From an uncultured Erysipelotrichaceae bacterium (GTDB lineage: Bacteria; Bacillota_I; Bacilli_A; Erysipelotrichales; Erysipelotrichaceae), in NCBI GenBank assembly GCA_902787775.1, contig CADAHV010000002.1:1-49470 (forward strand): a stretch of DNA of 49,470 nucleotides, in the 5' to 3' direction. Positions 1 through 49,470 of this stretch are shown here, piece after piece. Numbering within the stretch: the stretch's first letter is position 1; each line of letters begins with the position of its first letter. The notes beneath the pieces are model-generated. The model was not told the DNA's origin and did not search any database. It worked only from the letters and a program-made list of their open reading frames with translations. Position numbers and translations under genes: made by a program.

Positions 1-46
1 CTTCGCATTCTTCCAAGCCGTTGCTGACGATGATCATTGCTTTCAT
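1..46 (-). CDS. 5' end of a minus-strand gene that runs off the left edge. The first 15 codons read MKAMIIVSNGLEECE. The family is unknown and a DJ-1/PfpI-like N-terminus is only a guess.
   Basis: Reverse-strand ATG at 44-46 is preceded by GAGGTGG (rc of 51-57). The frame stays open to position 1. It is absent from the ORF track because no stop lies in the window. Confidence 0.35.
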   Translation of the reverse strand, partial: MKAMIIVSNGLEECE

Positions 47-96
47 AATTCCACCTCTGATTCAATTATATGTCTTTTTTGTAGTAGAATGAGTAT

Positions 97-1632
97 ATGA
101 AAAAAATGATGAATCTCTATGAAAGCTGCAAGACACCGATCCGGGTCGCTTATTTCGGTTTCATTCTGGTGGCGATCGGCTTTCTTATTCAGAACGAAAG
201 CGTCAACGTCTTCTATACCTTCCGTTCCAATATAATTCTGTTTATTGCTGAACTGTTTTTGAAGATCGGTGAATTCACCATCATGAATCTTCCGCTGATC
301 TTCATGCTGAATATCGTCTGCAAGAAGGCGAATAATGCAGCGCCGGTCGTCATGGCTCTGGTCGGTTATTTTACCTTTGTGGTGACAACGATGCTGTTTT
401 CGCCGCAGACGCTCAATGCGACGGCATATTCTACCGGTTTTGGCATCAATTCCGTCTTCAACATGCCTTCCGGCACCCGTCTTCCTCTGGAGACCGGCAT
501 GATCGGCTCTTTCCTGGTGGCTTTTGCGACCAGAGCGGCTTTCATCTTCTCACGACACAGAGGCAGCTATTCTCTTTCCAATATCTTTGCCCGTGATACG
601 TCCGGACTGATCTATAATTTCCTGTTCTGCTTTGGTTTGGGAATCGTCGTATCCTATACGTTTCCTTATTTTTATATGTATTTGCAAAGAGGGATCACTT
701 TTATCGCCTCCGACCTGCTTGACCCGATGCGGATCGGCTTGTATTCCGCTTTGGACAGGGTCTTATCGATCCTCGGTTTAGGCAACACCATGCGTTATCC
801 GTTCTGGTATACATCGGTTGGCGGTTCCTTCTCCAATACGGTGACCGGTCAGAGCGTTTTGGGCGATGTGAATATCTGGACCTACATCAAGGACTCCAAC
901 GCATCCTATGTCGGTGCCGGCCGTTTCATCACGCCGTTCTACATCATCAACATGTTTATCATCCCGGCTTACTATCTGGGAACTCTGTTCTCAATGAGCG
1001 ATCGGGCAGACCGCAACGTACTGATCGTCGAGTTCCTGTTTGTGATCCTGCTGTCGGTGATTGCCGGCAATCCTTTGCCGACAGAATTATTGATGCTGAT
1101 GACCTCACCGGCTTTATTGTGCTTCTATCTTGTCATCGTTGCCATCTGTTCCGGTGTTCTGGTAAACTTTGAAGCCTTCCTTGGCTTCTCCAGCCGCATC
1201 AGCAATACGGTCATCGCCATGCCGGGCAGCTTTGCGGATTTCATCATCAACATCCGCAACTCTTCCCTGATCCCGTCGATCCGCACCATTCTGATCGTCG
1301 GCCTGTGCGCTTTTGTCGTCATGCTTGTGCTCACCATGTTCTATTACCGCTTCCTGGCTTTCGACTTCGTCAAGACCGGCAAGGGTGAGATCCTGGTGGA
1401 TGACATCATCCGTGTCGCCGGCGGTCCGGAAAACATCATCAATGCCGGTTCGGGCCTGTTCAAACTCAATGTCTATATCCGCGATCCGGAGAAGATCAAT
1501 TACGAGAAGATACAGGATATCGGTATCCGCAAGGTCGTGGAAACCAGAAACGGTCTGACTTTCGAACTTGGTACTTCGTGCAACGCGATTGCCAGACGCA
1601 TCAACAAAAAGCTGATCAAAGAGACTGCCTGA
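97..1632 (+). CDS. PTS EIIC-type polytopic permease fused to a degenerate EIIB(Glc)-like C-terminal domain
   Basis: 511-aa ORF with many hydrophobic segments. The C-terminal about 80 aa (AGGPENIINAGSGLFKLNVYIRD...) aligns by eye to the EIIB GGxxNI..hCxTRLR motif, but the Cys and Arg positions are replaced. Confidence 0.7.
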   Translation: MKKMMNLYESCKTPIRVAYFGFILVAIGFLIQNESVNVFYTFRSNIILFIAELFLKIGEFTIMNLPLIFMLNIVCKKANNAAPVVMALVGYFTFVVTTMLFSPQTLNATAYSTGFGINSVFNMPSGTRLPLETGMIGSFLVAFATRAAFIFSRHRGSYSLSNIFARDTSGLIYNFLFCFGLGIVVSYTFPYFYMYLQRGITFIASDLLDPMRIGLYSALDRVLSILGLGNTMRYPFWYTSVGGSFSNTVTGQSVLGDVNIWTYIKDSNASYVGAGRFITPFYIINMFIIPAYYLGTLFSMSDRADRNVLIVEFLFVILLSVIAGNPLPTELLMLMTSPALLCFYLVIVAICSGVLVNFEAFLGFSSRISNTVIAMPGSFADFIINIRNSSLIPSIRTILIVGLCAFVVMLVLTMFYYRFLAFDFVKTGKGEILVDDIIRVAGGPENIINAGSGLFKLNVYIRDPEKINYEKIQDIGIRKVVETRNGLTFELGTSCNAIARRINKKLIKETA

Positions 1633-1662
1633 AACTTTGCTGTATGAAATACTTTTCAATTA

Positions 1663-1692
1663 TTGACATTTCTTACAAGTTTGAACTAAAAT
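1663..1692 (+). promoter_or_regulatory. Candidate sigma-A promoter for rpmH (TTGACA, 18-nt spacer, TAAAAT)
   Basis: TTGACA at 1663-1668 and TAAAAT at 1687-1692, about 30 nt upstream of the rpmH ATG. Confidence 0.45.
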
Positions 1693-1721
1693 TGAATAGT
1701 ATTTGAGAAAGGTGGCTTATT

Positions 1722-1862
1722 ATGGCAGCAAAAAGAACGTATCAACCTAGTAAAAGAAGACGCCAGAATGTCCACGGCTTCAGAGCCAGAATGAAGACAG
1801 TCGGCGGTCGTAAGGTATTATCCAGACGTCGTGCTAAAGGCAGAAAGGTATTATCCGCATAA
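1722..1862 (+). CDS. rpmH: 50S ribosomal protein L34
   Basis: 46-aa [49 protein letters not shown], the canonical L34 sequence. GAAAGGTGG RBS upstream. Below the ORF-track size cutoff. Confidence 0.95.
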
Positions 1863-1887
1863 AGTCACTCAGGTGACTTTTCATTTA
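1861..1887 (+). terminator. Hairpin between rpmH and rnpA, a possible partial terminator or attenuator
   Basis: AAAGTCAC (1861-1868) pairs with GTGACTTT (1873-1880) around loop TCAG, followed by T-rich TCATTTATT. The stem overlaps the rpmH stop codon. rnpA has no obvious SD. Confidence 0.4.
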
Positions 1888-1889
1888 TT

Positions 1890-2219
1890 ATGAAAAAGCT
1901 CTATCGGGTCAGAAAAAACGAAGAGTTTTCCAAGATCATCGCTTTGAAGCATTCGGCGGCGAATGCCTTTTTTGTTGTGTATTCTTCTCCTAAAAAAGAA
2001 GGAAATGCCAGAGTCGGCATCTCGGTCTCCAAGAAGCTGGGCAATGCCGTGGAACGCAACCGCATCAAGCGCCAGGTCAGAGAGATGACAAGGGCGATCG
2101 TGGACTTTGAAAACTGCCCGAAAGATCTCATCATAATTGTCAGAAAACCCTATTTAAACAGGGCTTTTTCGGACAATAAAAATGATTTGGAAATAGCGAT
2201 TAAAAAGGCTATAATATAA
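1890..2219 (+). CDS. rnpA: Ribonuclease P protein component
   Basis: 109 aa, basic, with the KKLGNAVERNRIKRQVRE (RNR) motif. Sits directly after rpmH. Confidence 0.93.
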   Translation: MKKLYRVRKNEEFSKIIALKHSAANAFFVVYSSPKKEGNARVGISVSKKLGNAVERNRIKRQVREMTRAIVDFENCPKDLIIIVRKPYLNRAFSDNKNDLEIAIKKAII

Positions 2220-2241
2220 CAGTATGAATAAGGAGCACTCT

Positions 2242-3081
2242 ATGAAAAGTAAACGCTTAAAACTGATTTTATCGCTCATAGCTTTGGCGTTTGTATTGAC
2301 CGGCTGTTCTACTTCAACCGAGCTCATTACATTAGATACAACATTCTCGGAGGCAATGAATGACGGTTTCCTTTCCGCCTTCATTACCTATCCGCTTTCT
2401 CAGGCGATCAACTGGCTGACACCGCGTACCGGTATCTTCCTGGCGATCACGATCGTTACCATCGTCATCAACGCTATCGTTCTGGCCTTCACTTTCAAGT
2501 CCAGTGTTGCGATGCAGAAGATGCAGGAGATCCAGCCTGAATTACAGAAGATCCAGGCCAAGTACGAAGGCAGACAGGACGAAATGTCCCAGCAGCGTAT
2601 GGCAATGGAAATGCAGCAGGTTTACAACAAGTACGGCATCAACCCGCTTGGCTCTCTGGCTGCAACATTCATCCAGTTCCCGCTTTTGATCGGTATGTAC
2701 AATGCCGTCAGAAGATCGGATGCGGTTGCCCATGCGACCTTCTTAGGCACCAACCTGTCATTGTCGCCGTCACAGTCGATCCCGGCAAAAGAGTGGCTCA
2801 ACCTGGTCATCTTTGTTCTGATGATCATCTGCCAGTTCATTTCGATCAAGATTCCTCAGTGGCTGGCCGAGAAGCGCGGTAGAGAAGAAGCTGAAAAGCA
2901 CCATAAGACTTACAAGAAGCCGGAAAACCAGAATCAGACGATGACCTACGGCATGCTGGCAATGGTCGCAGTTGCGATGTTCTCCATTCCGTCCGCCGTT
3001 GGACTGTATTACTGTATTTCTTCCATCGTCAATATTGCGAAGACTCTTGTAATTGATCAGATGACACACAAGGAGGCATAA
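2242..3081 (+). CDS. yidC: Membrane protein insertase YidC/OxaA family (lipoprotein type)
   Basis: Lipobox LTGC after the signal peptide, multiple TMs and a basic C-terminal tail. The conserved rnpA-yidC-jag order is present. I chose ATG 2242 because AAGGAG lies at 2230-2235; the ORF opens at 2224. Confidence 0.9.
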   Translation: MKSKRLKLILSLIALAFVLTGCSTSTELITLDTTFSEAMNDGFLSAFITYPLSQAINWLTPRTGIFLAITIVTIVINAIVLAFTFKSSVAMQKMQEIQPELQKIQAKYEGRQDEMSQQRMAMEMQQVYNKYGINPLGSLAATFIQFPLLIGMYNAVRRSDAVAHATFLGTNLSLSPSQSIPAKEWLNLVIFVLMIICQFISIKIPQWLAEKRGREEAEKHHKTYKKPENQNQTMTYGMLAMVAVAMFSIPSAVGLYYCISSIVNIAKTLVIDQMTHKEA

Positions 3082-3083
3082 GG

Positions 3084-3740
3084 ATGAAACAGTATACCGG
3101 AAGAACATTAGATGAAGTACTCAACAGCATTGCCAGTGAGCAGGGTTGCCAGGTACAGGATATAACTTACAATGTGCTCGAAGAAGAAAAGGGTGGTATT
3201 TTCGGTCTTCATAAGTCGATCACCATCGAAGCTTTCACTTCGAAAGATGTCAAAGAATTTATCTTTGATTATCTCGGTGCCTACTTCACTGAATTAAATC
3301 AGGGTGTGGCAATCGAAATCATTGTTGAAAAGGATAAAGAAAAAGAAGATGAACTTCTTTACAGAGTCATCCTCGATGCCGAAAACAATGCGATCATCAT
3401 CGGCAAGAACGGTCAGACCTTAAGAGCGATCTCTACTGTCCTTAAGGCTGCTGTCAATGCGACCTTCAAGAAGAGAATCAACCTGATCGTCGATGTCAAT
3501 CACTATAAGGAAGACAGATACAAGAAGGTTAAGGCCATCGCCAGAAGAGAAGCGATCAATGTCGCAAAGAGCCATGTTGATTGTGAACTCGATCCGATGC
3601 CCAATGACGAAAGAAAGGTCATCCATCAGTATCTGCAGGATTTCAAGAACGTTACGACGGTTTCCGTCGGCGAAGGAAACAAGAGGCACCTTTGCATCAA
3701 ATACGCTCCTGAGAAGAAAGAAGAAGAAACGGAAGCATAA
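3084..3740 (+). CDS. jag: Jag/KhpB-type RNA-binding protein (Jag_N, KH and R3H domains)
   Basis: 218 aa. Contains IIIGKNGQTLRAI (KH-like GxxG) and a C-terminal R3H-like segment ERKVIHQYL. Follows yidC. Confidence 0.85.
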   Translation: MKQYTGRTLDEVLNSIASEQGCQVQDITYNVLEEEKGGIFGLHKSITIEAFTSKDVKEFIFDYLGAYFTELNQGVAIEIIVEKDKEKEDELLYRVILDAENNAIIIGKNGQTLRAISTVLKAAVNATFKKRINLIVDVNHYKEDRYKKVKAIARREAINVAKSHVDCELDPMPNDERKVIHQYLQDFKNVTTVSVGEGNKRHLCIKYAPEKKEEETEA

Positions 3741-3755
3741 CTTCCGTTTTTTTTA
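3728..3755. terminator. Intrinsic terminator shared by convergent jag (+) and the aldolase-family gene (-)
   Basis: AACGGAAG (3728-3735) pairs with CTTCCGTT (3741-3748) and is followed by T7. The jag stop codon lies in the loop. Confidence 0.7.
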
Positions 3756-4394
3756 TTAAGGCTGACCGTAATAGCCACGAGGTTTGGCTTCTTCTTCGAT
3801 CTGTTCTTGCGTTAGTACGGTGATCGGCTTATGGGTACCCAGAGCCAGAAGATAGGTCTCGCAGGTCTCTTCCAGATAAAGCGCTGCCGATAAGGCCTGA
3901 TCGAGGTCTTTGCCATATGCCATGACACCGTGGTTTTTCAAAATGACACACAAACTGTCACCGGCATATTCTACCGTCTGGATGCCCATGCCTTCATCAG
4001 AACTGATGGTGAAAGGCGCAACGTTTACCTGGCCTTTGACTTCTTCCAGCATCGTTGTGGAAATCATCGGCAATACGTCACAAACCAAAGACAGGGCAAG
4101 TGCTTTTGGCTGGTGGGTGTGGATGACGGCGTTGACATCCATATGGTTCAGGATATAGAGGATGGCTTTCAGATCGCTTGTCGGTCTGCGCTTTCCATCG
4201 ATGACCTGTCCCTTCAAATCAAGAACGACGATATCTTGAGGCAACATCGTGTCATAGGACATGGCTGTCGGTGTGACCAGCACGTGATCATCGATCCTTA
4301 AAGAGACATTGCCGCCGGAAAGGCGTATGAGACCATAACGTTCCATTTTTCTGGCTGTTTCGATCAGTTCTTTTCGTTTTTCTTCGTATAACAT
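3756..4394 (-). CDS. Class II aldolase/adducin-family protein, probably a pentulose-5-phosphate 4-epimerase (AraD/SgbE-like) or a fuculose-type aldolase
   Basis: The N-terminus MLYEEKRKELIETARKMERYGLIRLSGGNVSLR and the HTHQP metal-binding His motif match the family. Start at 4394 has a GGAG RBS; the longer ORF to 4469 overlaps the upstream gene. Confidence 0.8.
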   Translation of the reverse strand: MLYEEKRKELIETARKMERYGLIRLSGGNVSLRIDDHVLVTPTAMSYDTMLPQDIVVLDLKGQVIDGKRRPTSDLKAILYILNHMDVNAVIHTHQPKALALSLVCDVLPMISTTMLEEVKGQVNVAPFTISSDEGMGIQTVEYAGDSLCVILKNHGVMAYGKDLDQALSAALYLEETCETYLLALGTHKPITVLTQEQIEEEAKPRGYYGQP

Positions 4395-4404
4395 CCTTGT
4401 CTCC

Positions 4405-5061
4405 TTATCTTTGTGCCTCGTAAGTTCTTCCGATGGAAAGAAAATGATCGTAGGCTTTCTTAAAATCATCAGCTTTAAAGACCGCCCGGCCGATCACCAC
4501 GCCATCGGCACCGGCTCTTACGATCTCTTCCAGGTTGGAATCGTTGATGCCGCCGTCAACCCAGATCGGGATCCTGTCGCCCAGCATCTGTCTGGCTTCA
4601 GTGATCTTTTCCAGTACCGATTTACGAAACGGCAGTCCTTCGACGTCAGCTTCCACCGATACCAGAAGCAGATGATCGATCTGATCCAGATATGGTTTTA
4701 TATAGATCAAAGGTGTTTTCAGATTCAGCGCGATCGATGCTTTTTTATTGTATTTATGAACAGTGGAGAAGAATAGCGAAGGATAATTCAGAGTCTCGAT
4801 ATGGGCAGAGATCATGGCGACCTTGCTCAAACATAGGGCTTCGACATAATCCATCGGATTGTTTACTTCCAGATGGGCGTCAAGTTCCACATCCGTACAT
4901 TGGCAGATCTGTTCGACCATATCCATGCCGAAGCTGATCCCCCTGACGAAGTGACCGTCATCGATATCCAGATGCAGATGTTCGAAGTCTTTTGATTTCT
5001 TCAGAACATTGCGCAGATCCATCAGGTCTGCGGAATAGATGGATGGACTTACGGTAAACAT
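4405..5061 (-). CDS. Ribulose-phosphate 3-epimerase family protein (pentulose/hexulose-phosphate 3-epimerase)
   Basis: MFTVSPSIYSADLMDL...HLDIDDGHFV and the C-terminal VDGGIN...GADGVVIGRA are typical of the RPE TIM barrel. The start at 5061 abuts the kinase stop at 5063. Confidence 0.75.
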   Translation of the reverse strand: MFTVSPSIYSADLMDLRNVLKKSKDFEHLHLDIDDGHFVRGISFGMDMVEQICQCTDVELDAHLEVNNPMDYVEALCLSKVAMISAHIETLNYPSLFFSTVHKYNKKASIALNLKTPLIYIKPYLDQIDHLLLVSVEADVEGLPFRKSVLEKITEARQMLGDRIPIWVDGGINDSNLEEIVRAGADGVVIGRAVFKADDFKKAYDHFLSIGRTYEAQR

Positions 5062-5062
5062 A

Positions 5063-6583
5063 TCAGACCTCCTGTAATGATTCTGCCAGCTGATCAAGGG
5101 CTTGCAGGGCTTTTTCGTAGCGCTCATATTTTTCGGCGTAGATCTTCGCGTAGCGCTTGCGCGGGATGTAGGTCCTGAAAGGACGGACCATGACTTCGAC
5201 GCCTTGTTTCAGATCTTCAAAGACGCCGCATGCCACACCGGCGCCAATCGCCGCACCTCGGGCACCGATCTGGCTTCCTTCGATCGTCTGGATCGGTATC
5301 TGCAAGGCATCGGCCATCATCTGTGACCAGACAGGCGAATTGGACAGGCCGCCGGAAAGCTTGGCGATGGAATAGGACTCGATCGGCCGTTTCAGATTGC
5401 GAACGTGATGAACGCTGGAAAAGACGACGCCTTCATAGATCGCCCGCAAAAGTGAGACATGATCGTCTTTGGCACTGATGTTTAAGAAAGCACCCCGGGC
5501 AAAAGGATGGGTGGCACTTCCGTATATATAAGGTATGAAGATGACATCGCTCTCTTCCGGTCCTCTCATATTGACCTGTTCATTGCATAAGCGGTAGATC
5601 TCCGCATCAGAGATATCCGGTGCGTATTGTTTGATGATGCGGCGGATATACCAGGCGAAATTGCCGGCGGACGTCGGCGCAGAATCTTCCATCAGATAGA
5701 GGTTTTCCATATAGGAAAGGGTCGCGATGTTGGTGCGCTTATCATAGTTGTCGGTAACCGAGCCGACCAGAAACTCATTGATTGACCAGGTCCCGGCAAT
5801 GAGACACAGTTCGCTGTCGTTGAGGATACCGCTGGCCAAAGCATTGGCATCGATATCGAAATATCCGGCAGCGACCGGTGTGCCTTGTTTCAGACCGGTC
5901 TGTTTTTCTGCTTCCTCACTGATTCTTCCGGCGATGGCTGTACTTTTTAAGACCGGCGGAAACATGTCGAGGCACTCATCGATCCCTAAGACATGGAAGA
6001 TATAGGGATCGTATTGCCGGCTTGTGAGGTTCATTAAACCGGTGGAAGAAGCTTCCGTGAGTTCACCGTTGAGCTGCCCGGTCAGTTTATAGCGGATGAA
6101 ATCCTTCATGGACAGAATGTATCTGGTTTTTCGGAGAATGTCAGGGCGATTGGCTTTGAACCAGGGCAAAAGGGCAGCCGGCTGGGCTGACCAGATGGTC
6201 TGCCTGGTCAGGGGATAGAGTGTCCTCTCAGTGCCGTTATTCTTGAAGGTCTGGCAAAGTTCATTTGCCCGGCCGTCCGTCGATACGATGGCCGGATAGA
6301 CTTCCCTGATATTCTCATCGACAAAGACCAGACCGTTGCCATAGGCGGTGATGCCGATCGAAAGGATGTCGGCGGGATCGATCTTACTCTGTTCAAGGAT
6401 CTGCCTGATGAGTCCGGCATTTGCCTGCCAGACTTCTTCGCTGTTTCTTTCACTGAAGCCTGTTTCCGGTGAATCGATGTCAAGGGAACAGGAGGCCACG
6501 GCGATCTGCCTGCCTTCGGTATTGAAAAGAGCGCATTTGATATCACTGCCGCCGTTATCGATGCCAAGAAGGTACTTGTCCAT
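5063..6583 (-). CDS. FGGY-family carbohydrate kinase (xylulokinase / L-xylulose kinase-like)
   Basis: 506 aa. N-terminal LGIDNGGSDIKCALF (actin-fold phosphate-1 motif). C-terminal GGLSNSPVWSQMMADAL...GAAIGAG matches FGGY_C. Confidence 0.85.
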   Translation of the reverse strand: MDKYLLGIDNGGSDIKCALFNTEGRQIAVASCSLDIDSPETGFSERNSEEVWQANAGLIRQILEQSKIDPADILSIGITAYGNGLVFVDENIREVYPAIVSTDGRANELCQTFKNNGTERTLYPLTRQTIWSAQPAALLPWFKANRPDILRKTRYILSMKDFIRYKLTGQLNGELTEASSTGLMNLTSRQYDPYIFHVLGIDECLDMFPPVLKSTAIAGRISEEAEKQTGLKQGTPVAAGYFDIDANALASGILNDSELCLIAGTWSINEFLVGSVTDNYDKRTNIATLSYMENLYLMEDSAPTSAGNFAWYIRRIIKQYAPDISDAEIYRLCNEQVNMRGPEESDVIFIPYIYGSATHPFARGAFLNISAKDDHVSLLRAIYEGVVFSSVHHVRNLKRPIESYSIAKLSGGLSNSPVWSQMMADALQIPIQTIEGSQIGARGAAIGAGVACGVFEDLKQGVEVMVRPFRTYIPRKRYAKIYAEKYERYEKALQALDQLAESLQEV

Positions 6584-6614
6584 ATTGTTTCTTCCTTTCG
6601 ATCATTGTCGTACA

Positions 6615-6670
6615 ACAAAAAACCGTTATCTCTGCTTCTATTATAGAATATGTGCAGTTAAATAACGGTT
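6615..6670 (-). terminator. Long nested hairpin followed by a T-run downstream of the methyltransferase gene
   Basis: AACCGTTAT (6621-6629) pairs with ATAACGGTT (6662-6670). Inner pairs are CTGC/GCAG and TTCTA/TAGAA. The A6 run at 6615-6620 reads as a T-run on the minus strand. Confidence 0.4.
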
Positions 6671-6707
6671 AATCAATATAGATTGTTATCCTGTAAAACA
6701 AATCCGA

Positions 6708-7478
6708 TCAGTCTTCTGCGGCTTCCAGGATGTCTGTGACATGGGAAGAGGCTCCCAACAGTTCGATTCTTTCGCAGGTTGCCATATGAAAATCGATATA
6801 AGCTTTGAAGGTTTCTTCGTCCATCTGGTTGATGGTGCTTCGCATGTAGTCGGTCGCTCCGTCGGCGGCAAAGCGCTTCAGCAGTTTCAGGCCGCAGGCT
6901 TTGTTGAGTTCATCCATTTCTTCAAGCCGGGACTGGAAGAAGATCCCGTCAGGATCGCAGATCCGGAAGTCCTTGTCAAGCTTGTCTTTGATCAGGGAAT
7001 AATTGTTTTCCTTGAAGGCGTATTGAATCAGAGCATATTCGTTCATGATGTAGGTGACAAAGAGGACTCTTTTGCAGATGCGGGCTGCTTCTTTCAAAGC
7101 CTGCAGGCGGTCTTCAAAGGAGTAAAGGTGATACATCGGTCCGAAAAGGATGACGGCATCAAATTCCCTGTCCTTAAGCATGTGCAGATCCCGGGCGTCC
7201 GCTTCAATGATCCGGATCTCCTTGTCCTTGGCCCGCAGCATGCCGATATTGGGTCTGACCAGCTCGACGGCTGTCACATCATAGCCTTCCTGTTTCAGAA
7301 AAAGAGAATACTTGCCCGGTCCGGCGCCGATGTCGGCAATGCGGTCACCCGGCTTTAGATAGTCATGAATGTATTTTATCGATGTGAAAAACTCGACCTG
7401 ACCATGGCGGGTATCCAGTCTCTTGTTTTCATTGAACTTGTTATAGAATCGGGTCAGTTTTTCTTTTGTCTCGTCCAT
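6708..7478 (-). CDS. Class I SAM-dependent methyltransferase
   Basis: Motif I IADIGAGPGKYSLFL, followed by an acidic post-I residue and the ILFGPMYH motif. Start set at MDETKEK (7478). Confidence 0.8.
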   Translation of the reverse strand: MDETKEKLTRFYNKFNENKRLDTRHGQVEFFTSIKYIHDYLKPGDRIADIGAGPGKYSLFLKQEGYDVTAVELVRPNIGMLRAKDKEIRIIEADARDLHMLKDREFDAVILFGPMYHLYSFEDRLQALKEAARICKRVLFVTYIMNEYALIQYAFKENNYSLIKDKLDKDFRICDPDGIFFQSRLEEMDELNKACGLKLLKRFAADGATDYMRSTINQMDEETFKAYIDFHMATCERIELLGASSHVTDILEAAED

Positions 7479-7515
7479 GTTTCCATTATACGTTCTTTGA
7501 ACTATAATAGGGATA

Positions 7516-8682
7516 ATGTTTGAATGGCTGTGCAAGACCCTGATCAAGGATCATCAGAATACCGAAGATGAAAAAGTCAGAGAATCCTATGGCGTTGTTT
7601 TTTCTTTGCTTTCGATCTTCTGCAACATCCTGATGGTCATCTTTAAACTGATCGTTTCCGTTATAAGCAATTCCATCGCCATTCGGGCCGATGCCCTCAA
7701 TAACCTGTCGGATGTCGCTTCCAATATGGCGACTTTGTTTGGCTTCCGTCTGGCCGCGAAACATGCGGATGCCGATCATCCTTATGGCCACGGACGCATG
7801 GAGTATGTTTCCGGCATGATCGTTTCATTTCTGATTCTTCTGGTTGGCCTGGAGGCAATACGGGATGCGGTTTTCAAGATCCTGAAACCTGTTTCCCTGA
7901 ATTTCTCATATCTTACGATGGCCGTCCTTCTTGTCTCGATCGCCATCAAGCTCTTCATGGCCTATATCAATGACAAAGCGGGCAAAAGGATCGATTCGCC
8001 GACCCTCACAGCGGCAGCTGCCGATTCGCGCAATGATGCCCTGATGACGTCTGCCGCTTTTCTTTCATTGGCGATCTTCAAGCTGACCGGCATCAACAGC
8101 GATGCCTGGATCGGACTGATCGTATCGGTTTTTGTATTGAAGGCCGGCATCGGCATTTTCCGTGATGTTCTGGATACGATCCTTGGCAAAGCACCGGATA
8201 AGCAGCTGATCGAAAAGATCGAAAAAGACATACGGTCTCATGAAGGCGTCTTAGGCATTCACGATCTGATCTTACACGATTACGGACCGGGACATCGTTT
8301 CATGTCTTTGCATTGCGAGGTCGACGCTGCAGTACCGATCATGGAGACGCATGATATGATCGACAACATTGAAGTTGAAATCCTGAACAAGTATAAGATC
8401 CTGACGACCATCCACATGGATCCGATCGATACAAGTGATGAACAGGTTTTGAAACTGCGGGAAGAAGTCAGAGAGGCTGTCAAACGTCTTGATCCTTCCT
8501 ATAATATTCACGACTTTCGTATCGTCAAAGGCGTGACCCATACCAATCTGGTCTTTGATGTGCTGATCCCGGCTGAGGATAAGATCGATCATGAGACATT
8601 AAAAAAATCGATCTTTGAAGAGGTTTCAAAGATCGATCCTTCTTATCGCTGTGTTATTCAGGTTGATCATTCTTTTGTATAA
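7516..8682 (+). CDS. Cation diffusion facilitator (CDF) family divalent-metal efflux transporter
   Basis: 388 aa with six TMs. Contains ALNNLSD, HADADHPYGHGR(M)EY and DSRNDA motifs and a C-terminal cytoplasmic domain. Confidence 0.9.
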   Translation: MFEWLCKTLIKDHQNTEDEKVRESYGVVFSLLSIFCNILMVIFKLIVSVISNSIAIRADALNNLSDVASNMATLFGFRLAAKHADADHPYGHGRMEYVSGMIVSFLILLVGLEAIRDAVFKILKPVSLNFSYLTMAVLLVSIAIKLFMAYINDKAGKRIDSPTLTAAAADSRNDALMTSAAFLSLAIFKLTGINSDAWIGLIVSVFVLKAGIGIFRDVLDTILGKAPDKQLIEKIEKDIRSHEGVLGIHDLILHDYGPGHRFMSLHCEVDAAVPIMETHDMIDNIEVEILNKYKILTTIHMDPIDTSDEQVLKLREEVREAVKRLDPSYNIHDFRIVKGVTHTNLVFDVLIPAEDKIDHETLKKSIFEEVSKIDPSYRCVIQVDHSFV

Positions 8683-9490
8683 ACATGATGTTGAGATCTG
8701 TCGGCTCTTTGATGCCGGAGATCGTTCCCTGATTGGAGTATTGCCAGATGCGGATCGGATATTCCAGTTTCGGTGAATCGGTATCGTATTGGGCAAACCA
8801 GATCGGATAGGCAGCGATCTTATCCATCTCATAATAGGTATCGGCCCAATACTGGTAGGTATAGACCATGACCTCGTAACCGCTTTTCTTCATTTCTTCT
8901 AAGAAGGCGATGGTGTTGGCGGTGAGCTGAACCTTATCGATGCCGGTCAGCCGGCTTTCTTCATCTTCCAGAAAAACTTCTTCACAGTCATAGACGATCG
9001 GCAGATCGACTTTTTTATCTTTCAGATGTTCCTTGACCCACTCGGCTTCTTCTAACGCTTCTTTTTCATCTTTGGCCTGTGAGAAGAAATAGACACCGGT
9101 CAGGATACCGTTTTCCCTGGCACCGTTGTAGTTCTGCAGGAATTTCTCATCTTCATAGAGCAGGCCGGTCGTCGCCCCGCGTCTGCCGATGCGGATGTAG
9201 GCGAATTCAACGGAATCTTCCTTGACCTTTTTCCAGTCGATCTCATCCTGAAATTCCGAGACATCGATACCGAAACTGCTGGTGAAGTTCTCATCTTCGT
9301 AATAGTATTTGCCGGAAATGGATTCGATCTTTGAATAATCGATCTGGGGACCTTTTTCCTCGGCTGGTTCTACTGTAACCGGTTCTTCTTTGTTGTTTCT
9401 GATGAGCCCGCCGATGACGATCATCAGCGCAAAAACCAGAAACAGTACACCGATGACGATCTCCAGTTTTCGGATCCTGTTCTTCTTCAT
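8654..9490 (-). CDS. Membrane-anchored GH25 muramidase (lysozyme)
   Basis: MKKNRIRKLEIVIGVLFLVF TM anchor followed by GIDVSEFQDEIDWKKVK...FAYIRIG, the GH25 signature. The ORF-track extension to 10009 lies antisense to a GNAT gene and I discarded it. Confidence 0.85.
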   Translation of the reverse strand: MKKNRIRKLEIVIGVLFLVFALMIVIGGLIRNNKEEPVTVEPAEEKGPQIDYSKIESISGKYYYEDENFTSSFGIDVSEFQDEIDWKKVKEDSVEFAYIRIGRRGATTGLLYEDEKFLQNYNGARENGILTGVYFFSQAKDEKEALEEAEWVKEHLKDKKVDLPIVYDCEEVFLEDEESRLTGIDKVQLTANTIAFLEEMKKSGYEVMVYTYQYWADTYYEMDKIAAYPIWFAQYDTDSPKLEYPIRIWQYSNQGTISGIKEPTDLNIMFIQKNDQPE

Positions 9491-9514
9491 AAATAAATTA
9501 TATATTATAAGGAT

Positions 9515-10060
9515 ATGAAAGAGTTTGATGAAAACATCAGGATCGAAACGGATCATCTGCTGCTGCGTTTTCTTGAAGAAGGGGACGCAAAGGCCATCTT
9601 TGACAACATCAATCACGACAAAGAAGTTCTGAAATACTACGTCACCGATTACGTGGAGGACTTTGAGAATTTCAGCCTTGAAAAGATGATCGAGGCCTTC
9701 AGGCAGACAAGAAAATACATTCTGGCCATCGTGTTGAAGGAAAGCGGTGAAGTTATCGGCAATATCCTGCAGTGCAATGGCACAAACCGCTATATGAATA
9801 CGGTCGAAGTCGGTTATGCGATCGGAAAGAAATACTGGAATAAAGGCTATATGTCGGAAGCATTGAAAGCGATGATCGATCTGTTGTTTGAAAGCGGTGT
9901 TCATAAGGTGAATGCCTGCCATATTCCGGAGAATATCGCTTCGGGCAGAGTGATGGAAAAATGTGGCATGAAATATGAGGGAAGAAAGATCGATGATCTG
10001 TTCTATCACGGCCGCTATTGGGATACGCTCAATTATTACATTATCAATGAGGAAGTATGA
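9515..10060 (+). CDS. GNAT family N-acetyltransferase (RimJ/RimL-like)
   Basis: 181 aa. LLLRFLEEGDA at the N-terminus and GYAIGKKYWNKGYMSEALKAMI (acetyl-CoA binding motif A). Confidence 0.85.
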   Translation: MKEFDENIRIETDHLLLRFLEEGDAKAIFDNINHDKEVLKYYVTDYVEDFENFSLEKMIEAFRQTRKYILAIVLKESGEVIGNILQCNGTNRYMNTVEVGYAIGKKYWNKGYMSEALKAMIDLLFESGVHKVNACHIPENIASGRVMEKCGMKYEGRKIDDLFYHGRYWDTLNYYIINEEV

Positions 10061-10341
10061 ATATGGAACACTATCTGATTATCAAATTCAAGGAAAATGT
10101 CGATGCGCGAATAGAATTCCCGGAAATCCAGAAGCTTTTTGAAAAGGCAAAGGAAATCGATGGCGTCACAAGAGCTGATGTCTATCTGTCTTCTTTTCCG
10201 CTGAAGAACCGCTATGACATGATGATAAAGATCAAGATGAGAAAAGGCGCTTTGCCTTCTTTTGAAGAAAGTGCGATCAATAAGATCTGGGAAGAAAACT
10301 ATAAGGACAAGATCGAAATCGTGACGGTTTTCGACCGTTAG
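10057..10341 (+). CDS. Small Dabb-like (stress-responsive alpha/beta barrel) protein, tentative
   Basis: 94 aa. HYLIIKFKENV at the start and ...EIVTVFD at the end resemble the Dabb fold pattern. The start overlaps the GNAT stop (ATGA). Confidence 0.5.
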   Translation: MNMEHYLIIKFKENVDARIEFPEIQKLFEKAKEIDGVTRADVYLSSFPLKNRYDMMIKIKMRKGALPSFEESAINKIWEENYKDKIEIVTVFDR

Positions 10342-10346
10342 GGTAT

Positions 10347-10367
10347 AAAAAAACCGCTTACTAGCGG
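10347..10367 (-). terminator. Intrinsic terminator of the four-tRNA operon
   Basis: On the minus strand, CCGCT-AGTA-AGCGG is followed by T7 (A-run at 10347-10353 on the plus strand). Confidence 0.55.
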
Positions 10368-10386
10368 GGATCTATTAACAAGCTGA

Positions 10387-10460
10387 TGGAGCAGGTGATG
10401 GGAATCGAACCCACGTAGTCAGCTTGGAAGGCTGAAGTTCTACCATTGAACTACACCTGC
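10387..10460 (-). tRNA. tRNA-Gly (anticodon UCC)
   Basis: The reverse complement GCAGGTGTAGTTCAATGGTAGAAC..CTTCCAA..GGTTCGATTCCC..CACCTGCTCCA folds as a cloverleaf. Encoded CCA. Confidence 0.9.
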
Positions 10461-10466
10461 AGTCAG

Positions 10467-10542
10467 TGGTGACTCGACCGGGAATCGAACCCGGGACCCT
10501 CTGATTAAAAGTCAGATGCTCTACCGCCTGAGCTACCGAGTC
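10467..10542 (-). tRNA. tRNA-Lys (anticodon UUU)
   Basis: The reverse complement GACTCGGTAGCTCAGGCGGTAGAGC..CTTTTAA..GGTTCGATTCCCGG..GAGTCACCA folds as a cloverleaf. Confidence 0.9.
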
Positions 10543-10549
10543 ATGATCT

Positions 10550-10625
10550 TGGCTGGGATGGCTGGGATCGAACCAGCGAAATGACAGAGTCAAAGTCTGT
10601 TGCCTTACCACTTGGCTACATCCCA
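10550..10625 (-). tRNA. tRNA-Gln (anticodon UUG)
   Basis: The reverse complement is TGGGATGTAGCCAAGTGGTAAGGC..CTTTGAC..GGTTCGATCCC..CATCCCAGCCA. It has the U1-A72 pair and G73 typical of tRNA-Gln. Confidence 0.9.
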
Positions 10626-10628
10626 AAG

Positions 10629-10713
10629 TGGTGGAGAGGGGCAGATTCGAACTGTCGAACTCGTAGAGAGCTGATTTACAGTCAGCCGCGTTTAGCCACT
10701 TCGCTACCTCTCC
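10629..10713 (-). tRNA. tRNA-Tyr (anticodon GUA), with a long variable arm
   Basis: The reverse complement is GGAGAGGTAGCGAAGTGGCTAAACGC..CTGTAAA..long arm..GTTCGAATC..CCTCTCCACCA. Confidence 0.9.
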
Positions 10714-10756
10714 ACAGGCTAATAACTACGTTCACCCAACTTGTGAACGCTTAAAA

Positions 10757-10785
10757 ATAATAACATAAAAAACGGGTTTATGCAA
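10757..10785 (-). promoter_or_regulatory. Candidate promoter of the tRNA operon (TTGCAT, 17-nt spacer, TATTAT on the minus strand)
   Basis: The rc of 10780-10785 is TTGCAT and the rc of 10757-10762 is TATTAT. This lies about 40 nt upstream of the tRNA-Tyr 5' end. Confidence 0.45.
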
Positions 10786-10812
10786 TAGCTCTTAAAAAAA
10801 GAGAATCAGGCT

Positions 10813-10837
10813 GAAAAAAGAGACTGGAAACAGTCTC
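10813..10837 (-). terminator. Intrinsic terminator of rpiB
   Basis: GAGACTG (10820-10826) pairs with CAGTCTC (10831-10837) around loop GAAA, with T6 on the minus strand. The stem overlaps the rpiB stop. Confidence 0.65.
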
Positions 10838-11276
10838 ATTCTTCGATCTCGTGGATCTGAGCGATGCGCCTCTTGTGTCTTTCACCATTGGAGAAAGGAG
10901 TAGTTAAGAAGGTATCGACGATGTCATTGGCCAGTTCGGTGGAAACGATTCTGGCGCCGAAACAGATGATGTTGGCATCGTTGTGTTCTCTGGTCAGTCT
11001 GGCGGAAGTTGCTTCCGAACAGCAGCAGGCTCTGATGCCTTTGTGCTTGTTGCAGGCGATGGAGATGCCGACGCCTGTGCCGCAGATGGCAATGCCCAGG
11101 TCGACTTCCTTGTTCTGGATGGCCTTGGCCAATACCGATCCGGCCAGCGGATAATCATAGGATTCGGTCGAATCTGTACCATAATTGACGACTTCGTATC
11201 CTTTTTCTTTCAGGTGGGACATGACGCTGTTTTTCAATTCAACAGCTGAATGATCATTGGAAATTCCGACTTTCAT
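10836..11276 (-). CDS. rpiB: Ribose-5-phosphate isomerase B (RpiB/LacAB family)
   Basis: 146 aa. MKVGISNDHSAVELK, GIAICGTGVGISIACNK and RLTREHNDANIICFGAR are typical RpiB motifs. Confidence 0.9.
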   Translation of the reverse strand: MKVGISNDHSAVELKNSVMSHLKEKGYEVVNYGTDSTESYDYPLAGSVLAKAIQNKEVDLGIAICGTGVGISIACNKHKGIRACCCSEATSARLTREHNDANIICFGARIVSTELANDIVDTFLTTPFSNGERHKRRIAQIHEIEE

Positions 11277-11312
11277 AGACTTTTAACCTCAAATCAATAA
11301 TAACATAATTAA

Positions 11313-11321
11313 TGCTATAAT
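11313..11321 (+). promoter_or_regulatory. Extended -10 promoter element (TGcTATAAT) immediately upstream of scpA
   Basis: TG at 11313-11314 and TATAAT at 11316-11321. The ATG at 11329 lies 7 nt downstream with no SD, so the transcript may be leaderless. Confidence 0.5.
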
Positions 11322-11328
11322 GATGTGT

Positions 11329-12060
11329 ATGGGTTTTGAAGTTGAAACACTTAAATTTGAAGGACCGCTCGATCTGATGCTGCATCTGATCCACGAACAG
11401 CAGCTGGATATTTTTGATCTGGATATGGCGGTATTGACCGAGCAGTATATTGAATATCTCCATGCGATGGAAGAACTTCATCTGGAAGTGGAAAGCGAAT
11501 ATCTTGTCGAGCTGGCAACGCTGATCGAATATAAATCGAAGAAGCTTTTGCCGAAAAAAGCGGATGAGGAAGAGGAAGATCTGGAAGATCCGAAAGACAA
11601 ACTGGTCAGAAGACTTCTGGAATATCAGAAATACAAGGAAGTATCCCACATCCTCTATGATTCTTTTGTGGAGAGACAGGATCAGCTGTCCAAGCCGGTC
11701 TCCTTTGAAGAGGTCGTGAAACTCAGCAGTGACAGCGATCAGAAGGTGGAAGGGGATCCGTACGATCTTCTCAAGGCCATGAACAAGGTCCTTCGCCGTT
11801 TGCAGCTTTCCAGACCGCTGGATATCAAGTTCACCCAGAAGGAACTCTCGACGGAAGACAGGATCTTACAGATCAAGTCCCGTCTGAAGGATCTGCCGGA
11901 AACTTTCAACTTTGAAACACTGATCGAAGACTGTGACAACATTCACGAATATGTGATCACTTTTATTGCCATCTTAGATATGGCGAAGGATCACTATCTG
12001 ACCTTCAGCGTCGATGAAAACGAGAACATATGGTTCAGCAGAGGTAGCAACAATGAATGA
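11329..12060 (+). CDS. scpA: Segregation and condensation protein A (kleisin)
   Basis: MGFEVETLKFEGPLDLMLHLI is the conserved ScpA N-terminus. In-frame ATGs at 11320 and 11323 overlap the -10 box. The scpA stop overlaps the scpB start. Confidence 0.88.
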   Translation: MGFEVETLKFEGPLDLMLHLIHEQQLDIFDLDMAVLTEQYIEYLHAMEELHLEVESEYLVELATLIEYKSKKLLPKKADEEEEDLEDPKDKLVRRLLEYQKYKEVSHILYDSFVERQDQLSKPVSFEEVVKLSSDSDQKVEGDPYDLLKAMNKVLRRLQLSRPLDIKFTQKELSTEDRILQIKSRLKDLPETFNFETLIEDCDNIHEYVITFIAILDMAKDHYLTFSVDENENIWFSRGSNNE

Positions 12061-12817
12061 AGAAAAGACAGTAGTGGAAACACAAGAAGAAATAGATGAG
12101 CTTGAAACTGCCGCAATGGAAACAGCAGAGGAAGAAAGCACGGAAGAACTTCCTGAAAGCGATGATGCAGCTGAAAACGGCGCGGCCGAAGAAGGTCAGG
12201 AAGAAGGCAGTGAAGAAGAGATCGACCAGCCGGAAGAAAAGGATGAGTTCCAGCATGGCGAGAATGTGCGCCAGCCGGACAACCCGGAGGCGATCGTTGA
12301 AGGCCTTCTGTATATCGTCGGTGAAGACGGGGTTAAGATCGAACAGCTTGCCATAGCGATCGACAAGTCCCTTGAAGATACCCGCATCATTCTGGAAAAC
12401 ATCCAGGCCAAATATGCCAGCGAACTGTTTGGCATCGAACTGGTCTGCTATGGCTCGGTCTATAAATTCATCACCAAAAAGGATGTCTACCCTTATGCCC
12501 AGGAACTGTTCGGCGCTTCCAAGCAAAGCACCCTATCGCAGGCTGCCCTGGAGACATTGGCGATCATCGCCTACAAGCAGCCGATCACCAGAGTGGAGAT
12601 CGAGGAGCTGCGCGGTGTCAGTGCCGATGTGATGTTAAGAAAACTGCAGGCCCGCAATCTGATCCGGGAGGCCGGACGTTCGGAAGCGGTCGGCAGACCG
12701 ATCTTATACGAGGTCACCGAGGAATTCATGGATTCCTTCAAACTGTACACCCTCAACGAACTGCCGGATCTGCCTGAATATAATAAGGAAGACGAAAGCG
12801 AAAATCTGTTTGAATGA
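12053..12817 (+). CDS. scpB: Segregation and condensation protein B with an acidic N-terminal extension of about 78 aa
   Basis: The core (EAIVEGLLYIVGEDGV...LSQAALETLAIIAYKQPITRVEIEELRGV...GRPILY) is the ScpB winged-helix pair. ATG 12053 overlaps the scpA stop (ATGAATGA). Confidence 0.88.
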   Translation: MNEEKTVVETQEEIDELETAAMETAEEESTEELPESDDAAENGAAEEGQEEGSEEEIDQPEEKDEFQHGENVRQPDNPEAIVEGLLYIVGEDGVKIEQLAIAIDKSLEDTRIILENIQAKYASELFGIELVCYGSVYKFITKKDVYPYAQELFGASKQSTLSQAALETLAIIAYKQPITRVEIEELRGVSADVMLRKLQARNLIREAGRSEAVGRPILYEVTEEFMDSFKLYTLNELPDLPEYNKEDESENLFE

Positions 12818-12842
12818 AAAGGAACTAATGAAGTTCTTTTTT
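12817..12842. terminator. Hairpin with T-run at the convergent junction of scpB (+) and the DUF523 gene (-)
   Basis: AAAAGGAACT (12817-12826) pairs with AGTTCTTTTT (12832-12841), including one G-U pair, around loop AATGA. Confidence 0.45.
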
Positions 12843-13259
12843 CAATTGATCGATTTCTTCTTCAGTGAATGCTTTCATGCCTTTTGTAAGACACAGGGAG
12901 GCAAAGATCCCGTATCCTTCGATCAGTGTGGAAGTGAAGGTTCCGTCATAGATCTTTCCCTTGCCGCAGGTCGGGGATTTCTGTTTGAGTATGACAAAGT
13001 CGCAGTCTTTGATCCGCTCATAGACTCTGGAAGAAGTCTTCTGTAACAGATCATTCAGATCCTCGCCTTTTGAGGTGACTGCTTTGCCGTCTTTCAATTC
13101 GATCGGATCATGCGGCAGCGGCAGTCCTGCTTCAAATTCCGGACAAAACAGAAGGATCTCGTGTCCTTCTAAAAGATCAAGTATTTCCTGATTTTTCTTG
13201 TTTCCGCCGTCGTATCTTACGTTTTTGCCGTAAAGGCAGGCGGAGAGGGCAATTTTCAT
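12825..13259 (-). CDS. DUF523 (YbbK / 2-thiouracil desulfurase-like) family protein
   Basis: MKIALSACLYGKNVRYDGG... and ILKQKSPTCG are family hallmarks. The ORF-track extension to 13406 overlaps the mrp gene and I discarded it. Confidence 0.75.
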   Translation of the reverse strand: MKIALSACLYGKNVRYDGGNKKNQEILDLLEGHEILLFCPEFEAGLPLPHDPIELKDGKAVTSKGEDLNDLLQKTSSRVYERIKDCDFVILKQKSPTCGKGKIYDGTFTSTLIEGYGIFASLCLTKGMKAFTEEEIDQLKKELH

Positions 13260-13307
13260 ATTTTCAGTATATCGTATGTTATCATATTTGATGGAGGTAA
13301 TAGTTAT

Positions 13308-14123
13308 ATGTCTGAATGCACTCATGACTGCAGCAGCTGCGGCCAGGACTGCGCTTCCAGAGCACAGGAACCTGTTGTACCTACTGCAGATACAAAAATA
13401 AAGCACATCATCGGTGTTCTTTCCGGCAAGGGCGGTGTTGGCAAGTCCATGGTCTCATCTTTGCTGGCAGTTGAACTGGCACAGCAGGGCTACAATGTCG
13501 GTATCATGGATGCCGATATTACCGGCCCGAGCATTCCTAAGATGTTTGGTCTTCACCAGCAGCTTTACGGTGATGAAGCCGGTATCTTCCCGGCTGTCTC
13601 AACTCTGGGCATCAAGGTCGTTTCCATCAATATGATGCTGGAAAACGAAGATGATGCCGTCTTATGGAGAGGTCCGATCCTGGGCGGTCTGATCAAGCAG
13701 TTCTACACCGAAGTCCATTGGGGAGAACTGGATTATTTACTGATCGATATGCCTCCTGGAACATCTGATATCGCAATTTCGGTCATCCAGCAGATCCCGG
13801 TCGATCAGTTTGTCATGGTTACCACACCTTCGAAACTGGTTTCGATGGTTGTCGGCAAGGCGATCAATATGGCAAAGCAGGTCAACAAACCGATCGTCGG
13901 CTTAGTTGAAAACATGGCCTATGTCAAATGTGATGCCTGCGGCCACGAGATCAGCATCTATGCCAATGACGAAACGGCTGCCACGGCAGAAAAGTACGGC
14001 CTGGAAGTTGTTGCGAAACTGCCGCTTGATCCGGAGCTGGCCAATGATGCCGATGAAGGAAACATCGAAGGCTACAACGGTGACATCTTGAAGACACTTG
14101 TTGAAAAATTAAGTAAGGCTTAG
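13308..14123 (+). CDS. Mrp/NBP35 family ATP-binding iron-sulfur cluster carrier
   Basis: Deviant Walker A GVLSGKGGVGKS, a CDACGH (CxxC) motif, and an N-terminal Cys cluster CTHDCSSCGQDC. Confidence 0.9.
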   Translation: MSECTHDCSSCGQDCASRAQEPVVPTADTKIKHIIGVLSGKGGVGKSMVSSLLAVELAQQGYNVGIMDADITGPSIPKMFGLHQQLYGDEAGIFPAVSTLGIKVVSINMMLENEDDAVLWRGPILGGLIKQFYTEVHWGELDYLLIDMPPGTSDIAISVIQQIPVDQFVMVTTPSKLVSMVVGKAINMAKQVNKPIVGLVENMAYVKCDACGHEISIYANDETAATAEKYGLEVVAKLPLDPELANDADEGNIEGYNGDILKTLVEKLSKA

Positions 14124-14135
14124 GCCTTACTTTTT
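14113..14135 (+). terminator. Intrinsic terminator of the mrp gene
   Basis: GTAAGGC (14113-14119) pairs with GCCTTAC (14124-14130) and is followed by T5. The stop codon lies in the loop. Confidence 0.6.
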
Positions 14136-14140
14136 AATAC

Positions 14141-14176
14141 AAAAATAAAGCACTGTCGACCGACAGTGCTTTTGTT
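14141..14176. terminator. Bidirectional terminator between mrp (+) and tRNA-Trp (-)
   Basis: AGCACTGTCG (14149-14158) pairs with CGACAGTGCT (14161-14170). It is flanked by an A-run upstream and TTTGTT downstream. Confidence 0.7.
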
Positions 14177-14181
14177 TCTGA

Positions 14182-14255
14182 TGGCAGGGGAGGTAGGGGT
14201 TGAACCCACACCAACGGTTTTGGAGACCGGTATACTACCGCTATACTACTCCCCT
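14182..14255 (-). tRNA. tRNA-Trp (anticodon CCA)
   Basis: The reverse complement is AGGGGAGTAGTATAGCGGTAGTATAC..CTCCAAA..GGTTCAACCCC..CTCCCCTGCCA. Confidence 0.9.
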
Positions 14256-14312
14256 ATGCGCTTATTTATTTTATCTTAAAGCGTTTTATTTCGCAAGGTA
14301 TATAATTAAGTT

Positions 14313-14843
14313 GTGGATGGTTTTTCTTTGAAGAGGGTCACGGCTGAATTTTACGATTCGATCGCCTCATACAGAAGGGAAATGATCGAGAGCAAAAGCA
14401 GCTTTGATGGGACCTCAAATCTGGACAAATATAATGATATAGAAAAATGGCATCTGAATGTCCTGCTTTTTGAACGGCCGGAAACTTTGCCGCCCGGTTA
14501 TTCTCTGGCATTTGAATACGTCTTTTTGCATGACAACGAGGTCGTCGGCATGGTCAATATCCGGCCGGACGCCATGAATCATCCTTACCTGAAACGTTTT
14601 GGCGGACACATCGGTTACAGTGTCCGTCCTTCCAGAAGGATGACAGGAATCGGTACTCTGATGTTAAAATATGTATTGGAAGTCTGCAAAAACGAATTCC
14701 ACATGGAGAAAGTCATGATCACCTGTCTTGAAGACAACGAGGGTTCAAGGCGGATCATCATGAACAACGGCGGTGTCTTTGAAAACAAGATCCTCTATCC
14801 GCCAGAAGATAAGATGATAGAAAGGTATTGGGTCACACTATGA
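14313..14843 (+). CDS. GNAT family N-acetyltransferase
   Basis: 176 aa. GHIGYSVRPSRRMTGIGTLMLKYVL is acetyl-CoA motif A. The start is uncertain: GTG at 14313 or TTG at 14328. Confidence 0.75.
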   Translation: MDGFSLKRVTAEFYDSIASYRREMIESKSSFDGTSNLDKYNDIEKWHLNVLLFERPETLPPGYSLAFEYVFLHDNEVVGMVNIRPDAMNHPYLKRFGGHIGYSVRPSRRMTGIGTLMLKYVLEVCKNEFHMEKVMITCLEDNEGSRRIIMNNGGVFENKILYPPEDKMIERYWVTL

Positions 14844-15997
14844 AGATCGGTGAATTTTCGGACTCTTTTCTGCCCATTATTGATGGTGTAGGCAGGGTCG
14901 TTTATAACTATTGCGATACGATCGCCAGAAAAGGCCACGAATGTACAGCCATCGTTCCGATGGATAATTTCGGCTATCGTGGCGGTCTTCCTTTTGAAAT
15001 CATAGACTACTATTCCCGCAGCGTTCCGCTCATGAGCAAGTACGATGCCGGACTTCCGAAGATCGATTTACATTACAACAACCGTCTGAAGATGACGGAT
15101 TTCGATATCGTCCATGTTCATACGCCTTTTATTGCCGGAAGCGAGGGTGTGCATTACGCCAGGGATCATAAGATCCCGCTTGTCGGCACTTTCCATTCCA
15201 AGTATTACGATGATTTTCTGCAGCTCACCGGCTCGAGACATATTGCCGGTCTGGGAACGGACATCATCGTCAAGTTCTATGAACAGTGCGATGAGGTCTG
15301 GGCCGTTTCCGAAAGCTCGGCCAAGACACTGAAGGAGTACGGCTACAGCGGGAAAGTGGAGGTCATGCCCAACGGCATGATGATCCGGGAACTGAATCTG
15401 GAATGGATGGACAGCGCAAAGGCACATTTCGGCATTGATGATGATCCGTGTCTTCTTTTCGTCGGTCAGATGAACTGGAAGAAGAATATTCTCAAAATTC
15501 TGGAAGCCTGTTCGATCCTAAAAAAGGAAGGCATCGCTTTCAATCTGATCATGGCCGGCAAGGGTCCGCATGAAGATGAGATCAAAGACAAGGTGAAGAA
15601 ACTGGGGATTGAAGAAGACACCTATATCGTCGGTCATGTTTTGAGGGAAGATCTGCTGAATGGCTTGTATATGCTGGCGGACCTCTTTGTTTTCCCGTCG
15701 ATCTACGACAACGGTCCGATGGTCGTCAGGGAAGCGGCGAATGCGGGAACTCCTTCGATCGTCGTAAGAGGCTCTTCGGCAGCGGAAGGCATCGACGATA
15801 TGGTGAATGGCTTTTATTGCGAAGACGATTCCGCAAGTATTGCACAGGTCATCAAAAAGGCCTTTGCCGATCGGGAAAAGACGGCAATGATCGGCCTGGA
15901 GGCAAAGGAGACGATTCCGGTTGCCTGGGATGATCTGATCGATACGGTCATCGACCGTTACCAGTATCTCATTGATAAACGCAAAGGGCTCCTGTAG
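14840..15997 (+). CDS. GT4-family glycosyltransferase, possibly a glycolipid (diacylglycerol glycosyl) synthase
   Basis: MKIGEFSDSFLPIIDGVGRVV at the N-terminus and the C-terminal motif FVFPSIYDNGPMVVREAANAGTPSIV (EX7E-type region). The start overlaps the preceding stop (ATGA). Confidence 0.85.
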   Translation: MKIGEFSDSFLPIIDGVGRVVYNYCDTIARKGHECTAIVPMDNFGYRGGLPFEIIDYYSRSVPLMSKYDAGLPKIDLHYNNRLKMTDFDIVHVHTPFIAGSEGVHYARDHKIPLVGTFHSKYYDDFLQLTGSRHIAGLGTDIIVKFYEQCDEVWAVSESSAKTLKEYGYSGKVEVMPNGMMIRELNLEWMDSAKAHFGIDDDPCLLFVGQMNWKKNILKILEACSILKKEGIAFNLIMAGKGPHEDEIKDKVKKLGIEEDTYIVGHVLREDLLNGLYMLADLFVFPSIYDNGPMVVREAANAGTPSIVVRGSSAAEGIDDMVNGFYCEDDSASIAQVIKKAFADREKTAMIGLEAKETIPVAWDDLIDTVIDRYQYLIDKRKGLL

Positions 15998-16008
15998 GGA
16001 GCTTTTTT
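15984..16008 (+). terminator. Weak intrinsic terminator after the GT4 gene
   Basis: GCTCC (15988-15992) pairs with GGAGC (15998-16002), followed by T6. Confidence 0.45.
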
Positions 16009-16059
16009 GATATGTTATAATTTGAATAACAGAATATTAATATAATAGGAGGAAATTTC

Positions 16060-16779
16060 ATGGCAACACCACATAATGCGGCCAGTGCCGGTCAGATCGC
16101 CAAGACAGTTCTTATGCCGGGTGATCCTTTGAGAGCGAAATTTATTGCGGAGACTTTTTTGGAGAATCCGGTCGAGTTCAACTCGGTAAGAAACATGCTG
16201 GGTTATACCGGCACCTATAAAGGAAAGAGAGTTTCCGTCATGGGTTCCGGAATGGGCATCCCTTCCATCAGCTTGTATGCGCACGAGCTTTATGCCTTCT
16301 ATGGCGTCGAGAACATCGTTCGTATCGGTTCCACCGGTACATACAAGGAAGACATCGATGTCTTTGAGACGATCATTGCCACCGGTTCCTTTTCCGAGTC
16401 ATCTTACGCCAAATGCATGTGCGGCGATGAAAACAGTTTCCAATATCCGGATGCCGGACTCAATGAGAATCTGAAGAAAGCGGCAGAAAAGCTGGGCATC
16501 AGCTGCCGTGAGGGCCTGATCTGGTCATCGGATGTCTTCTACTATGATGAAAAGATGCTGCCGGGTGCTTTGCAGACGGCTATCGACAACAACCTCATCG
16601 CTGCCGAAATGGAATCGTTCGGCCTGTTTGCGACCGCAAAGAATCTGGGCAAAAAGGCTGCCTGCATTCTGACGGTTTCCGACAACATCATCACGCATGT
16701 TGAGACGACAGCAGAAGAGAGACAGTCCAAGCTGGTCGACATGATCAAGATCGCTCTGGAGGCTGTCGAGGCAGAATAA
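16060..16779 (+). CDS. deoD: Purine nucleoside phosphorylase, DeoD type
   Basis: MATPHNAA...VLMPGDPLRAKFIAETFLE...GYTGTYKGKRVSVMGSGMGIPS is near-canonical DeoD. Confidence 0.92.
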   Translation: MATPHNAASAGQIAKTVLMPGDPLRAKFIAETFLENPVEFNSVRNMLGYTGTYKGKRVSVMGSGMGIPSISLYAHELYAFYGVENIVRIGSTGTYKEDIDVFETIIATGSFSESSYAKCMCGDENSFQYPDAGLNENLKKAAEKLGISCREGLIWSSDVFYYDEKMLPGALQTAIDNNLIAAEMESFGLFATAKNLGKKAACILTVSDNIITHVETTAEERQSKLVDMIKIALEAVEAE

Positions 16780-17654
16780 TGAGAGTGCTCAATTTCGGTT
16801 CTCTGAACTATGACCATGTCTATGAAATGGATCATTTCACGGAACCAAAAGAAACGCAGTCCTCTTTGTCTTATATCCGCAATTTCGGCGGCAAGGGCTT
16901 GAACCAGTCGATCGCTTTGGCTAAGGCCGGAATGGAAGTCTATCATGCCGGCAAAGTCGGAAGCGACGGACAGGATTTCATCGACTATCTTGAAAAATAC
17001 GGGGTCAGAACGGATTATCTGAAAAAGGACGACAACGAGGCAACGGGTCATGCGATCATCGAGATCTGCAAGGGCCAGAACCGTATCATCCTGCACGGCG
17101 GTGCCAACCGTTCCGTTGATGATGCCCTGGTCGATGAAGTGTTAAGTCATTTCGGCAATGATGATCTGCTTCTGATACAGAACGAGATCTCTGACCTCCC
17201 TTATCTGATTGATAAAGCTCACGAAAAGGGGATGACCATCGCCTTCAATACGGCACCGATGGATGCCGGAGTCTTTGAATATCCTTTGGACAAGATCGAT
17301 ATCTTCATCGTGAACGAGATCGAAGGTGCCGGTCTGGCCGGTATTGACAGCGATGAGAGCGATACGATCATTAAAGCGCTGCAAAAGCGCTTTCCTGACA
17401 AGAAGATCGTTTTGACCTTGGGCGAGAACGGTTCCTGTTTTATTCACGGGGAACAGATCGTCAGACAGGGGATCTATAAAGTGGACGTGGTGGATACGAC
17501 GGCAGCCGGCGATACCTTTACCGGTTTCTTCCTGGCCTCCTATCTGAAAGACAAGGATGTGAAAAAGGCTTTGGAACTTGCGGCGAAAGCTTCATCGATC
17601 ACCGTTGGCGGCAAAGGCGCGGCAATGTCGATCCCGGAGATAGGACAATTATGA
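16779..17654 (+). CDS. rbsK: Ribokinase (PfkB family)
   Basis: GGKGLNQS at the N-terminus and DTTAAGDTFTGFF near the C-terminus. The start overlaps the deoD stop. Confidence 0.88.
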   Translation: MRVLNFGSLNYDHVYEMDHFTEPKETQSSLSYIRNFGGKGLNQSIALAKAGMEVYHAGKVGSDGQDFIDYLEKYGVRTDYLKKDDNEATGHAIIEICKGQNRIILHGGANRSVDDALVDEVLSHFGNDDLLLIQNEISDLPYLIDKAHEKGMTIAFNTAPMDAGVFEYPLDKIDIFIVNEIEGAGLAGIDSDESDTIIKALQKRFPDKKIVLTLGENGSCFIHGEQIVRQGIYKVDVVDTTAAGDTFTGFFLASYLKDKDVKKALELAAKASSITVGGKGAAMSIPEIGQL

Positions 17655-18619
17655 AATATGTAGACATGCATTGTGACACCATTACCGGTCTTTACCGGAA
17701 TAAGGGGTCACTCAGAGAAAACGATATGCACATTGATCTGGGCAAGATGAAAAAGGGCGAATGTCTCTTACAGAATTTCGCCATCTTTACCTATCTTCCC
17801 AAACAGGACGCATCCTTTACCAGAGCAGCCATCGATTATTATTATGAACAGATGGATGCCAACAAGGACCTGATCGCTCCGGCATATTGTTATGACGACA
17901 TCATTAAAAACGAAACGAACGGTCTGATGAACGGCCTTCTGACATTGGAAGAAGGGGCGGTCATCGACAATGATCTGGCCAAGCTTGATGATTACTACAA
18001 TCTGGGCGTGCGCATGATCACTTTGACCTGGAACTTCGCCAATGGAATCGGCTTCCCGAACTTCACTCCGGTGGAAGGAATGGAAAGGCCGGAGATGCTT
18101 CGGATCACCAACCAGAAGGACGGACTGACGGATTTTGGTATCCAGTATGTCAGAAGGATGGAGGAGCTTGGCATGATCGTCGATGTTTCCCATCTTTCCG
18201 ATGCCGGCTTCTACGATGTGGTCAAGTATTCGACCAAACCGTTTGTGGCTTCCCATTCCAATGCTCGCAGCGTCTGCGGCGTTGCCAGAAACCTGACGGA
18301 TGAGATGATCCGCCTGCTGGCAGAAAAGGGCGGCGTGACCGGTTTGAATTACTGTTCATCCTTCATCGATGACAACGATACCGGCTATACTTCCATCGCT
18401 TCCATGGTCGAACACGTCCGTCATATCGCCAAGGTGGGCGGCATCGACTGCATCGGCCTGGGTTCTGATTTTGACGGCATCGGCTCAACACTGGAGATCA
18501 AAGACTGTTCGGGCATGCAGAAACTCTATGAGGCCTTAACGCCGTATTTCACGCAAGAGGAACTGGAGAAGATCTTCTACAAGAACGTCTTACGTGTTTA
18601 TAAGGAAGTCCTCAAATAA
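17651..18619 (+). CDS. Peptidase M19 family (renal-dipeptidase-like amidohydrolase-fold) protein
   Basis: DMHCDT at the N-terminus, plus LTWNFANG, VDVSHLSD, ASHSNAR and GLGSDFDG motifs. ATGA overlap with rbsK. Confidence 0.85.
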   Translation: MKYVDMHCDTITGLYRNKGSLRENDMHIDLGKMKKGECLLQNFAIFTYLPKQDASFTRAAIDYYYEQMDANKDLIAPAYCYDDIIKNETNGLMNGLLTLEEGAVIDNDLAKLDDYYNLGVRMITLTWNFANGIGFPNFTPVEGMERPEMLRITNQKDGLTDFGIQYVRRMEELGMIVDVSHLSDAGFYDVVKYSTKPFVASHSNARSVCGVARNLTDEMIRLLAEKGGVTGLNYCSSFIDDNDTGYTSIASMVEHVRHIAKVGGIDCIGLGSDFDGIGSTLEIKDCSGMQKLYEALTPYFTQEELEKIFYKNVLRVYKEVLK

Positions 18620-18628
18620 ACAAAACAA

Positions 18629-18676
18629 AAAAGATCCGCCTTCTGATCACGTTTGTGAAGAAGGACGGATCTTTTT
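18629..18676. terminator. Bidirectional terminator between the M19 gene (+) and add (-)
   Basis: AAAAGATCCGCCTTC pairs with GAAGGACGGATCTTTT (one bulged base). The stem is flanked by A and T runs. Confidence 0.6.
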
Positions 18677-18687
18677 CTATGTCTTGA

Positions 18688-19728
18688 TCAGGCTGCTGCT
18701 TCCTGCAGACATTCTTCCAGGGCGATGGAAAGTCTTTCCAGAAGCTCTTTCTTGTCTTCTTCCTTTAAGAAGGAGTGCTTGACGGAATTGATATTCATCA
18801 AAATGAGGTCTTCGTATTCAAAGCCCATCTCATTGAGACAGTGATCGTATTCATCTTCCAGAGTGATTCTGGACATCGTCATGTTGTCGGTGTTGATGGT
18901 GATCGGAACACCAAGGGAATAGAGATTGTATGCCGGATGAAGTTCATAGGATTCCCTGGTCTGGCAATGGACGTTGGAAGTCGGACAGATCTCTAAGGCG
19001 ATGTCGTGATCGGCGACATAGCGGCTGAGATAAGGATTTTCATAGACATGGTGACCATGACCGATCCTGACTGCTCCCATATCGATGGCATCTTTGACGG
19101 TGCGCCAGTCCTGTGAATCGCCGGCGTGGCAGATCAAAGGTGTTCCCAGATCCTTCGCCGTTTTGAAAAGCGGGGCAAAATTGGAGAGGGGGACAAAGCC
19201 CTCGGCACCGGCCAGATCCATGCAGACGACACCCTTGTCAAGGTATTTGTGGGTGATCATGGCGGTTTCCATATTGGCATCCCAGTTGAGATCTTCGGTT
19301 CCGACGCACATCATGCAGCAGATGATGCCGATCTTTATTGATGGATTTTCTTCCAAGCCCTGTCTTCTGCCTTCCAGTACGGCTTTGATCGCCTGTGACT
19401 GGCTGAGGCCTTTGAGTGTATGCAGCTGCGGCGCAAAGCGGATCTCAGCGTAGACCACACCTTGTTTGGCGATGTCTTCGATCAGCTCTTTGGTGATCCT
19501 TGCCAGGGATTCCTGATCCTGCATGACCTGCAATGGCGCATCGAACATCTTCAGATATTCATTGACACTGCCGGAGCGGGAACATTTTTCCATCCATGCC
19601 TCATAGCCCTCCAGGGTATCGGCAGGCATCTGTACACCTTGTTTCTGAACGAGTTCCCATATGGTGGAGGGGCGGAAGGATCCGTCCAGATGCAGGTGAA
19701 GGTCGACTTTCGGGAATGAATATTTCAT
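18688..19728 (-). CDS. add: Adenosine deaminase
   Basis: FPKVDLHLHLDGS, a CHAGD-type motif (ICHAGDS) and TINTDN are adenosine deaminase signatures. Confidence 0.92.
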   Translation of the reverse strand: MKYSFPKVDLHLHLDGSFRPSTIWELVQKQGVQMPADTLEGYEAWMEKCSRSGSVNEYLKMFDAPLQVMQDQESLARITKELIEDIAKQGVVYAEIRFAPQLHTLKGLSQSQAIKAVLEGRRQGLEENPSIKIGIICCMMCVGTEDLNWDANMETAMITHKYLDKGVVCMDLAGAEGFVPLSNFAPLFKTAKDLGTPLICHAGDSQDWRTVKDAIDMGAVRIGHGHHVYENPYLSRYVADHDIALEICPTSNVHCQTRESYELHPAYNLYSLGVPITINTDNMTMSRITLEDEYDHCLNEMGFEYEDLILMNINSVKHSFLKEEDKKELLERLSIALEECLQEAAA

Positions 19729-19814
19729 ATTATAATTACCATCCTTACAAAATCATTATAGCCGATGTTTTGCCTATGATAGAATAAAAGCGGCGTATTA
19801 AGAAAGGATCATTT

Positions 19815-20765
19815 ATGAGCGAAAAAAAGAAAATTCCGGTCATTCTTGACGGTGATCCGGGTCATGATGATGCGATCGGCTGGGTTTTGGCTTCAACGAT
19901 TCCCGATTTTGACATCCGGGCGATCACGACGGTTGCCGGCAACCAGACCCTGGAAAAAGTGACATACAATGCCAGAAGGATCGCCGCTTTGCTGCATCTG
20001 AACGTCCCGGTGGCCAAAGGCCGAAACCGGCCCTTATGTTCGGATCTGATCATTGCACCGAACTTTCACGGACAGAGCGGACTCGATGGTCCGATCCTTC
20101 CCGAACCGGAAAATGAACTTTCCGATCTCTCGGCTGTTGAACTGATGGCCAAGGTCTTAAGAGAATCCGAGGAAAAAGTGACGATCATTACGACCGGTGC
20201 GCAGACCAATGTTGCTGCCTTGCTGCTGGCACATCCGGAATTAAAGGAAAAGATCGGCATGATCTCTACGATGGGCGGCGGACTTCGAAACGGCAACTGG
20301 ACAGCCGGTGCCGAATTCAATATTCTGGTCGATCCGGAAGCGGCGCATGTCGTTTATCATTCGGGCCTGCCTTTGCAGATGTGCGGTCTGGATGTGACGG
20401 AAAAAGCCATCGTCTATCCGCAAGACTGGGAGAGGATAAGAAGTTTGAATAATCCGGTGGCAAAGATCGTCGCCGAATGGTTTGATTTCTTCTTTATTCA
20501 TATGAAGTCGCTTGGCTGGGAGGGGTGCTGCACCCATGATCCCTGTGCCGTCATGTCTTTGGCACATCCGGAGATCTTCGATATACGCGACTACTATGTT
20601 GACATTGAATTGAGCGGCCGCTATTGCCGCGGGGCAACAGTGGCGGATTATAGAGGAAGAAGCGGTAAGAAGCCGAATTGCCGCTGTGTTGTCGGTCTCG
20701 ATCGGGAGGCCTTTGTCGATCAGCTTGTGAAAGCCTGCGGCACTTTTGAAGGATGGGAGATCTGA
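19815..20765 (+). CDS. Nucleoside hydrolase, RihA/RihB-like
   Basis: The N-terminal aspartate cluster ILDGDPGHDDAIG, plus HGQSGLDG and AEFNILVDPEAA. Confidence 0.88.
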   Translation: MSEKKKIPVILDGDPGHDDAIGWVLASTIPDFDIRAITTVAGNQTLEKVTYNARRIAALLHLNVPVAKGRNRPLCSDLIIAPNFHGQSGLDGPILPEPENELSDLSAVELMAKVLRESEEKVTIITTGAQTNVAALLLAHPELKEKIGMISTMGGGLRNGNWTAGAEFNILVDPEAAHVVYHSGLPLQMCGLDVTEKAIVYPQDWERIRSLNNPVAKIVAEWFDFFFIHMKSLGWEGCCTHDPCAVMSLAHPEIFDIRDYYVDIELSGRYCRGATVADYRGRSGKKPNCRCVVGLDREAFVDQLVKACGTFEGWEI

Positions 20766-20766
20766 T

Positions 20767-21699
20767 ATGAATAAGAAACCTGTTTGGATCGATACCGATA
20801 CCGGTGTCGATGATGCCGTTGCCCTGGTTCTGGCTTCCACATTAAAGCAGATCGAACTGGTCGGTGCTTCGGCGGTTGCCGGCAACACTTCACTGCAAAA
20901 TGCCTTCCGCAACTGCCGCAATGTCTTGAGCCTTGTCGGCAGGGAAGATGTTAAAGTTTTTCCGGGTGCAGACAGGCCACTGGTAATCGATCTGCATACG
21001 GCGGAATATGCCCATGGCCAGAACGGCTTAGGCGGGGCGATCATTCCGATGTCAAAGGCTCCTGAAGAGACAATGAAAGCCTGGGATGCCTTGTATGAAA
21101 CGGCAAAAGAATATCAGGGCGAACTGATCGTCTGTCCGGTCGGTCCTTTGACCAATATCGCCATTGCGATCGCCAAGCATCCCGATATCGTCGGGATGAT
21201 CAGGGAACTCAACATCATGGGCGGCGCGGCAGACGGCGGCAATGTGACGCCTTGCGCCGAGTTCAACATCTATTCCGATCCGCAGGCTGCGGAAGCTGTC
21301 CTTCGTTCCGGGATCAAAGTCAATCTCTTCGGCCTGGATGTGACCCATAAGGCGTATCTGACCGAGGAAGATGTCAAGGAGATTGCCGCGATCGGCAACA
21401 GAGTTTCCGGTCTGTTCCGGGATTCGAAACGGTCGATGTTTGAACAGTGGAGGAAATTCTACGAGAAGGGCATTTGCGAACATGACTCCTGTCCGGTGAT
21501 GTATACGGCACATCCGGACTGGTTTGAGGGTCATAAATGTGGCATTTATGTTGAAACTCAAGGTACAATTACTTTTGGTAAAACTGTAACGGACTTATGG
21601 ACCGATTATAAATTCGAAGACCGTCACTGTCAGATCTTCCTGAATGTTGACAGGGACAAGTTTGCGGAAAGGATCAAAGAGGCCTACAGGTCGTTCTAG
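20767..21699 (+). CDS. Nucleoside hydrolase, IunH/RihC-like paralog
   Basis: WIDTDTGVDDAVAL, HGQNGLGG and AEFNIYSDPQAA. The start lies 1 nt after the preceding stop. Confidence 0.88.
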   Translation: MNKKPVWIDTDTGVDDAVALVLASTLKQIELVGASAVAGNTSLQNAFRNCRNVLSLVGREDVKVFPGADRPLVIDLHTAEYAHGQNGLGGAIIPMSKAPEETMKAWDALYETAKEYQGELIVCPVGPLTNIAIAIAKHPDIVGMIRELNIMGGAADGGNVTPCAEFNIYSDPQAAEAVLRSGIKVNLFGLDVTHKAYLTEEDVKEIAAIGNRVSGLFRDSKRSMFEQWRKFYEKGICEHDSCPVMYTAHPDWFEGHKCGIYVETQGTITFGKTVTDLWTDYKFEDRHCQIFLNVDRDKFAERIKEAYRSF

Positions 21700-21713
21700 A
21701 AAGAGGGGGAAGA

Positions 21714-23084
21714 ATGAAAACAGTTTGGGAAAAATATGATGCAAAGACAATGAAGAGCGTTATGGCTCTTTCCGAGGATTACAAGAAGTTCCTCGACAAT
21801 GCAAAGACGGAAAGAGAAGCGGTAAACGAATCGATCGCCCGTGCAAAGAAAGCCGGATTCAAAGAATTCAAGGCGCAGAAGAAAATCAAGGCCGGCGATA
21901 AATTCTATTTCAACAACCGCGGCAAATCATTGGCTTTATTCGTCATCGGCAAGAAGCCTTTGGAAGAAGGCATGAATATCCTTGGTGCGCATATCGACTC
22001 TCCGCGCATCGACTTAAAACCGAATCCTTTATATGAAGACAACGGTCTTCTGTTAATGGATACTCACTACTACGGCGGTATCAAGAAATACCAGTGGACA
22101 GCAAGACCTCTGGCGTTGCATGGCGTTGTCTGCAAGAAGGACGGCAGCAAGGTTGATGTCTGCATCGGTGAAAAGGACGATGATCCGATCCTGGAGATCT
22201 CCGATCTTCTGATCCACCTGGCAAAAGACCAGATGACCAAGCCCGGTTCCAATGTCGTTGAAGGTGAAGACCTCAACGCTTTAGCCGGCTCGATCCCGGC
22301 CAAGACCAAGAAGGAAGAAAAGGATCCGGTCAAGAAGAACATCCTCGATATCTTAAAGAAGGACTACGGCATGGAAGAAGAAGACTTCATCTCTGCCGAA
22401 CTGGAGCTGGTACCTTCCGGCAAGGCCAGAGACCTGGGCCTGGACAGAAGCATGGTTATGGGCTATGGCCACGATGACCGCATCTGTGCCTACACTTCTT
22501 TGGCTGCGTTATTGGAATCTGTCGATCCGGAACGCACTTCCGTCTGCATTCTTACCGATAAGGAAGAGATCGGTTCGATCGGTTCCACCGGTGCACAGTC
22601 CGCTTTCTTCGAAAATGCGGTTGCCGAACTGATCAATGTTTCCACGGATTACTCCGATCTGAAAGTCAGACATGCTCTGGAAAATTCCCGCATGCTGTCT
22701 TCCGATGTCTCGGCTGCTTTCGATCCAAACTACGCGCAGGTCAATGATCCGAAGAATGCCGCTTACTTCGGCAAGGGTATCTCCTTCAACAAATATACCG
22801 GTTCCAGAGGCAAGTCCGGTTCCAACGATGCTCCGGCAGAGTTCATCGCCAAGATCCGCAACATCATGGACAAGAACGATGTCAGCTACCAGTTTACGGA
22901 GCTCGGCAGAGTTGACCAGGGCGGCGGCGGCACAATCGCTTATGTACTGGCTAATAAAAATATGGATGTCGTTGATGCCGGCATCGCCGTGCAGAACATG
23001 CACGCACCTTATGAAACTGCATCTAAGGCAGATATCTACGAAGCATATCGTGCCTATAAAGTATTCTTAAAGGAAATGGATTAA
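21714..23084 (+). CDS. M18-family aminopeptidase
   Basis: 456 aa. GAHIDSPRIDLKPNP, GYGHDDR, LTDKEEIGS and the C-terminal NMHAPYE are typical M18 metal and active-site segments. Confidence 0.85.
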   Translation: MKTVWEKYDAKTMKSVMALSEDYKKFLDNAKTEREAVNESIARAKKAGFKEFKAQKKIKAGDKFYFNNRGKSLALFVIGKKPLEEGMNILGAHIDSPRIDLKPNPLYEDNGLLLMDTHYYGGIKKYQWTARPLALHGVVCKKDGSKVDVCIGEKDDDPILEISDLLIHLAKDQMTKPGSNVVEGEDLNALAGSIPAKTKKEEKDPVKKNILDILKKDYGMEEEDFISAELELVPSGKARDLGLDRSMVMGYGHDDRICAYTSLAALLESVDPERTSVCILTDKEEIGSIGSTGAQSAFFENAVAELINVSTDYSDLKVRHALENSRMLSSDVSAAFDPNYAQVNDPKNAAYFGKGISFNKYTGSRGKSGSNDAPAEFIAKIRNIMDKNDVSYQFTELGRVDQGGGGTIAYVLANKNMDVVDAGIAVQNMHAPYETASKADIYEAYRAYKVFLKEMD

Positions 23085-24208
23085 TGTTTCTCAATTATGA
23101 AGGCTCAGTTTTATCTTATGTAGCTTCGATCAGAAGATATTTTGGTCTGGCATCGAGCTACAGCCCTGATCCTTCGCTAAGCGACATCTTAGACAGACAA
23201 AGGCCTGAAAAGGTCTTTGTTTTGTTGGTGGACGGCATGGGAGCCAACCTGATCAAAAGAAAGCTTGCGGCAGACAGTTTTTTGAACCGCAATCTGCTGG
23301 CCAAGACCAATACGGTCTTTCCTTCTACCACGACCGCGGCAACCAGTGCGATACGAAACGGCCGCCCGCCATGTGAAAACGGCTGGCTAGGCTGGTCACA
23401 GTATCTGAAGGAAGCGGATGACATCATCATCCCTTTCCGCTCGATGGGTTTCTACAATGATGTCTGCTATGAGAAGGACATTTTCAAACGCTATGTGCCG
23501 ATCCCGACGACCGAAGAGGAATTAAACAAGGCCGGTATTGAGGCCAGGATCCTCTTTCCTTCCTTTGAAGAGGACGGCTGCGAGGATTTTGATGAGATGT
23601 GCTGCCGTCTGGCGGATTTCTCCTATTCCGATCAGTATCGCTATATCTATGCCTATTGGGACAAGTACGATACCTATATGCATGAATACGGACCATCTCA
23701 CAAGATCTGTGATTCCTATCTCGAACACATCAATTACGAGATCGAAAATCTGGTAAACAATCTGAGTGAGGACACGATGCTGATCGTTACGGCGGATCAT
23801 GGTCAGGTGGATATTCACCGTCATTTCAATCTCTGCCGTTCCGAATTTGAGAAATATCTTGTCCGAAGACCTTCTCTGGAACAGCGGGCAATGTCTTTGT
23901 CCATCCGCAAGGGAATGGAGAAGGAATTTGAGAAGCGTTTCAAGGAATGTTTTGAAAACGACTATATCCTTTTGAGCCGGGCACAGGCGATTGCCGGCAA
24001 TCTGTTCGGCGACAAGCCAAGACATCCGCGTTTTGATGAATTCGTCGGTGATTACATTGCCATCGCCAAAAGCGATATGGTCCTGATCTATCGGGAGAGG
24101 GATGAGTGCCACTATCCCGGCCAGCATGCCGGAATCTGTGATGACGAGATCTATGTACCGATCATCGTCGCTTATAAAAATAAGGAAGCGCAAGTAAAAC
24201 AAGGATAA
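23084..24208 (+). CDS. Alkaline-phosphatase-superfamily enzyme (type I phosphodiesterase / nucleotide pyrophosphatase-like)
   Basis: VLLVDGMGANL (metal Asp), FPSTTTAATSAI (Thr nucleophile region) and TADHGQ. TAATG overlap with the upstream aminopeptidase gene. Confidence 0.75.
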   Translation: MFLNYEGSVLSYVASIRRYFGLASSYSPDPSLSDILDRQRPEKVFVLLVDGMGANLIKRKLAADSFLNRNLLAKTNTVFPSTTTAATSAIRNGRPPCENGWLGWSQYLKEADDIIIPFRSMGFYNDVCYEKDIFKRYVPIPTTEEELNKAGIEARILFPSFEEDGCEDFDEMCCRLADFSYSDQYRYIYAYWDKYDTYMHEYGPSHKICDSYLEHINYEIENLVNNLSEDTMLIVTADHGQVDIHRHFNLCRSEFEKYLVRRPSLEQRAMSLSIRKGMEKEFEKRFKECFENDYILLSRAQAIAGNLFGDKPRHPRFDEFVGDYIAIAKSDMVLIYRERDECHYPGQHAGICDDEIYVPIIVAYKNKEAQVKQG

Positions 24209-24240
24209 AGAAGAAGGATAAGTGTTATCATAAAAAAGGT

Positions 24241-24972
24241 ATGAAGAAGGTTGTTTGCAAGAATTGCGGTGCCCAATATACGGATGATTTAGCGAAATGT
24301 CCGTACTGCGGCACGATGCACAAAAGAGGTGCTTACCGTCAATTCCGTAAGAAGATCTCGGATATGATCGATTCGATGCTGGGCTTAAAAGAAAAGGCAC
24401 AGGCATCAGTCAGCCGGATCATCCTTTTGTCATTGCTTCGCTCCGCTTTGATCATCGCTGTGGTGATCGGCCTGGCTTTCTTTGCTTCGGGCTTTGCCGA
24501 TATCAATTACTATAACGACAAGGAATACGATCAGGAGGCTCTGGAGACGATCCTCTGGGAAGAGGAGAATCTGGAAAAACTGGATGAAGCCTATGCCAAA
24601 GAGGACTATGAAACAATCAAAAAACTCTACTACGAAAACAGCAGAGTTGTTTCTCACTGGCCGAAGTATTCGATGTTTGCTTTGAAGGCGCAATACAAAG
24701 AGATCATGGAAGAAGAACGTTTCAATGAGTATGTATTGAGCGATGTTTTATACTTCCTCTACTATCCGGAATACTTTACCGGTTACGGCAGAGTCAAGAA
24801 CATCGACACGCAGGAATATGAACTGATGTGCGAAGGCCTCTATACCAGGATGAATCAGGAAGGCTTTTCCAAGGCAAAACTGGAAGAGATCTATAAGAAA
24901 CATGCGGATTCCTATGGCTACATCCATGCTGCAGATCTTCAGGAATATATAAAGGAGGAAGGCAATGGTTAA
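24241..24972 (+). CDS. Hypothetical membrane protein: N-terminal zinc ribbon, one TM, about 150-aa helical Tyr/Glu-rich domain
   Basis: CKNCGAQ...CPYCG, then the TM ALIIAVVIGLAFFASGF. No family was recognised. Paralogous to the next two ORFs. Confidence 0.7.
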   Translation: MKKVVCKNCGAQYTDDLAKCPYCGTMHKRGAYRQFRKKISDMIDSMLGLKEKAQASVSRIILLSLLRSALIIAVVIGLAFFASGFADINYYNDKEYDQEALETILWEEENLEKLDEAYAKEDYETIKKLYYENSRVVSHWPKYSMFALKAQYKEIMEEERFNEYVLSDVLYFLYYPEYFTGYGRVKNIDTQEYELMCEGLYTRMNQEGFSKAKLEEIYKKHADSYGYIHAADLQEYIKEEGNG

Positions 24973-25687
24973 CTGTAAAAACTGCGGTGCGCCTTTGTCT
25001 TTGGAAGAGGCGGTCTGTCCGCACTGCGGTACACCGAACCCGGAAGCACAGGAACACTTAAAGAAACTGGCGCAGCTGAATTCGGCTTTTGAACAGACCC
25101 AGTACGAAGTTGTCGACGAGGTCAAGAAAAACAAGCGCGGCTATGGTGTTCTGGTGATTCTGGTCATGGTCATGCTGGCAAATCTGATACTGATACCGGT
25201 ACATGCCGCCAGCTACGATATAGCCGAAAAGCTGACTGCCGACAAGAGAGGCAAAGATGACATCCTTGCCACGCTGGATACATTGATGGAAGAGGGCGAG
25301 TACATTGAAATGTTCCTGTTCTCCGACCGTTACCGTCTGAATTACAGAGATTATGGGGAGTATAATCAGATCAACTATCTGGCTTCCGATTACAATCGGG
25401 TCGTCAACTGTGTCACCAACTACCTGTATGGAAAAGACAACTACAGCGATCCTTTGGTCCAGGCTTGCGATACTCTCATTCAGTTTAAGAACGATTATGA
25501 TTCCTATTCAAGGCGAATGGAAGATCAGCGCTTAAAGGGTTATCTGGATAAACTGAATGCGGAAATGGATGCCTATGTCAAGACGTTCCTGAAGCTGACC
25601 GATGAGGACATTGCCGGAATTGCCGATATGAGCAACTCTGAACTGCTCTTAAAAGTGAATGAGAGGCTGACCAATGAAGAAGAATAG
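24965..25687 (+). CDS. Hypothetical membrane protein, paralog with zinc ribbon, TM and helical domain
   Basis: CKNCGAP...CPHCG, then the TM GVLVILVMVMLANLILIPV. 8-nt overlap with the upstream gene. Confidence 0.7.
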   Translation: MVNCKNCGAPLSLEEAVCPHCGTPNPEAQEHLKKLAQLNSAFEQTQYEVVDEVKKNKRGYGVLVILVMVMLANLILIPVHAASYDIAEKLTADKRGKDDILATLDTLMEEGEYIEMFLFSDRYRLNYRDYGEYNQINYLASDYNRVVNCVTNYLYGKDNYSDPLVQACDTLIQFKNDYDSYSRRMEDQRLKGYLDKLNAEMDAYVKTFLKLTDEDIAGIADMSNSELLLKVNERLTNEEE

Positions 25688-26099
25688 AAGAAACCGCAGC
25701 AGGTGGGTCGGACTTGGCAGAAGTCTCATTATCCTCTTTCTCATCATCCTGTTCTTCAATGCGATGGCATTGTTCATTGAGATCCGCAGGGATATGATCT
25801 ATGATGCCAGAAGCTATGGCCTGAATGCCTTAAATGATTATTTTGATCGGGGAGAATACCAGGAGATCTATGAGTATACGATCCGAAACAAATATGCCGA
25901 AGATGAGCTGAGCGTCGATGTCAGCCAGTATGAGGCTTTCGGCCGCTACTACCACGCCTATACTCTGGCCAGGATCTATGAAGATAATGGCAAGTATCTG
26001 GCAAGGATGGCGGAAGAAAAAGAAAAGATCACGTGGAAAAAGATCCTGACCGTGATCGATGAATTGGAAAGTGAAATGAATGAAAAAGCGAGCTTATGA
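25674..26099 (+). CDS. Hypothetical membrane protein, shorter paralog lacking the zinc ribbon
   Basis: Basic N-terminus, the TM SLIILFLIILFFNAMALFI and a helical domain carrying the shared L-[DN]-x5-[GE]-[ED]-Y motif. 14-nt overlap with the upstream gene. Confidence 0.65.
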   Translation: MKKNRRNRSRWVGLGRSLIILFLIILFFNAMALFIEIRRDMIYDARSYGLNALNDYFDRGEYQEIYEYTIRNKYAEDELSVDVSQYEAFGRYYHAYTLARIYEDNGKYLARMAEEKEKITWKKILTVIDELESEMNEKASL

Positions 26100-26118
26100 A
26101 CTCGCTTTTCTATTTTTT
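26085..26118. terminator. Bidirectional terminator between the zinc-ribbon triad (+) and degV (-)
   Basis: AAAGCGAG (26085-26092) pairs with CTCGCTTT (26101-26108), followed by a T-rich run. Confidence 0.6.
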
Positions 26119-26958
26119 GATATAGGCAACGGCACAGGCGTAAGGGCCGATGTGAGCACCGACGGTTGCACCGACCGGAATGATCTGTTCTTCCTTGATC
26201 TCAAGTCCTTTTTCACGTAACTTTTCAGCCAGCTTATAGGCATTGACCTTGTCATAGGTATACATGACATAGAACGGATATTCAGGGTCCGGAACTTCGC
26301 TGTCCAGACGATCGACGATGTATTTGATCGCCTTGTTTAATCCGATGTGCTTGGATACGATCTCGGCTTTGCCTTGGGAATTGGCGGCACAGTGCATGAT
26401 CGGCTTGATGTGACCAAGCTGGGCGATATAGAACGCGGCGTTGGACAGACGTCCGTTTTTATAGAGATATTCCAGAGTGTCCATAGCGGTATAGATGACC
26501 GTCTTTTCTTTTAATGACTCCATCTTTTCAGCGATGGCCTTGCCGTCGCATCCTTCATCTCTCATCTTGACTGCTTTTTCCACCAGAAGACGCTGGCCGC
26601 CTGTGCAGGTCAAAGTATCGATGACGTAGATGCCGTCGTAATCGACCATGTTTTTGACGGACATGGCTGTCATATAATCACCGGAAAGTCCGGATGACAA
26701 AGGAAGATAAACAACTTCGTCGCCGTTTTCCTTGGCTTTTTCAAAGAGTTCCTCGAAGATTGCGACAGATGGCTGGGAAGTCTTCGGGAAATGCGGATCG
26801 GTCTGAAGCCTTTCGAAGAATTCTTCCTTGGAAATGGAAATGTTCTCCAGATATTGATCTTCACCGAACATGACCGACATCGGCAAGTAGGTGACATTCA
26901 TCTTCTTAAGTTCTTCCATTTCAAAATCAGCTGCGGAATCTGTAGCGATAATGACCAT
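26110..26958 (-). CDS. DegV family fatty-acid-binding protein
   Basis: MVIIATDSAADF at the start, plus LSSGLSG and the IGPY region near the C-terminus. ATG 26958 lies 8 nt after AGGAGG; the GTG at 26967 is too close to the SD. Confidence 0.88.
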   Translation of the reverse strand: MVIIATDSAADFEMEELKKMNVTYLPMSVMFGEDQYLENISISKEEFFERLQTDPHFPKTSQPSVAIFEELFEKAKENGDEVVYLPLSSGLSGDYMTAMSVKNMVDYDGIYVIDTLTCTGGQRLLVEKAVKMRDEGCDGKAIAEKMESLKEKTVIYTAMDTLEYLYKNGRLSNAAFYIAQLGHIKPIMHCAANSQGKAEIVSKHIGLNKAIKYIVDRLDSEVPDPEYPFYVMYTYDKVNAYKLAEKLREKGLEIKEEQIIPVGATVGAHIGPYACAVAYIKK

Positions 26959-27046
26959 ATAGATCACCTCCTAACAACTATTTTAATCCTGTTTGGAAAA
27001 CATGGGGATAAAATGATACAATCTATCATTGTGAGGTATGCAGGTC

Positions 27047-29329
27047 ATGAATGAAACGATCATAAAAACAATAGCTGATGAACTGAAGATCAGCGTAAAA
27101 CAAGTAAATACCGTTCTGGAGATGCTGGAAAACGGTGACACCGTTCCTTTCATCGCCAGATATAGAAAAGAACAGACCGGAGCTCTCGACGAGGAACAGA
27201 TCCTCTATATTGAGAAGCAGTACAAGTATGAACTCAACCTGGCAGAAAGAAAAGAGAGCGTCATCGGCTTAATCGAAGTTCAGGGCAAACTGACAGACGA
27301 ATTAAGAAAACAGATCATGGATTGCACCAAGCTCTCGCAGGTCGAGGACTTATACAAGCCATATAAGCAGAAAAAGAAGACCAGAGCCGGCATCGCCATC
27401 AAGAACGGTCTGGAACCGTTAAGCATCTATATGCTGTCTTTGCCGGAACACGGCGATCTGGAAAATGAGGCAGCCAAATACGTCAATGAAAATGTCAAAA
27501 CCGTTGCGGATGCCATTCAGGGCGCAAAAGACATCATCGCCGAAAACGTCTCTGATAATGCCAATCTGCGCTGGAAGTTCAAGGATCTGATCGTCAAGGC
27601 CGGAACCATCGATACGCAGTTAAAGAAGGATGCGGTCGATGAAAAGAAGGTCTATGAGATGTACTATGAATTCTCCGAGAAGATCTCCAATATTGCCGAT
27701 CACCGCGTTATGGCGATCGACAGAGCAGAAAAGGAAAAGGTCATTGCGGTCTCCATGTCCTATGACCTGGACCATATCAAGCAGCTGGCTCATGAAGCTT
27801 ATCTGAAAAACAAGAAGACCGATCTGGAAGATGTGATCGTCGAAGCGATCGATGATGGCATCGACCGTCTTTTGATGCCTTCCATCGAAAACGAGATCCG
27901 CAGCGATCTTTCCGAAAAGGCACATAACACTTCGATCGAAGTCTTCTCGTTGAATCTGGAAAAACTGCTTTCGCAAGCGCCTTTAAAGGGCAGGGTCGTC
28001 TTAGGCTTTGACCCTGGTTTCTATAACGGCTGCAAGCTGGCCGTCCTGGATGCAACCGGCAAGATGCTTTGCGTCGATAAGATCTATCCGTTCAGAAAAG
28101 ACGGAGATATTCCTCGCAGCAAGGCCAAACTCTTGAACATGATCAACAAATACGATGTCAAGATCATCGCCATCGGCAACGGTACAGCTTCCAGAGAATC
28201 CGAGAAGCTGGTCGCTGAACTGATCAACGAAAACGGTCTGGCAGTGGAATACGCCATCGTATCGGAAGCCGGTGCTTCCGTCTGGTCGGCCCAGGAAGAA
28301 GCCCGTAAGGAATTCCCTGATCTGGCGGTTGAAGAAAGATCGGCCGTTTCCATCGGCAGAAGACTGCTTGACCCATTGGCTGAACTCATCAAGATCGATC
28401 CGAAATCGATCGGTGTCGGTCAATACCAGCACGACCTGCCGGAAAAGGCATTGAACGAGCGTCTTGACGAAGCGATCATGAAGGTCGTCAACCGTGTCGG
28501 TGCTGACGTCAATACGGCTTCTGCCCAATTGCTGGAACACATTTCCGGTCTGAACAAGGGCATTGCCGCCGAGATCATCAATTACCGCAATGAGAACGGC
28601 AAGTTCTCTAACCGCAAGCAGCTGCTGAAAGTGAAGAAGCTGGGCGCAAAGGCCTTTGAACAGTGTGCCGGTTTCTTGCGCATCATCGACGGCGATGAAC
28701 CGCTGGATGCAACAAACATTCACCCGGAATCCTATGAACTGGCAAAGAAGGTCATGGAAGTTTCCGGCATCAGCAAGCTCGGTGATCCGAACATCACCTT
28801 CAATGAGGAAAAGATCAAGGAACTGGGCATTGATGAATATACCCTGAAGGATATCAAGGACTGCATCAAGGCTCCTTTGAGAGATTATCGTGATCAGTTT
28901 GACGGTGCGATACTCAAATCGAATATCCTGGAACTCAAGGACCTCAAGAAGGGCGATGAACTTTCCGGTACCGTCAGAAATGTCGTTGACTTCGGTGCCT
29001 TTGTCGATATCGGCCTGCACGATGACGGCTTGGTTCACATCTCCCGTATGTCGATGAAGAGAATCAACCATCCAAGTGAGGTGGTTTCCGTTGCCGATAT
29101 CGTCAAAGTTTATGTCTACGATGTCGATGAGGTGAAGCAGCGTGTACAGCTTTCACTGCTGCCGCTGGATGTACTGGCAAAAAGAGATGCCGACAACAAG
29201 GAATTCCGTTCCCGCCGCAAGGCAAAGAACCGTCCTTATCACAAAGAAAACGTGAAACAGGAAGAAAAAGAGATCGATGAAGAAGAAGCAATGAAGCGTC
29301 TTCTGGAACGGTTCGGTTCAAGACATTAA
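27047..29329 (+). CDS. tex: Tex-like transcription accessory protein (YqgF/RuvC-like, HhH and S1 domains)
   Basis: About 760 aa. TVPFIARYRKEQTG at the N-terminus, GFDPGFYNGCKLAVLD (YqgF) and a C-terminal S1 domain GTVRNVVDFGAFVDIG. Confidence 0.92.
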   Translation: MNETIIKTIADELKISVKQVNTVLEMLENGDTVPFIARYRKEQTGALDEEQILYIEKQYKYELNLAERKESVIGLIEVQGKLTDELRKQIMDCTKLSQVEDLYKPYKQKKKTRAGIAIKNGLEPLSIYMLSLPEHGDLENEAAKYVNENVKTVADAIQGAKDIIAENVSDNANLRWKFKDLIVKAGTIDTQLKKDAVDEKKVYEMYYEFSEKISNIADHRVMAIDRAEKEKVIAVSMSYDLDHIKQLAHEAYLKNKKTDLEDVIVEAIDDGIDRLLMPSIENEIRSDLSEKAHNTSIEVFSLNLEKLLSQAPLKGRVVLGFDPGFYNGCKLAVLDATGKMLCVDKIYPFRKDGDIPRSKAKLLNMINKYDVKIIAIGNGTASRESEKLVAELINENGLAVEYAIVSEAGASVWSAQEEARKEFPDLAVEERSAVSIGRRLLDPLAELIKIDPKSIGVGQYQHDLPEKALNERLDEAIMKVVNRVGADVNTASAQLLEHISGLNKGIAAEIINYRNENGKFSNRKQLLKVKKLGAKAFEQCAGFLRIIDGDEPLDATNIHPESYELAKKVMEVSGISKLGDPNITFNEEKIKELGIDEYTLKDIKDCIKAPLRDYRDQFDGAILKSNILELKDLKKGDELSGTVRNVVDFGAFVDIGLHDDGLVHISRMSMKRINHPSEVVSVADIVKVYVYDVDEVKQRVQLSLLPLDVLAKRDADNKEFRSRRKAKNRPYHKENVKQEEKEIDEEEAMKRLLERFGSRH

Positions 29330-29335
29330 GATACG

Positions 29336-29366
29336 AAAGACAGGTTGAAAAGCCTGTCTTTTTTGA
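29336..29366 (+). terminator. Intrinsic terminator of tex
   Basis: AGACAGG (29338-29344) pairs with CCTGTCT (29353-29359), followed by T6. Confidence 0.75.
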
Positions 29367-29376
29367 TTTGGGCAAT

Positions 29377-29398
29377 AAAAAAAGTCCTTCAGCGGACT
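29377..29398 (-). terminator. Intrinsic terminator of tRNA-Thr
   Basis: On the minus strand, AGTCC-GCTGAA-GGACT is followed by T7. Confidence 0.55.
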
Positions 29399-29407
29399 GT
29401 TAAGAAA

Positions 29408-29481
29408 TGGTGCCGACACCGTGAATTGAACACGGGATTCATCCTTACCATGGATGCGTATTACCACTATACTATGTCGGC
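29408..29481 (-). tRNA. tRNA-Thr (anticodon GGU)
   Basis: The reverse complement is GCCGACATAGTATAGTGGTAATAC..ATGGTAA..GTTCAATTCAC..GTCGGCACCA. Confidence 0.9.
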
Positions 29482-29511
29482 CTGTAAATCAATTTTACTA
29501 TAAAAGATCGC

Positions 29512-29536
29512 AAATAAAAATATCCAAACGGATATT
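29512..29536 (-). terminator. Hairpin with T-rich tail directly downstream of maf
   Basis: AATATCC (29519-29525) pairs with GGATATT (29530-29536) around loop AAAC. TTTATTT follows on the minus strand. Confidence 0.5.
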
Positions 29537-29538
29537 TT

Positions 29539-30096
29539 TTAAAGATATTTTTTCAGACGATGATAGAGCTCAGCGACCGGCAGGCCGACGATCGTATAAT
29601 AATCGCCATGGATCGACTGAATGAATTTGGCGGCATCGCCTTGAATGGCGTAGGCACCGGCTTTGTCCATCGGCTCGTTGGTGGCGATGTACTCATCGAT
29701 CTCCTTTTCGCTTAACGGATAGAACTTTACTTCCGCAACACTGGAGAAGGTTTCGGCTTTTCCCTGATAAAGGATGGTGACACCGGTCACGACCTCGTGG
29801 GTGTGATCGGAAAGCTCCATCAGCATTTCTTTTGCCTGCCTGATGCTGTGGGGTTTGCCTAAGACATCATTGCCGATCTTGACGATGGTGTCCGAACCGA
29901 TGACCAGGGCGTCCTGATGATCCTTATAGACAGCGTTGGCTTTCTGGAAGGAGAGTTTTTCGATCTCTTTGACCAGATCGTTTTGCGGATTGATCTGTTC
30001 ATCGATATCGGAGACGATGACTTCAAAGGGAACTTTCAGCAGTTCCATCAGTTCTCTTCGCCTCGGTGACTTGGAAGCAAGAATGATTCTAGTCAT
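29539..30096 (-). CDS. maf: Maf-like nucleoside triphosphate pyrophosphatase (septum formation protein)
   Basis: MTRIILASKSPRRRELM, GSDTIV and AGAYAIQG motifs. The start at 30096 overlaps the coaX stop by 8 nt. Confidence 0.9.
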   Translation of the reverse strand: MTRIILASKSPRRRELMELLKVPFEVIVSDIDEQINPQNDLVKEIEKLSFQKANAVYKDHQDALVIGSDTIVKIGNDVLGKPHSIRQAKEMLMELSDHTHEVVTGVTILYQGKAETFSSVAEVKFYPLSEKEIDEYIATNEPMDKAGAYAIQGDAAKFIQSIHGDYYTIVGLPVAELYHRLKKYL

Positions 30097-30850
30097 CAAT
30101 ATACCTCTGACCGAGATAGTTGAGGCCTCTGGTGACGAAGTCCGGATCGTATTCATTGAAGATGTTCAGATATGGCGCGACCTTTTTGCCCAGTCCGCCG
30201 CAGCCGATGATATACATATCTTCGCCGATCTCGTTTCGCATGCCCAGGATGAGCGATTTCAGCATTCCGATATAGCCGTTGTAGATACCGACGTTCATGG
30301 CGTCGATCGTATTGTCAGCCAGATAGGTATTGACCGGTTTTAATTCAAATTCCGGCAACTGTGCTGCGTTTTTCCATAAGGTCTCAGCGATCTTGGAGAA
30401 GCCCGGAGCTATGATGCAGTGCTTGAATTCGCCGCTCTTGGTGACGTGGCATAAAACGGTTGCGGTCCCCATTGATACGATGAGCATTTCTCTGTGGTAG
30501 AGATTGTAGGCGTAGGCACACATGACGATCAGATCATCGCCGGTGTCCTGCGGATTTGGCATGACCAGCTTGATGCCGTAATCGGTCGACGGATTGATAT
30601 CGATGATATTGCGTTCGCCGACGATCGATGCCAGGGCATCGTAGATCAGGTCATAGACTCTTGGAACGACACAGGAAAGAATGGCTTTATCGATTGCATC
30701 TTCCCGCAAATTGGCTTTGTAGATAAAAGACAGGATAAGACTGCGGTAATTGTCGTGAACACCATCGGCACAAAGGAAAGAGATCTGTAAATCACCATCG
30801 AAGAGACCCAGTTTTGTGCTGGTATTTCCTAAATCAATTGTTAAAATCAT
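30089..30850 (-). CDS. coaX: Type III pantothenate kinase
   Basis: MILTIDLGNTSTKLGLF (actin-fold phosphate-1), GTATVL and IGCGG segments. The ORF opens at 30886, and 30850 is the family-typical start. Confidence 0.88.
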   Translation of the reverse strand: MILTIDLGNTSTKLGLFDGDLQISFLCADGVHDNYRSLILSFIYKANLREDAIDKAILSCVVPRVYDLIYDALASIVGERNIIDINPSTDYGIKLVMPNPQDTGDDLIVMCAYAYNLYHREMLIVSMGTATVLCHVTKSGEFKHCIIAPGFSKIAETLWKNAAQLPEFELKPVNTYLADNTIDAMNVGIYNGYIGMLKSLILGMRNEIGEDMYIIGCGGLGKKVAPYLNIFNEYDPDFVTRGLNYLGQRYIDD

Positions 30851-30913
30851 ACACATTATTATAATGGTTATGAATTGCTTTTTCAAAGATATTATTATAA
30901 GATAAACCCGTAT

Positions 30914-30996
30914 CCGGGCTTGGCGGAACTGGTAGACGCGCCAGACTTAGAATCTGGTGGGCGACCGTGGGGGTTCGAGTCCCTTAGCCCGGACCA
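30914..30996 (+). tRNA. tRNA-Leu (anticodon UAG), with a long variable arm
   Basis: The sequence is CCGGGCTTGGCGGAACTGGTAGACGCG..CTTAGAA..variable arm..GGTTCGAGTCCC..AGCCCGGACCA. Confidence 0.88.
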
Positions 30997-31006
30997 TATA
31001 GCGTTT

Positions 31007-31036
31007 AAGGTCATCGAAAAGATGGCCTTTTTCTTT
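31007..31036 (+). terminator. Intrinsic terminator of tRNA-Leu
   Basis: AAGGTCATC (31007-31015) pairs with GATGGCCTT (31021-31029), including one G-U pair, followed by TTTTCTTT. Confidence 0.6.
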
Positions 31037-31070
31037 GTTTGTTATACTAAAAATGAAGATGAAATAATAT

Positions 31071-32237
31071 ATGAAAAAGCATGGATTCTGTTCATTCATA
31101 ATTGCCTTGCTGCTGCTGTCCGGCTGCGGTTTTTCCCGTCCGGAAACGGTCAAAGAAGAAAAAGAAGTCGTCTCAGAAACCTATGAAGATGTCCTTGTTA
31201 AGGCAAGACAGATCGATGCAGACGGCAATCTTTATCTTGCCGTCACGCCGCAGTACCTGAATGAAAAAGGATATGAGGCGGGGGATCTGGTTCAGGTGAT
31301 GATCAATGAACAAAGTTATGAGATGGCGATCCTGGCCTGTCCTTCAGATGATGTAAGTGATGAGATGGCCTGTCTTTTTCAAAGCGAAGCAGACAACAAA
31401 GATCTTGTTTATCTTCATGTTCAAAACGGCAGCTTTGCGAAACAAGCCGGCATCATAGACCAATCCGGGAAGATTCTGCCTGATGTCAGTTTCCATATGA
31501 TAGAGAAACAGAATCGGAGTGAGGAGTATCCCTCAGATGAGAGACTTTATCAAAGAAGCGATGAACGAAAGGATTATCCTCATTTAAGCGATGCGGAATA
31601 TGCCAATTTCAGAAATGTGGATACAAGCGGCATGGGAAAGGGTACTTTATATCGTTCCTCTTCCCCGATCAATCCAAAAATCATGCGGAACAAGGAGGCA
31701 GATGCCGCCCTTGAAGCGGCAAAGATCAAAACGATCTTCAATATGGCAGACTATGAAAACGGCATGAAGCAGCATCCGGATTATGAAAATTCATATTATG
31801 CCGGCTGCAATACGATCGCCTTGAATATGAGCACGGTCTATGAGACCGATGAATTCAAGGAAAGACTGGCCAAGGGCTTTCGCTTCCTCTTGTCGAACGA
31901 GGGCCCTTATCTGATCCATTGCACGGAGGGCAAAGACCGTACCGGTTTTGCGGTGGCAGTTCTGGAGTGCTTTATGGGAGCAGGTGCCGATGAAGTCATC
32001 AGCGACTACATGAGGACCTATTATAACTACATCGGTGTGAAGCTGGGTTCCCTCGTCTATCACCGCATCGCATCACGCAATATCATGAAAACGATCGCCA
32101 AGGCTTTTCATGTCGAATCGATCTATGAGATCGACCTGCAGGCAAAGGCAGAAGAGTATCTCCTTGAGATCGGTTTGAGCGCTGAAGAGATCGAAGAATT
32201 GAGGAATGCCTTGGGAAGAGATTTTGCGCAAAACTGA
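31071..32237 (+). CDS. Lipoprotein with a C-terminal Cys-based phosphatase domain (Y_phosphatase3-like, CX5R)
   Basis: Signal peptide with lipobox LLLSGCG. Active-site loop HCTEGKDRTG. The N-terminal domain of about 130 aa was not recognised. Confidence 0.8.
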   Translation: MKKHGFCSFIIALLLLSGCGFSRPETVKEEKEVVSETYEDVLVKARQIDADGNLYLAVTPQYLNEKGYEAGDLVQVMINEQSYEMAILACPSDDVSDEMACLFQSEADNKDLVYLHVQNGSFAKQAGIIDQSGKILPDVSFHMIEKQNRSEEYPSDERLYQRSDERKDYPHLSDAEYANFRNVDTSGMGKGTLYRSSSPINPKIMRNKEADAALEAAKIKTIFNMADYENGMKQHPDYENSYYAGCNTIALNMSTVYETDEFKERLAKGFRFLLSNEGPYLIHCTEGKDRTGFAVAVLECFMGAGADEVISDYMRTYYNYIGVKLGSLVYHRIASRNIMKTIAKAFHVESIYEIDLQAKAEEYLLEIGLSAEEIEELRNALGRDFAQN

Positions 32238-32426
32238 GATAGACAGATCAAAAAGCAGAGGTTTGGCCAGGGATAAGAGAGAAAATGTCTTCATATTTCG
32301 CTGATAAGATAACAAAAGAGGCTAAAAAGCCGCAAAAACTATGAAAAATGAAAAAAGATGAGATAATAGAAGAGTCATAGGATGGTCTGTGACGTATTTT
32401 TATTGAATTGTGAGGGGTATTACAAA

Positions 32427-34253
32427 ATGTCTGAAAAAAAAGAAGAAAAGAAGACAAAGAGCAAAACAGTAAAAAATGACAAAGCAGAAAGTGCCCTGAA
32501 GACCGCTGAAAAGAAGACCACGAGAAAGACAACGGTCAAGAAGGCGAGCAAGCCTGCCGAGACGGAAGCTGCAATGGCTGAAGTCATAGTCGATGCGGAT
32601 GGCAAAGTTTCCAAGAGCGTGATGCCGGAAAGAAAGACCAGAACAGTTAAGACTGCGTCTAAGACCAGCAAGATCGCCAAGGAAGAAAAGCCGGAGGCTG
32701 AGAAAAAAGTCAGAAAGACTGTAAAAGCTGTAAAAGTCAAAAAAGCGGAAGAAGTAAGTGCGGAAGCACCGGTTGTTGAAGAACCGGTTGTTGATTTGGG
32801 TCCGCGCAGAAGCGTTGCCTTCATCGGTTCGGAGTGCTATCCGTTTGTCAAGACCGGTGGTCTGGCAGATGTCATGTATGCTTTGCCGAAGGAGCTGGTA
32901 AAGCAGAACTGCGACGTCAAGGTAATCCTGCCGCGTTATAAGTGCATTCCATGGAAGTACCAGGAAAAGATGGTCTACAAAGGCGAGTTCTATATGGACT
33001 TGTTCGCTGACGGCCGTCAGTTCTATGTCGGTATCATGGAATACGAATGGGATGGTGTCGTCTATGATTTCATCGACAACGAAGAATTCTTTGCCGGCGG
33101 CAATCCTTATACCAATATGGTTGACGACATTCCTAAGTTCTGTTATTTTGCCAAGGCAGCATTGTCTGCATTGCTTTATCTGAATTGGATCCCTGATATC
33201 ATCCACTGCCATGACTGGCAGGCGGCTCTGGTTCCGGTCTATCTGCACACCTTGTTTGAGAATACTGCATTAGCCAATTCCAAGACGATCATGACCGTAC
33301 ACAACCTGCGTTTCCAGGGTATCTACGATCTTGGTTCGGTGCGTTACTGGTCCGGTTTGCCTGACTACGTCTTCAACAAGGACGCTTTGAAGGTCAACTA
33401 CAATGATGCCAACATGCTCAAGGGCGGTCTGGCATATGCCAATATGATCACGACGGTTTCTTCCACCTATGCCGGTGAGATCCAGACGGAATTCTATGGC
33501 GAAGGCCTTGATGCGCATCTGCGTTATCATTCCGGCAAGCTCAGCGGTATCGTCAACGGTATCGACTGCGATATCTGGAATCCGAGCACGGATCAGAGGA
33601 TCTACACCAACTACGATACGGAAGATGTCATCGAAAAGAAGAAGGCCAACAAGAGAGCCTTACAGGAAGAACTCGGCCTGCAGGTCGATGATTCCAAGTT
33701 TGTCATCGGTTTGATCTCCCGTCTGACCAATCAGAAGGGTCTGGATTTGGTCAATGCCATCGTTCCGCAGATGATCGACGGCAATACCCAGCTGGTTGTC
33801 TTAGGAACCGGCGATGCCAACTATGAAGATTCCTTCCGTTACTACGAAGGCGCTTATAAGGGTGAGGTCTGCTCCAACATCATGTACGATGAAGACAGAG
33901 CACACCGCATCTATGCCGCATCCGATGCTTTACTGGTTCCGTCCTTATTTGAACCATGCGGACTGACACAGCTGATCGCCATGCGCTATGGCACATTGCC
34001 GATCGTCAGAGAGACCGGCGGTCTTAAGGATACGGTTGAACCGTACAACATGTACGAAGACAGCGGCAACGGCTTTACCTTTGACGGCTATGATGCCGGC
34101 CTGCTGCTCGATGCGGTCAACAGAGCCAAGACATTATACTTTGAATACCGCGACAGCTTCGACAAGATGGTCGTCCGTGATATGCAAAAGGATGTCTCCT
34201 GGGAAAAATCAGCCGCTCAGTACAGAGATCTGTATCTGCGGTTAAAGCCTTAA
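32427..34253 (+). CDS. glgA: Glycogen (starch) synthase, GT5, with a Lys-rich N-terminal extension of about 129 aa
   Basis: The core begins VAFIGSECYPFVKTGGLADV (KTGGL motif) and includes HCHDWQAAL, TVHNLRFQG and PSLFEPCGLTQL. ATG 32427 follows a GAGGGG RBS. Confidence 0.92.
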   Translation: MSEKKEEKKTKSKTVKNDKAESALKTAEKKTTRKTTVKKASKPAETEAAMAEVIVDADGKVSKSVMPERKTRTVKTASKTSKIAKEEKPEAEKKVRKTVKAVKVKKAEEVSAEAPVVEEPVVDLGPRRSVAFIGSECYPFVKTGGLADVMYALPKELVKQNCDVKVILPRYKCIPWKYQEKMVYKGEFYMDLFADGRQFYVGIMEYEWDGVVYDFIDNEEFFAGGNPYTNMVDDIPKFCYFAKAALSALLYLNWIPDIIHCHDWQAALVPVYLHTLFENTALANSKTIMTVHNLRFQGIYDLGSVRYWSGLPDYVFNKDALKVNYNDANMLKGGLAYANMITTVSSTYAGEIQTEFYGEGLDAHLRYHSGKLSGIVNGIDCDIWNPSTDQRIYTNYDTEDVIEKKKANKRALQEELGLQVDDSKFVIGLISRLTNQKGLDLVNAIVPQMIDGNTQLVVLGTGDANYEDSFRYYEGAYKGEVCSNIMYDEDRAHRIYAASDALLVPSLFEPCGLTQLIAMRYGTLPIVRETGGLKDTVEPYNMYEDSGNGFTFDGYDAGLLLDAVNRAKTLYFEYRDSFDKMVVRDMQKDVSWEKSAAQYRDLYLRLKP

Positions 34254-34272
34254 GCGTTTAAACTCAATTTCA

Positions 34273-34305
34273 ATACTCCCGACATTTGCCGGGAGTATTT
34301 TTTTG
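34273..34305 (+). terminator. Intrinsic terminator of glgA
   Basis: ATACTCCCG (34273-34281) pairs with CGGGAGTAT (34290-34298), followed by T7. Confidence 0.8.
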
Positions 34306-34337
34306 TTTGTAAGAGAGAATCCATTATAATCTTTAGT

Positions 34338-35671
34338 GTGAATAAGGAACATCAAAGAGAAAATATTGAATTGATGAAAAAGATCCTGGTCTTTGCCTGG
34401 CCGATCATGGCGGCAAACATCTTACAGATCTCTTTCAATTTTGCCGATACCCTGGTGGTCGGCAACTTCGTCTCCGATAAGGGACTGGCAGCAGTCGGTT
34501 CGGCAGCACCGCTGATTGTCTTTTTTACCTGGGGACTCAACGGACTTTCTCTGGGCAGTGATGTTTTGATTTCCCGCATGATCGGGGCAAAAGAAAACGG
34601 AAAGATCGCCAAGGCTGTTTTTTCTTCAATCCTGGTGGCTTTATTCTTTGGCATAGGTATCGGTATTCTGGGAAATCTTTTGAGCAGTTTCTTTCTGAAG
34701 CTGCTTTCCACGCCGGAAGACATACTGAATGAGGCGTCCTTGTATACCAGGATCTATTTCCTGGCCTGTCCGGCGATCAGCCTGTATCATTTCGGCTCTT
34801 CCATTCTGCGTTCCAGTGGCAACACCAAGGATCCGACATTGTACCTTGGCCTGTCCGGTCTTTTGAATGTGGTGCTGAATCTGATCTTTGTGGCTTTTGC
34901 GCATCTGGGTATTGCCGGAGCTGCTGTTTCGACGGTGATCTCTCAATGTTTTTCTGCCTTTTTGATCCTGCGGCGCCTTTTAAGGGAAGAAGGTGTCATA
35001 GCCTTGTCTTTGGATCCCGGCCTTTTTGATTATCACCTGGCTTTGAAGATTTTGAGTTATGGTATCCCTTCGGCATTGCAGAATCAGCTCTTTTCTTTCA
35101 GCAATATCGTCATTCAGTCGGGCATCAACTCCTTTGGTTCCGCCTTCGTGGCGGCCAATACGGCTGCCAATATGTCTACGTCTTTGTCGACGCCTTTCCT
35201 TTGACATCGCTGACGTTCAATTCCCGCTACTATGGGGCAAAGGAATACGAAAAGATCAGGAAAGTGACCTGGATGACCTTCTTCATCTGCGGCATCGGTG
35301 CTTTTGCGATCGGTTCCTTCATTCTTTTGAACGGACCGTTTCTGCTTGGCTTGCTGACAAGGGAAGAGGAGATCATCTCTTTGGGCATGTACCGTCTAAG
35401 CTGCGTGACTTTCTTCCTTTTCCTGAATGGTCTTCTGGATGTGATCGTGAATTCAATCAGGGGGATGGGTCTCATTTATCTTCCGACGCTGATTACTCTG
35501 TTTGGCGTCTGCGGTTTTCGTCTGGTTTATCTGTATACCTATTTTGCCCTTCACCATACGCCGGTGGCTTTATACAGCTGTTTCCCGTTGAGCTGGATGC
35601 TGGCTTTGCTGATACAGCTGCCGATCTGGTTTATCCGCTACAGGCGGATCCGTCAGGAAAGGGGAAATTGA
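34338..35671 (+). pseudogene. MATE-family efflux transporter split by a frameshift near 35165-35175
   Basis: ORFs 34338-35204 (288 aa) and 35201-35671 (156 aa) together make one MATE-sized polytopic protein of about 440 aa. The MATE-like sequence YVYVFVDAFPLTSLTFNSRYYGAKEYEKI continues in the other frame upstream of 35201. Confidence 0.75.
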
Positions 35672-35709
35672 GGGATCTCATCCATCTTTTCAAAAAAAGT
35701 AAAAAATGT

Positions 35710-35738
35710 TTGGAAAGATGAAAGGTTTAGTATATAAT
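35710..35738 (+). promoter_or_regulatory. Candidate promoter of tRNA-Val (TTGGAA, 17-nt spacer, TATAAT)
   Basis: TTGGAA at 35710-35715 and TATAAT at 35733-35738, 13 nt before the tRNA 5' end. Confidence 0.45.
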
Positions 35739-35751
35739 TAATAAGGTATCC

Positions 35752-35827
35752 GGACACTTAGCTCAGTTGGGAGAGCACCTCCTTGACGTGGAGGGGGTCA
35801 GGGGTTCGAGTCCCTTAGTGTCCACCA
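35752..35827 (+). tRNA. tRNA-Val (anticodon GAC)
   Basis: The sequence is GGACACTTAGCTCAGTTGGGAGAGCACCTCC-TTGACGT-GGAGG..GGTTCGAGTCCC..GTGTCCACCA. Confidence 0.9.
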
Positions 35828-35840
35828 TTTTGAAAGTAAT

Positions 35841-35861
35841 GGCTCGTAAGAGCCTTTTTTC
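35841..35861 (+). terminator. Intrinsic terminator of tRNA-Val
   Basis: GGCTC (35841-35845) pairs with GAGCC (35850-35854), followed by T6. Confidence 0.65.
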
Positions 35862-35947
35862 TTTGTTTCTTTGGTAGAATAAGATTGTAAAGAAAAACAG
35901 ATAATCAGATCGATCCCGATCTTAAATAAGGAAAGGAGGAGCGAAAG

Positions 35948-37555
35948 ATGAAATGTCCCAATTGCAACGGAACCTTGTATTTCGATATTCCGTCACAGAA
36001 ACTGAAATGCCGCAACTGTGAAAGTGTTTTTAAACCGGAAGAGTACGAGGGAGACAACAGTGCCGAAGAAGACGTGATTGAGGGCGGAAAGATGTATATC
36101 TGTCAGAACTGCGGTGCCGAACTGATCAGCGCAAATGATGAAGCAGTCTCCTATTGCAGCTACTGCGGCAGTGAACAGATCCTGGAAGGGGAACTGACCG
36201 GCGTCAAAAAGCCGAAATACATTATGCCGTTTCGCATCTCTAAAGAAGAATGCAAGAAGATCTACGAGAAGGAAGTCAAAGGCAAGAACTATGTCCCGAA
36301 AGAGTTCAAGGATCCGCAGTTTATCGAACGGTTCCGTCCTTTCTATATCCCTTACTGGATGTATAATATCCGCTTCAGAGAGGATCCTTTCAAGATAAGC
36401 GGGCACAGACATTACACCAAGGGCAATTATGACTACGATGAAGACTATGATGTCACGGCCCAGCTGGATGAAACGACCTACGGGGTTCCTTTCGATGCCT
36501 CAAGAAATTTTGATGATACGATTGCCGAACACATCGCACCTTTCGCAAAGAGCAATATCAAGAACTATCATCCGGGCTATCTGGCCGGCATGTATGCCGA
36601 TTCGCCAAACGTGGATGCCAGACTCTATGAAGAGGAGGTTCTGGAGAAGGCCAGCAAGCTGGCAGTCGATTCTTTGGAAAACAAGCTCGGCGGCATGAGC
36701 CTTGATTTGCCGAAAAAGCCGAAAAAACTGCAGGAATTCCTGCGGGCCGAATATGGCAATGAAGAGGCGATCTATCTGCCGGTATGGTTTCTGACCTGGA
36801 GGAAGAATGACCGGGTCGCTTATGCGGTCGTCAATGGTCAAAGCGGCAAGATCCACATTGACCTGCCGGCTGATCTCAATGTCTTTTCCATCTACACGGC
36901 GATCGGGGCTGCCCTCTTGTTTGTCCTTTTGAGTCTGTTTGTTTCGGTCACATCGCGTTTTGTCATCTGGTTTTCCGCTTTGCTGGTATACCTGGTGGGA
37001 AGGCGCTATTACAGCGAACTTAAGCAGATCCGCAACCGGGAAAATCATGTCTTTGATAAGGGCTATCTGTTAAGTGAAGAAAAAGAACTGCCGATGTCGG
37101 AAAAGAAACGGAATCGTCTGAGAAAAAGAGTAATGAATACCTCCTTTGACTTTTCTGCTGTCATGATGGGGCTGTGCTTTGTCCTGGCTTTCATTGTCTT
37201 TATGTTTGCCGGCAGTTTTTATGATATTGCCGTATCTCAGATGGGAGCACTTGCTTTGACGTTTATCATTCTGATCCTTCAAAGCATCCGCTTTGTACGC
37301 CAGATCAATGTAGCCAGATATCTGAAAAACAAGCGTTCCATTCTGGTGTGTATTCTGGGAATGGGCTCGGTTGTCTATGCCTTTATGGTCGCTTATTTAC
37401 AGCCGGTCGAAGACTGGTGGTACTACCTCGGTTCTTTGATCTGTCTGGTTGCGGCCAGCGCCATGAGCATCGATCTGATCCTTCGCTATAACGAGACTTC
37501 CACAAGGCCTTTGCCTTCTTTCTACAGCCGTAAGGGAGGTGATGACCGTGCGTAA
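35948..37555 (+). CDS. Double zinc-ribbon membrane protein (YdjG-like core) with an extra polytopic C-terminal region
   Basis: KCPNCNGTLYF...KCRNCES and YICQNCGAE...YCSYCGS ribbons. Clearly homologous to ORF 42918-43961 over the first 320 aa or so. It then has about 5 additional TM segments. Confidence 0.8.
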   Translation: MKCPNCNGTLYFDIPSQKLKCRNCESVFKPEEYEGDNSAEEDVIEGGKMYICQNCGAELISANDEAVSYCSYCGSEQILEGELTGVKKPKYIMPFRISKEECKKIYEKEVKGKNYVPKEFKDPQFIERFRPFYIPYWMYNIRFREDPFKISGHRHYTKGNYDYDEDYDVTAQLDETTYGVPFDASRNFDDTIAEHIAPFAKSNIKNYHPGYLAGMYADSPNVDARLYEEEVLEKASKLAVDSLENKLGGMSLDLPKKPKKLQEFLRAEYGNEEAIYLPVWFLTWRKNDRVAYAVVNGQSGKIHIDLPADLNVFSIYTAIGAALLFVLLSLFVSVTSRFVIWFSALLVYLVGRRYYSELKQIRNRENHVFDKGYLLSEEKELPMSEKKRNRLRKRVMNTSFDFSAVMMGLCFVLAFIVFMFAGSFYDIAVSQMGALALTFIILILQSIRFVRQINVARYLKNKRSILVCILGMGSVVYAFMVAYLQPVEDWWYYLGSLICLVAASAMSIDLILRYNETSTRPLPSFYSRKGGDDRA

Positions 37556-38312
37556 ACTGATGAAAGTACTGATTCTCATCCTTCTGATGCTGCTGGCCAG
37601 TGAAACAGCTTTGGAAAATGTTTCTTGCGAAGGGGAATACAAAGTCATCATCGATGATGAACAGGATCTTCTGACCGAAAGTGAAGAAAAGAACCTGAAA
37701 GAAAAGATGTCGCAGGTGGCAGAATACGGCAACGTGGCTTTTGTCACGGTTTACCAGTATGAAGATACCGGTTCCTATGCCGAGAAGGTCTACCGTTCCT
37801 ATTTCGGTAGGGAAAGCGGCATGCTGTTTATGATCGACATGGGCAGAAGAAACATCTGGATCTTCTGCGATGGGGCGATCTACAGAGTGATCGACAAGGC
37901 TTATGCCTATACGATTACCGACAATATCTATCGTTATGCCAAAGACGGTGATTATTACAATTGTGCTTTAAGTGCTTTTGATCAGGCGTTGATCTTACTG
38001 AAAGGCGGCGCGATCGCGCAGCCGATGAAATACATCTCCAATGCGCTGATCGCCTGTGTTTTGGCATTATTGATCAATTTTATATTTTTGACTTATCAGA
38101 GAAACAACGACGAGACAATTATTGCTCGTTCTGTCCCGGCTTTGACGACAACGGTCGGGGCCTATATTCTGTCTAAAAGAGTGACCTCCCGCAACAAAAC
38201 GCGGCACGTTCAGTACAGCTCTTCTTCCGGCGGTTCATCCGGTGGCGGCTTTTCCGGTGGCGGCGGAGGAGGCGGCGGTTCTTCCGGCGGCGGCGGCGGT
38301 CACAGTTTCTAA
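37539..38312 (+). CDS. TPM-domain protein (signal peptide, TPM domain, TM, Gly-rich tail)
   Basis: The signal peptide is followed by IIDDEQDLLTESEEKNLKEKM...FVTV (TPM pattern). A TM ALIACVLALLINFIFL follows, and the tail ends SSSGGSSGGGFSGGGGGGGGSSGGGGGHSF. The start is ambiguous (GTG 37539, ATG 37542, GTG 37548 or ATG 37560) and overlaps or abuts the upstream stop at 37555. Confidence 0.8.
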   Translation: MMTVRKLMKVLILILLMLLASETALENVSCEGEYKVIIDDEQDLLTESEEKNLKEKMSQVAEYGNVAFVTVYQYEDTGSYAEKVYRSYFGRESGMLFMIDMGRRNIWIFCDGAIYRVIDKAYAYTITDNIYRYAKDGDYYNCALSAFDQALILLKGGAIAQPMKYISNALIACVLALLINFIFLTYQRNNDETIIARSVPALTTTVGAYILSKRVTSRNKTRHVQYSSSSGGSSGGGFSGGGGGGGGSSGGGGGHSF

Positions 38313-38342
38313 ACAAGCCATAATGATGAGGAGGAAAAATTT

Positions 38343-38717
38343 ATGGAAATGAGATTCTATCGCTGTAAAAAATGCGGCCAGATGGTAGCCATGGTTAAGA
38401 AAAAAGGCTGCCCGATCATGTGCTGCGGTGAACCTATGGAAGAGATCATAGCCAATACTTCAGACGGTGCTGCGGAAAAGCACGTTCCGGTCTATGAAGT
38501 GAGAGACGGCAAGCTGTTTGTCTGTGTCGGTGAAGTCGCCCATCCGATGAGCGAAGAACACTACATCGAATGGATCGCCGTTCAGACCAAGAGAGGAAAC
38601 CAGCGCATCACCTTACATCCGGGAGATGAACCAAAGGCAGTCTTTGCCTTGCTGGAGGGCGATGAAGTGGAAGCGGTCTATGCGTATTGCAACCTGCATT
38701 CTCTCTTCAAAGCTTAA
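38343..38717 (+). CDS. dfx: Desulfoferrodoxin (2Fe superoxide reductase)
   Basis: 124 aa. N-terminal desulforedoxin-like CKKCG...CPIMCCG. Centre II ligand segments are EKHVP, HPMSEEHYIEWI and YCNLHSL. Confidence 0.9.
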   Translation: MEMRFYRCKKCGQMVAMVKKKGCPIMCCGEPMEEIIANTSDGAAEKHVPVYEVRDGKLFVCVGEVAHPMSEEHYIEWIAVQTKRGNQRITLHPGDEPKAVFALLEGDEVEAVYAYCNLHSLFKA

Positions 38718-38743
38718 TCGGAAAGAAAGATAATCACTTTTAT

Positions 38744-38768
38744 AGCCCTGCGTCATGCAGGGCTTTAT
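38744..38768 (+). terminator. Hairpin downstream of dfx, a weak terminator
   Basis: AGCCCTGC (38744-38751) pairs with GCAGGGCT (38757-38764), followed by TTTATAATATCTTTT, a broken T-run. Confidence 0.45.
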
Positions 38769-38789
38769 AATATCTTTTAGGAGAATTTT

Positions 38790-39929
38790 TTGAATATGGC
38801 TTTGATATACAAACTCTTTAAACTGGATCCGAACAGCAGAGAAGGCGTCGTATCGGCAACTTCGATCTTAAGCGTGATCGTCAATCTCTTTGTTGCTTTG
38901 ATGAAAGTCGTCGTCGGCTTGCTGGCATCTTCGATCGCCATCGTGTCCGAAGGTGTGAACAACGCAACCGATGCCTTGTCTTCCATATTGACTCTGGTCG
39001 GTACGAAACTGGCCGCAAAAGCTCCTGACGCAAAACATCCGTTTGGTTACGGCCGTATTGAGTATCTGACCAACATGGTCATCGCTTCCTTTATTCTGGT
39101 CGGCGGTGCCGAAATGATGTTAAATTCGATCAAGCTGATCTTTAACCCGGAGAAGCTCAATGTTTCTTATGTTTCTCTGGCCGTGGTTGCCATCTCGGCG
39201 ATCATCAAATACTTCCTCGGTGTCTACACGATCAAGACCGGAAAAAGAGTCGGTTCGCAGTCTCTGGAAGCTGTAGGCGTCGATTGCCGCAACGATTCGT
39301 TTGTTTCCGTTGTCACGATCATCTCTTCCCTGGTCTATCTGCTTGGCAATATTTCCATTGATGCCTATGCCGGTCTGTTTACTTCCTATCTGATCGTAAA
39401 AGCCGGATATGACATCATGAAGGATACGGTGGCCGAACTGCTTGGCCAGCCGGCAGATGAAGAACTGGTAAAAGAACTTTATAAGGAGATCCGAGGCACA
39501 GAAGGAATCATCAACGCTGTCGATATGGTGCTTCACAATTACGGGCCGGATGCCTATACCGGTTCCTGCAACGTCGAACTGGATCACAAGTCTTCTGTTG
39601 GTGATGTCTATGAATTCTTAAGGCCTTTGCAGATAAGGCTCTTAGAAAAGTATCATGTCGCGATGGTCTTTGGTATCTATGCCGTCGATAATGATTCCGC
39701 GGATTCCAAAAAGCTCAGGAAGGAGATCGCGGACTTTGTTCGAAACAATGAACACATCAAGAGCTATCATGCGATCTATTCCGATAAGCGGATCAATACG
39801 ATCTATTGCGATCTGGTTATCGATTACGAGGTGGATCGTGAAGCGATCACCAGACAGTTTGAAGCCTATCTCAAATCGATCTATCCGGATAAAAATATCC
39901 AGGTCAACATCGATACCGAATTCGTATAA
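38790..39929 (+). CDS. Cation diffusion facilitator (CDF) family transporter, second copy
   Basis: 379 aa. GVNNATDALSS, PDAKHPFGYGRIEY and CRNDSF motifs plus a C-terminal cytoplasmic domain. The start is TTG 38790 or ATG 38796, after TAGGAG. Confidence 0.88.
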   Translation: MNMALIYKLFKLDPNSREGVVSATSILSVIVNLFVALMKVVVGLLASSIAIVSEGVNNATDALSSILTLVGTKLAAKAPDAKHPFGYGRIEYLTNMVIASFILVGGAEMMLNSIKLIFNPEKLNVSYVSLAVVAISAIIKYFLGVYTIKTGKRVGSQSLEAVGVDCRNDSFVSVVTIISSLVYLLGNISIDAYAGLFTSYLIVKAGYDIMKDTVAELLGQPADEELVKELYKEIRGTEGIINAVDMVLHNYGPDAYTGSCNVELDHKSSVGDVYEFLRPLQIRLLEKYHVAMVFGIYAVDNDSADSKKLRKEIADFVRNNEHIKSYHAIYSDKRINTIYCDLVIDYEVDREAITRQFEAYLKSIYPDKNIQVNIDTEFV

Positions 39930-39939
39930 GCGTTATATG

Positions 39940-39962
39940 CCCCTGCAGACAGGGGTTTTTTA
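39940..39962 (+). terminator. Intrinsic terminator of the second CDF gene
   Basis: CCCCTG (39940-39945) pairs with CAGGGG (39950-39955), followed by T6. Confidence 0.8.
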
Positions 39963-40044
39963 TTTCATTTTCTCTTCATTTTAAGTTCAGTTTGAATTCA
40001 CATTGGAAATTTAAGATTAAACCATAAAAGAAAGGAGGGAGGAC

Positions 40045-40728
40045 ATGGAGACCTTTCAAAGATTTGAGAAAAAGTATCTGCTGAATGATGAGCAGTATGC
40101 TTCACTGATGGAGCAGATGAAGGAGCATATCGTTCCGGACAAGTTCTATCAGACGATGATCCGTTCTCTGTATTATGACACGGATGATCATGAGCTCGTC
40201 AGACGTTCGATCGAAAAACCGGAGTATAAGGAAAAGCTTAGGGCGAGATCCTATGGCGATTCGAAAGGAAACGATGAAGTCTTCGTTGAACTGAAGAAAA
40301 AATATGACGGCATCGTCTATAAGAGACGTACGCAAGTCTGCTGCAAAGATGTCCTGAATGACATCGCGACCTGTCATTTCAAAGATTCACAGGTCGGAAA
40401 AGAGATTCTCTATGCCTTGAACTATTACGGCAAACTGAGCCCTTCCATCTATATCGGATGCAAGAGAACCTCCTACGTAGGGAAAAAGGAAGAAGATCTC
40501 AGGATCACGTTTGATAAAGAGATCTCTTATCGGACGAGAAACCTTTCCCTTCAGAAAGATGATGATGACGACAGACCATTGACTGACAAGACGGTCATGG
40601 AATTGAAGATAAAGGATGCGATGCCGCTTTGGCTGGCTGACATCCTCGATGAAAACAAGGTTTATCCCCAGTCGTATTCGAAAGTGGGAAATGCCTTTCT
40701 GAAACAGTTGCAAGGAGAAATGTTATGA
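40045..40728 (+). CDS. VTC-domain protein (triphosphate tunnel metalloenzyme fold, polyphosphate-polymerase-like)
   Basis: 227 aa and soluble. The N-terminal strand RFEKKYLL, the basic segments YKEKLRARSY and VELKKKYDGIVYKRR, and the C-terminal VMELKIK match the VTC/CYTH pattern as I recall it. Confidence 0.75.
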   Translation: METFQRFEKKYLLNDEQYASLMEQMKEHIVPDKFYQTMIRSLYYDTDDHELVRRSIEKPEYKEKLRARSYGDSKGNDEVFVELKKKYDGIVYKRRTQVCCKDVLNDIATCHFKDSQVGKEILYALNYYGKLSPSIYIGCKRTSYVGKKEEDLRITFDKEISYRTRNLSLQKDDDDDRPLTDKTVMELKIKDAMPLWLADILDENKVYPQSYSKVGNAFLKQLQGEML

Positions 40729-41399
40729 CAAGTTTATTCGGAACAATCTTTACCGGATCATTGACCTTAGGCCAGTTCATCCTGGCAATCACCGCCAGTA
40801 TGGTGATGGGGCTGATCCTTTCCATCGTATTTATGTATAAAAACACCTATACCAAGTCATTTATCTGCGCATTGGTATTGCTTCCGGCAGTGGAGAGCGT
40901 TGTCATCATGCTGGTCAACGACAATCTCGGTGTCGGTTTATCGGTAGCCGGTTCTTTCGCTCTGATCCGTTTCCGTTCGGTCAAGGGCAATGCCAGAGAA
41001 CTGGTGGCAGTCTTTATCGCCATGACGATCGGTATCATCTGCGGTACCGGATATGTCGGACTGGCCGGCGTATTCACTCTGCTTTTATCAGCGGTGATGC
41101 TGGCTTTGACGGTGAGCGGCTTTGGTCAGGTATCGGAAAACAGAAAGTATCTGAAGATCACGATCCCGGAATCGCTCAACTATGACGAAGTATTTGATGA
41201 AGTACTTCAGAAATATACAAGATCCTATGAACTGGAAAGCGTCAAGACCTTGACTCTGGGTTCCTTGTTCAGAGTGGAATACAATGTTGACATGAAAGAT
41301 CATTCCCTGATAAAGAAAATGATCGATGAGCTCAGGACCAGAAACGGCAACCTCGAGATCAGCTGCGGCAGACTGACTGCCGAGAGGGAGGAACTGTAA
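40725..41399 (+). CDS. DUF4956-like membrane protein (4-5 TM plus a C-terminal soluble domain)
   Basis: 224 aa. Hydrophobic segments run through about residue 130, followed by a soluble domain of about 90 aa. ATGA overlap with the VTC gene. This family usually partners bacterial VTC-domain genes. Confidence 0.65.
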   Translation: MTSLFGTIFTGSLTLGQFILAITASMVMGLILSIVFMYKNTYTKSFICALVLLPAVESVVIMLVNDNLGVGLSVAGSFALIRFRSVKGNARELVAVFIAMTIGIICGTGYVGLAGVFTLLLSAVMLALTVSGFGQVSENRKYLKITIPESLNYDEVFDEVLQKYTRSYELESVKTLTLGSLFRVEYNVDMKDHSLIKKMIDELRTRNGNLEISCGRLTAEREEL

Positions 41400-42850
41400 T
41401 GAAAAAGATGCTGTGCGTGATGATGGCCTTACTGATGCTGTGCGGATGCAATACGGTCATCGGCAATGAAGATACAAGCAGTACAACGGCTGTGGCCGAC
41501 AATACGAACTATACGGAAGGCGGAGCTGACGCAAGCTATGAGATCAGCGGCTCAACCTATATTTCATTAGGAAATGAAGATGTAAAGATCAATAAGGCCG
41601 GTACATATATCCTGGAGGGAACACTGAACGGAAGTGTCATCGTTGAAGTTTCCGACAGTGAAGATGTACAGCTGGTATTGAATAACGTCACGATCAATTC
41701 CGCTGATTTTGCCGGTATCTATATCGTGGAAGGTGATGAGATCACGATCACTCTGGCAGAAGGCAGCGTCAACACGATCAGTGATTCTTCAGCATACACC
41801 CAGATCGACAGCAATGAAGTCGACGCCTTAATCTATTCCAAGGCAGATCTGTTTATCAACGGCGAAGGCAGCCTGGTGCTCAATTCCGCATACAATCACG
41901 GCATTGTTTCCAAGGATGATCTTGTCGTGACTTCAGGAAACTTTACGATCGATGTTGCCGGAGCCGGCATGAAAGGCAAGGACTGCCTGATCATCTCGGA
42001 TGGCACTTATGTGATCCGTTCAGGCAAGGACGGCTTGAAATCCGATAACGATGAGGATGCAGAAAGAGGCTACATTACGATTTCCGGCGGCAGCTTTGAG
42101 ATCACATCGGCTGGTGATGGCATCTACGGTTTGAACGCAGTGAATATTGAAGGCGGCACATTCAAGATTACGACAAGCACGTCTTCTTCCGATTCGGCCA
42201 AGGCCATCAAATCTGATCTTTCCGTGACGATCTCAGGCGGCGAATTCACAATTGATTCCTGTGATGACGGCATTCATTCCGATCAGGATGTTCTGATAAA
42301 AGGCGGAAACTTCAATATTGTCAGCGATGATGATGCGATCCATGGTGACAGCAAGGTTCAGATCGATGCAGGCGATTTCACCATCAATGCGCATGAAGGC
42401 ATTGAAGCTACCTATGTACTGCTTAACGGCGGCAACATCGATATCACGGCAACAGATGACGGCATCAATGCCGGTCAGAAGGTGAACACCTATACGGCAA
42501 CCATCGAGATCAACGATGGTACCATCAAGATCGATATGGGTCAGGGTGATACCGATGCGGTGGATTCCAACGGTTACATCTATATCAACGGCGGTACGCT
42601 GGAGATCAATGCACAGTCACCGTTTGATTACGATATGGGTGCAGAACTCAACGGCGGTACAGTCATTGTCAATGGAAGCGAAGTCAATTCCATTTCCAAT
42701 CAGATGATGGGCGGTTTCGGCGGCATGGGCATGCATCAGATGCCGGGAGGAATGAACCAAGAGAATAATGAATACAATGAGGGACCGGGCTACCAGGAAG
42801 GGCAGTCCGGTTCCTATGGTCCGTTTGGCGGCAAGCCGGGAAGACACTGA
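41399..42850 (+). CDS. Beta-helix repeat lipoprotein (Cthe_2159-like carbohydrate-binding family) with a Gly/Met-rich tail
   Basis: Lipobox LMLCGC. About 11 tandem units of about 22 aa (for example DDGIHSDQDVLIKGGNFNIVS and DDAIHGDSKVQIDAGDFTINA). The tail reads MMGGFGGMGMHQMPGGM.... TAATG overlap with the upstream gene. Confidence 0.7.
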   Translation: MKKMLCVMMALLMLCGCNTVIGNEDTSSTTAVADNTNYTEGGADASYEISGSTYISLGNEDVKINKAGTYILEGTLNGSVIVEVSDSEDVQLVLNNVTINSADFAGIYIVEGDEITITLAEGSVNTISDSSAYTQIDSNEVDALIYSKADLFINGEGSLVLNSAYNHGIVSKDDLVVTSGNFTIDVAGAGMKGKDCLIISDGTYVIRSGKDGLKSDNDEDAERGYITISGGSFEITSAGDGIYGLNAVNIEGGTFKITTSTSSSDSAKAIKSDLSVTISGGEFTIDSCDDGIHSDQDVLIKGGNFNIVSDDDAIHGDSKVQIDAGDFTINAHEGIEATYVLLNGGNIDITATDDGINAGQKVNTYTATIEINDGTIKIDMGQGDTDAVDSNGYIYINGGTLEINAQSPFDYDMGAELNGGTVIVNGSEVNSISNQMMGGFGGMGMHQMPGGMNQENNEYNEGPGYQEGQSGSYGPFGGKPGRH

Positions 42851-42917
42851 GTCTTCCTTTTTCATATATAAAATAGATGAAGATAAAAAGTTGTATAATG
42901 AAATAAAGGTTGAAAAA

Positions 42918-43961
42918 ATGAGCGAATTGAAAGATTTTAAATGTCCCAACTGCGGAGGCCGTTTAGAGTTCGACGCCCAGACACAGAAACTGAAATGTCC
43001 ATATTGCGACGGAACGTTTGATCCGGAAGTTTTTAATGAGGGAGATAACTATACTGTCAGCAGTGAAAAATGGGAAGATGACGACATCGTTGTCTATACC
43101 TGCAAGTCCTGCGGCGGCACGATCATGGCGGATCGGGATACGGCAGCCAGCAGCTGTCCGTATTGCGGCAATCCGGTCGTAATGACCAGCAACGTCTCCG
43201 GCATATATAAACCAAAGAAGGTCATTCCTTTCCTGCTGGATAAGAAACAGGCGAAGGAACGCTATAAGAATTTCCTTAAAGGCAAAGTTCTTTTGCCGGA
43301 TGCCTTCAAAAATGAGGCTGTCATCGACGAGATGAAAGGCATCTATGTTCCTTACTGGCTCTTTGGCGGCAAAGCCAATGCCAGAATGTGGTTTGATGCG
43401 ACACGAGTCAGACACTGGAACGAAGGGGAATACATGTGTACGGAGACCAGTTACTACAAGGTCTTCCGTTCCGGTTCGGTCCGTTTCGCCGATGTTCCGG
43501 TCGATGCATCGGGCAAGATTGACGATCTTCTCACCGAATCGATTGAACCGTTCGATATCAAAGAGGCGAAGGTATTCTCCGAAAATTATCTGGCCGGCTA
43601 TTATGCCGACAAGTACAGCGTTTCTGCCGAAGAATCCAGACAGAAGGCAAATTCCAGAATCGCCAATTCGACGACATCTTTATTTGCTTCAACGACCAGG
43701 ATGTATGATTCCTGTGCTCCGTCTTCTTCCTCGATTTCGATCAGTGACGGCCGGCAGGATTATGTCATGTATCCGGTGTGGCTGCTCAATATCAAATACG
43801 GAAGCAAGCTTTACACTTTTGCGATGAACGGGCAGACCGGCAAGTTCGTCGGTGAACTGCCAATCGATCGGGGGAAACTGGGGCGCATTGCCATATCGGT
43901 CTTCCTTGGCGTTACGGCTGCCATGACGGCATTACAGTATCTGCTGTATTTGGTGAGGTGA
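42918..43961 (+). CDS. Double zinc-ribbon, C-terminally TM-anchored protein (YdjG-like)
   Basis: KCPNCGGRLEF...KCPYCDG and YTCKSCGG...CPYCGN ribbons with a single C-terminal TM. Start set at MSELKDF (42918); the upstream ORF extension overlaps the lipoprotein gene. Confidence 0.8.
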   Translation: MSELKDFKCPNCGGRLEFDAQTQKLKCPYCDGTFDPEVFNEGDNYTVSSEKWEDDDIVVYTCKSCGGTIMADRDTAASSCPYCGNPVVMTSNVSGIYKPKKVIPFLLDKKQAKERYKNFLKGKVLLPDAFKNEAVIDEMKGIYVPYWLFGGKANARMWFDATRVRHWNEGEYMCTETSYYKVFRSGSVRFADVPVDASGKIDDLLTESIEPFDIKEAKVFSENYLAGYYADKYSVSAEESRQKANSRIANSTTSLFASTTRMYDSCAPSSSSISISDGRQDYVMYPVWLLNIKYGSKLYTFAMNGQTGKFVGELPIDRGKLGRIAISVFLGVTAAMTALQYLLYLVR

Positions 43962-43965
43962 TCCT

Positions 43966-45204
43966 ATGAAGAAAATATTCAGTGTGATCCTCCTTGCCCT
44001 GACCTTACTGTGGGCAAACAACATCTATGCGGCAGAAGACCATGTGATTCTGGAGAACTATCAGGATTTCATGAGCAGGGACCAGTACGATCAGCTCAAT
44101 GAAGATCTTGCACAGATCCAGGAAAATTACGACGTCAATATCTATTTCATCTACGATACTTCGATCGATGATTCCGATAACGGCGTAAAGGCATATGCCG
44201 ATGAATTCCTTGCTTCGCATTCGTTTAATTCCAACAATGTTGCGATCGTCATGTCTTCTTCCTATTATTACGTGGCGGCCAACGGTGACGGGGCAAACGA
44301 AGTCATCAAAAGGGATGAGGCGGTCTTTGACAGGTTCTATTCGCGGGCTTCCATGCTTTCAAGCAGCGATCCGAACGCCTTCTTTGAAGGAATTACGAAT
44401 GCCTACCAGTACGTGCTGGAACTGATCAATGCCAAGACTTACCAGTCGGACGCACCGGTCTCAAAAGAAAAAGCACTGGTCAATGACTTCTCCAACATCA
44501 TGAGCGATGATGAAGAAGAAAGGCTCAACCGAAAACTGCAGAAGATCAAAGACAAATACGGCTTCGATGCAGTTGTCGTTACAACGGATTCGTTCAACGG
44601 CATGTCGGCGAGAGACTATGCGGATGATTTCTATGATTACAGCCAGTATTCGAAGGACGGCATCCTCTTTGTCCTGAACATGACGGAGAGAACCTGGTAT
44701 GTTTCAACAAAGGGAAAGGGAATCGACTATTTTACCGATTACGGTATTGATGCGATTTTTGAAGAAATGGCTGAAGATCTTTCCGACGGCAAGTATTATG
44801 ATGCTTTCGTGATCTATGCCGACAAAGTTGAAAAGTATGTCGTCAACGGCATGCAGGGCAATGTCGTCGATGTAGGCAATGAAGAAAAGTCATTCGGTGT
44901 ATTCAATGTCATGATCTCGGCCATCGTCGGCGCGATATCATCGCTCATCACCTCTTTGTCCTTGAGAGGAAGGATGAAGAACGTAAGCAGGCAGCATTTT
45001 GCGCGAAACTATATCGTTTCTGATACCTTTGACATCAACGGCGCTTCGGATATGCTGGTAAACAGGCATGTTTCCAGAACCCGCAGACCGCGCCGTGATG
45101 ACAGTATAGGCAGAGGTTCGGGACCGAGCCATATGGGCGGCGGTTCCAAAGTACATACGTCTTCAAGTGGTTCTTCCCATGGCGGCCATGGCGGACACTT
45201 TTAG
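43966..45204 (+). CDS. Tandem TPM-domain protein (signal peptide, two TPM domains, TM, Gly/His-rich tail; YdjH-like)
   Basis: Signal peptide LLWANNIYAAED. There are two TPM-like units, LENYQDFMSRDQYDQLNEDL... and VNDFSNIMSDDEEERLNRKLQKI...VVVTT. The TM is VMISAIVGAISSLITSL and the tail ends GSSHGGHGGHF. Confidence 0.8.
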   Translation: MKKIFSVILLALTLLWANNIYAAEDHVILENYQDFMSRDQYDQLNEDLAQIQENYDVNIYFIYDTSIDDSDNGVKAYADEFLASHSFNSNNVAIVMSSSYYYVAANGDGANEVIKRDEAVFDRFYSRASMLSSSDPNAFFEGITNAYQYVLELINAKTYQSDAPVSKEKALVNDFSNIMSDDEEERLNRKLQKIKDKYGFDAVVVTTDSFNGMSARDYADDFYDYSQYSKDGILFVLNMTERTWYVSTKGKGIDYFTDYGIDAIFEEMAEDLSDGKYYDAFVIYADKVEKYVVNGMQGNVVDVGNEEKSFGVFNVMISAIVGAISSLITSLSLRGRMKNVSRQHFARNYIVSDTFDINGASDMLVNRHVSRTRRPRRDDSIGRGSGPSHMGGGSKVHTSSSGSSHGGHGGHF

Positions 45205-45241
45205 AAAATAGATAGATAATTAAATCAAAGGAGGAATAAAA

Positions 45242-46312
45242 ATGGGTTTAATTAAAGCATTGACCGGGTCTGTAATCGGTACGGTACTTGACACATGGAA
45301 GGACTATTTTGTTTGTGATTCCCTTGATAACGATACCTTGATGGTAAAAGGCACAAAGAGGGGCTTCGGCGGTTCAGGCGATGTCATCACAAACGGTTCC
45401 GGCATCATCGTCAATGAAGGACAGTGTGCTCTGATCATTGAAGAAGGCAATATTCTGGAAGTTGCCAACGAGCCGGGAAGCTATACATTTGATTCTTCAC
45501 TTTCACCAAGTATTTTTGACGGTGGTCTTGAAGGCCTCAAGAACTCTTTCAAGGATGCGGTAGAAAGATTCACATTCGGCGGTGAAGTCAACAAGTCACA
45601 GCGCGTTTACTATGTCAACACCAAGGAGATCATGGAAAACCGTTTCGGTACGGCTACACCGATCCCGTTCAGAGTTATTTTCGATAAGACGACCGGTTCG
45701 GAAGTCGAAATCTCTGTCAAATGCAATGGTGAATTCACCTTCAGAATCGTCAATCCGGTTGTCTTCTATCAGAAGGTCGCCGGCAATAAAGCCGACAGAT
45801 TTGAAAAGGACGAACTGATTTCCATTATGAAGTCCGAAATGATGGATGCCTTGAATCCGGCATTCGGCAAGCTTTCCGATCTGAACATCCGTTATTCTGA
45901 ACTTCCTTCTCATACAACGGAGATCAAGGATGCCTTAAGAGAAGCCTTAAGGACTCGCTGGGAAGAAAACAGAGGTATCGCTCTTGATTCGCTGACGATC
46001 AATTCCGTCACTATTCCGGAAGCAGATGCTGAAAAGATCAAGAACATTCAGTTCTCTTTCATCAACAGAGACAAGGATACAGCCAATGCAACGATCGTTT
46101 CCGCAACTGCCGATGCGATCAGAGATGCTGCAAACAACGCCAACGGTGCAGCGACCGGTTTCATGAATGTCAATATGGCAACCAATACCGGCGCACAGTT
46201 CTTACAGCAGAACAATACAGCACAGGGTGGCGGCGGTTTCTGTCCGTTCTGCGGCCAACCGGTACCATCAGGTGCTAAATTCTGCCCAAGCTGCGGTAAA
46301 GCATTGCAATAG
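45242..46312 (+). CDS. SPFH/band-7-like protein with a C-terminal zinc ribbon (YdjI-like)
   Basis: 356 aa. The N-terminus is MGLIKALTGSVIGTVLDTWKDYF, followed by a central SPFH-like region. The C-terminus FCPFCGQPVPSGAKFCPSCG is a CxxC...CxxC ribbon. Confidence 0.75.
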   Translation: MGLIKALTGSVIGTVLDTWKDYFVCDSLDNDTLMVKGTKRGFGGSGDVITNGSGIIVNEGQCALIIEEGNILEVANEPGSYTFDSSLSPSIFDGGLEGLKNSFKDAVERFTFGGEVNKSQRVYYVNTKEIMENRFGTATPIPFRVIFDKTTGSEVEISVKCNGEFTFRIVNPVVFYQKVAGNKADRFEKDELISIMKSEMMDALNPAFGKLSDLNIRYSELPSHTTEIKDALREALRTRWEENRGIALDSLTINSVTIPEADAEKIKNIQFSFINRDKDTANATIVSATADAIRDAANNANGAATGFMNVNMATNTGAQFLQQNNTAQGGGGFCPFCGQPVPSGAKFCPSCGKALQ

Positions 46313-46330
46313 GCCTTAACAAAGCTCTGA

Positions 46331-46358
46331 AAGCCCGTCCTCGTGACGGGCTTTTTTT
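46331..46358 (+). terminator. Strong intrinsic terminator after the SPFH gene
   Basis: AAGCCCGTC (46331-46339) pairs with GACGGGCTT (46345-46353), followed by a T-run. Confidence 0.85.
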
Positions 46359-46394
46359 ATCTATCTTATTTATTGTTTTTCTGTTATCATTTAG

Positions 46395-48020
46395 GTGCAT
46401 ATGAAGTTCAGTGATATTTTGTCGGTATTGAGCGGACTGGCAATTTTCTTATACGGCATGGAAGTCATGGGCAATGGCTTCAAGCATATGGCCGGCGGAA
46501 AACTGCAGGATGTTCTCGAGAAGCTCACGAAAAAGCCTCTCGTCGCAATGCTGGCAGGAATGCTGGTAACAGCACTTGTACAATCATCTGGGGCAACGAC
46601 AAGCATGCTTGTCAGTTTTGTCAATGCCGGAATCATGCGGGTTGAGCAGACGGTCTATGTCATTTTAGGCAGCAATGTCGGTACGACGATCACCGGCCAT
46701 CTGATGGCTTTGGATGTCGGACTGGTCTCGCCGTTTTTGGCTTTCATCGGTGTATGTCTCATCATGTTTGTCAAGAACGACAAGCTCAACGCCATAGGTG
46801 AAATCATGATGGGCCTGGGCTTTGTTTTCATCGGCATGGATACAATGTCCGGCGGTCTGGCTCCTTTGGGAAGTTCACCGTTCTTCTTAAAAATTCTGAC
46901 TTCGATGCGCAATCCGGTTTTCGGTATCCTGGTCGGTTTTGTTTTAACAACCATCGTACAGTCTTCTTCCGCTTCTCTGGGTATCATTCAGTCCCTGGCA
47001 AAGAGCGGCCTAGTCCAGATCAAAGATGTCATGTTCTTCAATCTGGGCCAGAATATCGGTTCCTGTACGACAGCGATGCTGGCATCCCTGAGTTTCAACC
47101 GCGATGCCAAGCGCGTTTCGATCATAAATCTGACTTTCAATATAGTGAATGCTGTTCTGTTCACCATCCTTTACTCCCTGTTCCCGTTTGACAGACTTTA
47201 TCAGACTCTGGCACCGGGCAGTGTCGTTGAACAGATTGCCTTCATGCATACATTTACCAATATAGTGACTTCTTTGGTCTGCTTCCCGATTGCCGGTGTT
47301 CTGGCAAAGGTTGCCTATCTGTTTATTCCGGATCAGGGAAGCGAAAAACATCTGCAGCCGGAAGTGGAAGCTTCGCCGAAGATGGAAAACAATACAGCTT
47401 TCAACATCTACGGTATCAATATCGAGATCAACAATATGCTTAGCATTGTCGAATCATCCATTCGGGAAGGCTTAAATGCCATTCTGGAACATTTCTCCCG
47501 AATCGATCTGATCAGGGCAAATGAAGCACAGGTCAACCAGATCAACAAAGGTATTTCACGCAATCTGCTGCTTCTGATGGCATCCAATACCAATATGGAA
47601 GAATCACGTCAGGCAGCTTCACTTTTCTCAATGAATGTCGACCTGGAAAGAATGAGCGATCATGCCGTCAATATTGCCGAAGCAGGCGATGACCTGACAA
47701 GAAACGATCTGTCTTTCTCTCTGCTTGCATACGATGAACTCGAACATCTCTCCGGCATCATTTTTGATTCTTTCGATGCACTCAACGAGATCATCGGCAA
47801 CGACAATAAAGATGCGTTTGCACGTATCAAGGAAAACGAAAATATGATCGATGAGCTTTGCATGACCTATCGGACAATCGAGATCGATCGTATGCGAAAC
47901 AATGCGGCTGAGGCCGAATCCGGCGTCATCTATTCCGAACTGCTGATCGACATCGAAAGAATCGGCGACCATATCATGAATGTTGCGGAGAATCTTTGCA
48001 ATAGTTATGAAGGCCAATAA
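46395..48020 (+). CDS. Na/Pi cotransporter family protein with a C-terminal PhoU-like domain
   Basis: 541 aa. Duplicated QSSGATTSM / QSSSASLGI half-transporter motifs. The C-terminal helical repeats end ...ERIGDHIMNVAE (PhoU-like). The start is GTG 46395 or ATG 46401. Confidence 0.88.
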   Translation: MHMKFSDILSVLSGLAIFLYGMEVMGNGFKHMAGGKLQDVLEKLTKKPLVAMLAGMLVTALVQSSGATTSMLVSFVNAGIMRVEQTVYVILGSNVGTTITGHLMALDVGLVSPFLAFIGVCLIMFVKNDKLNAIGEIMMGLGFVFIGMDTMSGGLAPLGSSPFFLKILTSMRNPVFGILVGFVLTTIVQSSSASLGIIQSLAKSGLVQIKDVMFFNLGQNIGSCTTAMLASLSFNRDAKRVSIINLTFNIVNAVLFTILYSLFPFDRLYQTLAPGSVVEQIAFMHTFTNIVTSLVCFPIAGVLAKVAYLFIPDQGSEKHLQPEVEASPKMENNTAFNIYGINIEINNMLSIVESSIREGLNAILEHFSRIDLIRANEAQVNQINKGISRNLLLLMASNTNMEESRQAASLFSMNVDLERMSDHAVNIAEAGDDLTRNDLSFSLLAYDELEHLSGIIFDSFDALNEIIGNDNKDAFARIKENENMIDELCMTYRTIEIDRMRNNAAEAESGVIYSELLIDIERIGDHIMNVAENLCNSYEGQ

Positions 48021-48073
48021 GTGCCTTTTATAATAAAACCGTTTCAGGAATCCCCTGAGAAAGCGAGGTAGCA

Positions 48074-48496
48074 ATGCATTACAACGGTGGATATCTAATC
48101 GGGCAGATCAACAAATTGACCAACAGGCGCGTGAATGAACTGCTGAAAAAGGAGAACATCAGTGAATTCAACGGTGCCCAGGGCACAATCCTTTTTGTCC
48201 TCTCCAATGAGGGCGAAATGTCAATCAAAGACATCGGCAAAGCCACCGGTTTGGCCAAGACTTCATTGACTTCCATGCTGGAAAGAATGGAGAAGAAGGG
48301 ATTGATTGTCAAAAGGCCAAGTGAGGAAGACAAGCGAAGCACGATCGTGGCATTAAGTGAAGGAACAGAGAGCTATCGCGAAGTGATTGAAAAAGTCTCC
48401 CTCAAGATCGGCGAGGAGTATTACAGGGGCATCAAGCCAAAAGAGGCAGAACGCTTTGAGGCGACTTTAAAAAAGATCCTCGACAATCTGAAATAG
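48074..48496 (+). CDS. MarR family transcriptional regulator
   Basis: 140 aa. Winged-HTH pattern: GTILFVLSNEGEMSIKDIGKATGLAKTSLTSMLERMEKKGLIVKRPSEEDKR. Confidence 0.88.
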   Translation: MHYNGGYLIGQINKLTNRRVNELLKKENISEFNGAQGTILFVLSNEGEMSIKDIGKATGLAKTSLTSMLERMEKKGLIVKRPSEEDKRSTIVALSEGTESYREVIEKVSLKIGEEYYRGIKPKEAERFEATLKKILDNLK

Positions 48497-48652
48497 TCAG
48501 GTTACAAAACTCTGAAAACAGTTTGATCTGTAAAAAGCACAGTTTTTTTGCAGCTTTTAGCAAGTCACGAAAGCGATGCTGTCGAAACTTGATAAACATG
48601 CAAGAAAATCATTCATGTTTCATTTCCTTGCAAAAGGGAATAACACTTCGTA

Positions 48653-48680
48653 AACTGCCCAAAAAGGCAGTTTTTCTTTT
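48653..48680 (+). terminator. Intrinsic terminator about 155 nt downstream of marR
   Basis: AACTGCC (48653-48659) pairs with GGCAGTT (48666-48672), followed by TTTCTTTT. Confidence 0.7.
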
Positions 48681-48885
48681 CGGAAAGCATAACAATCTGA
48701 CTTCAGCTGAATTGTGGATAACATTAGAACTATTATTGTGATGGGGAAAATATGTGACCATTAGGTTCATGACCCACTGGGCAGTATAATGAAATCAGGA
48801 TACTGTAAGATAATTCAGAAACGTGGAAAACGCATCGATGTGTGGATTGCGGAATTAACGAGCAAAAAATTATGGAGATATAGTG

Positions 48886-49470
48886 ATGACAAAGATATAT
48901 TTCGTGCGACATGCAGAGCCCGATTACAGCAATCACGATGATCGTACACGTGAACTAAGTCGGAAGGGATTGATTGACAGAGAATTTGTTACGGAATTCT
49001 TGTCAGATAAGCAAATTGACATTGTTATTTCCAGTCCATTTAAAAGGGCTGTAGATACAATAAAGCCTTTCAGTGAAAAATACGGATTTGATATTGAGAT
49101 AATTGAAGACTTCAGGGAACGAAAAGTCGGCACTTACTGGATCAAAGATTTTTCTGATTTTTCTAAAAAACAGTGGGAGGATTTTGACTATAAGCTATCA
49201 GGCGGCGAATGTTTGCGTGAAGTACAGGAGAGAAACATCGAAGCATTAAAATACGTGCTGCAGAAGTATCCTGAAAAGAATATCGTTATCGGATGCCATG
49301 GAACGGCACTGAGTACATTGATCAATTATTATGATAATTCGTTTGACTCATCGCAATGCGTGGAGACATATGTGAAGACCCGCTGCTTTCCCATAGTGAA
49401 AGACAGCGGGTCTGTATTGGTTGAACCATCTTCTCGACAAGAATTCATTGTGGAGTTTGTTCTTTTTCTG
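48886..49470 (+). CDS. Histidine phosphatase (phosphoglycerate mutase-like) family protein, open at the window end
   Basis: This gene is not in the ORF track because no stop lies in the window. My manual translation from ATG 48886 (GGAGA RBS) gives MTKIYFVRHAEPDYS...SSPFKRAVDT...GCHGTAL, which carries the RHxE and catalytic His motifs. 195 codons are open to position 49470. Confidence 0.8.
   Translation, partial: MTKIYFVRHAEPDYSNHDDRTRELSRKGLIDREFVTEFLSDKQIDIVISSPFKRAVDTIKPFSEKYGFDIEIIEDFRERKVGTYWIKDFSDFSKKQWEDFDYKLSGGECLREVQERNIEALKYVLQKYPEKNIVIGCHGTALSTLINYYDNSFDSSQCVETYVKTRCFPIVKDSGSVLVEPSSRQEFIVEFVLFL

Follow-up and report, generated by a model that had tools for sequence, protein, structure and literature searches.

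Within the window, the whole analyzed stretch of 49,470 nucleotides from an uncultured Erysipelotrichaceae bacterium (gut or rumen), we found what is almost certainly a self-contained operon of three genes, an assessment that includes the assignment of their products to the VTC, DUF4956 and Cthe_2159 families. The three ORFs agree exactly with the coordinates given for them in an earlier sequence-only reading, as do the overlapping stop and start codons by which that reading had joined the co-directional genes, namely ATGA at 40725-40728 and TAATG at 41397-41401, both of which can be read directly. Shine-Dalgarno-like motifs lie 5' of each gene: AAAGGAGGGAGG for gene 1, AAGGAG for gene 2 and GGGAGG for gene 3. 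As the same gene order is seen again in dozens of species, it lies far beyond chance. The features of the locus are as follows:

39939..39956, + strand: terminator-like hairpin followed by a T-run (GCCCCTGCAGACAGGGGT then TTTTTATTTC), the 5' boundary, which ends the upstream cation-efflux gene
39964..40007, + strand: candidate operator of four direct repeat units (TTCATTTTCTC / TTCATTTTAAG / TTCAGTTTGAA / TTCACATTGGA)
40012..40017, + strand: candidate -10 hexamer TAAGAT, picked out by eye
40031..40042, + strand: ribosome-binding site of gene 1 (AAAGGAGGGAGG), read in the sequence
40045..40728, + strand: gene 1, soluble VTC-type triphosphate tunnel protein of 227 aa (Pfam VTC, PF09359)
40725..41399, + strand: gene 2, DUF4956 membrane protein of 224 aa (Pfam DUF4956, PF16316)
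41399..42850, + strand: gene 3, acidic Cthe_2159 beta-helix lipoprotein of 483 aa (Pfam PF14262)
42838..42858, + strand: terminator-like hairpin across the gene 3 stop codon (GGGAAGACACTGAGTCTTCCT then TTTTCATATA), the 3' boundary

Neither PPK1 nor PPK2 is present in the window, as had been noted earlier: no such domain was detected among the ORFs of at least 140 aa, genes 1-3 included. Nothing follows from this 49-kb window for the rest of the genome.

The region upstream of gene 1 displays a distinctive organization. The four repeat units are phased at exactly 11 bp, lie over the -35 position and end 4 nt before the TAAGAT hexamer. When the intergenic region was shuffled 20,000 times, this phased pattern arose once; it is the window's only non-homopolymer case, with no exact 3-unit repeat pattern found elsewhere in the window. 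The repeats are retained upstream of the VTC gene in seven related loci although the flanks have diverged, with four units in L001, L002, L003, L006, L011 and L082 and three in L007. Their TTCA core is invariant and is preceded by G in one of the four window units and three of the four L001 units, while the 3' half of the units is AT-rich and not conserved. No canonical -35 element lies at a 17-bp spacing from TAAGAT, and a consensus promoter scan made no call there; TATCAT, TATGAT and TAAGAT stand as -10-like hexamers at the corresponding place in L001, L002 and L082. The Streptomyces PhoP unit is an 11-nt sequence, G(G/T)TCAYYYR(G/C)G, found in 2-4 copies near the -35 element (PMC2275107), and the window repeats have this PHO-box layout of at least two tandem 11-nt direct units by the -35 position, the reference consensus being an actinomycete one. 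No response regulator gene is encoded in the window; in 27 of the 80 genome loci an OmpR-type regulator and a histidine kinase lie within 2.5 kb. The repeats, first recognized in this analysis, resemble an OmpR/PhoB-family (PHO-box-like) operator, and we put the odds of PhoP-type control of the operon at about even. Being conserved, they provide a direct way into the question of when the operon is expressed.

Phyletic spread of the VTC–DUF4956 pair

The co-occurrence of VTC, DUF4956 and Cthe_2159 genes extends well beyond the window's genome, in both genome and metagenome loci. DUF4956 directly follows VTC in 78 of the 80 genome loci (the remaining two end at contig edges), with a modal overlap of 8 nt. 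The reverse search covered 65 metagenome loci: VTC lies upstream of DUF4956 in 63, in one more with a gap of 320 nt, and also in 15/15 truncated loci. The two genes are near-obligate neighbors in both directions, at about 79/80 each. Cthe_2159 genes are present in roughly three-fourths of the loci (58/80 from genomes and 50/65 from metagenomes); about a fourth has no such gene, and in about a fourth the pair stands alone amid housekeeping genes. Among the Cthe_2159 partners, 55/59 have an N-terminal hydrophobic segment and 47/59 a lipobox-like motif, and in other lineages, too, the partners (secreted CotH, DUF4832 and Pel) are genes of the cell surface or matrix. The pair itself is found in records from Erysipelotrichaceae, Lachnospiraceae, Oscillospiraceae, Ruminococcus, Collinsella, Sphaerochaetaceae and Bacteroidales, in contexts that are otherwise unrelated. 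We obtained at least 560 confirmed matches to the VTC-type enzyme in species-representative genomes, and DUF4956 comprises 3,372 representatives at the 50% identity cluster level. Judged by these sequence comparisons, the window operon exemplifies a two-gene core, VTC plus DUF4956, that is very widespread in bacteria; the VTC-type enzyme with its complete catalytic set is present in at least hundreds of bacterial species, many of them gut or rumen Bacillota. Through the near-obligate pairing with VTC, the large and functionally uncharacterized DUF4956 family gains a concrete and testable role.

The module has already been noticed in print: a VTC-like gene beside a gene for a 4-TM membrane protein is described in two papers on the Pel exopolysaccharide (Whitfield et al., bioRxiv 768473; the S. 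intermedius pel preprint, 10.1101/2024.04.20.589940) and in the C. perfringens NELoc-2 paper (PMC2879425). At NCBI, homologs of gene 1 bear the name 'polyphosphate polymerase domain-containing protein'. Reviews present bacterial polyphosphate (polyP) synthesis as PPK-type and VTC as a eukaryotic enzyme (e.g., PMC12526157). In keeping with the sequence-only reading, we found neither a polyP assay nor any other biochemical characterization of a bacterial VTC member or operon in the searched literature.

Features of the three proteins

Gene 1 matches the Pfam VTC profile with 127.3 bits against a cutoff of 23 (E 9e-37) over profile positions 2-229 of 235; this is its sole Pfam domain, the SPX regulatory domain being absent. 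The motifs earlier read as a triphosphate-tunnel pattern (RFEKKYLL, YKEKLRARSY, VELKKKYDGIVYKRR and VMELKIK) are all present in its translation, and the suspected kinship with Vtc4 is borne out by structure comparison. With an AlphaFold model (pLDDT 93.3, pTM 0.88) as the Foldseek query, VTC tunnel domains fill the first 13 places among the PDB matches (TMq 0.65-0.75), with Vtc4 at TMq 0.75 and E 1e-13, while the YgiF and CYTH enzymes score clearly below them (TMq ≤0.55). Likewise, hhalign aligned the gene 1 family profile to Vtc4 192-480 with a probability of 95.4% as against 0.5%, i.e., no profile match, for the hydrolase AtTTM3. The modeled fold is nearer the eight-stranded beta-tunnel of Vtc4 than that of other triphosphate tunnel metalloenzymes (TTMs).

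Of the nine catalytic residues of Vtc4 defined by mutation (bioRxiv 10.1101/2023.01.27.525886), eight are present in gene 1: K10=K200, R66=R264, R68=R266, K84=K281, R141=R361, E186=E426, S212=S457 and K213=K458. All eight are invariant across 80 species (81 aligned sequences at 39-68% identity), including the equivalent of K458, which tells active Vtc4 from the inactive Vtc2/3 with Ile or Leu at that position (bioRxiv 10.1101/2023.01.27.525886). The ninth, Tyr359 of Vtc4, is replaced by Cys139 in gene 1 and by Cys throughout the window's clade; over the 81 family members this position holds Tyr in 65, Cys in 10 and Thr in 4. Hydrolytic TTMs are defined by an acidic patch, E2, E4, E90 and E171 in AtTTM3, that forms a second, catalytic metal site (PMC4641920). 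In motif register, gene 1 features R6, E8 and K188 at these positions, with R6 and K188 basic as in Vtc4; the E90-equivalent maps uncertainly, to a strand that bears the invariant K93/R95. The E8 glutamate, invariant in the family where Vtc4 has T198, preserves part of the ExExK metal motif. The plant enzyme AtTTM3 proved to be a phosphatase although it shares its tunnel-center residues with Vtc4 and had been expected to be a polymerase (PMC4641920); residue conservation alone is therefore no proof of polymerase activity. By sequence and model, gene 1 truly belongs to the VTC-type tunnel proteins; it keeps a catalytic set like that of Vtc4, lacks the hydrolase acidic patch and is reasonably likely to be an active polyphosphate polymerase.

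Gene 2 matches Pfam DUF4956 with 52.4 bits against a cutoff of 30.6 (E 7e-14). Hydropathy and the structural model agree with its earlier description as a polytopic membrane protein that ends in a soluble domain of ~90 aa: the hydrophobic helices, four or five in number, span residues ~15-131 and include an invariant R82-F-R84-S motif, and the C-terminal domain (~140-216), with an invariant RxRNGNL motif, is predicted to adopt a beta-alpha-beta-beta-alpha-beta, ACT/ferredoxin-like arrangement. The membrane part, which is more conserved than the enzyme encoded by gene 1, is modeled at low confidence (pLDDT 55-69) and the C-terminal domain at pLDDT 72-85; Foldseek matches of the latter to ACT, PII, CutA and S6 are weak (E ≥7e-3, TMt 0.45-0.66). 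Co-linear matches to MgtC (PF02308) were recovered in 5 of 10 diverse DUF4956 relatives (E 0.0019-8.5), all below the 31.4-bit cutoff, and none in the window's own protein even at E ≤10; CDD files the S. intermedius homolog under MgtC (10.1101/2024.04.20.589940). From the profile matches and the model, DUF4956 looks like an MgtC-type layout of a helical bundle with an ACT-like domain, a resemblance newly noted here. Some DUF4956 variants carry an N-terminal signal peptide, which implies an N-out, C-in topology. No Vtc1-type DUF202 helices were detected by Pfam in genes 1-3, the gene 2 profile matched no yeast VTC chain in the PDB, and no VTC membrane chain figured in the Foldseek top 50 for the low-confidence gene 2 model. 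The translocase role proposed for gene 2 in the sequence-only reading gains no direct support from these results: similarity to the yeast channel is undetectable, and the MgtC/ACT-like layout is linked to regulation rather than transport. Four or five helices being too few alone, a pore would need a DUF4956 oligomer.

Gene 3 is a right-handed beta-helix protein of the Cthe_2159 family (PF14262; 317.6 bits, E 7e-95) that matches the solved structure PDB 4PEU at E 7e-33. It bears a lipobox, MLCGC with the cysteine at position 17, and MKKMLCVMMALLMLCGC fits the PROSITE PS51257-type pattern. The lipobox, 10 clear coils of 20-29 aa and a Gly/Met/Gln/Asn-rich tail uphold the earlier description of a tandem-repeat lipoprotein; its strict repeat motif matches only once and is an idealized consensus. 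Some gene callers start gene 3 at Met8 (476 aa); the upstream start is preferred for its better lipoprotein signal peptide and ribosome-binding-site spacing. As judged from the lipobox, the product is extracytoplasmic. Simple electrostatic binding of polyP is excluded: as the protein is strongly acidic (pI 4.05), polyP binding would need cation bridging. The founding Cthe_2159 member binds cellulose or polygalacturonate according to Close et al. 2014, as cited in bioRxiv 401869.

Candidate mechanism, rival explanations and known systems

The best overall reading, to which we assign a probability of about 0.45, is a phosphate-regulated, membrane-coupled polyphosphate polymerase with a passage formed by DUF4956 and a cation-bridged Cthe_2159 protein outside. 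Here, an OmpR/PhoB-type response regulator would turn transcription on, probably by phosphate status. The gene 1 product, docked on DUF4956, would polymerize polyP from ATP at the cytoplasmic membrane face, with Mn2+/Mg2+ held at E186 and K213 assisting gamma-phosphate transfer. The growing chain might then cross the membrane through a DUF4956 oligomer, whose invariant R82/R84 would sit at the cytoplasmic membrane boundary and whose cytoplasmic ACT-like domain could be the docking or ligand-sensing part, such that DUF4956 would take over the tasks that SPX and the channel perform in yeast. Outside the membrane, the acidic lipoprotein of gene 3 may retain or use the polyanion via bridging divalent cations. 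Export to the cell surface is plausible, and the coupling of synthesis to export through DUF4956 is proposed tentatively, at somewhat less than even odds. Several observations count against this best reading: the deletion result in S. intermedius, where loss of the homologous genes gave no clear phenotype and the authors propose cytoplasmic polyP (10.1101/2024.04.20.589940); the polyanionic charge of gene 3 and the loci that lack Cthe_2159; E8, the Cys at the Y359 position and the dissimilarity of DUF4956 to the Vtc1/Vtc4 channel helices; and the MgtC-like layout of gene 2, its poor membrane model and a window that encodes no response regulator. An elaborated version, a Pho-switched minimal synthase-translocase with DUF4956 as a novel, ACT-gated type of polyanion conduit and surface polyP serving either, at the window locus, as a matrix polyanion bridged by cations and held by Cthe_2159 or, elsewhere, as a phosphoryl donor for CotH, is unlikely. 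In the donor variant, polyP would be an ATP-independent source for secreted CotH kinases in the cotH-type loci.

Alternatively, polyP might stay inside the cell, made by a cytoplasmic membrane-anchored synthase that the MgtC-like DUF4956 protein anchors or gates, with Cthe_2159 being merely a co-regulated envelope protein. This is the view reached by the S. intermedius authors (10.1101/2024.04.20.589940), and bacterial polyP is normally cytoplasmic; the matches of the gene 2 C-terminal domain to ACT, PII and CutA-type regulatory folds, the sub-threshold and CDD links to MgtC, the want of yeast-channel similarity and the fourth of the loci with the pair alone all point the same way. Such gating might involve the ACT-like domain sensing a metabolite (Pi, nucleotide or amino acid), as SPX does in yeast. 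However, a purely cytoplasmic synthase leaves unexplained the near-constant extracytoplasmic third partner (Cthe_2159 lipoproteins; CotH, DUF4832, Pel), the invariance of R82 and R84 where the protein meets the membrane boundary and the higher conservation of the membrane part, and the ACT match itself is weak and drawn from a low-confidence model; we regard it as somewhat unlikely.

It is less probable still that gene 1 is a tunnel metalloenzyme with some other triphosphate activity—a tri- or polyphosphatase, an NTPase or the producer of a short phosphate-rich signal—and DUF4956 its sensor or effector. TTMs with near-identical tunnel centers do have very different activities, as the phosphatase AtTTM3 illustrates (PMC4641920), the invariant E8 restores one ExExK glutamate missing from Vtc4, and the searched literature holds no biochemical evidence on bacterial members; but three of the four acidic-patch positions are not acidic (R6, K188 and probably K93/R95), the K458-equivalent lysine is invariant, and both profile and structural comparisons side with Vtc4 (95.4% versus 0.5% for AtTTM3; TMq 0.75 versus ≤0.55 for YgiF/CYTH). 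That the three genes are mere neighbors, their overlaps and co-occurrence reflecting local synteny of one clade, is exceedingly improbable: whereas the wider neighborhood (TPM, zinc-ribbon, CDF, SPFH and Na/Pi genes) is indeed kept in close relatives only, the VTC–DUF4956 pair spans many lineages in unrelated contexts in both search directions, and Cthe_2159 adjoins it in ~75% of loci. For genes 1 and 2, this explanation is effectively refuted by the conservation of the pair.

If the bacterial enzyme is active, it would represent a second, evolutionarily independent bacterial route to polyP and a third enzyme class beside PPK1 and PPK2, as well as a far simpler model of a synthase-translocase, with two small proteins against the five-subunit yeast complex; its partner genes would suggest the cell surface, the biofilm matrix (Pel) and secreted kinases as the destination of the polymer.

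Among known systems, PPK1 and PPK2 make what the module is presumed to make, polyP from a nucleoside triphosphate. They have no sequence or fold kinship with it, are soluble or peripheral, and lack a membrane protein dedicated to them. The repeats parallel PhoP/PhoB PHO boxes in being four tandem 11-nt direct units with a GTTCA-type core that overlap the -35 position; they differ in that the window units are AT-rich and the cognate regulator is not encoded in the window. The MgtC/SapB family resembles gene 2 in combining a membrane bundle with a C-terminal ACT-like domain and in its theme of phosphate/ATP homeostasis, whereas gene 2 belongs to a separate Pfam family with an obligate VTC pairing foreign to MgtC. 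According to the S. intermedius preprint, Salmonella MgtC acts on ATP synthase and PhoR as a regulator, not a transporter (10.1101/2024.04.20.589940).

The closest counterparts are the module of Gram-positive Pel loci, a CotH-like kinase with a VTC-like 'poly-phosphate polymerase' and a 4TM/ACT protein (SIR_1594-1592 in S. intermedius), and the VTC-'tubulin'-CotH cluster of C. perfringens NELoc-2. Both display the same order of VTC and DUF4956 with adjoining surface or matrix genes, and their descriptions are likewise bioinformatic only. Unlike the Pel-locus module, the window has a Cthe_2159 lipoprotein rather than CotH or DUF4832 as its third gene, a PHO-box-like operator and no pel locus, which contradicts the impression from the preprint that the module occurs only with pel (10.1101/2024.04.20.589940). 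With the yeast VTC complex, the module shares the Pfam VTC tunnel family and fold, the catalytic Lys (K458 among them), Arg, Glu and Ser residues, basic side chains in place of acidic ones at the Vtc4 R196/K428 positions, and a soluble catalytic domain partnered by a membrane component. In contrast to yeast, the module has no Vtc1-like subunit, and gene 1 lacks SPX, DUF202-type helices and the yeast insertions, is ~60 residues shorter, and has Glu for T198 and, in the window's clade, Cys for Y359. Its membrane partner is a separate and unrelated protein, DUF4956, and the destination of the polymer, the vacuole in yeast, would in the proposed reading be the cell exterior.

Operon layout and genomic neighbourhood

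The three genes lie on the forward strand, joined by stop/start overlaps and bounded by hairpins:

39939–39956: terminator-like hairpin upstream of genes 1–3
39964–40007: four phased repeats with the core TTCA/GTTCA (TTCA at 39964, 39975, 39986 and 39997), at exactly 11-bp spacing
40045–40728, + strand: gene 1, 227 aa; Pfam VTC, 127 bits
40725–40728, + strand: stop/start overlap ATGA
40725–41399, + strand: gene 2, 224 aa; Pfam DUF4956, 52 bits
41397–41401, + strand: stop/start overlap TAATG
41399–42850, + strand: gene 3, 483 aa; Pfam Cthe_2159, 318 bits
42838–42858: terminator-like hairpin downstream of genes 1–3

The coordinates, order and direction proposed in an initial sequence-only reading correspond exactly to these open reading frames. 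Both overlaps were confirmed by direct reading of the sequence, which also places a Shine–Dalgarno-like motif ahead of all three starts, and every peptide motif quoted in that reading occurs in the translations. The Pfam scores all exceed the curated cut-offs, and the hairpins on both sides of genes 1–3 argue for a discrete transcription unit. Searches of the three genes against NCBIfam and PADLOC gave zero matches, and thus neither a curated equivalog nor a link to a defence system. The PPK1 and PPK2 polyphosphate kinases, said to be absent from the window, indeed left no domain in its ORFs of at least 140 aa, a statement that covers 49 kb and not the genome. The identical gene 1 protein is present, with the same synteny, on contigs in 129 assembly-collection blocks, including the MAG GCA_017389135.1, and its closest named relatives are from Erysipelotrichaceae MAGs, many of ruminant gut origin.

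The operon is flanked by two paralogous gene pairs (35948–38312 and 42918–45204), each coding for a CxxC zinc-ribbon protein whose C-terminal part forms membrane helices and then for a TPM-domain protein with a Gly/Ser/His-rich tail; an SPFH plus zinc-ribbon protein (45242–46312) follows the second pair, and this arrangement is kept in close relatives. Paralogous CDF efflux genes are found at 7516–8682 and 38790–39929, the second lying directly upstream of the operon and preceded by a desulfoferrodoxin gene (38343–38717). A MatE efflux gene (34338–35721) occurs as two overlapping ORFs, of which 34338–35204 matches the first MatE repeat only and 35059–35721 has no domain match; the split may reflect a frameshift, a pseudogene or an assembly error. 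The stretch 23084–25687 codes for a phosphodiesterase/PglZ-like protein and then two tandem zinc-ribbon proteins of ~240 aa without any other recognisable domain.

Gene 1 as a Vtc4-type tunnel enzyme

Gene 1 belongs to the VTC family by fold and by catalytic-residue set, as had been suspected from its triphosphate-tunnel pattern. Its AlphaFold model, with 39 homologues in the alignment, reached a pLDDT of 93.3 and a pTM of 0.88, and the best 13 PDB matches retrieved with Foldseek are VTC tunnel domains only (Vtc4: TMq 0.75, E ~1e-13); the generic tunnel enzymes, namely YgiF and the CYTH cyclases/phosphatases, rank after them with TMq ≤0.55. A family profile was required to see this relationship in sequence searches, phmmer with gene 1 against the PDB giving marginal Vtc2/Vtc4 matches (E 0.1–0.7). 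The bacterial family profile aligns with Vtc4 192–480, a reference checked piecewise against PDB chains (337–480 being identical to 8i6v_E), with a probability of 95.4%. A PDB search with a profile limited to the C-terminal region returned nothing, owing to a long insertion in this part of yeast Vtc4, and a search for homologues starting from a Vtc4 fragment recovered only exon-sized fragments stopping short of E426/K458.

The R264A/R266A/E426N mutant of Vtc4 is devoid of activity. Cryo-EM and mutagenesis of the yeast complex identified K200, R264, R266, K281, R361, K458, S457 and Y359 as functional, E426 as the Mn2+ ligand, and K458 as the residue distinguishing catalytic Vtc4 from inactive Vtc2/Vtc3 (bioRxiv 10.1101/2023.01.27.525886). 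In the profile–sequence alignment, eight of these have identical equivalents in gene 1 (K10=K200, R66=R264, R68=R266, K84=K281, R141=R361, E186=E426, S212=S457 and K213=K458), and Y359 is the sole mapped residue that is changed, to Cys139. All eight are invariant across 81 sequences of 39–68% identity, drawn from the best 80 of at least 560 species-level loci, and 65 of these 81 have Tyr at the Y359-equivalent position.

Conservation of the tunnel centre alone is no proof of polymerase activity, since AtTTM3 is a tripolyphosphatase despite its Vtc4-like centre (Martinez et al., PMC4641920). Hydrolytic tunnel enzymes are marked by an acidic patch of four glutamates (E2, E4, E90, E171) that makes up a second metal site, whereas the Vtc4 equivalents are basic and steer the nascent chain outward (PMC4641920). 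The register equivalents in gene 1 are R6, E8 and K188, with the fourth on a strand bearing the invariant K93/R95; by this alignment, the patch is Vtc4-like save for one kept glutamate. That residue, the invariant E8, is a real difference from Vtc4. The family profile gave no alignment to AtTTM3 (probability 0.5%; reference checked against PDB 3v85_A). Given the Vtc4-like patch and the missing alignment to AtTTM3, gene 1 is probably a genuine polyphosphate polymerase, and a non-polymerase activity, for which AtTTM3 offers the precedent, appears improbable.

The DUF4956 and Cthe_2159 partners

VTC and DUF4956 constitute a near-obligate two-gene core. A forward scan of the VTC alignment against one genome per GTDB species recovered at least 560 stretches with a relative, the best 80 of which were analysed and span Erysipelotrichaceae, Lachnospiraceae, Oscillospiraceae, Ruminococcus, Collinsella, Sphaerochaetaceae and Bacteroidales records. 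Among these best 80 of at least 560, DUF4956 lies directly downstream of VTC in 78, the remaining two ending at contig edges, and the modal spacing is an 8-nt overlap. In a reverse scan, a diverse DUF4956 alignment was run against metagenome contigs: VTC is directly upstream in 63 of the 65 loci with room and at a 320-nt gap in one more, and all 15 truncated loci retain part of a VTC gene. The single true exception, locus L085 (L085:3915-5779), has DUF4956 and Cthe_2159 preceded by neither a VTC gene nor a remnant of one (tblastn E > 1). The co-occurrence of the families extends well beyond this genome. Cthe_2159 accompanies the pair in 58 of the best 80 of at least 560 loci (50 downstream, 8 upstream) and in 50 of the 65 metagenome loci; where it is missing, the pair sits amid unrelated housekeeping genes. 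CotH, a neighbour expected from the literature, is not recurrent in the best 80 of at least 560. A search for VTC–DUF4956 fusions found no functional one and only P0425, a truncated chimera of 337 aa in which a VTC fragment without β-strand 1 and the last strands is joined in-frame to a DUF4956 domain that has lost the first helices, apparently through a deletion.

Clustered at 50% identity, the DUF4956 family has 3,372 representatives. Its sequence conservation exceeds that of the enzyme partner: homologues from the same clade show 71–89% identity for gene 2, as against 52–71% for gene 1. Invariants across diverse loci include R82-F-R84-S, after a Gly-rich helix, and, in the soluble domain, P148-E149, Y153 and R204-x-R206-N-G-N-L. 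The AlphaFold model is of low confidence (overall pLDDT 64.7) because the supplied homologues were all at least 71% identical; it has helices at 15–37, 44–63, 68–85, 90–107 and 111–131, four of them clear by hydropathy, and a predicted β-α-β-β-α-β C-terminal domain (pLDDT 72–85) with weak Foldseek matches to ACT, PII/GlnK, CutA1 and S6 folds. For the membrane part, Foldseek gave zero significant matches and the VTC channel chain was absent from the top list, an outcome that such a model renders uninformative. The family profile found no relative in the PDB. Of 10 diverse members, 5 gave co-linear sub-threshold matches to Pfam MgtC (best E 0.0019); the window's own protein gave none. In two DUF4956 variants, P0450 and P0474, the membrane domain is preceded by a signal peptide, an acidic low-complexity stretch and a CxxC...CxxC zinc ribbon. 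Together with basic loops in gene 2 at 38–44 and 82–91, the signal-peptide variants suggest an N-out, C-in topology, with the ACT-like domain and the RFRS motif cytoplasmic, on the same side as the VTC enzyme. The zinc ribbon of the variants also echoes the zinc-ribbon membrane proteins adjoining the operon.

Gene 3 shares homology with Cthe_2159, for which a structure has been solved (4PEU, E 7e-33) and whose family is described in bioRxiv 401869 as PL9-like β-helices with cellulose and polygalacturonic acid as ligands. The same preprint reports a unique acquisition by anaerobic gut fungi of the Cthe_2159 and CotH domains, which are alternative third partners of the bacterial VTC–DUF4956 pair. 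The tandem repeats noted earlier are borne out as a repetitive β-helix with 10 clear coils of period 20–29 aa; the strict 19-residue motif proposed for them fits once and is an idealised consensus. Independent gene calls on identical contigs start the gene at Met8 (41420, 476 aa), not at 41399; with the 41399 ATG, the lipoprotein signal peptide gains a proper n-region (MKK), and GGGAGG lies 7 nt upstream. A PROSITE-type lipobox (Cys17) follows, and the tail is rich in Gly/Met/Gln/Asn. The mature protein has a pI of 4.05 (72 Asp+Glu versus 19 Lys+Arg), and among the best 80 of at least 560 loci all 59 of 59 partners are acidic (pI 4.05–4.88), with an N-terminal hydrophobic segment in 55/59 and a lipobox-like motif in 47/59. 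These segments and motifs mark the acidic gene 3 product as extracytoplasmic. Because of its strong acidity, any contact with polyphosphate would have to run via bridging cations; pectate interacts with this β-helix fold class through bridging cations.

Promoter elements and the possible function of the module

The operon promoter contains a phased and conserved operator. Its four repeats cover the −35 position, between the upstream terminator and the gene 1 ribosome-binding site, with the last unit ending 4 nt ahead of a −10-like TAAGAT. Shuffling the intergenic region 20,000 times produced such an array once. In the window it is the sole non-homopolymer case, and the exact three-unit TTCA pattern does not recur there. 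The same four phased units precede the VTC gene in six related Erysipelotrichaceae loci (L001, L002, L003, L006, L011, L082), and three do so in L007; the final unit reads GTTCACA in conserved arrays, while the flanking intergenic DNA has diverged. The PHO boxes of Streptomyces PhoP are tandem 11-nt direct repeats of two or four units with a G(G/T)TCA core by the −35 (PMC2275107), and M. tuberculosis PhoP recognises 7-bp repeats with 4-bp spacers (PMC4832192). The repeats resemble the Streptomyces boxes in 11-nt phasing, TTCA core and −35 position, although that consensus is actinomycete. They are thus a candidate OmpR/PhoB-family activator site, possibly a PHO box, and we give PhoP-type control an even chance. 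A true PHO box would provide a phosphate-status link independent of VTC homology. The window has no response regulator or histidine kinase gene; an OmpR-type regulator and/or HisKA histidine kinase, sometimes hybrid, lies within 2.5 kb of the pair in 27 of the best 80 of at least 560 loci (e.g., L012, L076, L079, L080), with both in 22. Another phosphate-related gene (46395–48020), 3.5 kb downstream of the operon, codes for a Na+/Pi cotransporter to which two PhoU domains are fused; no TTCA-phased operator precedes it.

The module itself has been noted before, and is therefore not a discovery of something unseen. In Clostridium perfringens NELoc-2, VTC and, after it, a membrane protein annotated 'tubulin/FtsZ' occur twice, ahead of CotH (PMC2879425), and cotH, 'poly-phosphate polymerase', DUF4956 and DUF4832 form an accessory group of Gram-positive pel operons (Whitfield et al., bioRxiv 768473). 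A Streptococcus intermedius preprint modelled the VTC-like protein, noting 'the required catalytic residues', found no clear change in Pel or aggregation in single-gene deletions, and could not find the trio outside pel operons (10.1101/2024.04.20.589940). In NCBI records, homologues of gene 1 go by the name 'polyphosphate polymerase domain-containing protein'. The earlier view that no bacterial VTC operon has been characterised biochemically stands insofar as the searched literature yielded no polyphosphate measurement for a bacterial member, and no paper with both 'DUF4956' and 'VTC'. New here are the co-occurrence statistics in both directions, the acidic-patch test, the pairing with Cthe_2159 where there is no pel locus, and the PHO-box-like operator.

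How the enzyme and its membrane partner might work together can be envisaged in two ways. Gene 1 may polymerise polyphosphate in a manner coupled to export through a DUF4956 oligomer, to which we assign a probability of roughly 0.35–0.4. In its favour, the partner proteins are extracytoplasmic throughout (Cthe_2159 in this operon; secreted CotH, DUF4832 and Pel in other loci), invariant arginines sit at the membrane boundary, and yeast offers an analogy; it is weakened by the MgtC-like, non-channel look of DUF4956 and by the lack of a phenotype so far. The main rival, in which a membrane-anchored synthase acts in the cytoplasm under the control of the ACT-like domain, accords with the suggestion of the S. 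intermedius authors that polyphosphate 'may remain in the cytoplasm' (10.1101/2024.04.20.589940) and is less easily squared with those partners; we regard it as rather unlikely. A 2025 review keeps VTC as the eukaryotic type (PMC12526157); the module is a well-supported candidate for a third bacterial polyphosphate synthase. It has the catalytic domain in common with the yeast VTC complex, but comes without SPX and without the DUF202 channel; its membrane partner is unrelated, and a lipoprotein at the surface is added.

Follow-up and report, generated by a model that had tools for sequence, protein, structure and literature searches.

A PspA-Free SamGHI (YdjGHI)-Type Gene Module in a Rumen Erysipelotrichaceae Bacterium

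Gene Organization and Transcription Signals

The stretch of DNA analysed here (the window) comprises 49,470 nucleotides of the genome of an uncultured rumen Erysipelotrichaceae bacterium (GCA_902787775.1, contig CADAHV010000002.1) and carries, closely packed on its forward strand, three genes that we denote G, H, and I: a SamG/YdjG-type gene (42918-43961, 347 amino acids), a SamH/YdjH-type gene (43966-45204, 412 amino acids), and a SamI/YdjI-type gene (45242-46312, 356 amino acids). Each has its own ribosome-binding site, AAAGG at 42906-42910 for G, one lying inside the 3′ end of G for H, and AAGGAGG for I. Gaps of 4 nt separate G from H, 37 nt H from I, and 67 nt the upstream gene from G. These gaps and coordinates, together with a TATAAT hexamer at 42894-42899, were found on re-reading the sequence to be just as given in a first-pass annotation, made from the DNA letters alone.

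That annotation also described the 67-nt gap as free of any terminator, and here it was wrong. At 42838-42858 on the forward strand, a terminator-like hairpin whose 8-bp stem leads into TTTTT shares bases with the stop codon of the preceding gene, Cthe_2159; the 50 nt that were folded give a dG of -16.1 kcal/mol and z -3.1. A hairpin with a T-run precedes G in 20 of 20 relatives, the stem sequences differing among them. This putative terminator separates the VTC operon from the G-H-I module. The hexamer at 42894-42899, present on the forward strand as TGTATAAT, is the -10 element of the module's probable own promoter, whose -35 element is weak, and nearly every relative keeps (T/A)TGTATAAT at a distance of about 15-25 nt before the start of G. 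At the other end, a strong intrinsic terminator (46329-46355, forward strand; 11-bp stem with 6 GC pairs, then TTTTTTT; dG -17.3 kcal/mol, z -4.8) stands before a Na/Pi-PhoU transporter gene, and none of 200 shuffled sequences folded equally well. Because a hairpin and a conserved TGTATAAT element precede G and a strong terminator lies beyond I, the three genes are probably transcribed as a unit by themselves, apart from the VTC and Na/Pi genes. An Rfam scan detected no regulatory RNA near the module, its matches being tRNAs only. Psp promoters are stress-responsive, depending on sigma-W in B. subtilis and on sigma-54/PspF in E. coli; the window trio shows a housekeeping-type -10 box rather than a known sigma-W promoter.

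The Encoded Proteins and Their Bacillus subtilis Counterparts

The domain architectures of the three products, which the first-pass annotation had sketched correctly as a double zinc-ribbon protein with a C-terminal transmembrane (TM) segment, a secreted tandem TPM protein with a TM anchor and a Gly/His tail, and an SPFH-like protein ending in a CxxC...CxxC ribbon, could be delineated by profile and fold searches. Protein G begins with two zinc ribbons, continues in an alpha/beta domain of about 230 residues, and has a TM segment at residues 321-346 of 347; since this single TM segment is C-terminal, G is predicted to be a wholly cytoplasmic, tail-anchored protein. All eight zinc-ribbon cysteines are invariant in 11 homologues, and the N-terminus, MSELK.FKCPNC, is conserved. 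A PDB sequence search with G returned zinc-ribbon matches only, and a fold search with its central domain of about 230 residues gave no match to any solved fold; the central domain of YdjG has been claimed to be NTF2-like and related to YpeB (PMC11237479). Pfam matches to G are likewise confined to its zinc ribbons, which suggests that no Pfam model is dedicated to this protein.

Protein H matches the TPM family in two stretches (PF04536, E 5.8e-35 in a profile search) flanked by a signal-like segment at residues 4-23 and a TM segment at 309-333. The second TPM domain (about 166-305) is the counterpart of the single one in other H proteins, while the first (about 23-165) is an extra, divergent copy, a duplication that is a local peculiarity. 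H is thus predicted to be a type-I membrane protein that displays two TPM domains outside and keeps a cytoplasmic tail of about 80 residues. This tail, 79 residues rich in Gly, Ser, and His and ending in HTSSSGSSHGGHGGHF, is conserved across families, as would be expected of a binding surface. A PDB sequence search with H yielded only one weak TPM match, 7tbr.

Protein I consists of an SPFH domain followed, after a linker of low complexity (Ala/Asn/Gly), by a C-terminal CxxC...CxxC zinc ribbon (Zn_Ribbon_1); it is predicted to be soluble, with no TM segment. Its match to PF13421 (Band_7_1) scores 74 bits against a cut-off of 24, a weak membership when compared to the 160-300 bits of other members. 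Whereas a PDB sequence search with I found no match, a fold search with its predicted SPFH core retrieved stomatin, prohibitin, HflK/C, erlin, QmcA, and flotillin (E 1e-7 to 1e-3). The predicted core fold of I resembles that of SPFH proteins that form rings or cages (stomatin, prohibitin, HflK/C, QmcA, flotillin), but I, unlike them, lacks its own membrane anchor and ends in a zinc ribbon, and in place of their long coiled coils it has only short helices predicted with low confidence.

The B. subtilis proteins YdjG, YdjH, and YdjI, since renamed SamG, SamH, and SamI, are encoded in the operon pspA-samGHI (PMC8581546, PMC13713150), and all three of their published architectures are matched by the products of the window genes (PMC11237479, PMC8581546, PMC13713150), as the first-pass annotation had proposed: YdjG and G share the double zinc ribbon and C-terminal TM segment, YdjH and H a TPM ectodomain, TM segment, and low-complexity tail, and YdjI and I an SPFH domain without a TM segment, a low-complexity linker, and a zinc finger. 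Gene order (G-H-I), tight spacing, and location on one strand are also common to both, while H has two TPM domains in the window as against one in B. subtilis. Homology to the B. subtilis proteins is proposed from these published architectures, from the shared PF13421 family, which is also matched in a B. subtilis control genome, and from similarity to the pspA-G-I operons described below. In B. subtilis, SamG and SamH recruit SamI, SamH is restrained by SamI, the colony phenotype does not require PspA, and even there a terminator lies between pspA and ydjG (PMC8581546, PMC13713150). The remark in the first-pass annotation that the mechanism of such a module is essentially unknown is, with these reports on its B. 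subtilis counterpart, partly outdated.

The window holds a second, paralogous pair 5 kb upstream of the trio and on the same strand, another local peculiarity. Its first gene, G′ (35948-37555), encodes a 535-residue paralogue of G (32% identity over 336 residues; E 3.6e-58 to the G profile and 2e-52 in a second comparison) with about five extra C-terminal TM helices, and its second, H′ (37539-38312), whose start overlaps the end of G′, a 257-residue membrane protein with a single TPM domain (PF04536, E 1.5e-16) and a Gly-rich tail. No SPFH gene stands beside this pair. In another family (L073) a G′-H′ pair likewise adjoins a G-H pair, and a 535-residue ORF between the two pairs has no Pfam match.

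Occurrence of the Module With and Without PspA

Every one of 56 related loci keeps the three genes together as a block, in one of two gene orders, G-H-I or I-G-H. No further conserved partner that might substitute for PspA was found beside the I-G-H trios; the best candidate, shared by 8 of 27 loci, was rejected as clade synteny only. Homologues in a plasmid collection come from Enterococcus, Vibrio, Paracoccus, and Comamonas. That of Enterococcus gallinarum (NZ_CP116511.1, whose annotations read SPFH domain-containing protein, hypothetical protein, and TPM domain-containing protein), which exemplifies the I-G-H trios found in other gut Firmicutes, is a self-contained block of the same three families, also without PspA, with the order I-G-H and an H of about 265 residues that has a single TPM domain.

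Unlike the B. subtilis operon, the window trio has no pspA upstream or elsewhere in the genome: with a PF04012 match above the cut-off taken as the test for PspA, none was present in the window, immediately outside it, or anywhere else in the assembly, in agreement with the earlier statement that no PspA/IM30 gene is present in the window. The assembly is 87.8% complete and in 209 contigs, and a canonical Psp-linked system, with a pspA or liaH gene hidden in the unassembled part of the genome (roughly 12%) and its product recruited by the trio, could be imagined, all the more as, of 39 genomes from this family, 2 (L076, L077) have an unlinked PspA. We consider this highly improbable, given that both same-genus genomes, each 99% complete, bear the module yet yield no match to PF04012, and that among 34 trio-bearing genomes PspA scored above the cut-off in one and was missing from 33.

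The wider survey points the same way. A G-type gene occurs in 73 genomes of a 401-genome sample of the class, at 80 loci, 63 of which have an SPFH gene within 4 kb of G; PspA is found anywhere in 7 of these 73 genomes, and adjacent to G in 4 of the 73. This class sample, like a phylum sample, includes no recognisable Bacillus genome. The absence of PspA, which had been put forward as a peculiarity of this locus, is therefore none: SamGHI-type modules of the sampled class, and of gut Clostridia, are nearly always, and normally, free of PspA. Hence, the PspA-free module is the usual form in related bacteria and the locus is an ordinary one; and, PspA being so rarely present, the published view of YdjG/H/I as PspA-localisation factors applies to a minority arrangement in the sampled class and gut Clostridia. 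Where PspA does adjoin, as in the pspA-G-I operons of one family (f16: L068, L069, L079), G is homologous to that of the window (E 1e-46), as is the SPFH-zinc-ribbon protein to I (E 5e-14), and the two genes are likewise adjacent on one strand. These operons differ in having PspA directly upstream and no TPM gene, and their G belongs to another G subfamily than that of the window, grouped with H-less I-G pairs.

Proposed Mode of Action

We regard it as quite likely that the three genes constitute an autonomous, PspA-independent SamGHI (YdjGHI)-type module. Going by the B. subtilis homologues, G and H would serve as docking partners for I at the cytoplasmic face of the membrane, where I may oligomerise like other SPFH proteins and restrain or organise H, and through the resulting G-H-I complex cell physiology and membrane fluidity would be coupled to envelope state. 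With no PspA in the genus, the output of the module could not be PspA recruitment and must presumably lie in the G-H-I complex itself.

The neighbouring genes suggest another role, in phosphate or polyphosphate handling, with the TPM ectodomains of H acting as a surface phosphatase or a sensor of a phosphate compound, controlled from inside by G and I, alongside the VTC-type polyphosphate genes upstream and the Na/Pi-PhoU transporter downstream. The order VTC-DUF4956-Cthe_2159, G-H-I, Na/Pi-PhoU does recur in about 20 related species, and the G′-H′ genes place a second TPM pair within the same 12-kb block. Yet this linkage is confined to one Erysipelotrichaceae sub-clade, whose I proteins are at least 61% identical, and is missing from the next relatives (L016, L020, L025, L028, L029) and from all I-G-H loci, so that shared ancestry explains it, and conserved terminators on both sides set the trio apart. 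As to the chemistry, literature cited in PMC13713150 and PMC11237479 reports phosphatase activity for TPM domains, but that activity is itself disputed (PMC11237479). A phosphate-handling function thus seems unlikely to us.

Zinc-ribbon and SPFH proteins occur in some defence islands. The induction of B. subtilis pspA-ydjGHI by phage SPP1 is cited in PMC11153139. An anti-phage or abortive-infection module is nonetheless a very doubtful reading of the trio, since PADLOC models gave no meaningful match (best E 0.008-0.009, over short stretches), matches in PHROGs were to zinc ribbons only, and the surroundings of the trio are of a stable, housekeeping kind, with synteny kept from species to species and neither defence nor mobile-element genes close by.

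One may speculate further, on a rather unlikely note, that the G-H-I trio without PspA, together with the even more widespread G-I pair, is the original self-sufficient envelope-surveillance unit, to which PspA became attached in few lineages only; in the present clade this unit would have been elaborated by the doubled TPM ectodomain and the polytopic G′-H′ pair and tied functionally to the VTC and phosphate-uptake genes, with H reading or acting on a surface phosphate compound. Taken by itself, the locus is of minor importance, a further copy of a module that is very common: G is matched by 7060 cluster representatives among 1.84 billion.

Architecture of the three gene products

The three open reading frames that the first-pass annotation had described as a module like ydjG-ydjH-ydjI of Bacillus subtilis are real and lie where it had placed them, and their identification as a SamGHI (YdjGHI)-type system is supported, since the published descriptions of the B. 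subtilis proteins fit all three products. The first, G (42918-43961, + strand, 347 aa), has an ATG start codon with AAAGG ahead of it and, according to domain searches, carries two zinc ribbons, all eight cysteines of which are invariant in an alignment of 11 sequences, followed by a domain of about 230 aa and one hydrophobic helix (residues 321-346), an arrangement that marks G as a predicted cytoplasmic, tail-anchored protein. Its N-terminus, MSELK.FKCPNC, is kept among relatives. Of 1.84 billion cluster representatives, 7060 match G at E ≤1e-3 and 1637 still do so at E ≤1e-30.

H (43966-45204, + strand, 412 aa, with a ribosome-binding site ahead) has a signal-like segment (residues 4-23), two TPM stretches (PF04536, E 5.8e-35), a predicted transmembrane (TM) helix (309-333) and, beyond it, a predicted 79-residue cytoplasmic tail. 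The membrane-proximal TPM2 is the counterpart of the single TPM domain in short H proteins, and TPM1, a divergent additional copy, shares 25% identity with TPM2 (E 8e-8). The tail (residues 334-412; window positions 44963-45201) is conserved across families, in the H proteins of related loci L005-L060, with a juxtamembrane block L(R/K)GQxKSV, a second block NY(I/V)V..SF..TG.SD.LVNRHV(S/T)R and a terminal HTSSSGxSHGGxGGxF. Such conservation suggests a binding surface, and a docking motif seems a better description of the tail than mere low complexity.

I (45242-46312, + strand, 356 aa, likewise preceded by a ribosome-binding site) scores 74 bits on PF13421 (Band_7_1; cut-off 24) and ends in a zinc ribbon found by domain search; TM prediction found no helix in it. 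Its structure model averages a pLDDT of 69; apart from a disordered stretch around residues 87-117, most of the SPFH core exceeds 75. A fold search relates the model to stomatin, prohibitin, HflK/C, erlin, QmcA and flotillin, with E-values of 1e-7 to 1e-3. These proteins all build membrane-bound rings or cages, but their long coiled coils are missing from I, and for this reason no cage is claimed for it.

In the published accounts, YdjG consists of two zinc ribbons, an uncharacterised domain and a TM segment, and the band-7 protein of the system bears a C-terminal zinc ribbon (PMC11237479). Alongside these architectures, the PF13421 membership common to the window's I and the B. subtilis control genome, and the similarity of the window's G (E 1e-46) and I (E 5e-14) to PspA-linked operons, support assignment of the trio to the YdjGHI type.

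Transcriptional organization and gene neighbourhood

The 67-nt gap ahead of G, initially read as free of a terminator, proved otherwise: a terminator scan finds a hairpin (42838-42858) with TTTTT after it, overlapping the stop codon of the upstream Cthe_2159 gene, in a 50-nt stretch with a folding energy of -16.1 kcal/mol (z -3.1). When the matching intergenic region was extracted from 20 related species, a hairpin and T-run were found directly past the stop codon in every one, with stems of differing sequence, as would be expected if the terminator is functional, and TGTATAAT was found about 15-25 nt upstream of the G start in nearly all. Given these conserved elements and a strong terminator downstream of I (46329-46355; 11-bp stem, z -4.8), the trio is most likely transcribed on its own, apart from the VTC operon before it and the Na/Pi-PhoU gene after it. 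In B. subtilis, a terminator lies between pspA and ydjG (PMC8581546).

Rumen and gut Erysipelotrichaceae (Solobacterium-like MAGs) supply related loci, with more distant ones in Oscillospiraceae, Lachnospiraceae and Peptococcaceae, and the three genes are kept together in all 56 loci. In close relatives the genes run G-H-I, H is about 400 aa long, VTC-DUF4956-Cthe_2159 lie upstream and the Na/Pi gene lies downstream, neighbours that suggest a phosphate or polyphosphate role, although this linkage is confined to one sub-clade and terminators bound the trio. In the distant loci the genes run I-G-H and H is shorter, about 265 aa; a neighbourhood comparison found no additional gene common to their surroundings, so the trio is self-contained. 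A defence role finds no support.

In public annotation, SPFH, hypothetical and TPM proteins are encoded consecutively in Enterococcus gallinarum, and an SPFH-HTH fusion adjoins a "TFIIB-type zinc ribbon" protein in Comamonas. This SPFH partner of G in Comamonas odontotermitis (NZ_CP083452.1; locus L083, 3591-4691; 292 bits on PF13421) has a C-terminal HTH_17 DNA-binding domain where the zinc ribbon would be, a fusion that hints at direct transcriptional output in some lineages.

Distribution of PspA

The first-pass annotation had singled out the lack of PspA. A PF04012 search of the window's own assembly (87.8% complete) returned nothing above the cut-off, only two weak matches to ORFs 988 and 512 aa long, and a PspA hidden in this genome is unlikely, as neither same-genus genome of the collection (both 99% complete, both with the module) contains one. 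The absence thus stands, but not as a point of interest, since it is the norm. PspA exceeds the cut-off in one of the 34 genomes behind the related loci. The class sample (401 genomes) holds 80 G-type loci in 73 genomes, and 63 of these loci have a PF13421 gene within 4 kb; PspA occurs in 10 of 399 scored genomes and in seven of the 73 G-bearing ones, adjoining G in only four, tallies that are valid for the class and phylum samples only, which consist of small genomes (up to 3.8 Mb), Bacillus-like ones being seemingly absent. From the same-genus genomes, the related loci and these counts, the PspA-free state is the rule and not a feature of the window.

All four PspA-adjacent G loci come from one genus and have the operon pspA-G-I, without a TPM gene; L068, L069 and L079, class-sample loci of the anonymous family f16, are the sole PspA-linked versions found, with this gene order. 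In the G protein tree, PspA-linked G proteins group with H-less I-G pairs, one from the betaproteobacterium Comamonas, separately from the trio clade that contains the window's G.

Proposed mode of action

What the sequences establish is how the three proteins are placed relative to the membrane, that the linkage of their genes is conserved, and that PspA is absent. In B. subtilis, YdjI is brought to the membrane by YdjG and YdjH, and PspA foci require YdjI (PMC8581546); when SamI (YdjI) is lost, a phenotype appears that depends on SamH but does not require PspA (PMC13713150). By analogy, G and the H tail would dock I at the inner membrane face, where I may oligomerise and restrain or organise H, and the resulting complex could couple envelope state to physiology. 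With PspA absent, the output would have to lie inside the G-H-I complex.

Paralogous genes and further observations

About 5 kb upstream of the trio there is a second, paralogous pair, to which no SPFH gene is adjacent. G' (35948-37555, + strand, 535 aa; 32% identical to G) combines two zinc ribbons and the G domain with roughly five additional TM helices, and H' (37539-38312, + strand) has one TPM domain and a Gly-rich tail, the 5' end of its gene overlapping the 3' end of G'. Desulfoferrodoxin and CDF transporter genes follow downstream. A similar pair adjoins a G-H pair at L073, in a genome of another family (G356 contig C8, 3245-9386), where G, H, a 535-aa ORF without a Pfam match, G' and H' share a single strand; the SPFH gene of that genome is on a separate contig. 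The window's genome also carries, on another contig (L078; G000 contig C87, 2674-4332), a third G-like gene of 553 aa that is very divergent; two segments of it match the G profile (E 2e-21 and 1e-6).

A MATE-type efflux gene (34338-35671) is apparently split into overlapping frames (34338-35204 and 35201-35671), which could reflect a frameshift or sequencing error. Directly upstream of G' lies a tRNA gene (35752-35824), with a promoter-like site ahead of it (35710-35738) and a small terminator-like hairpin past it (35841-35854).
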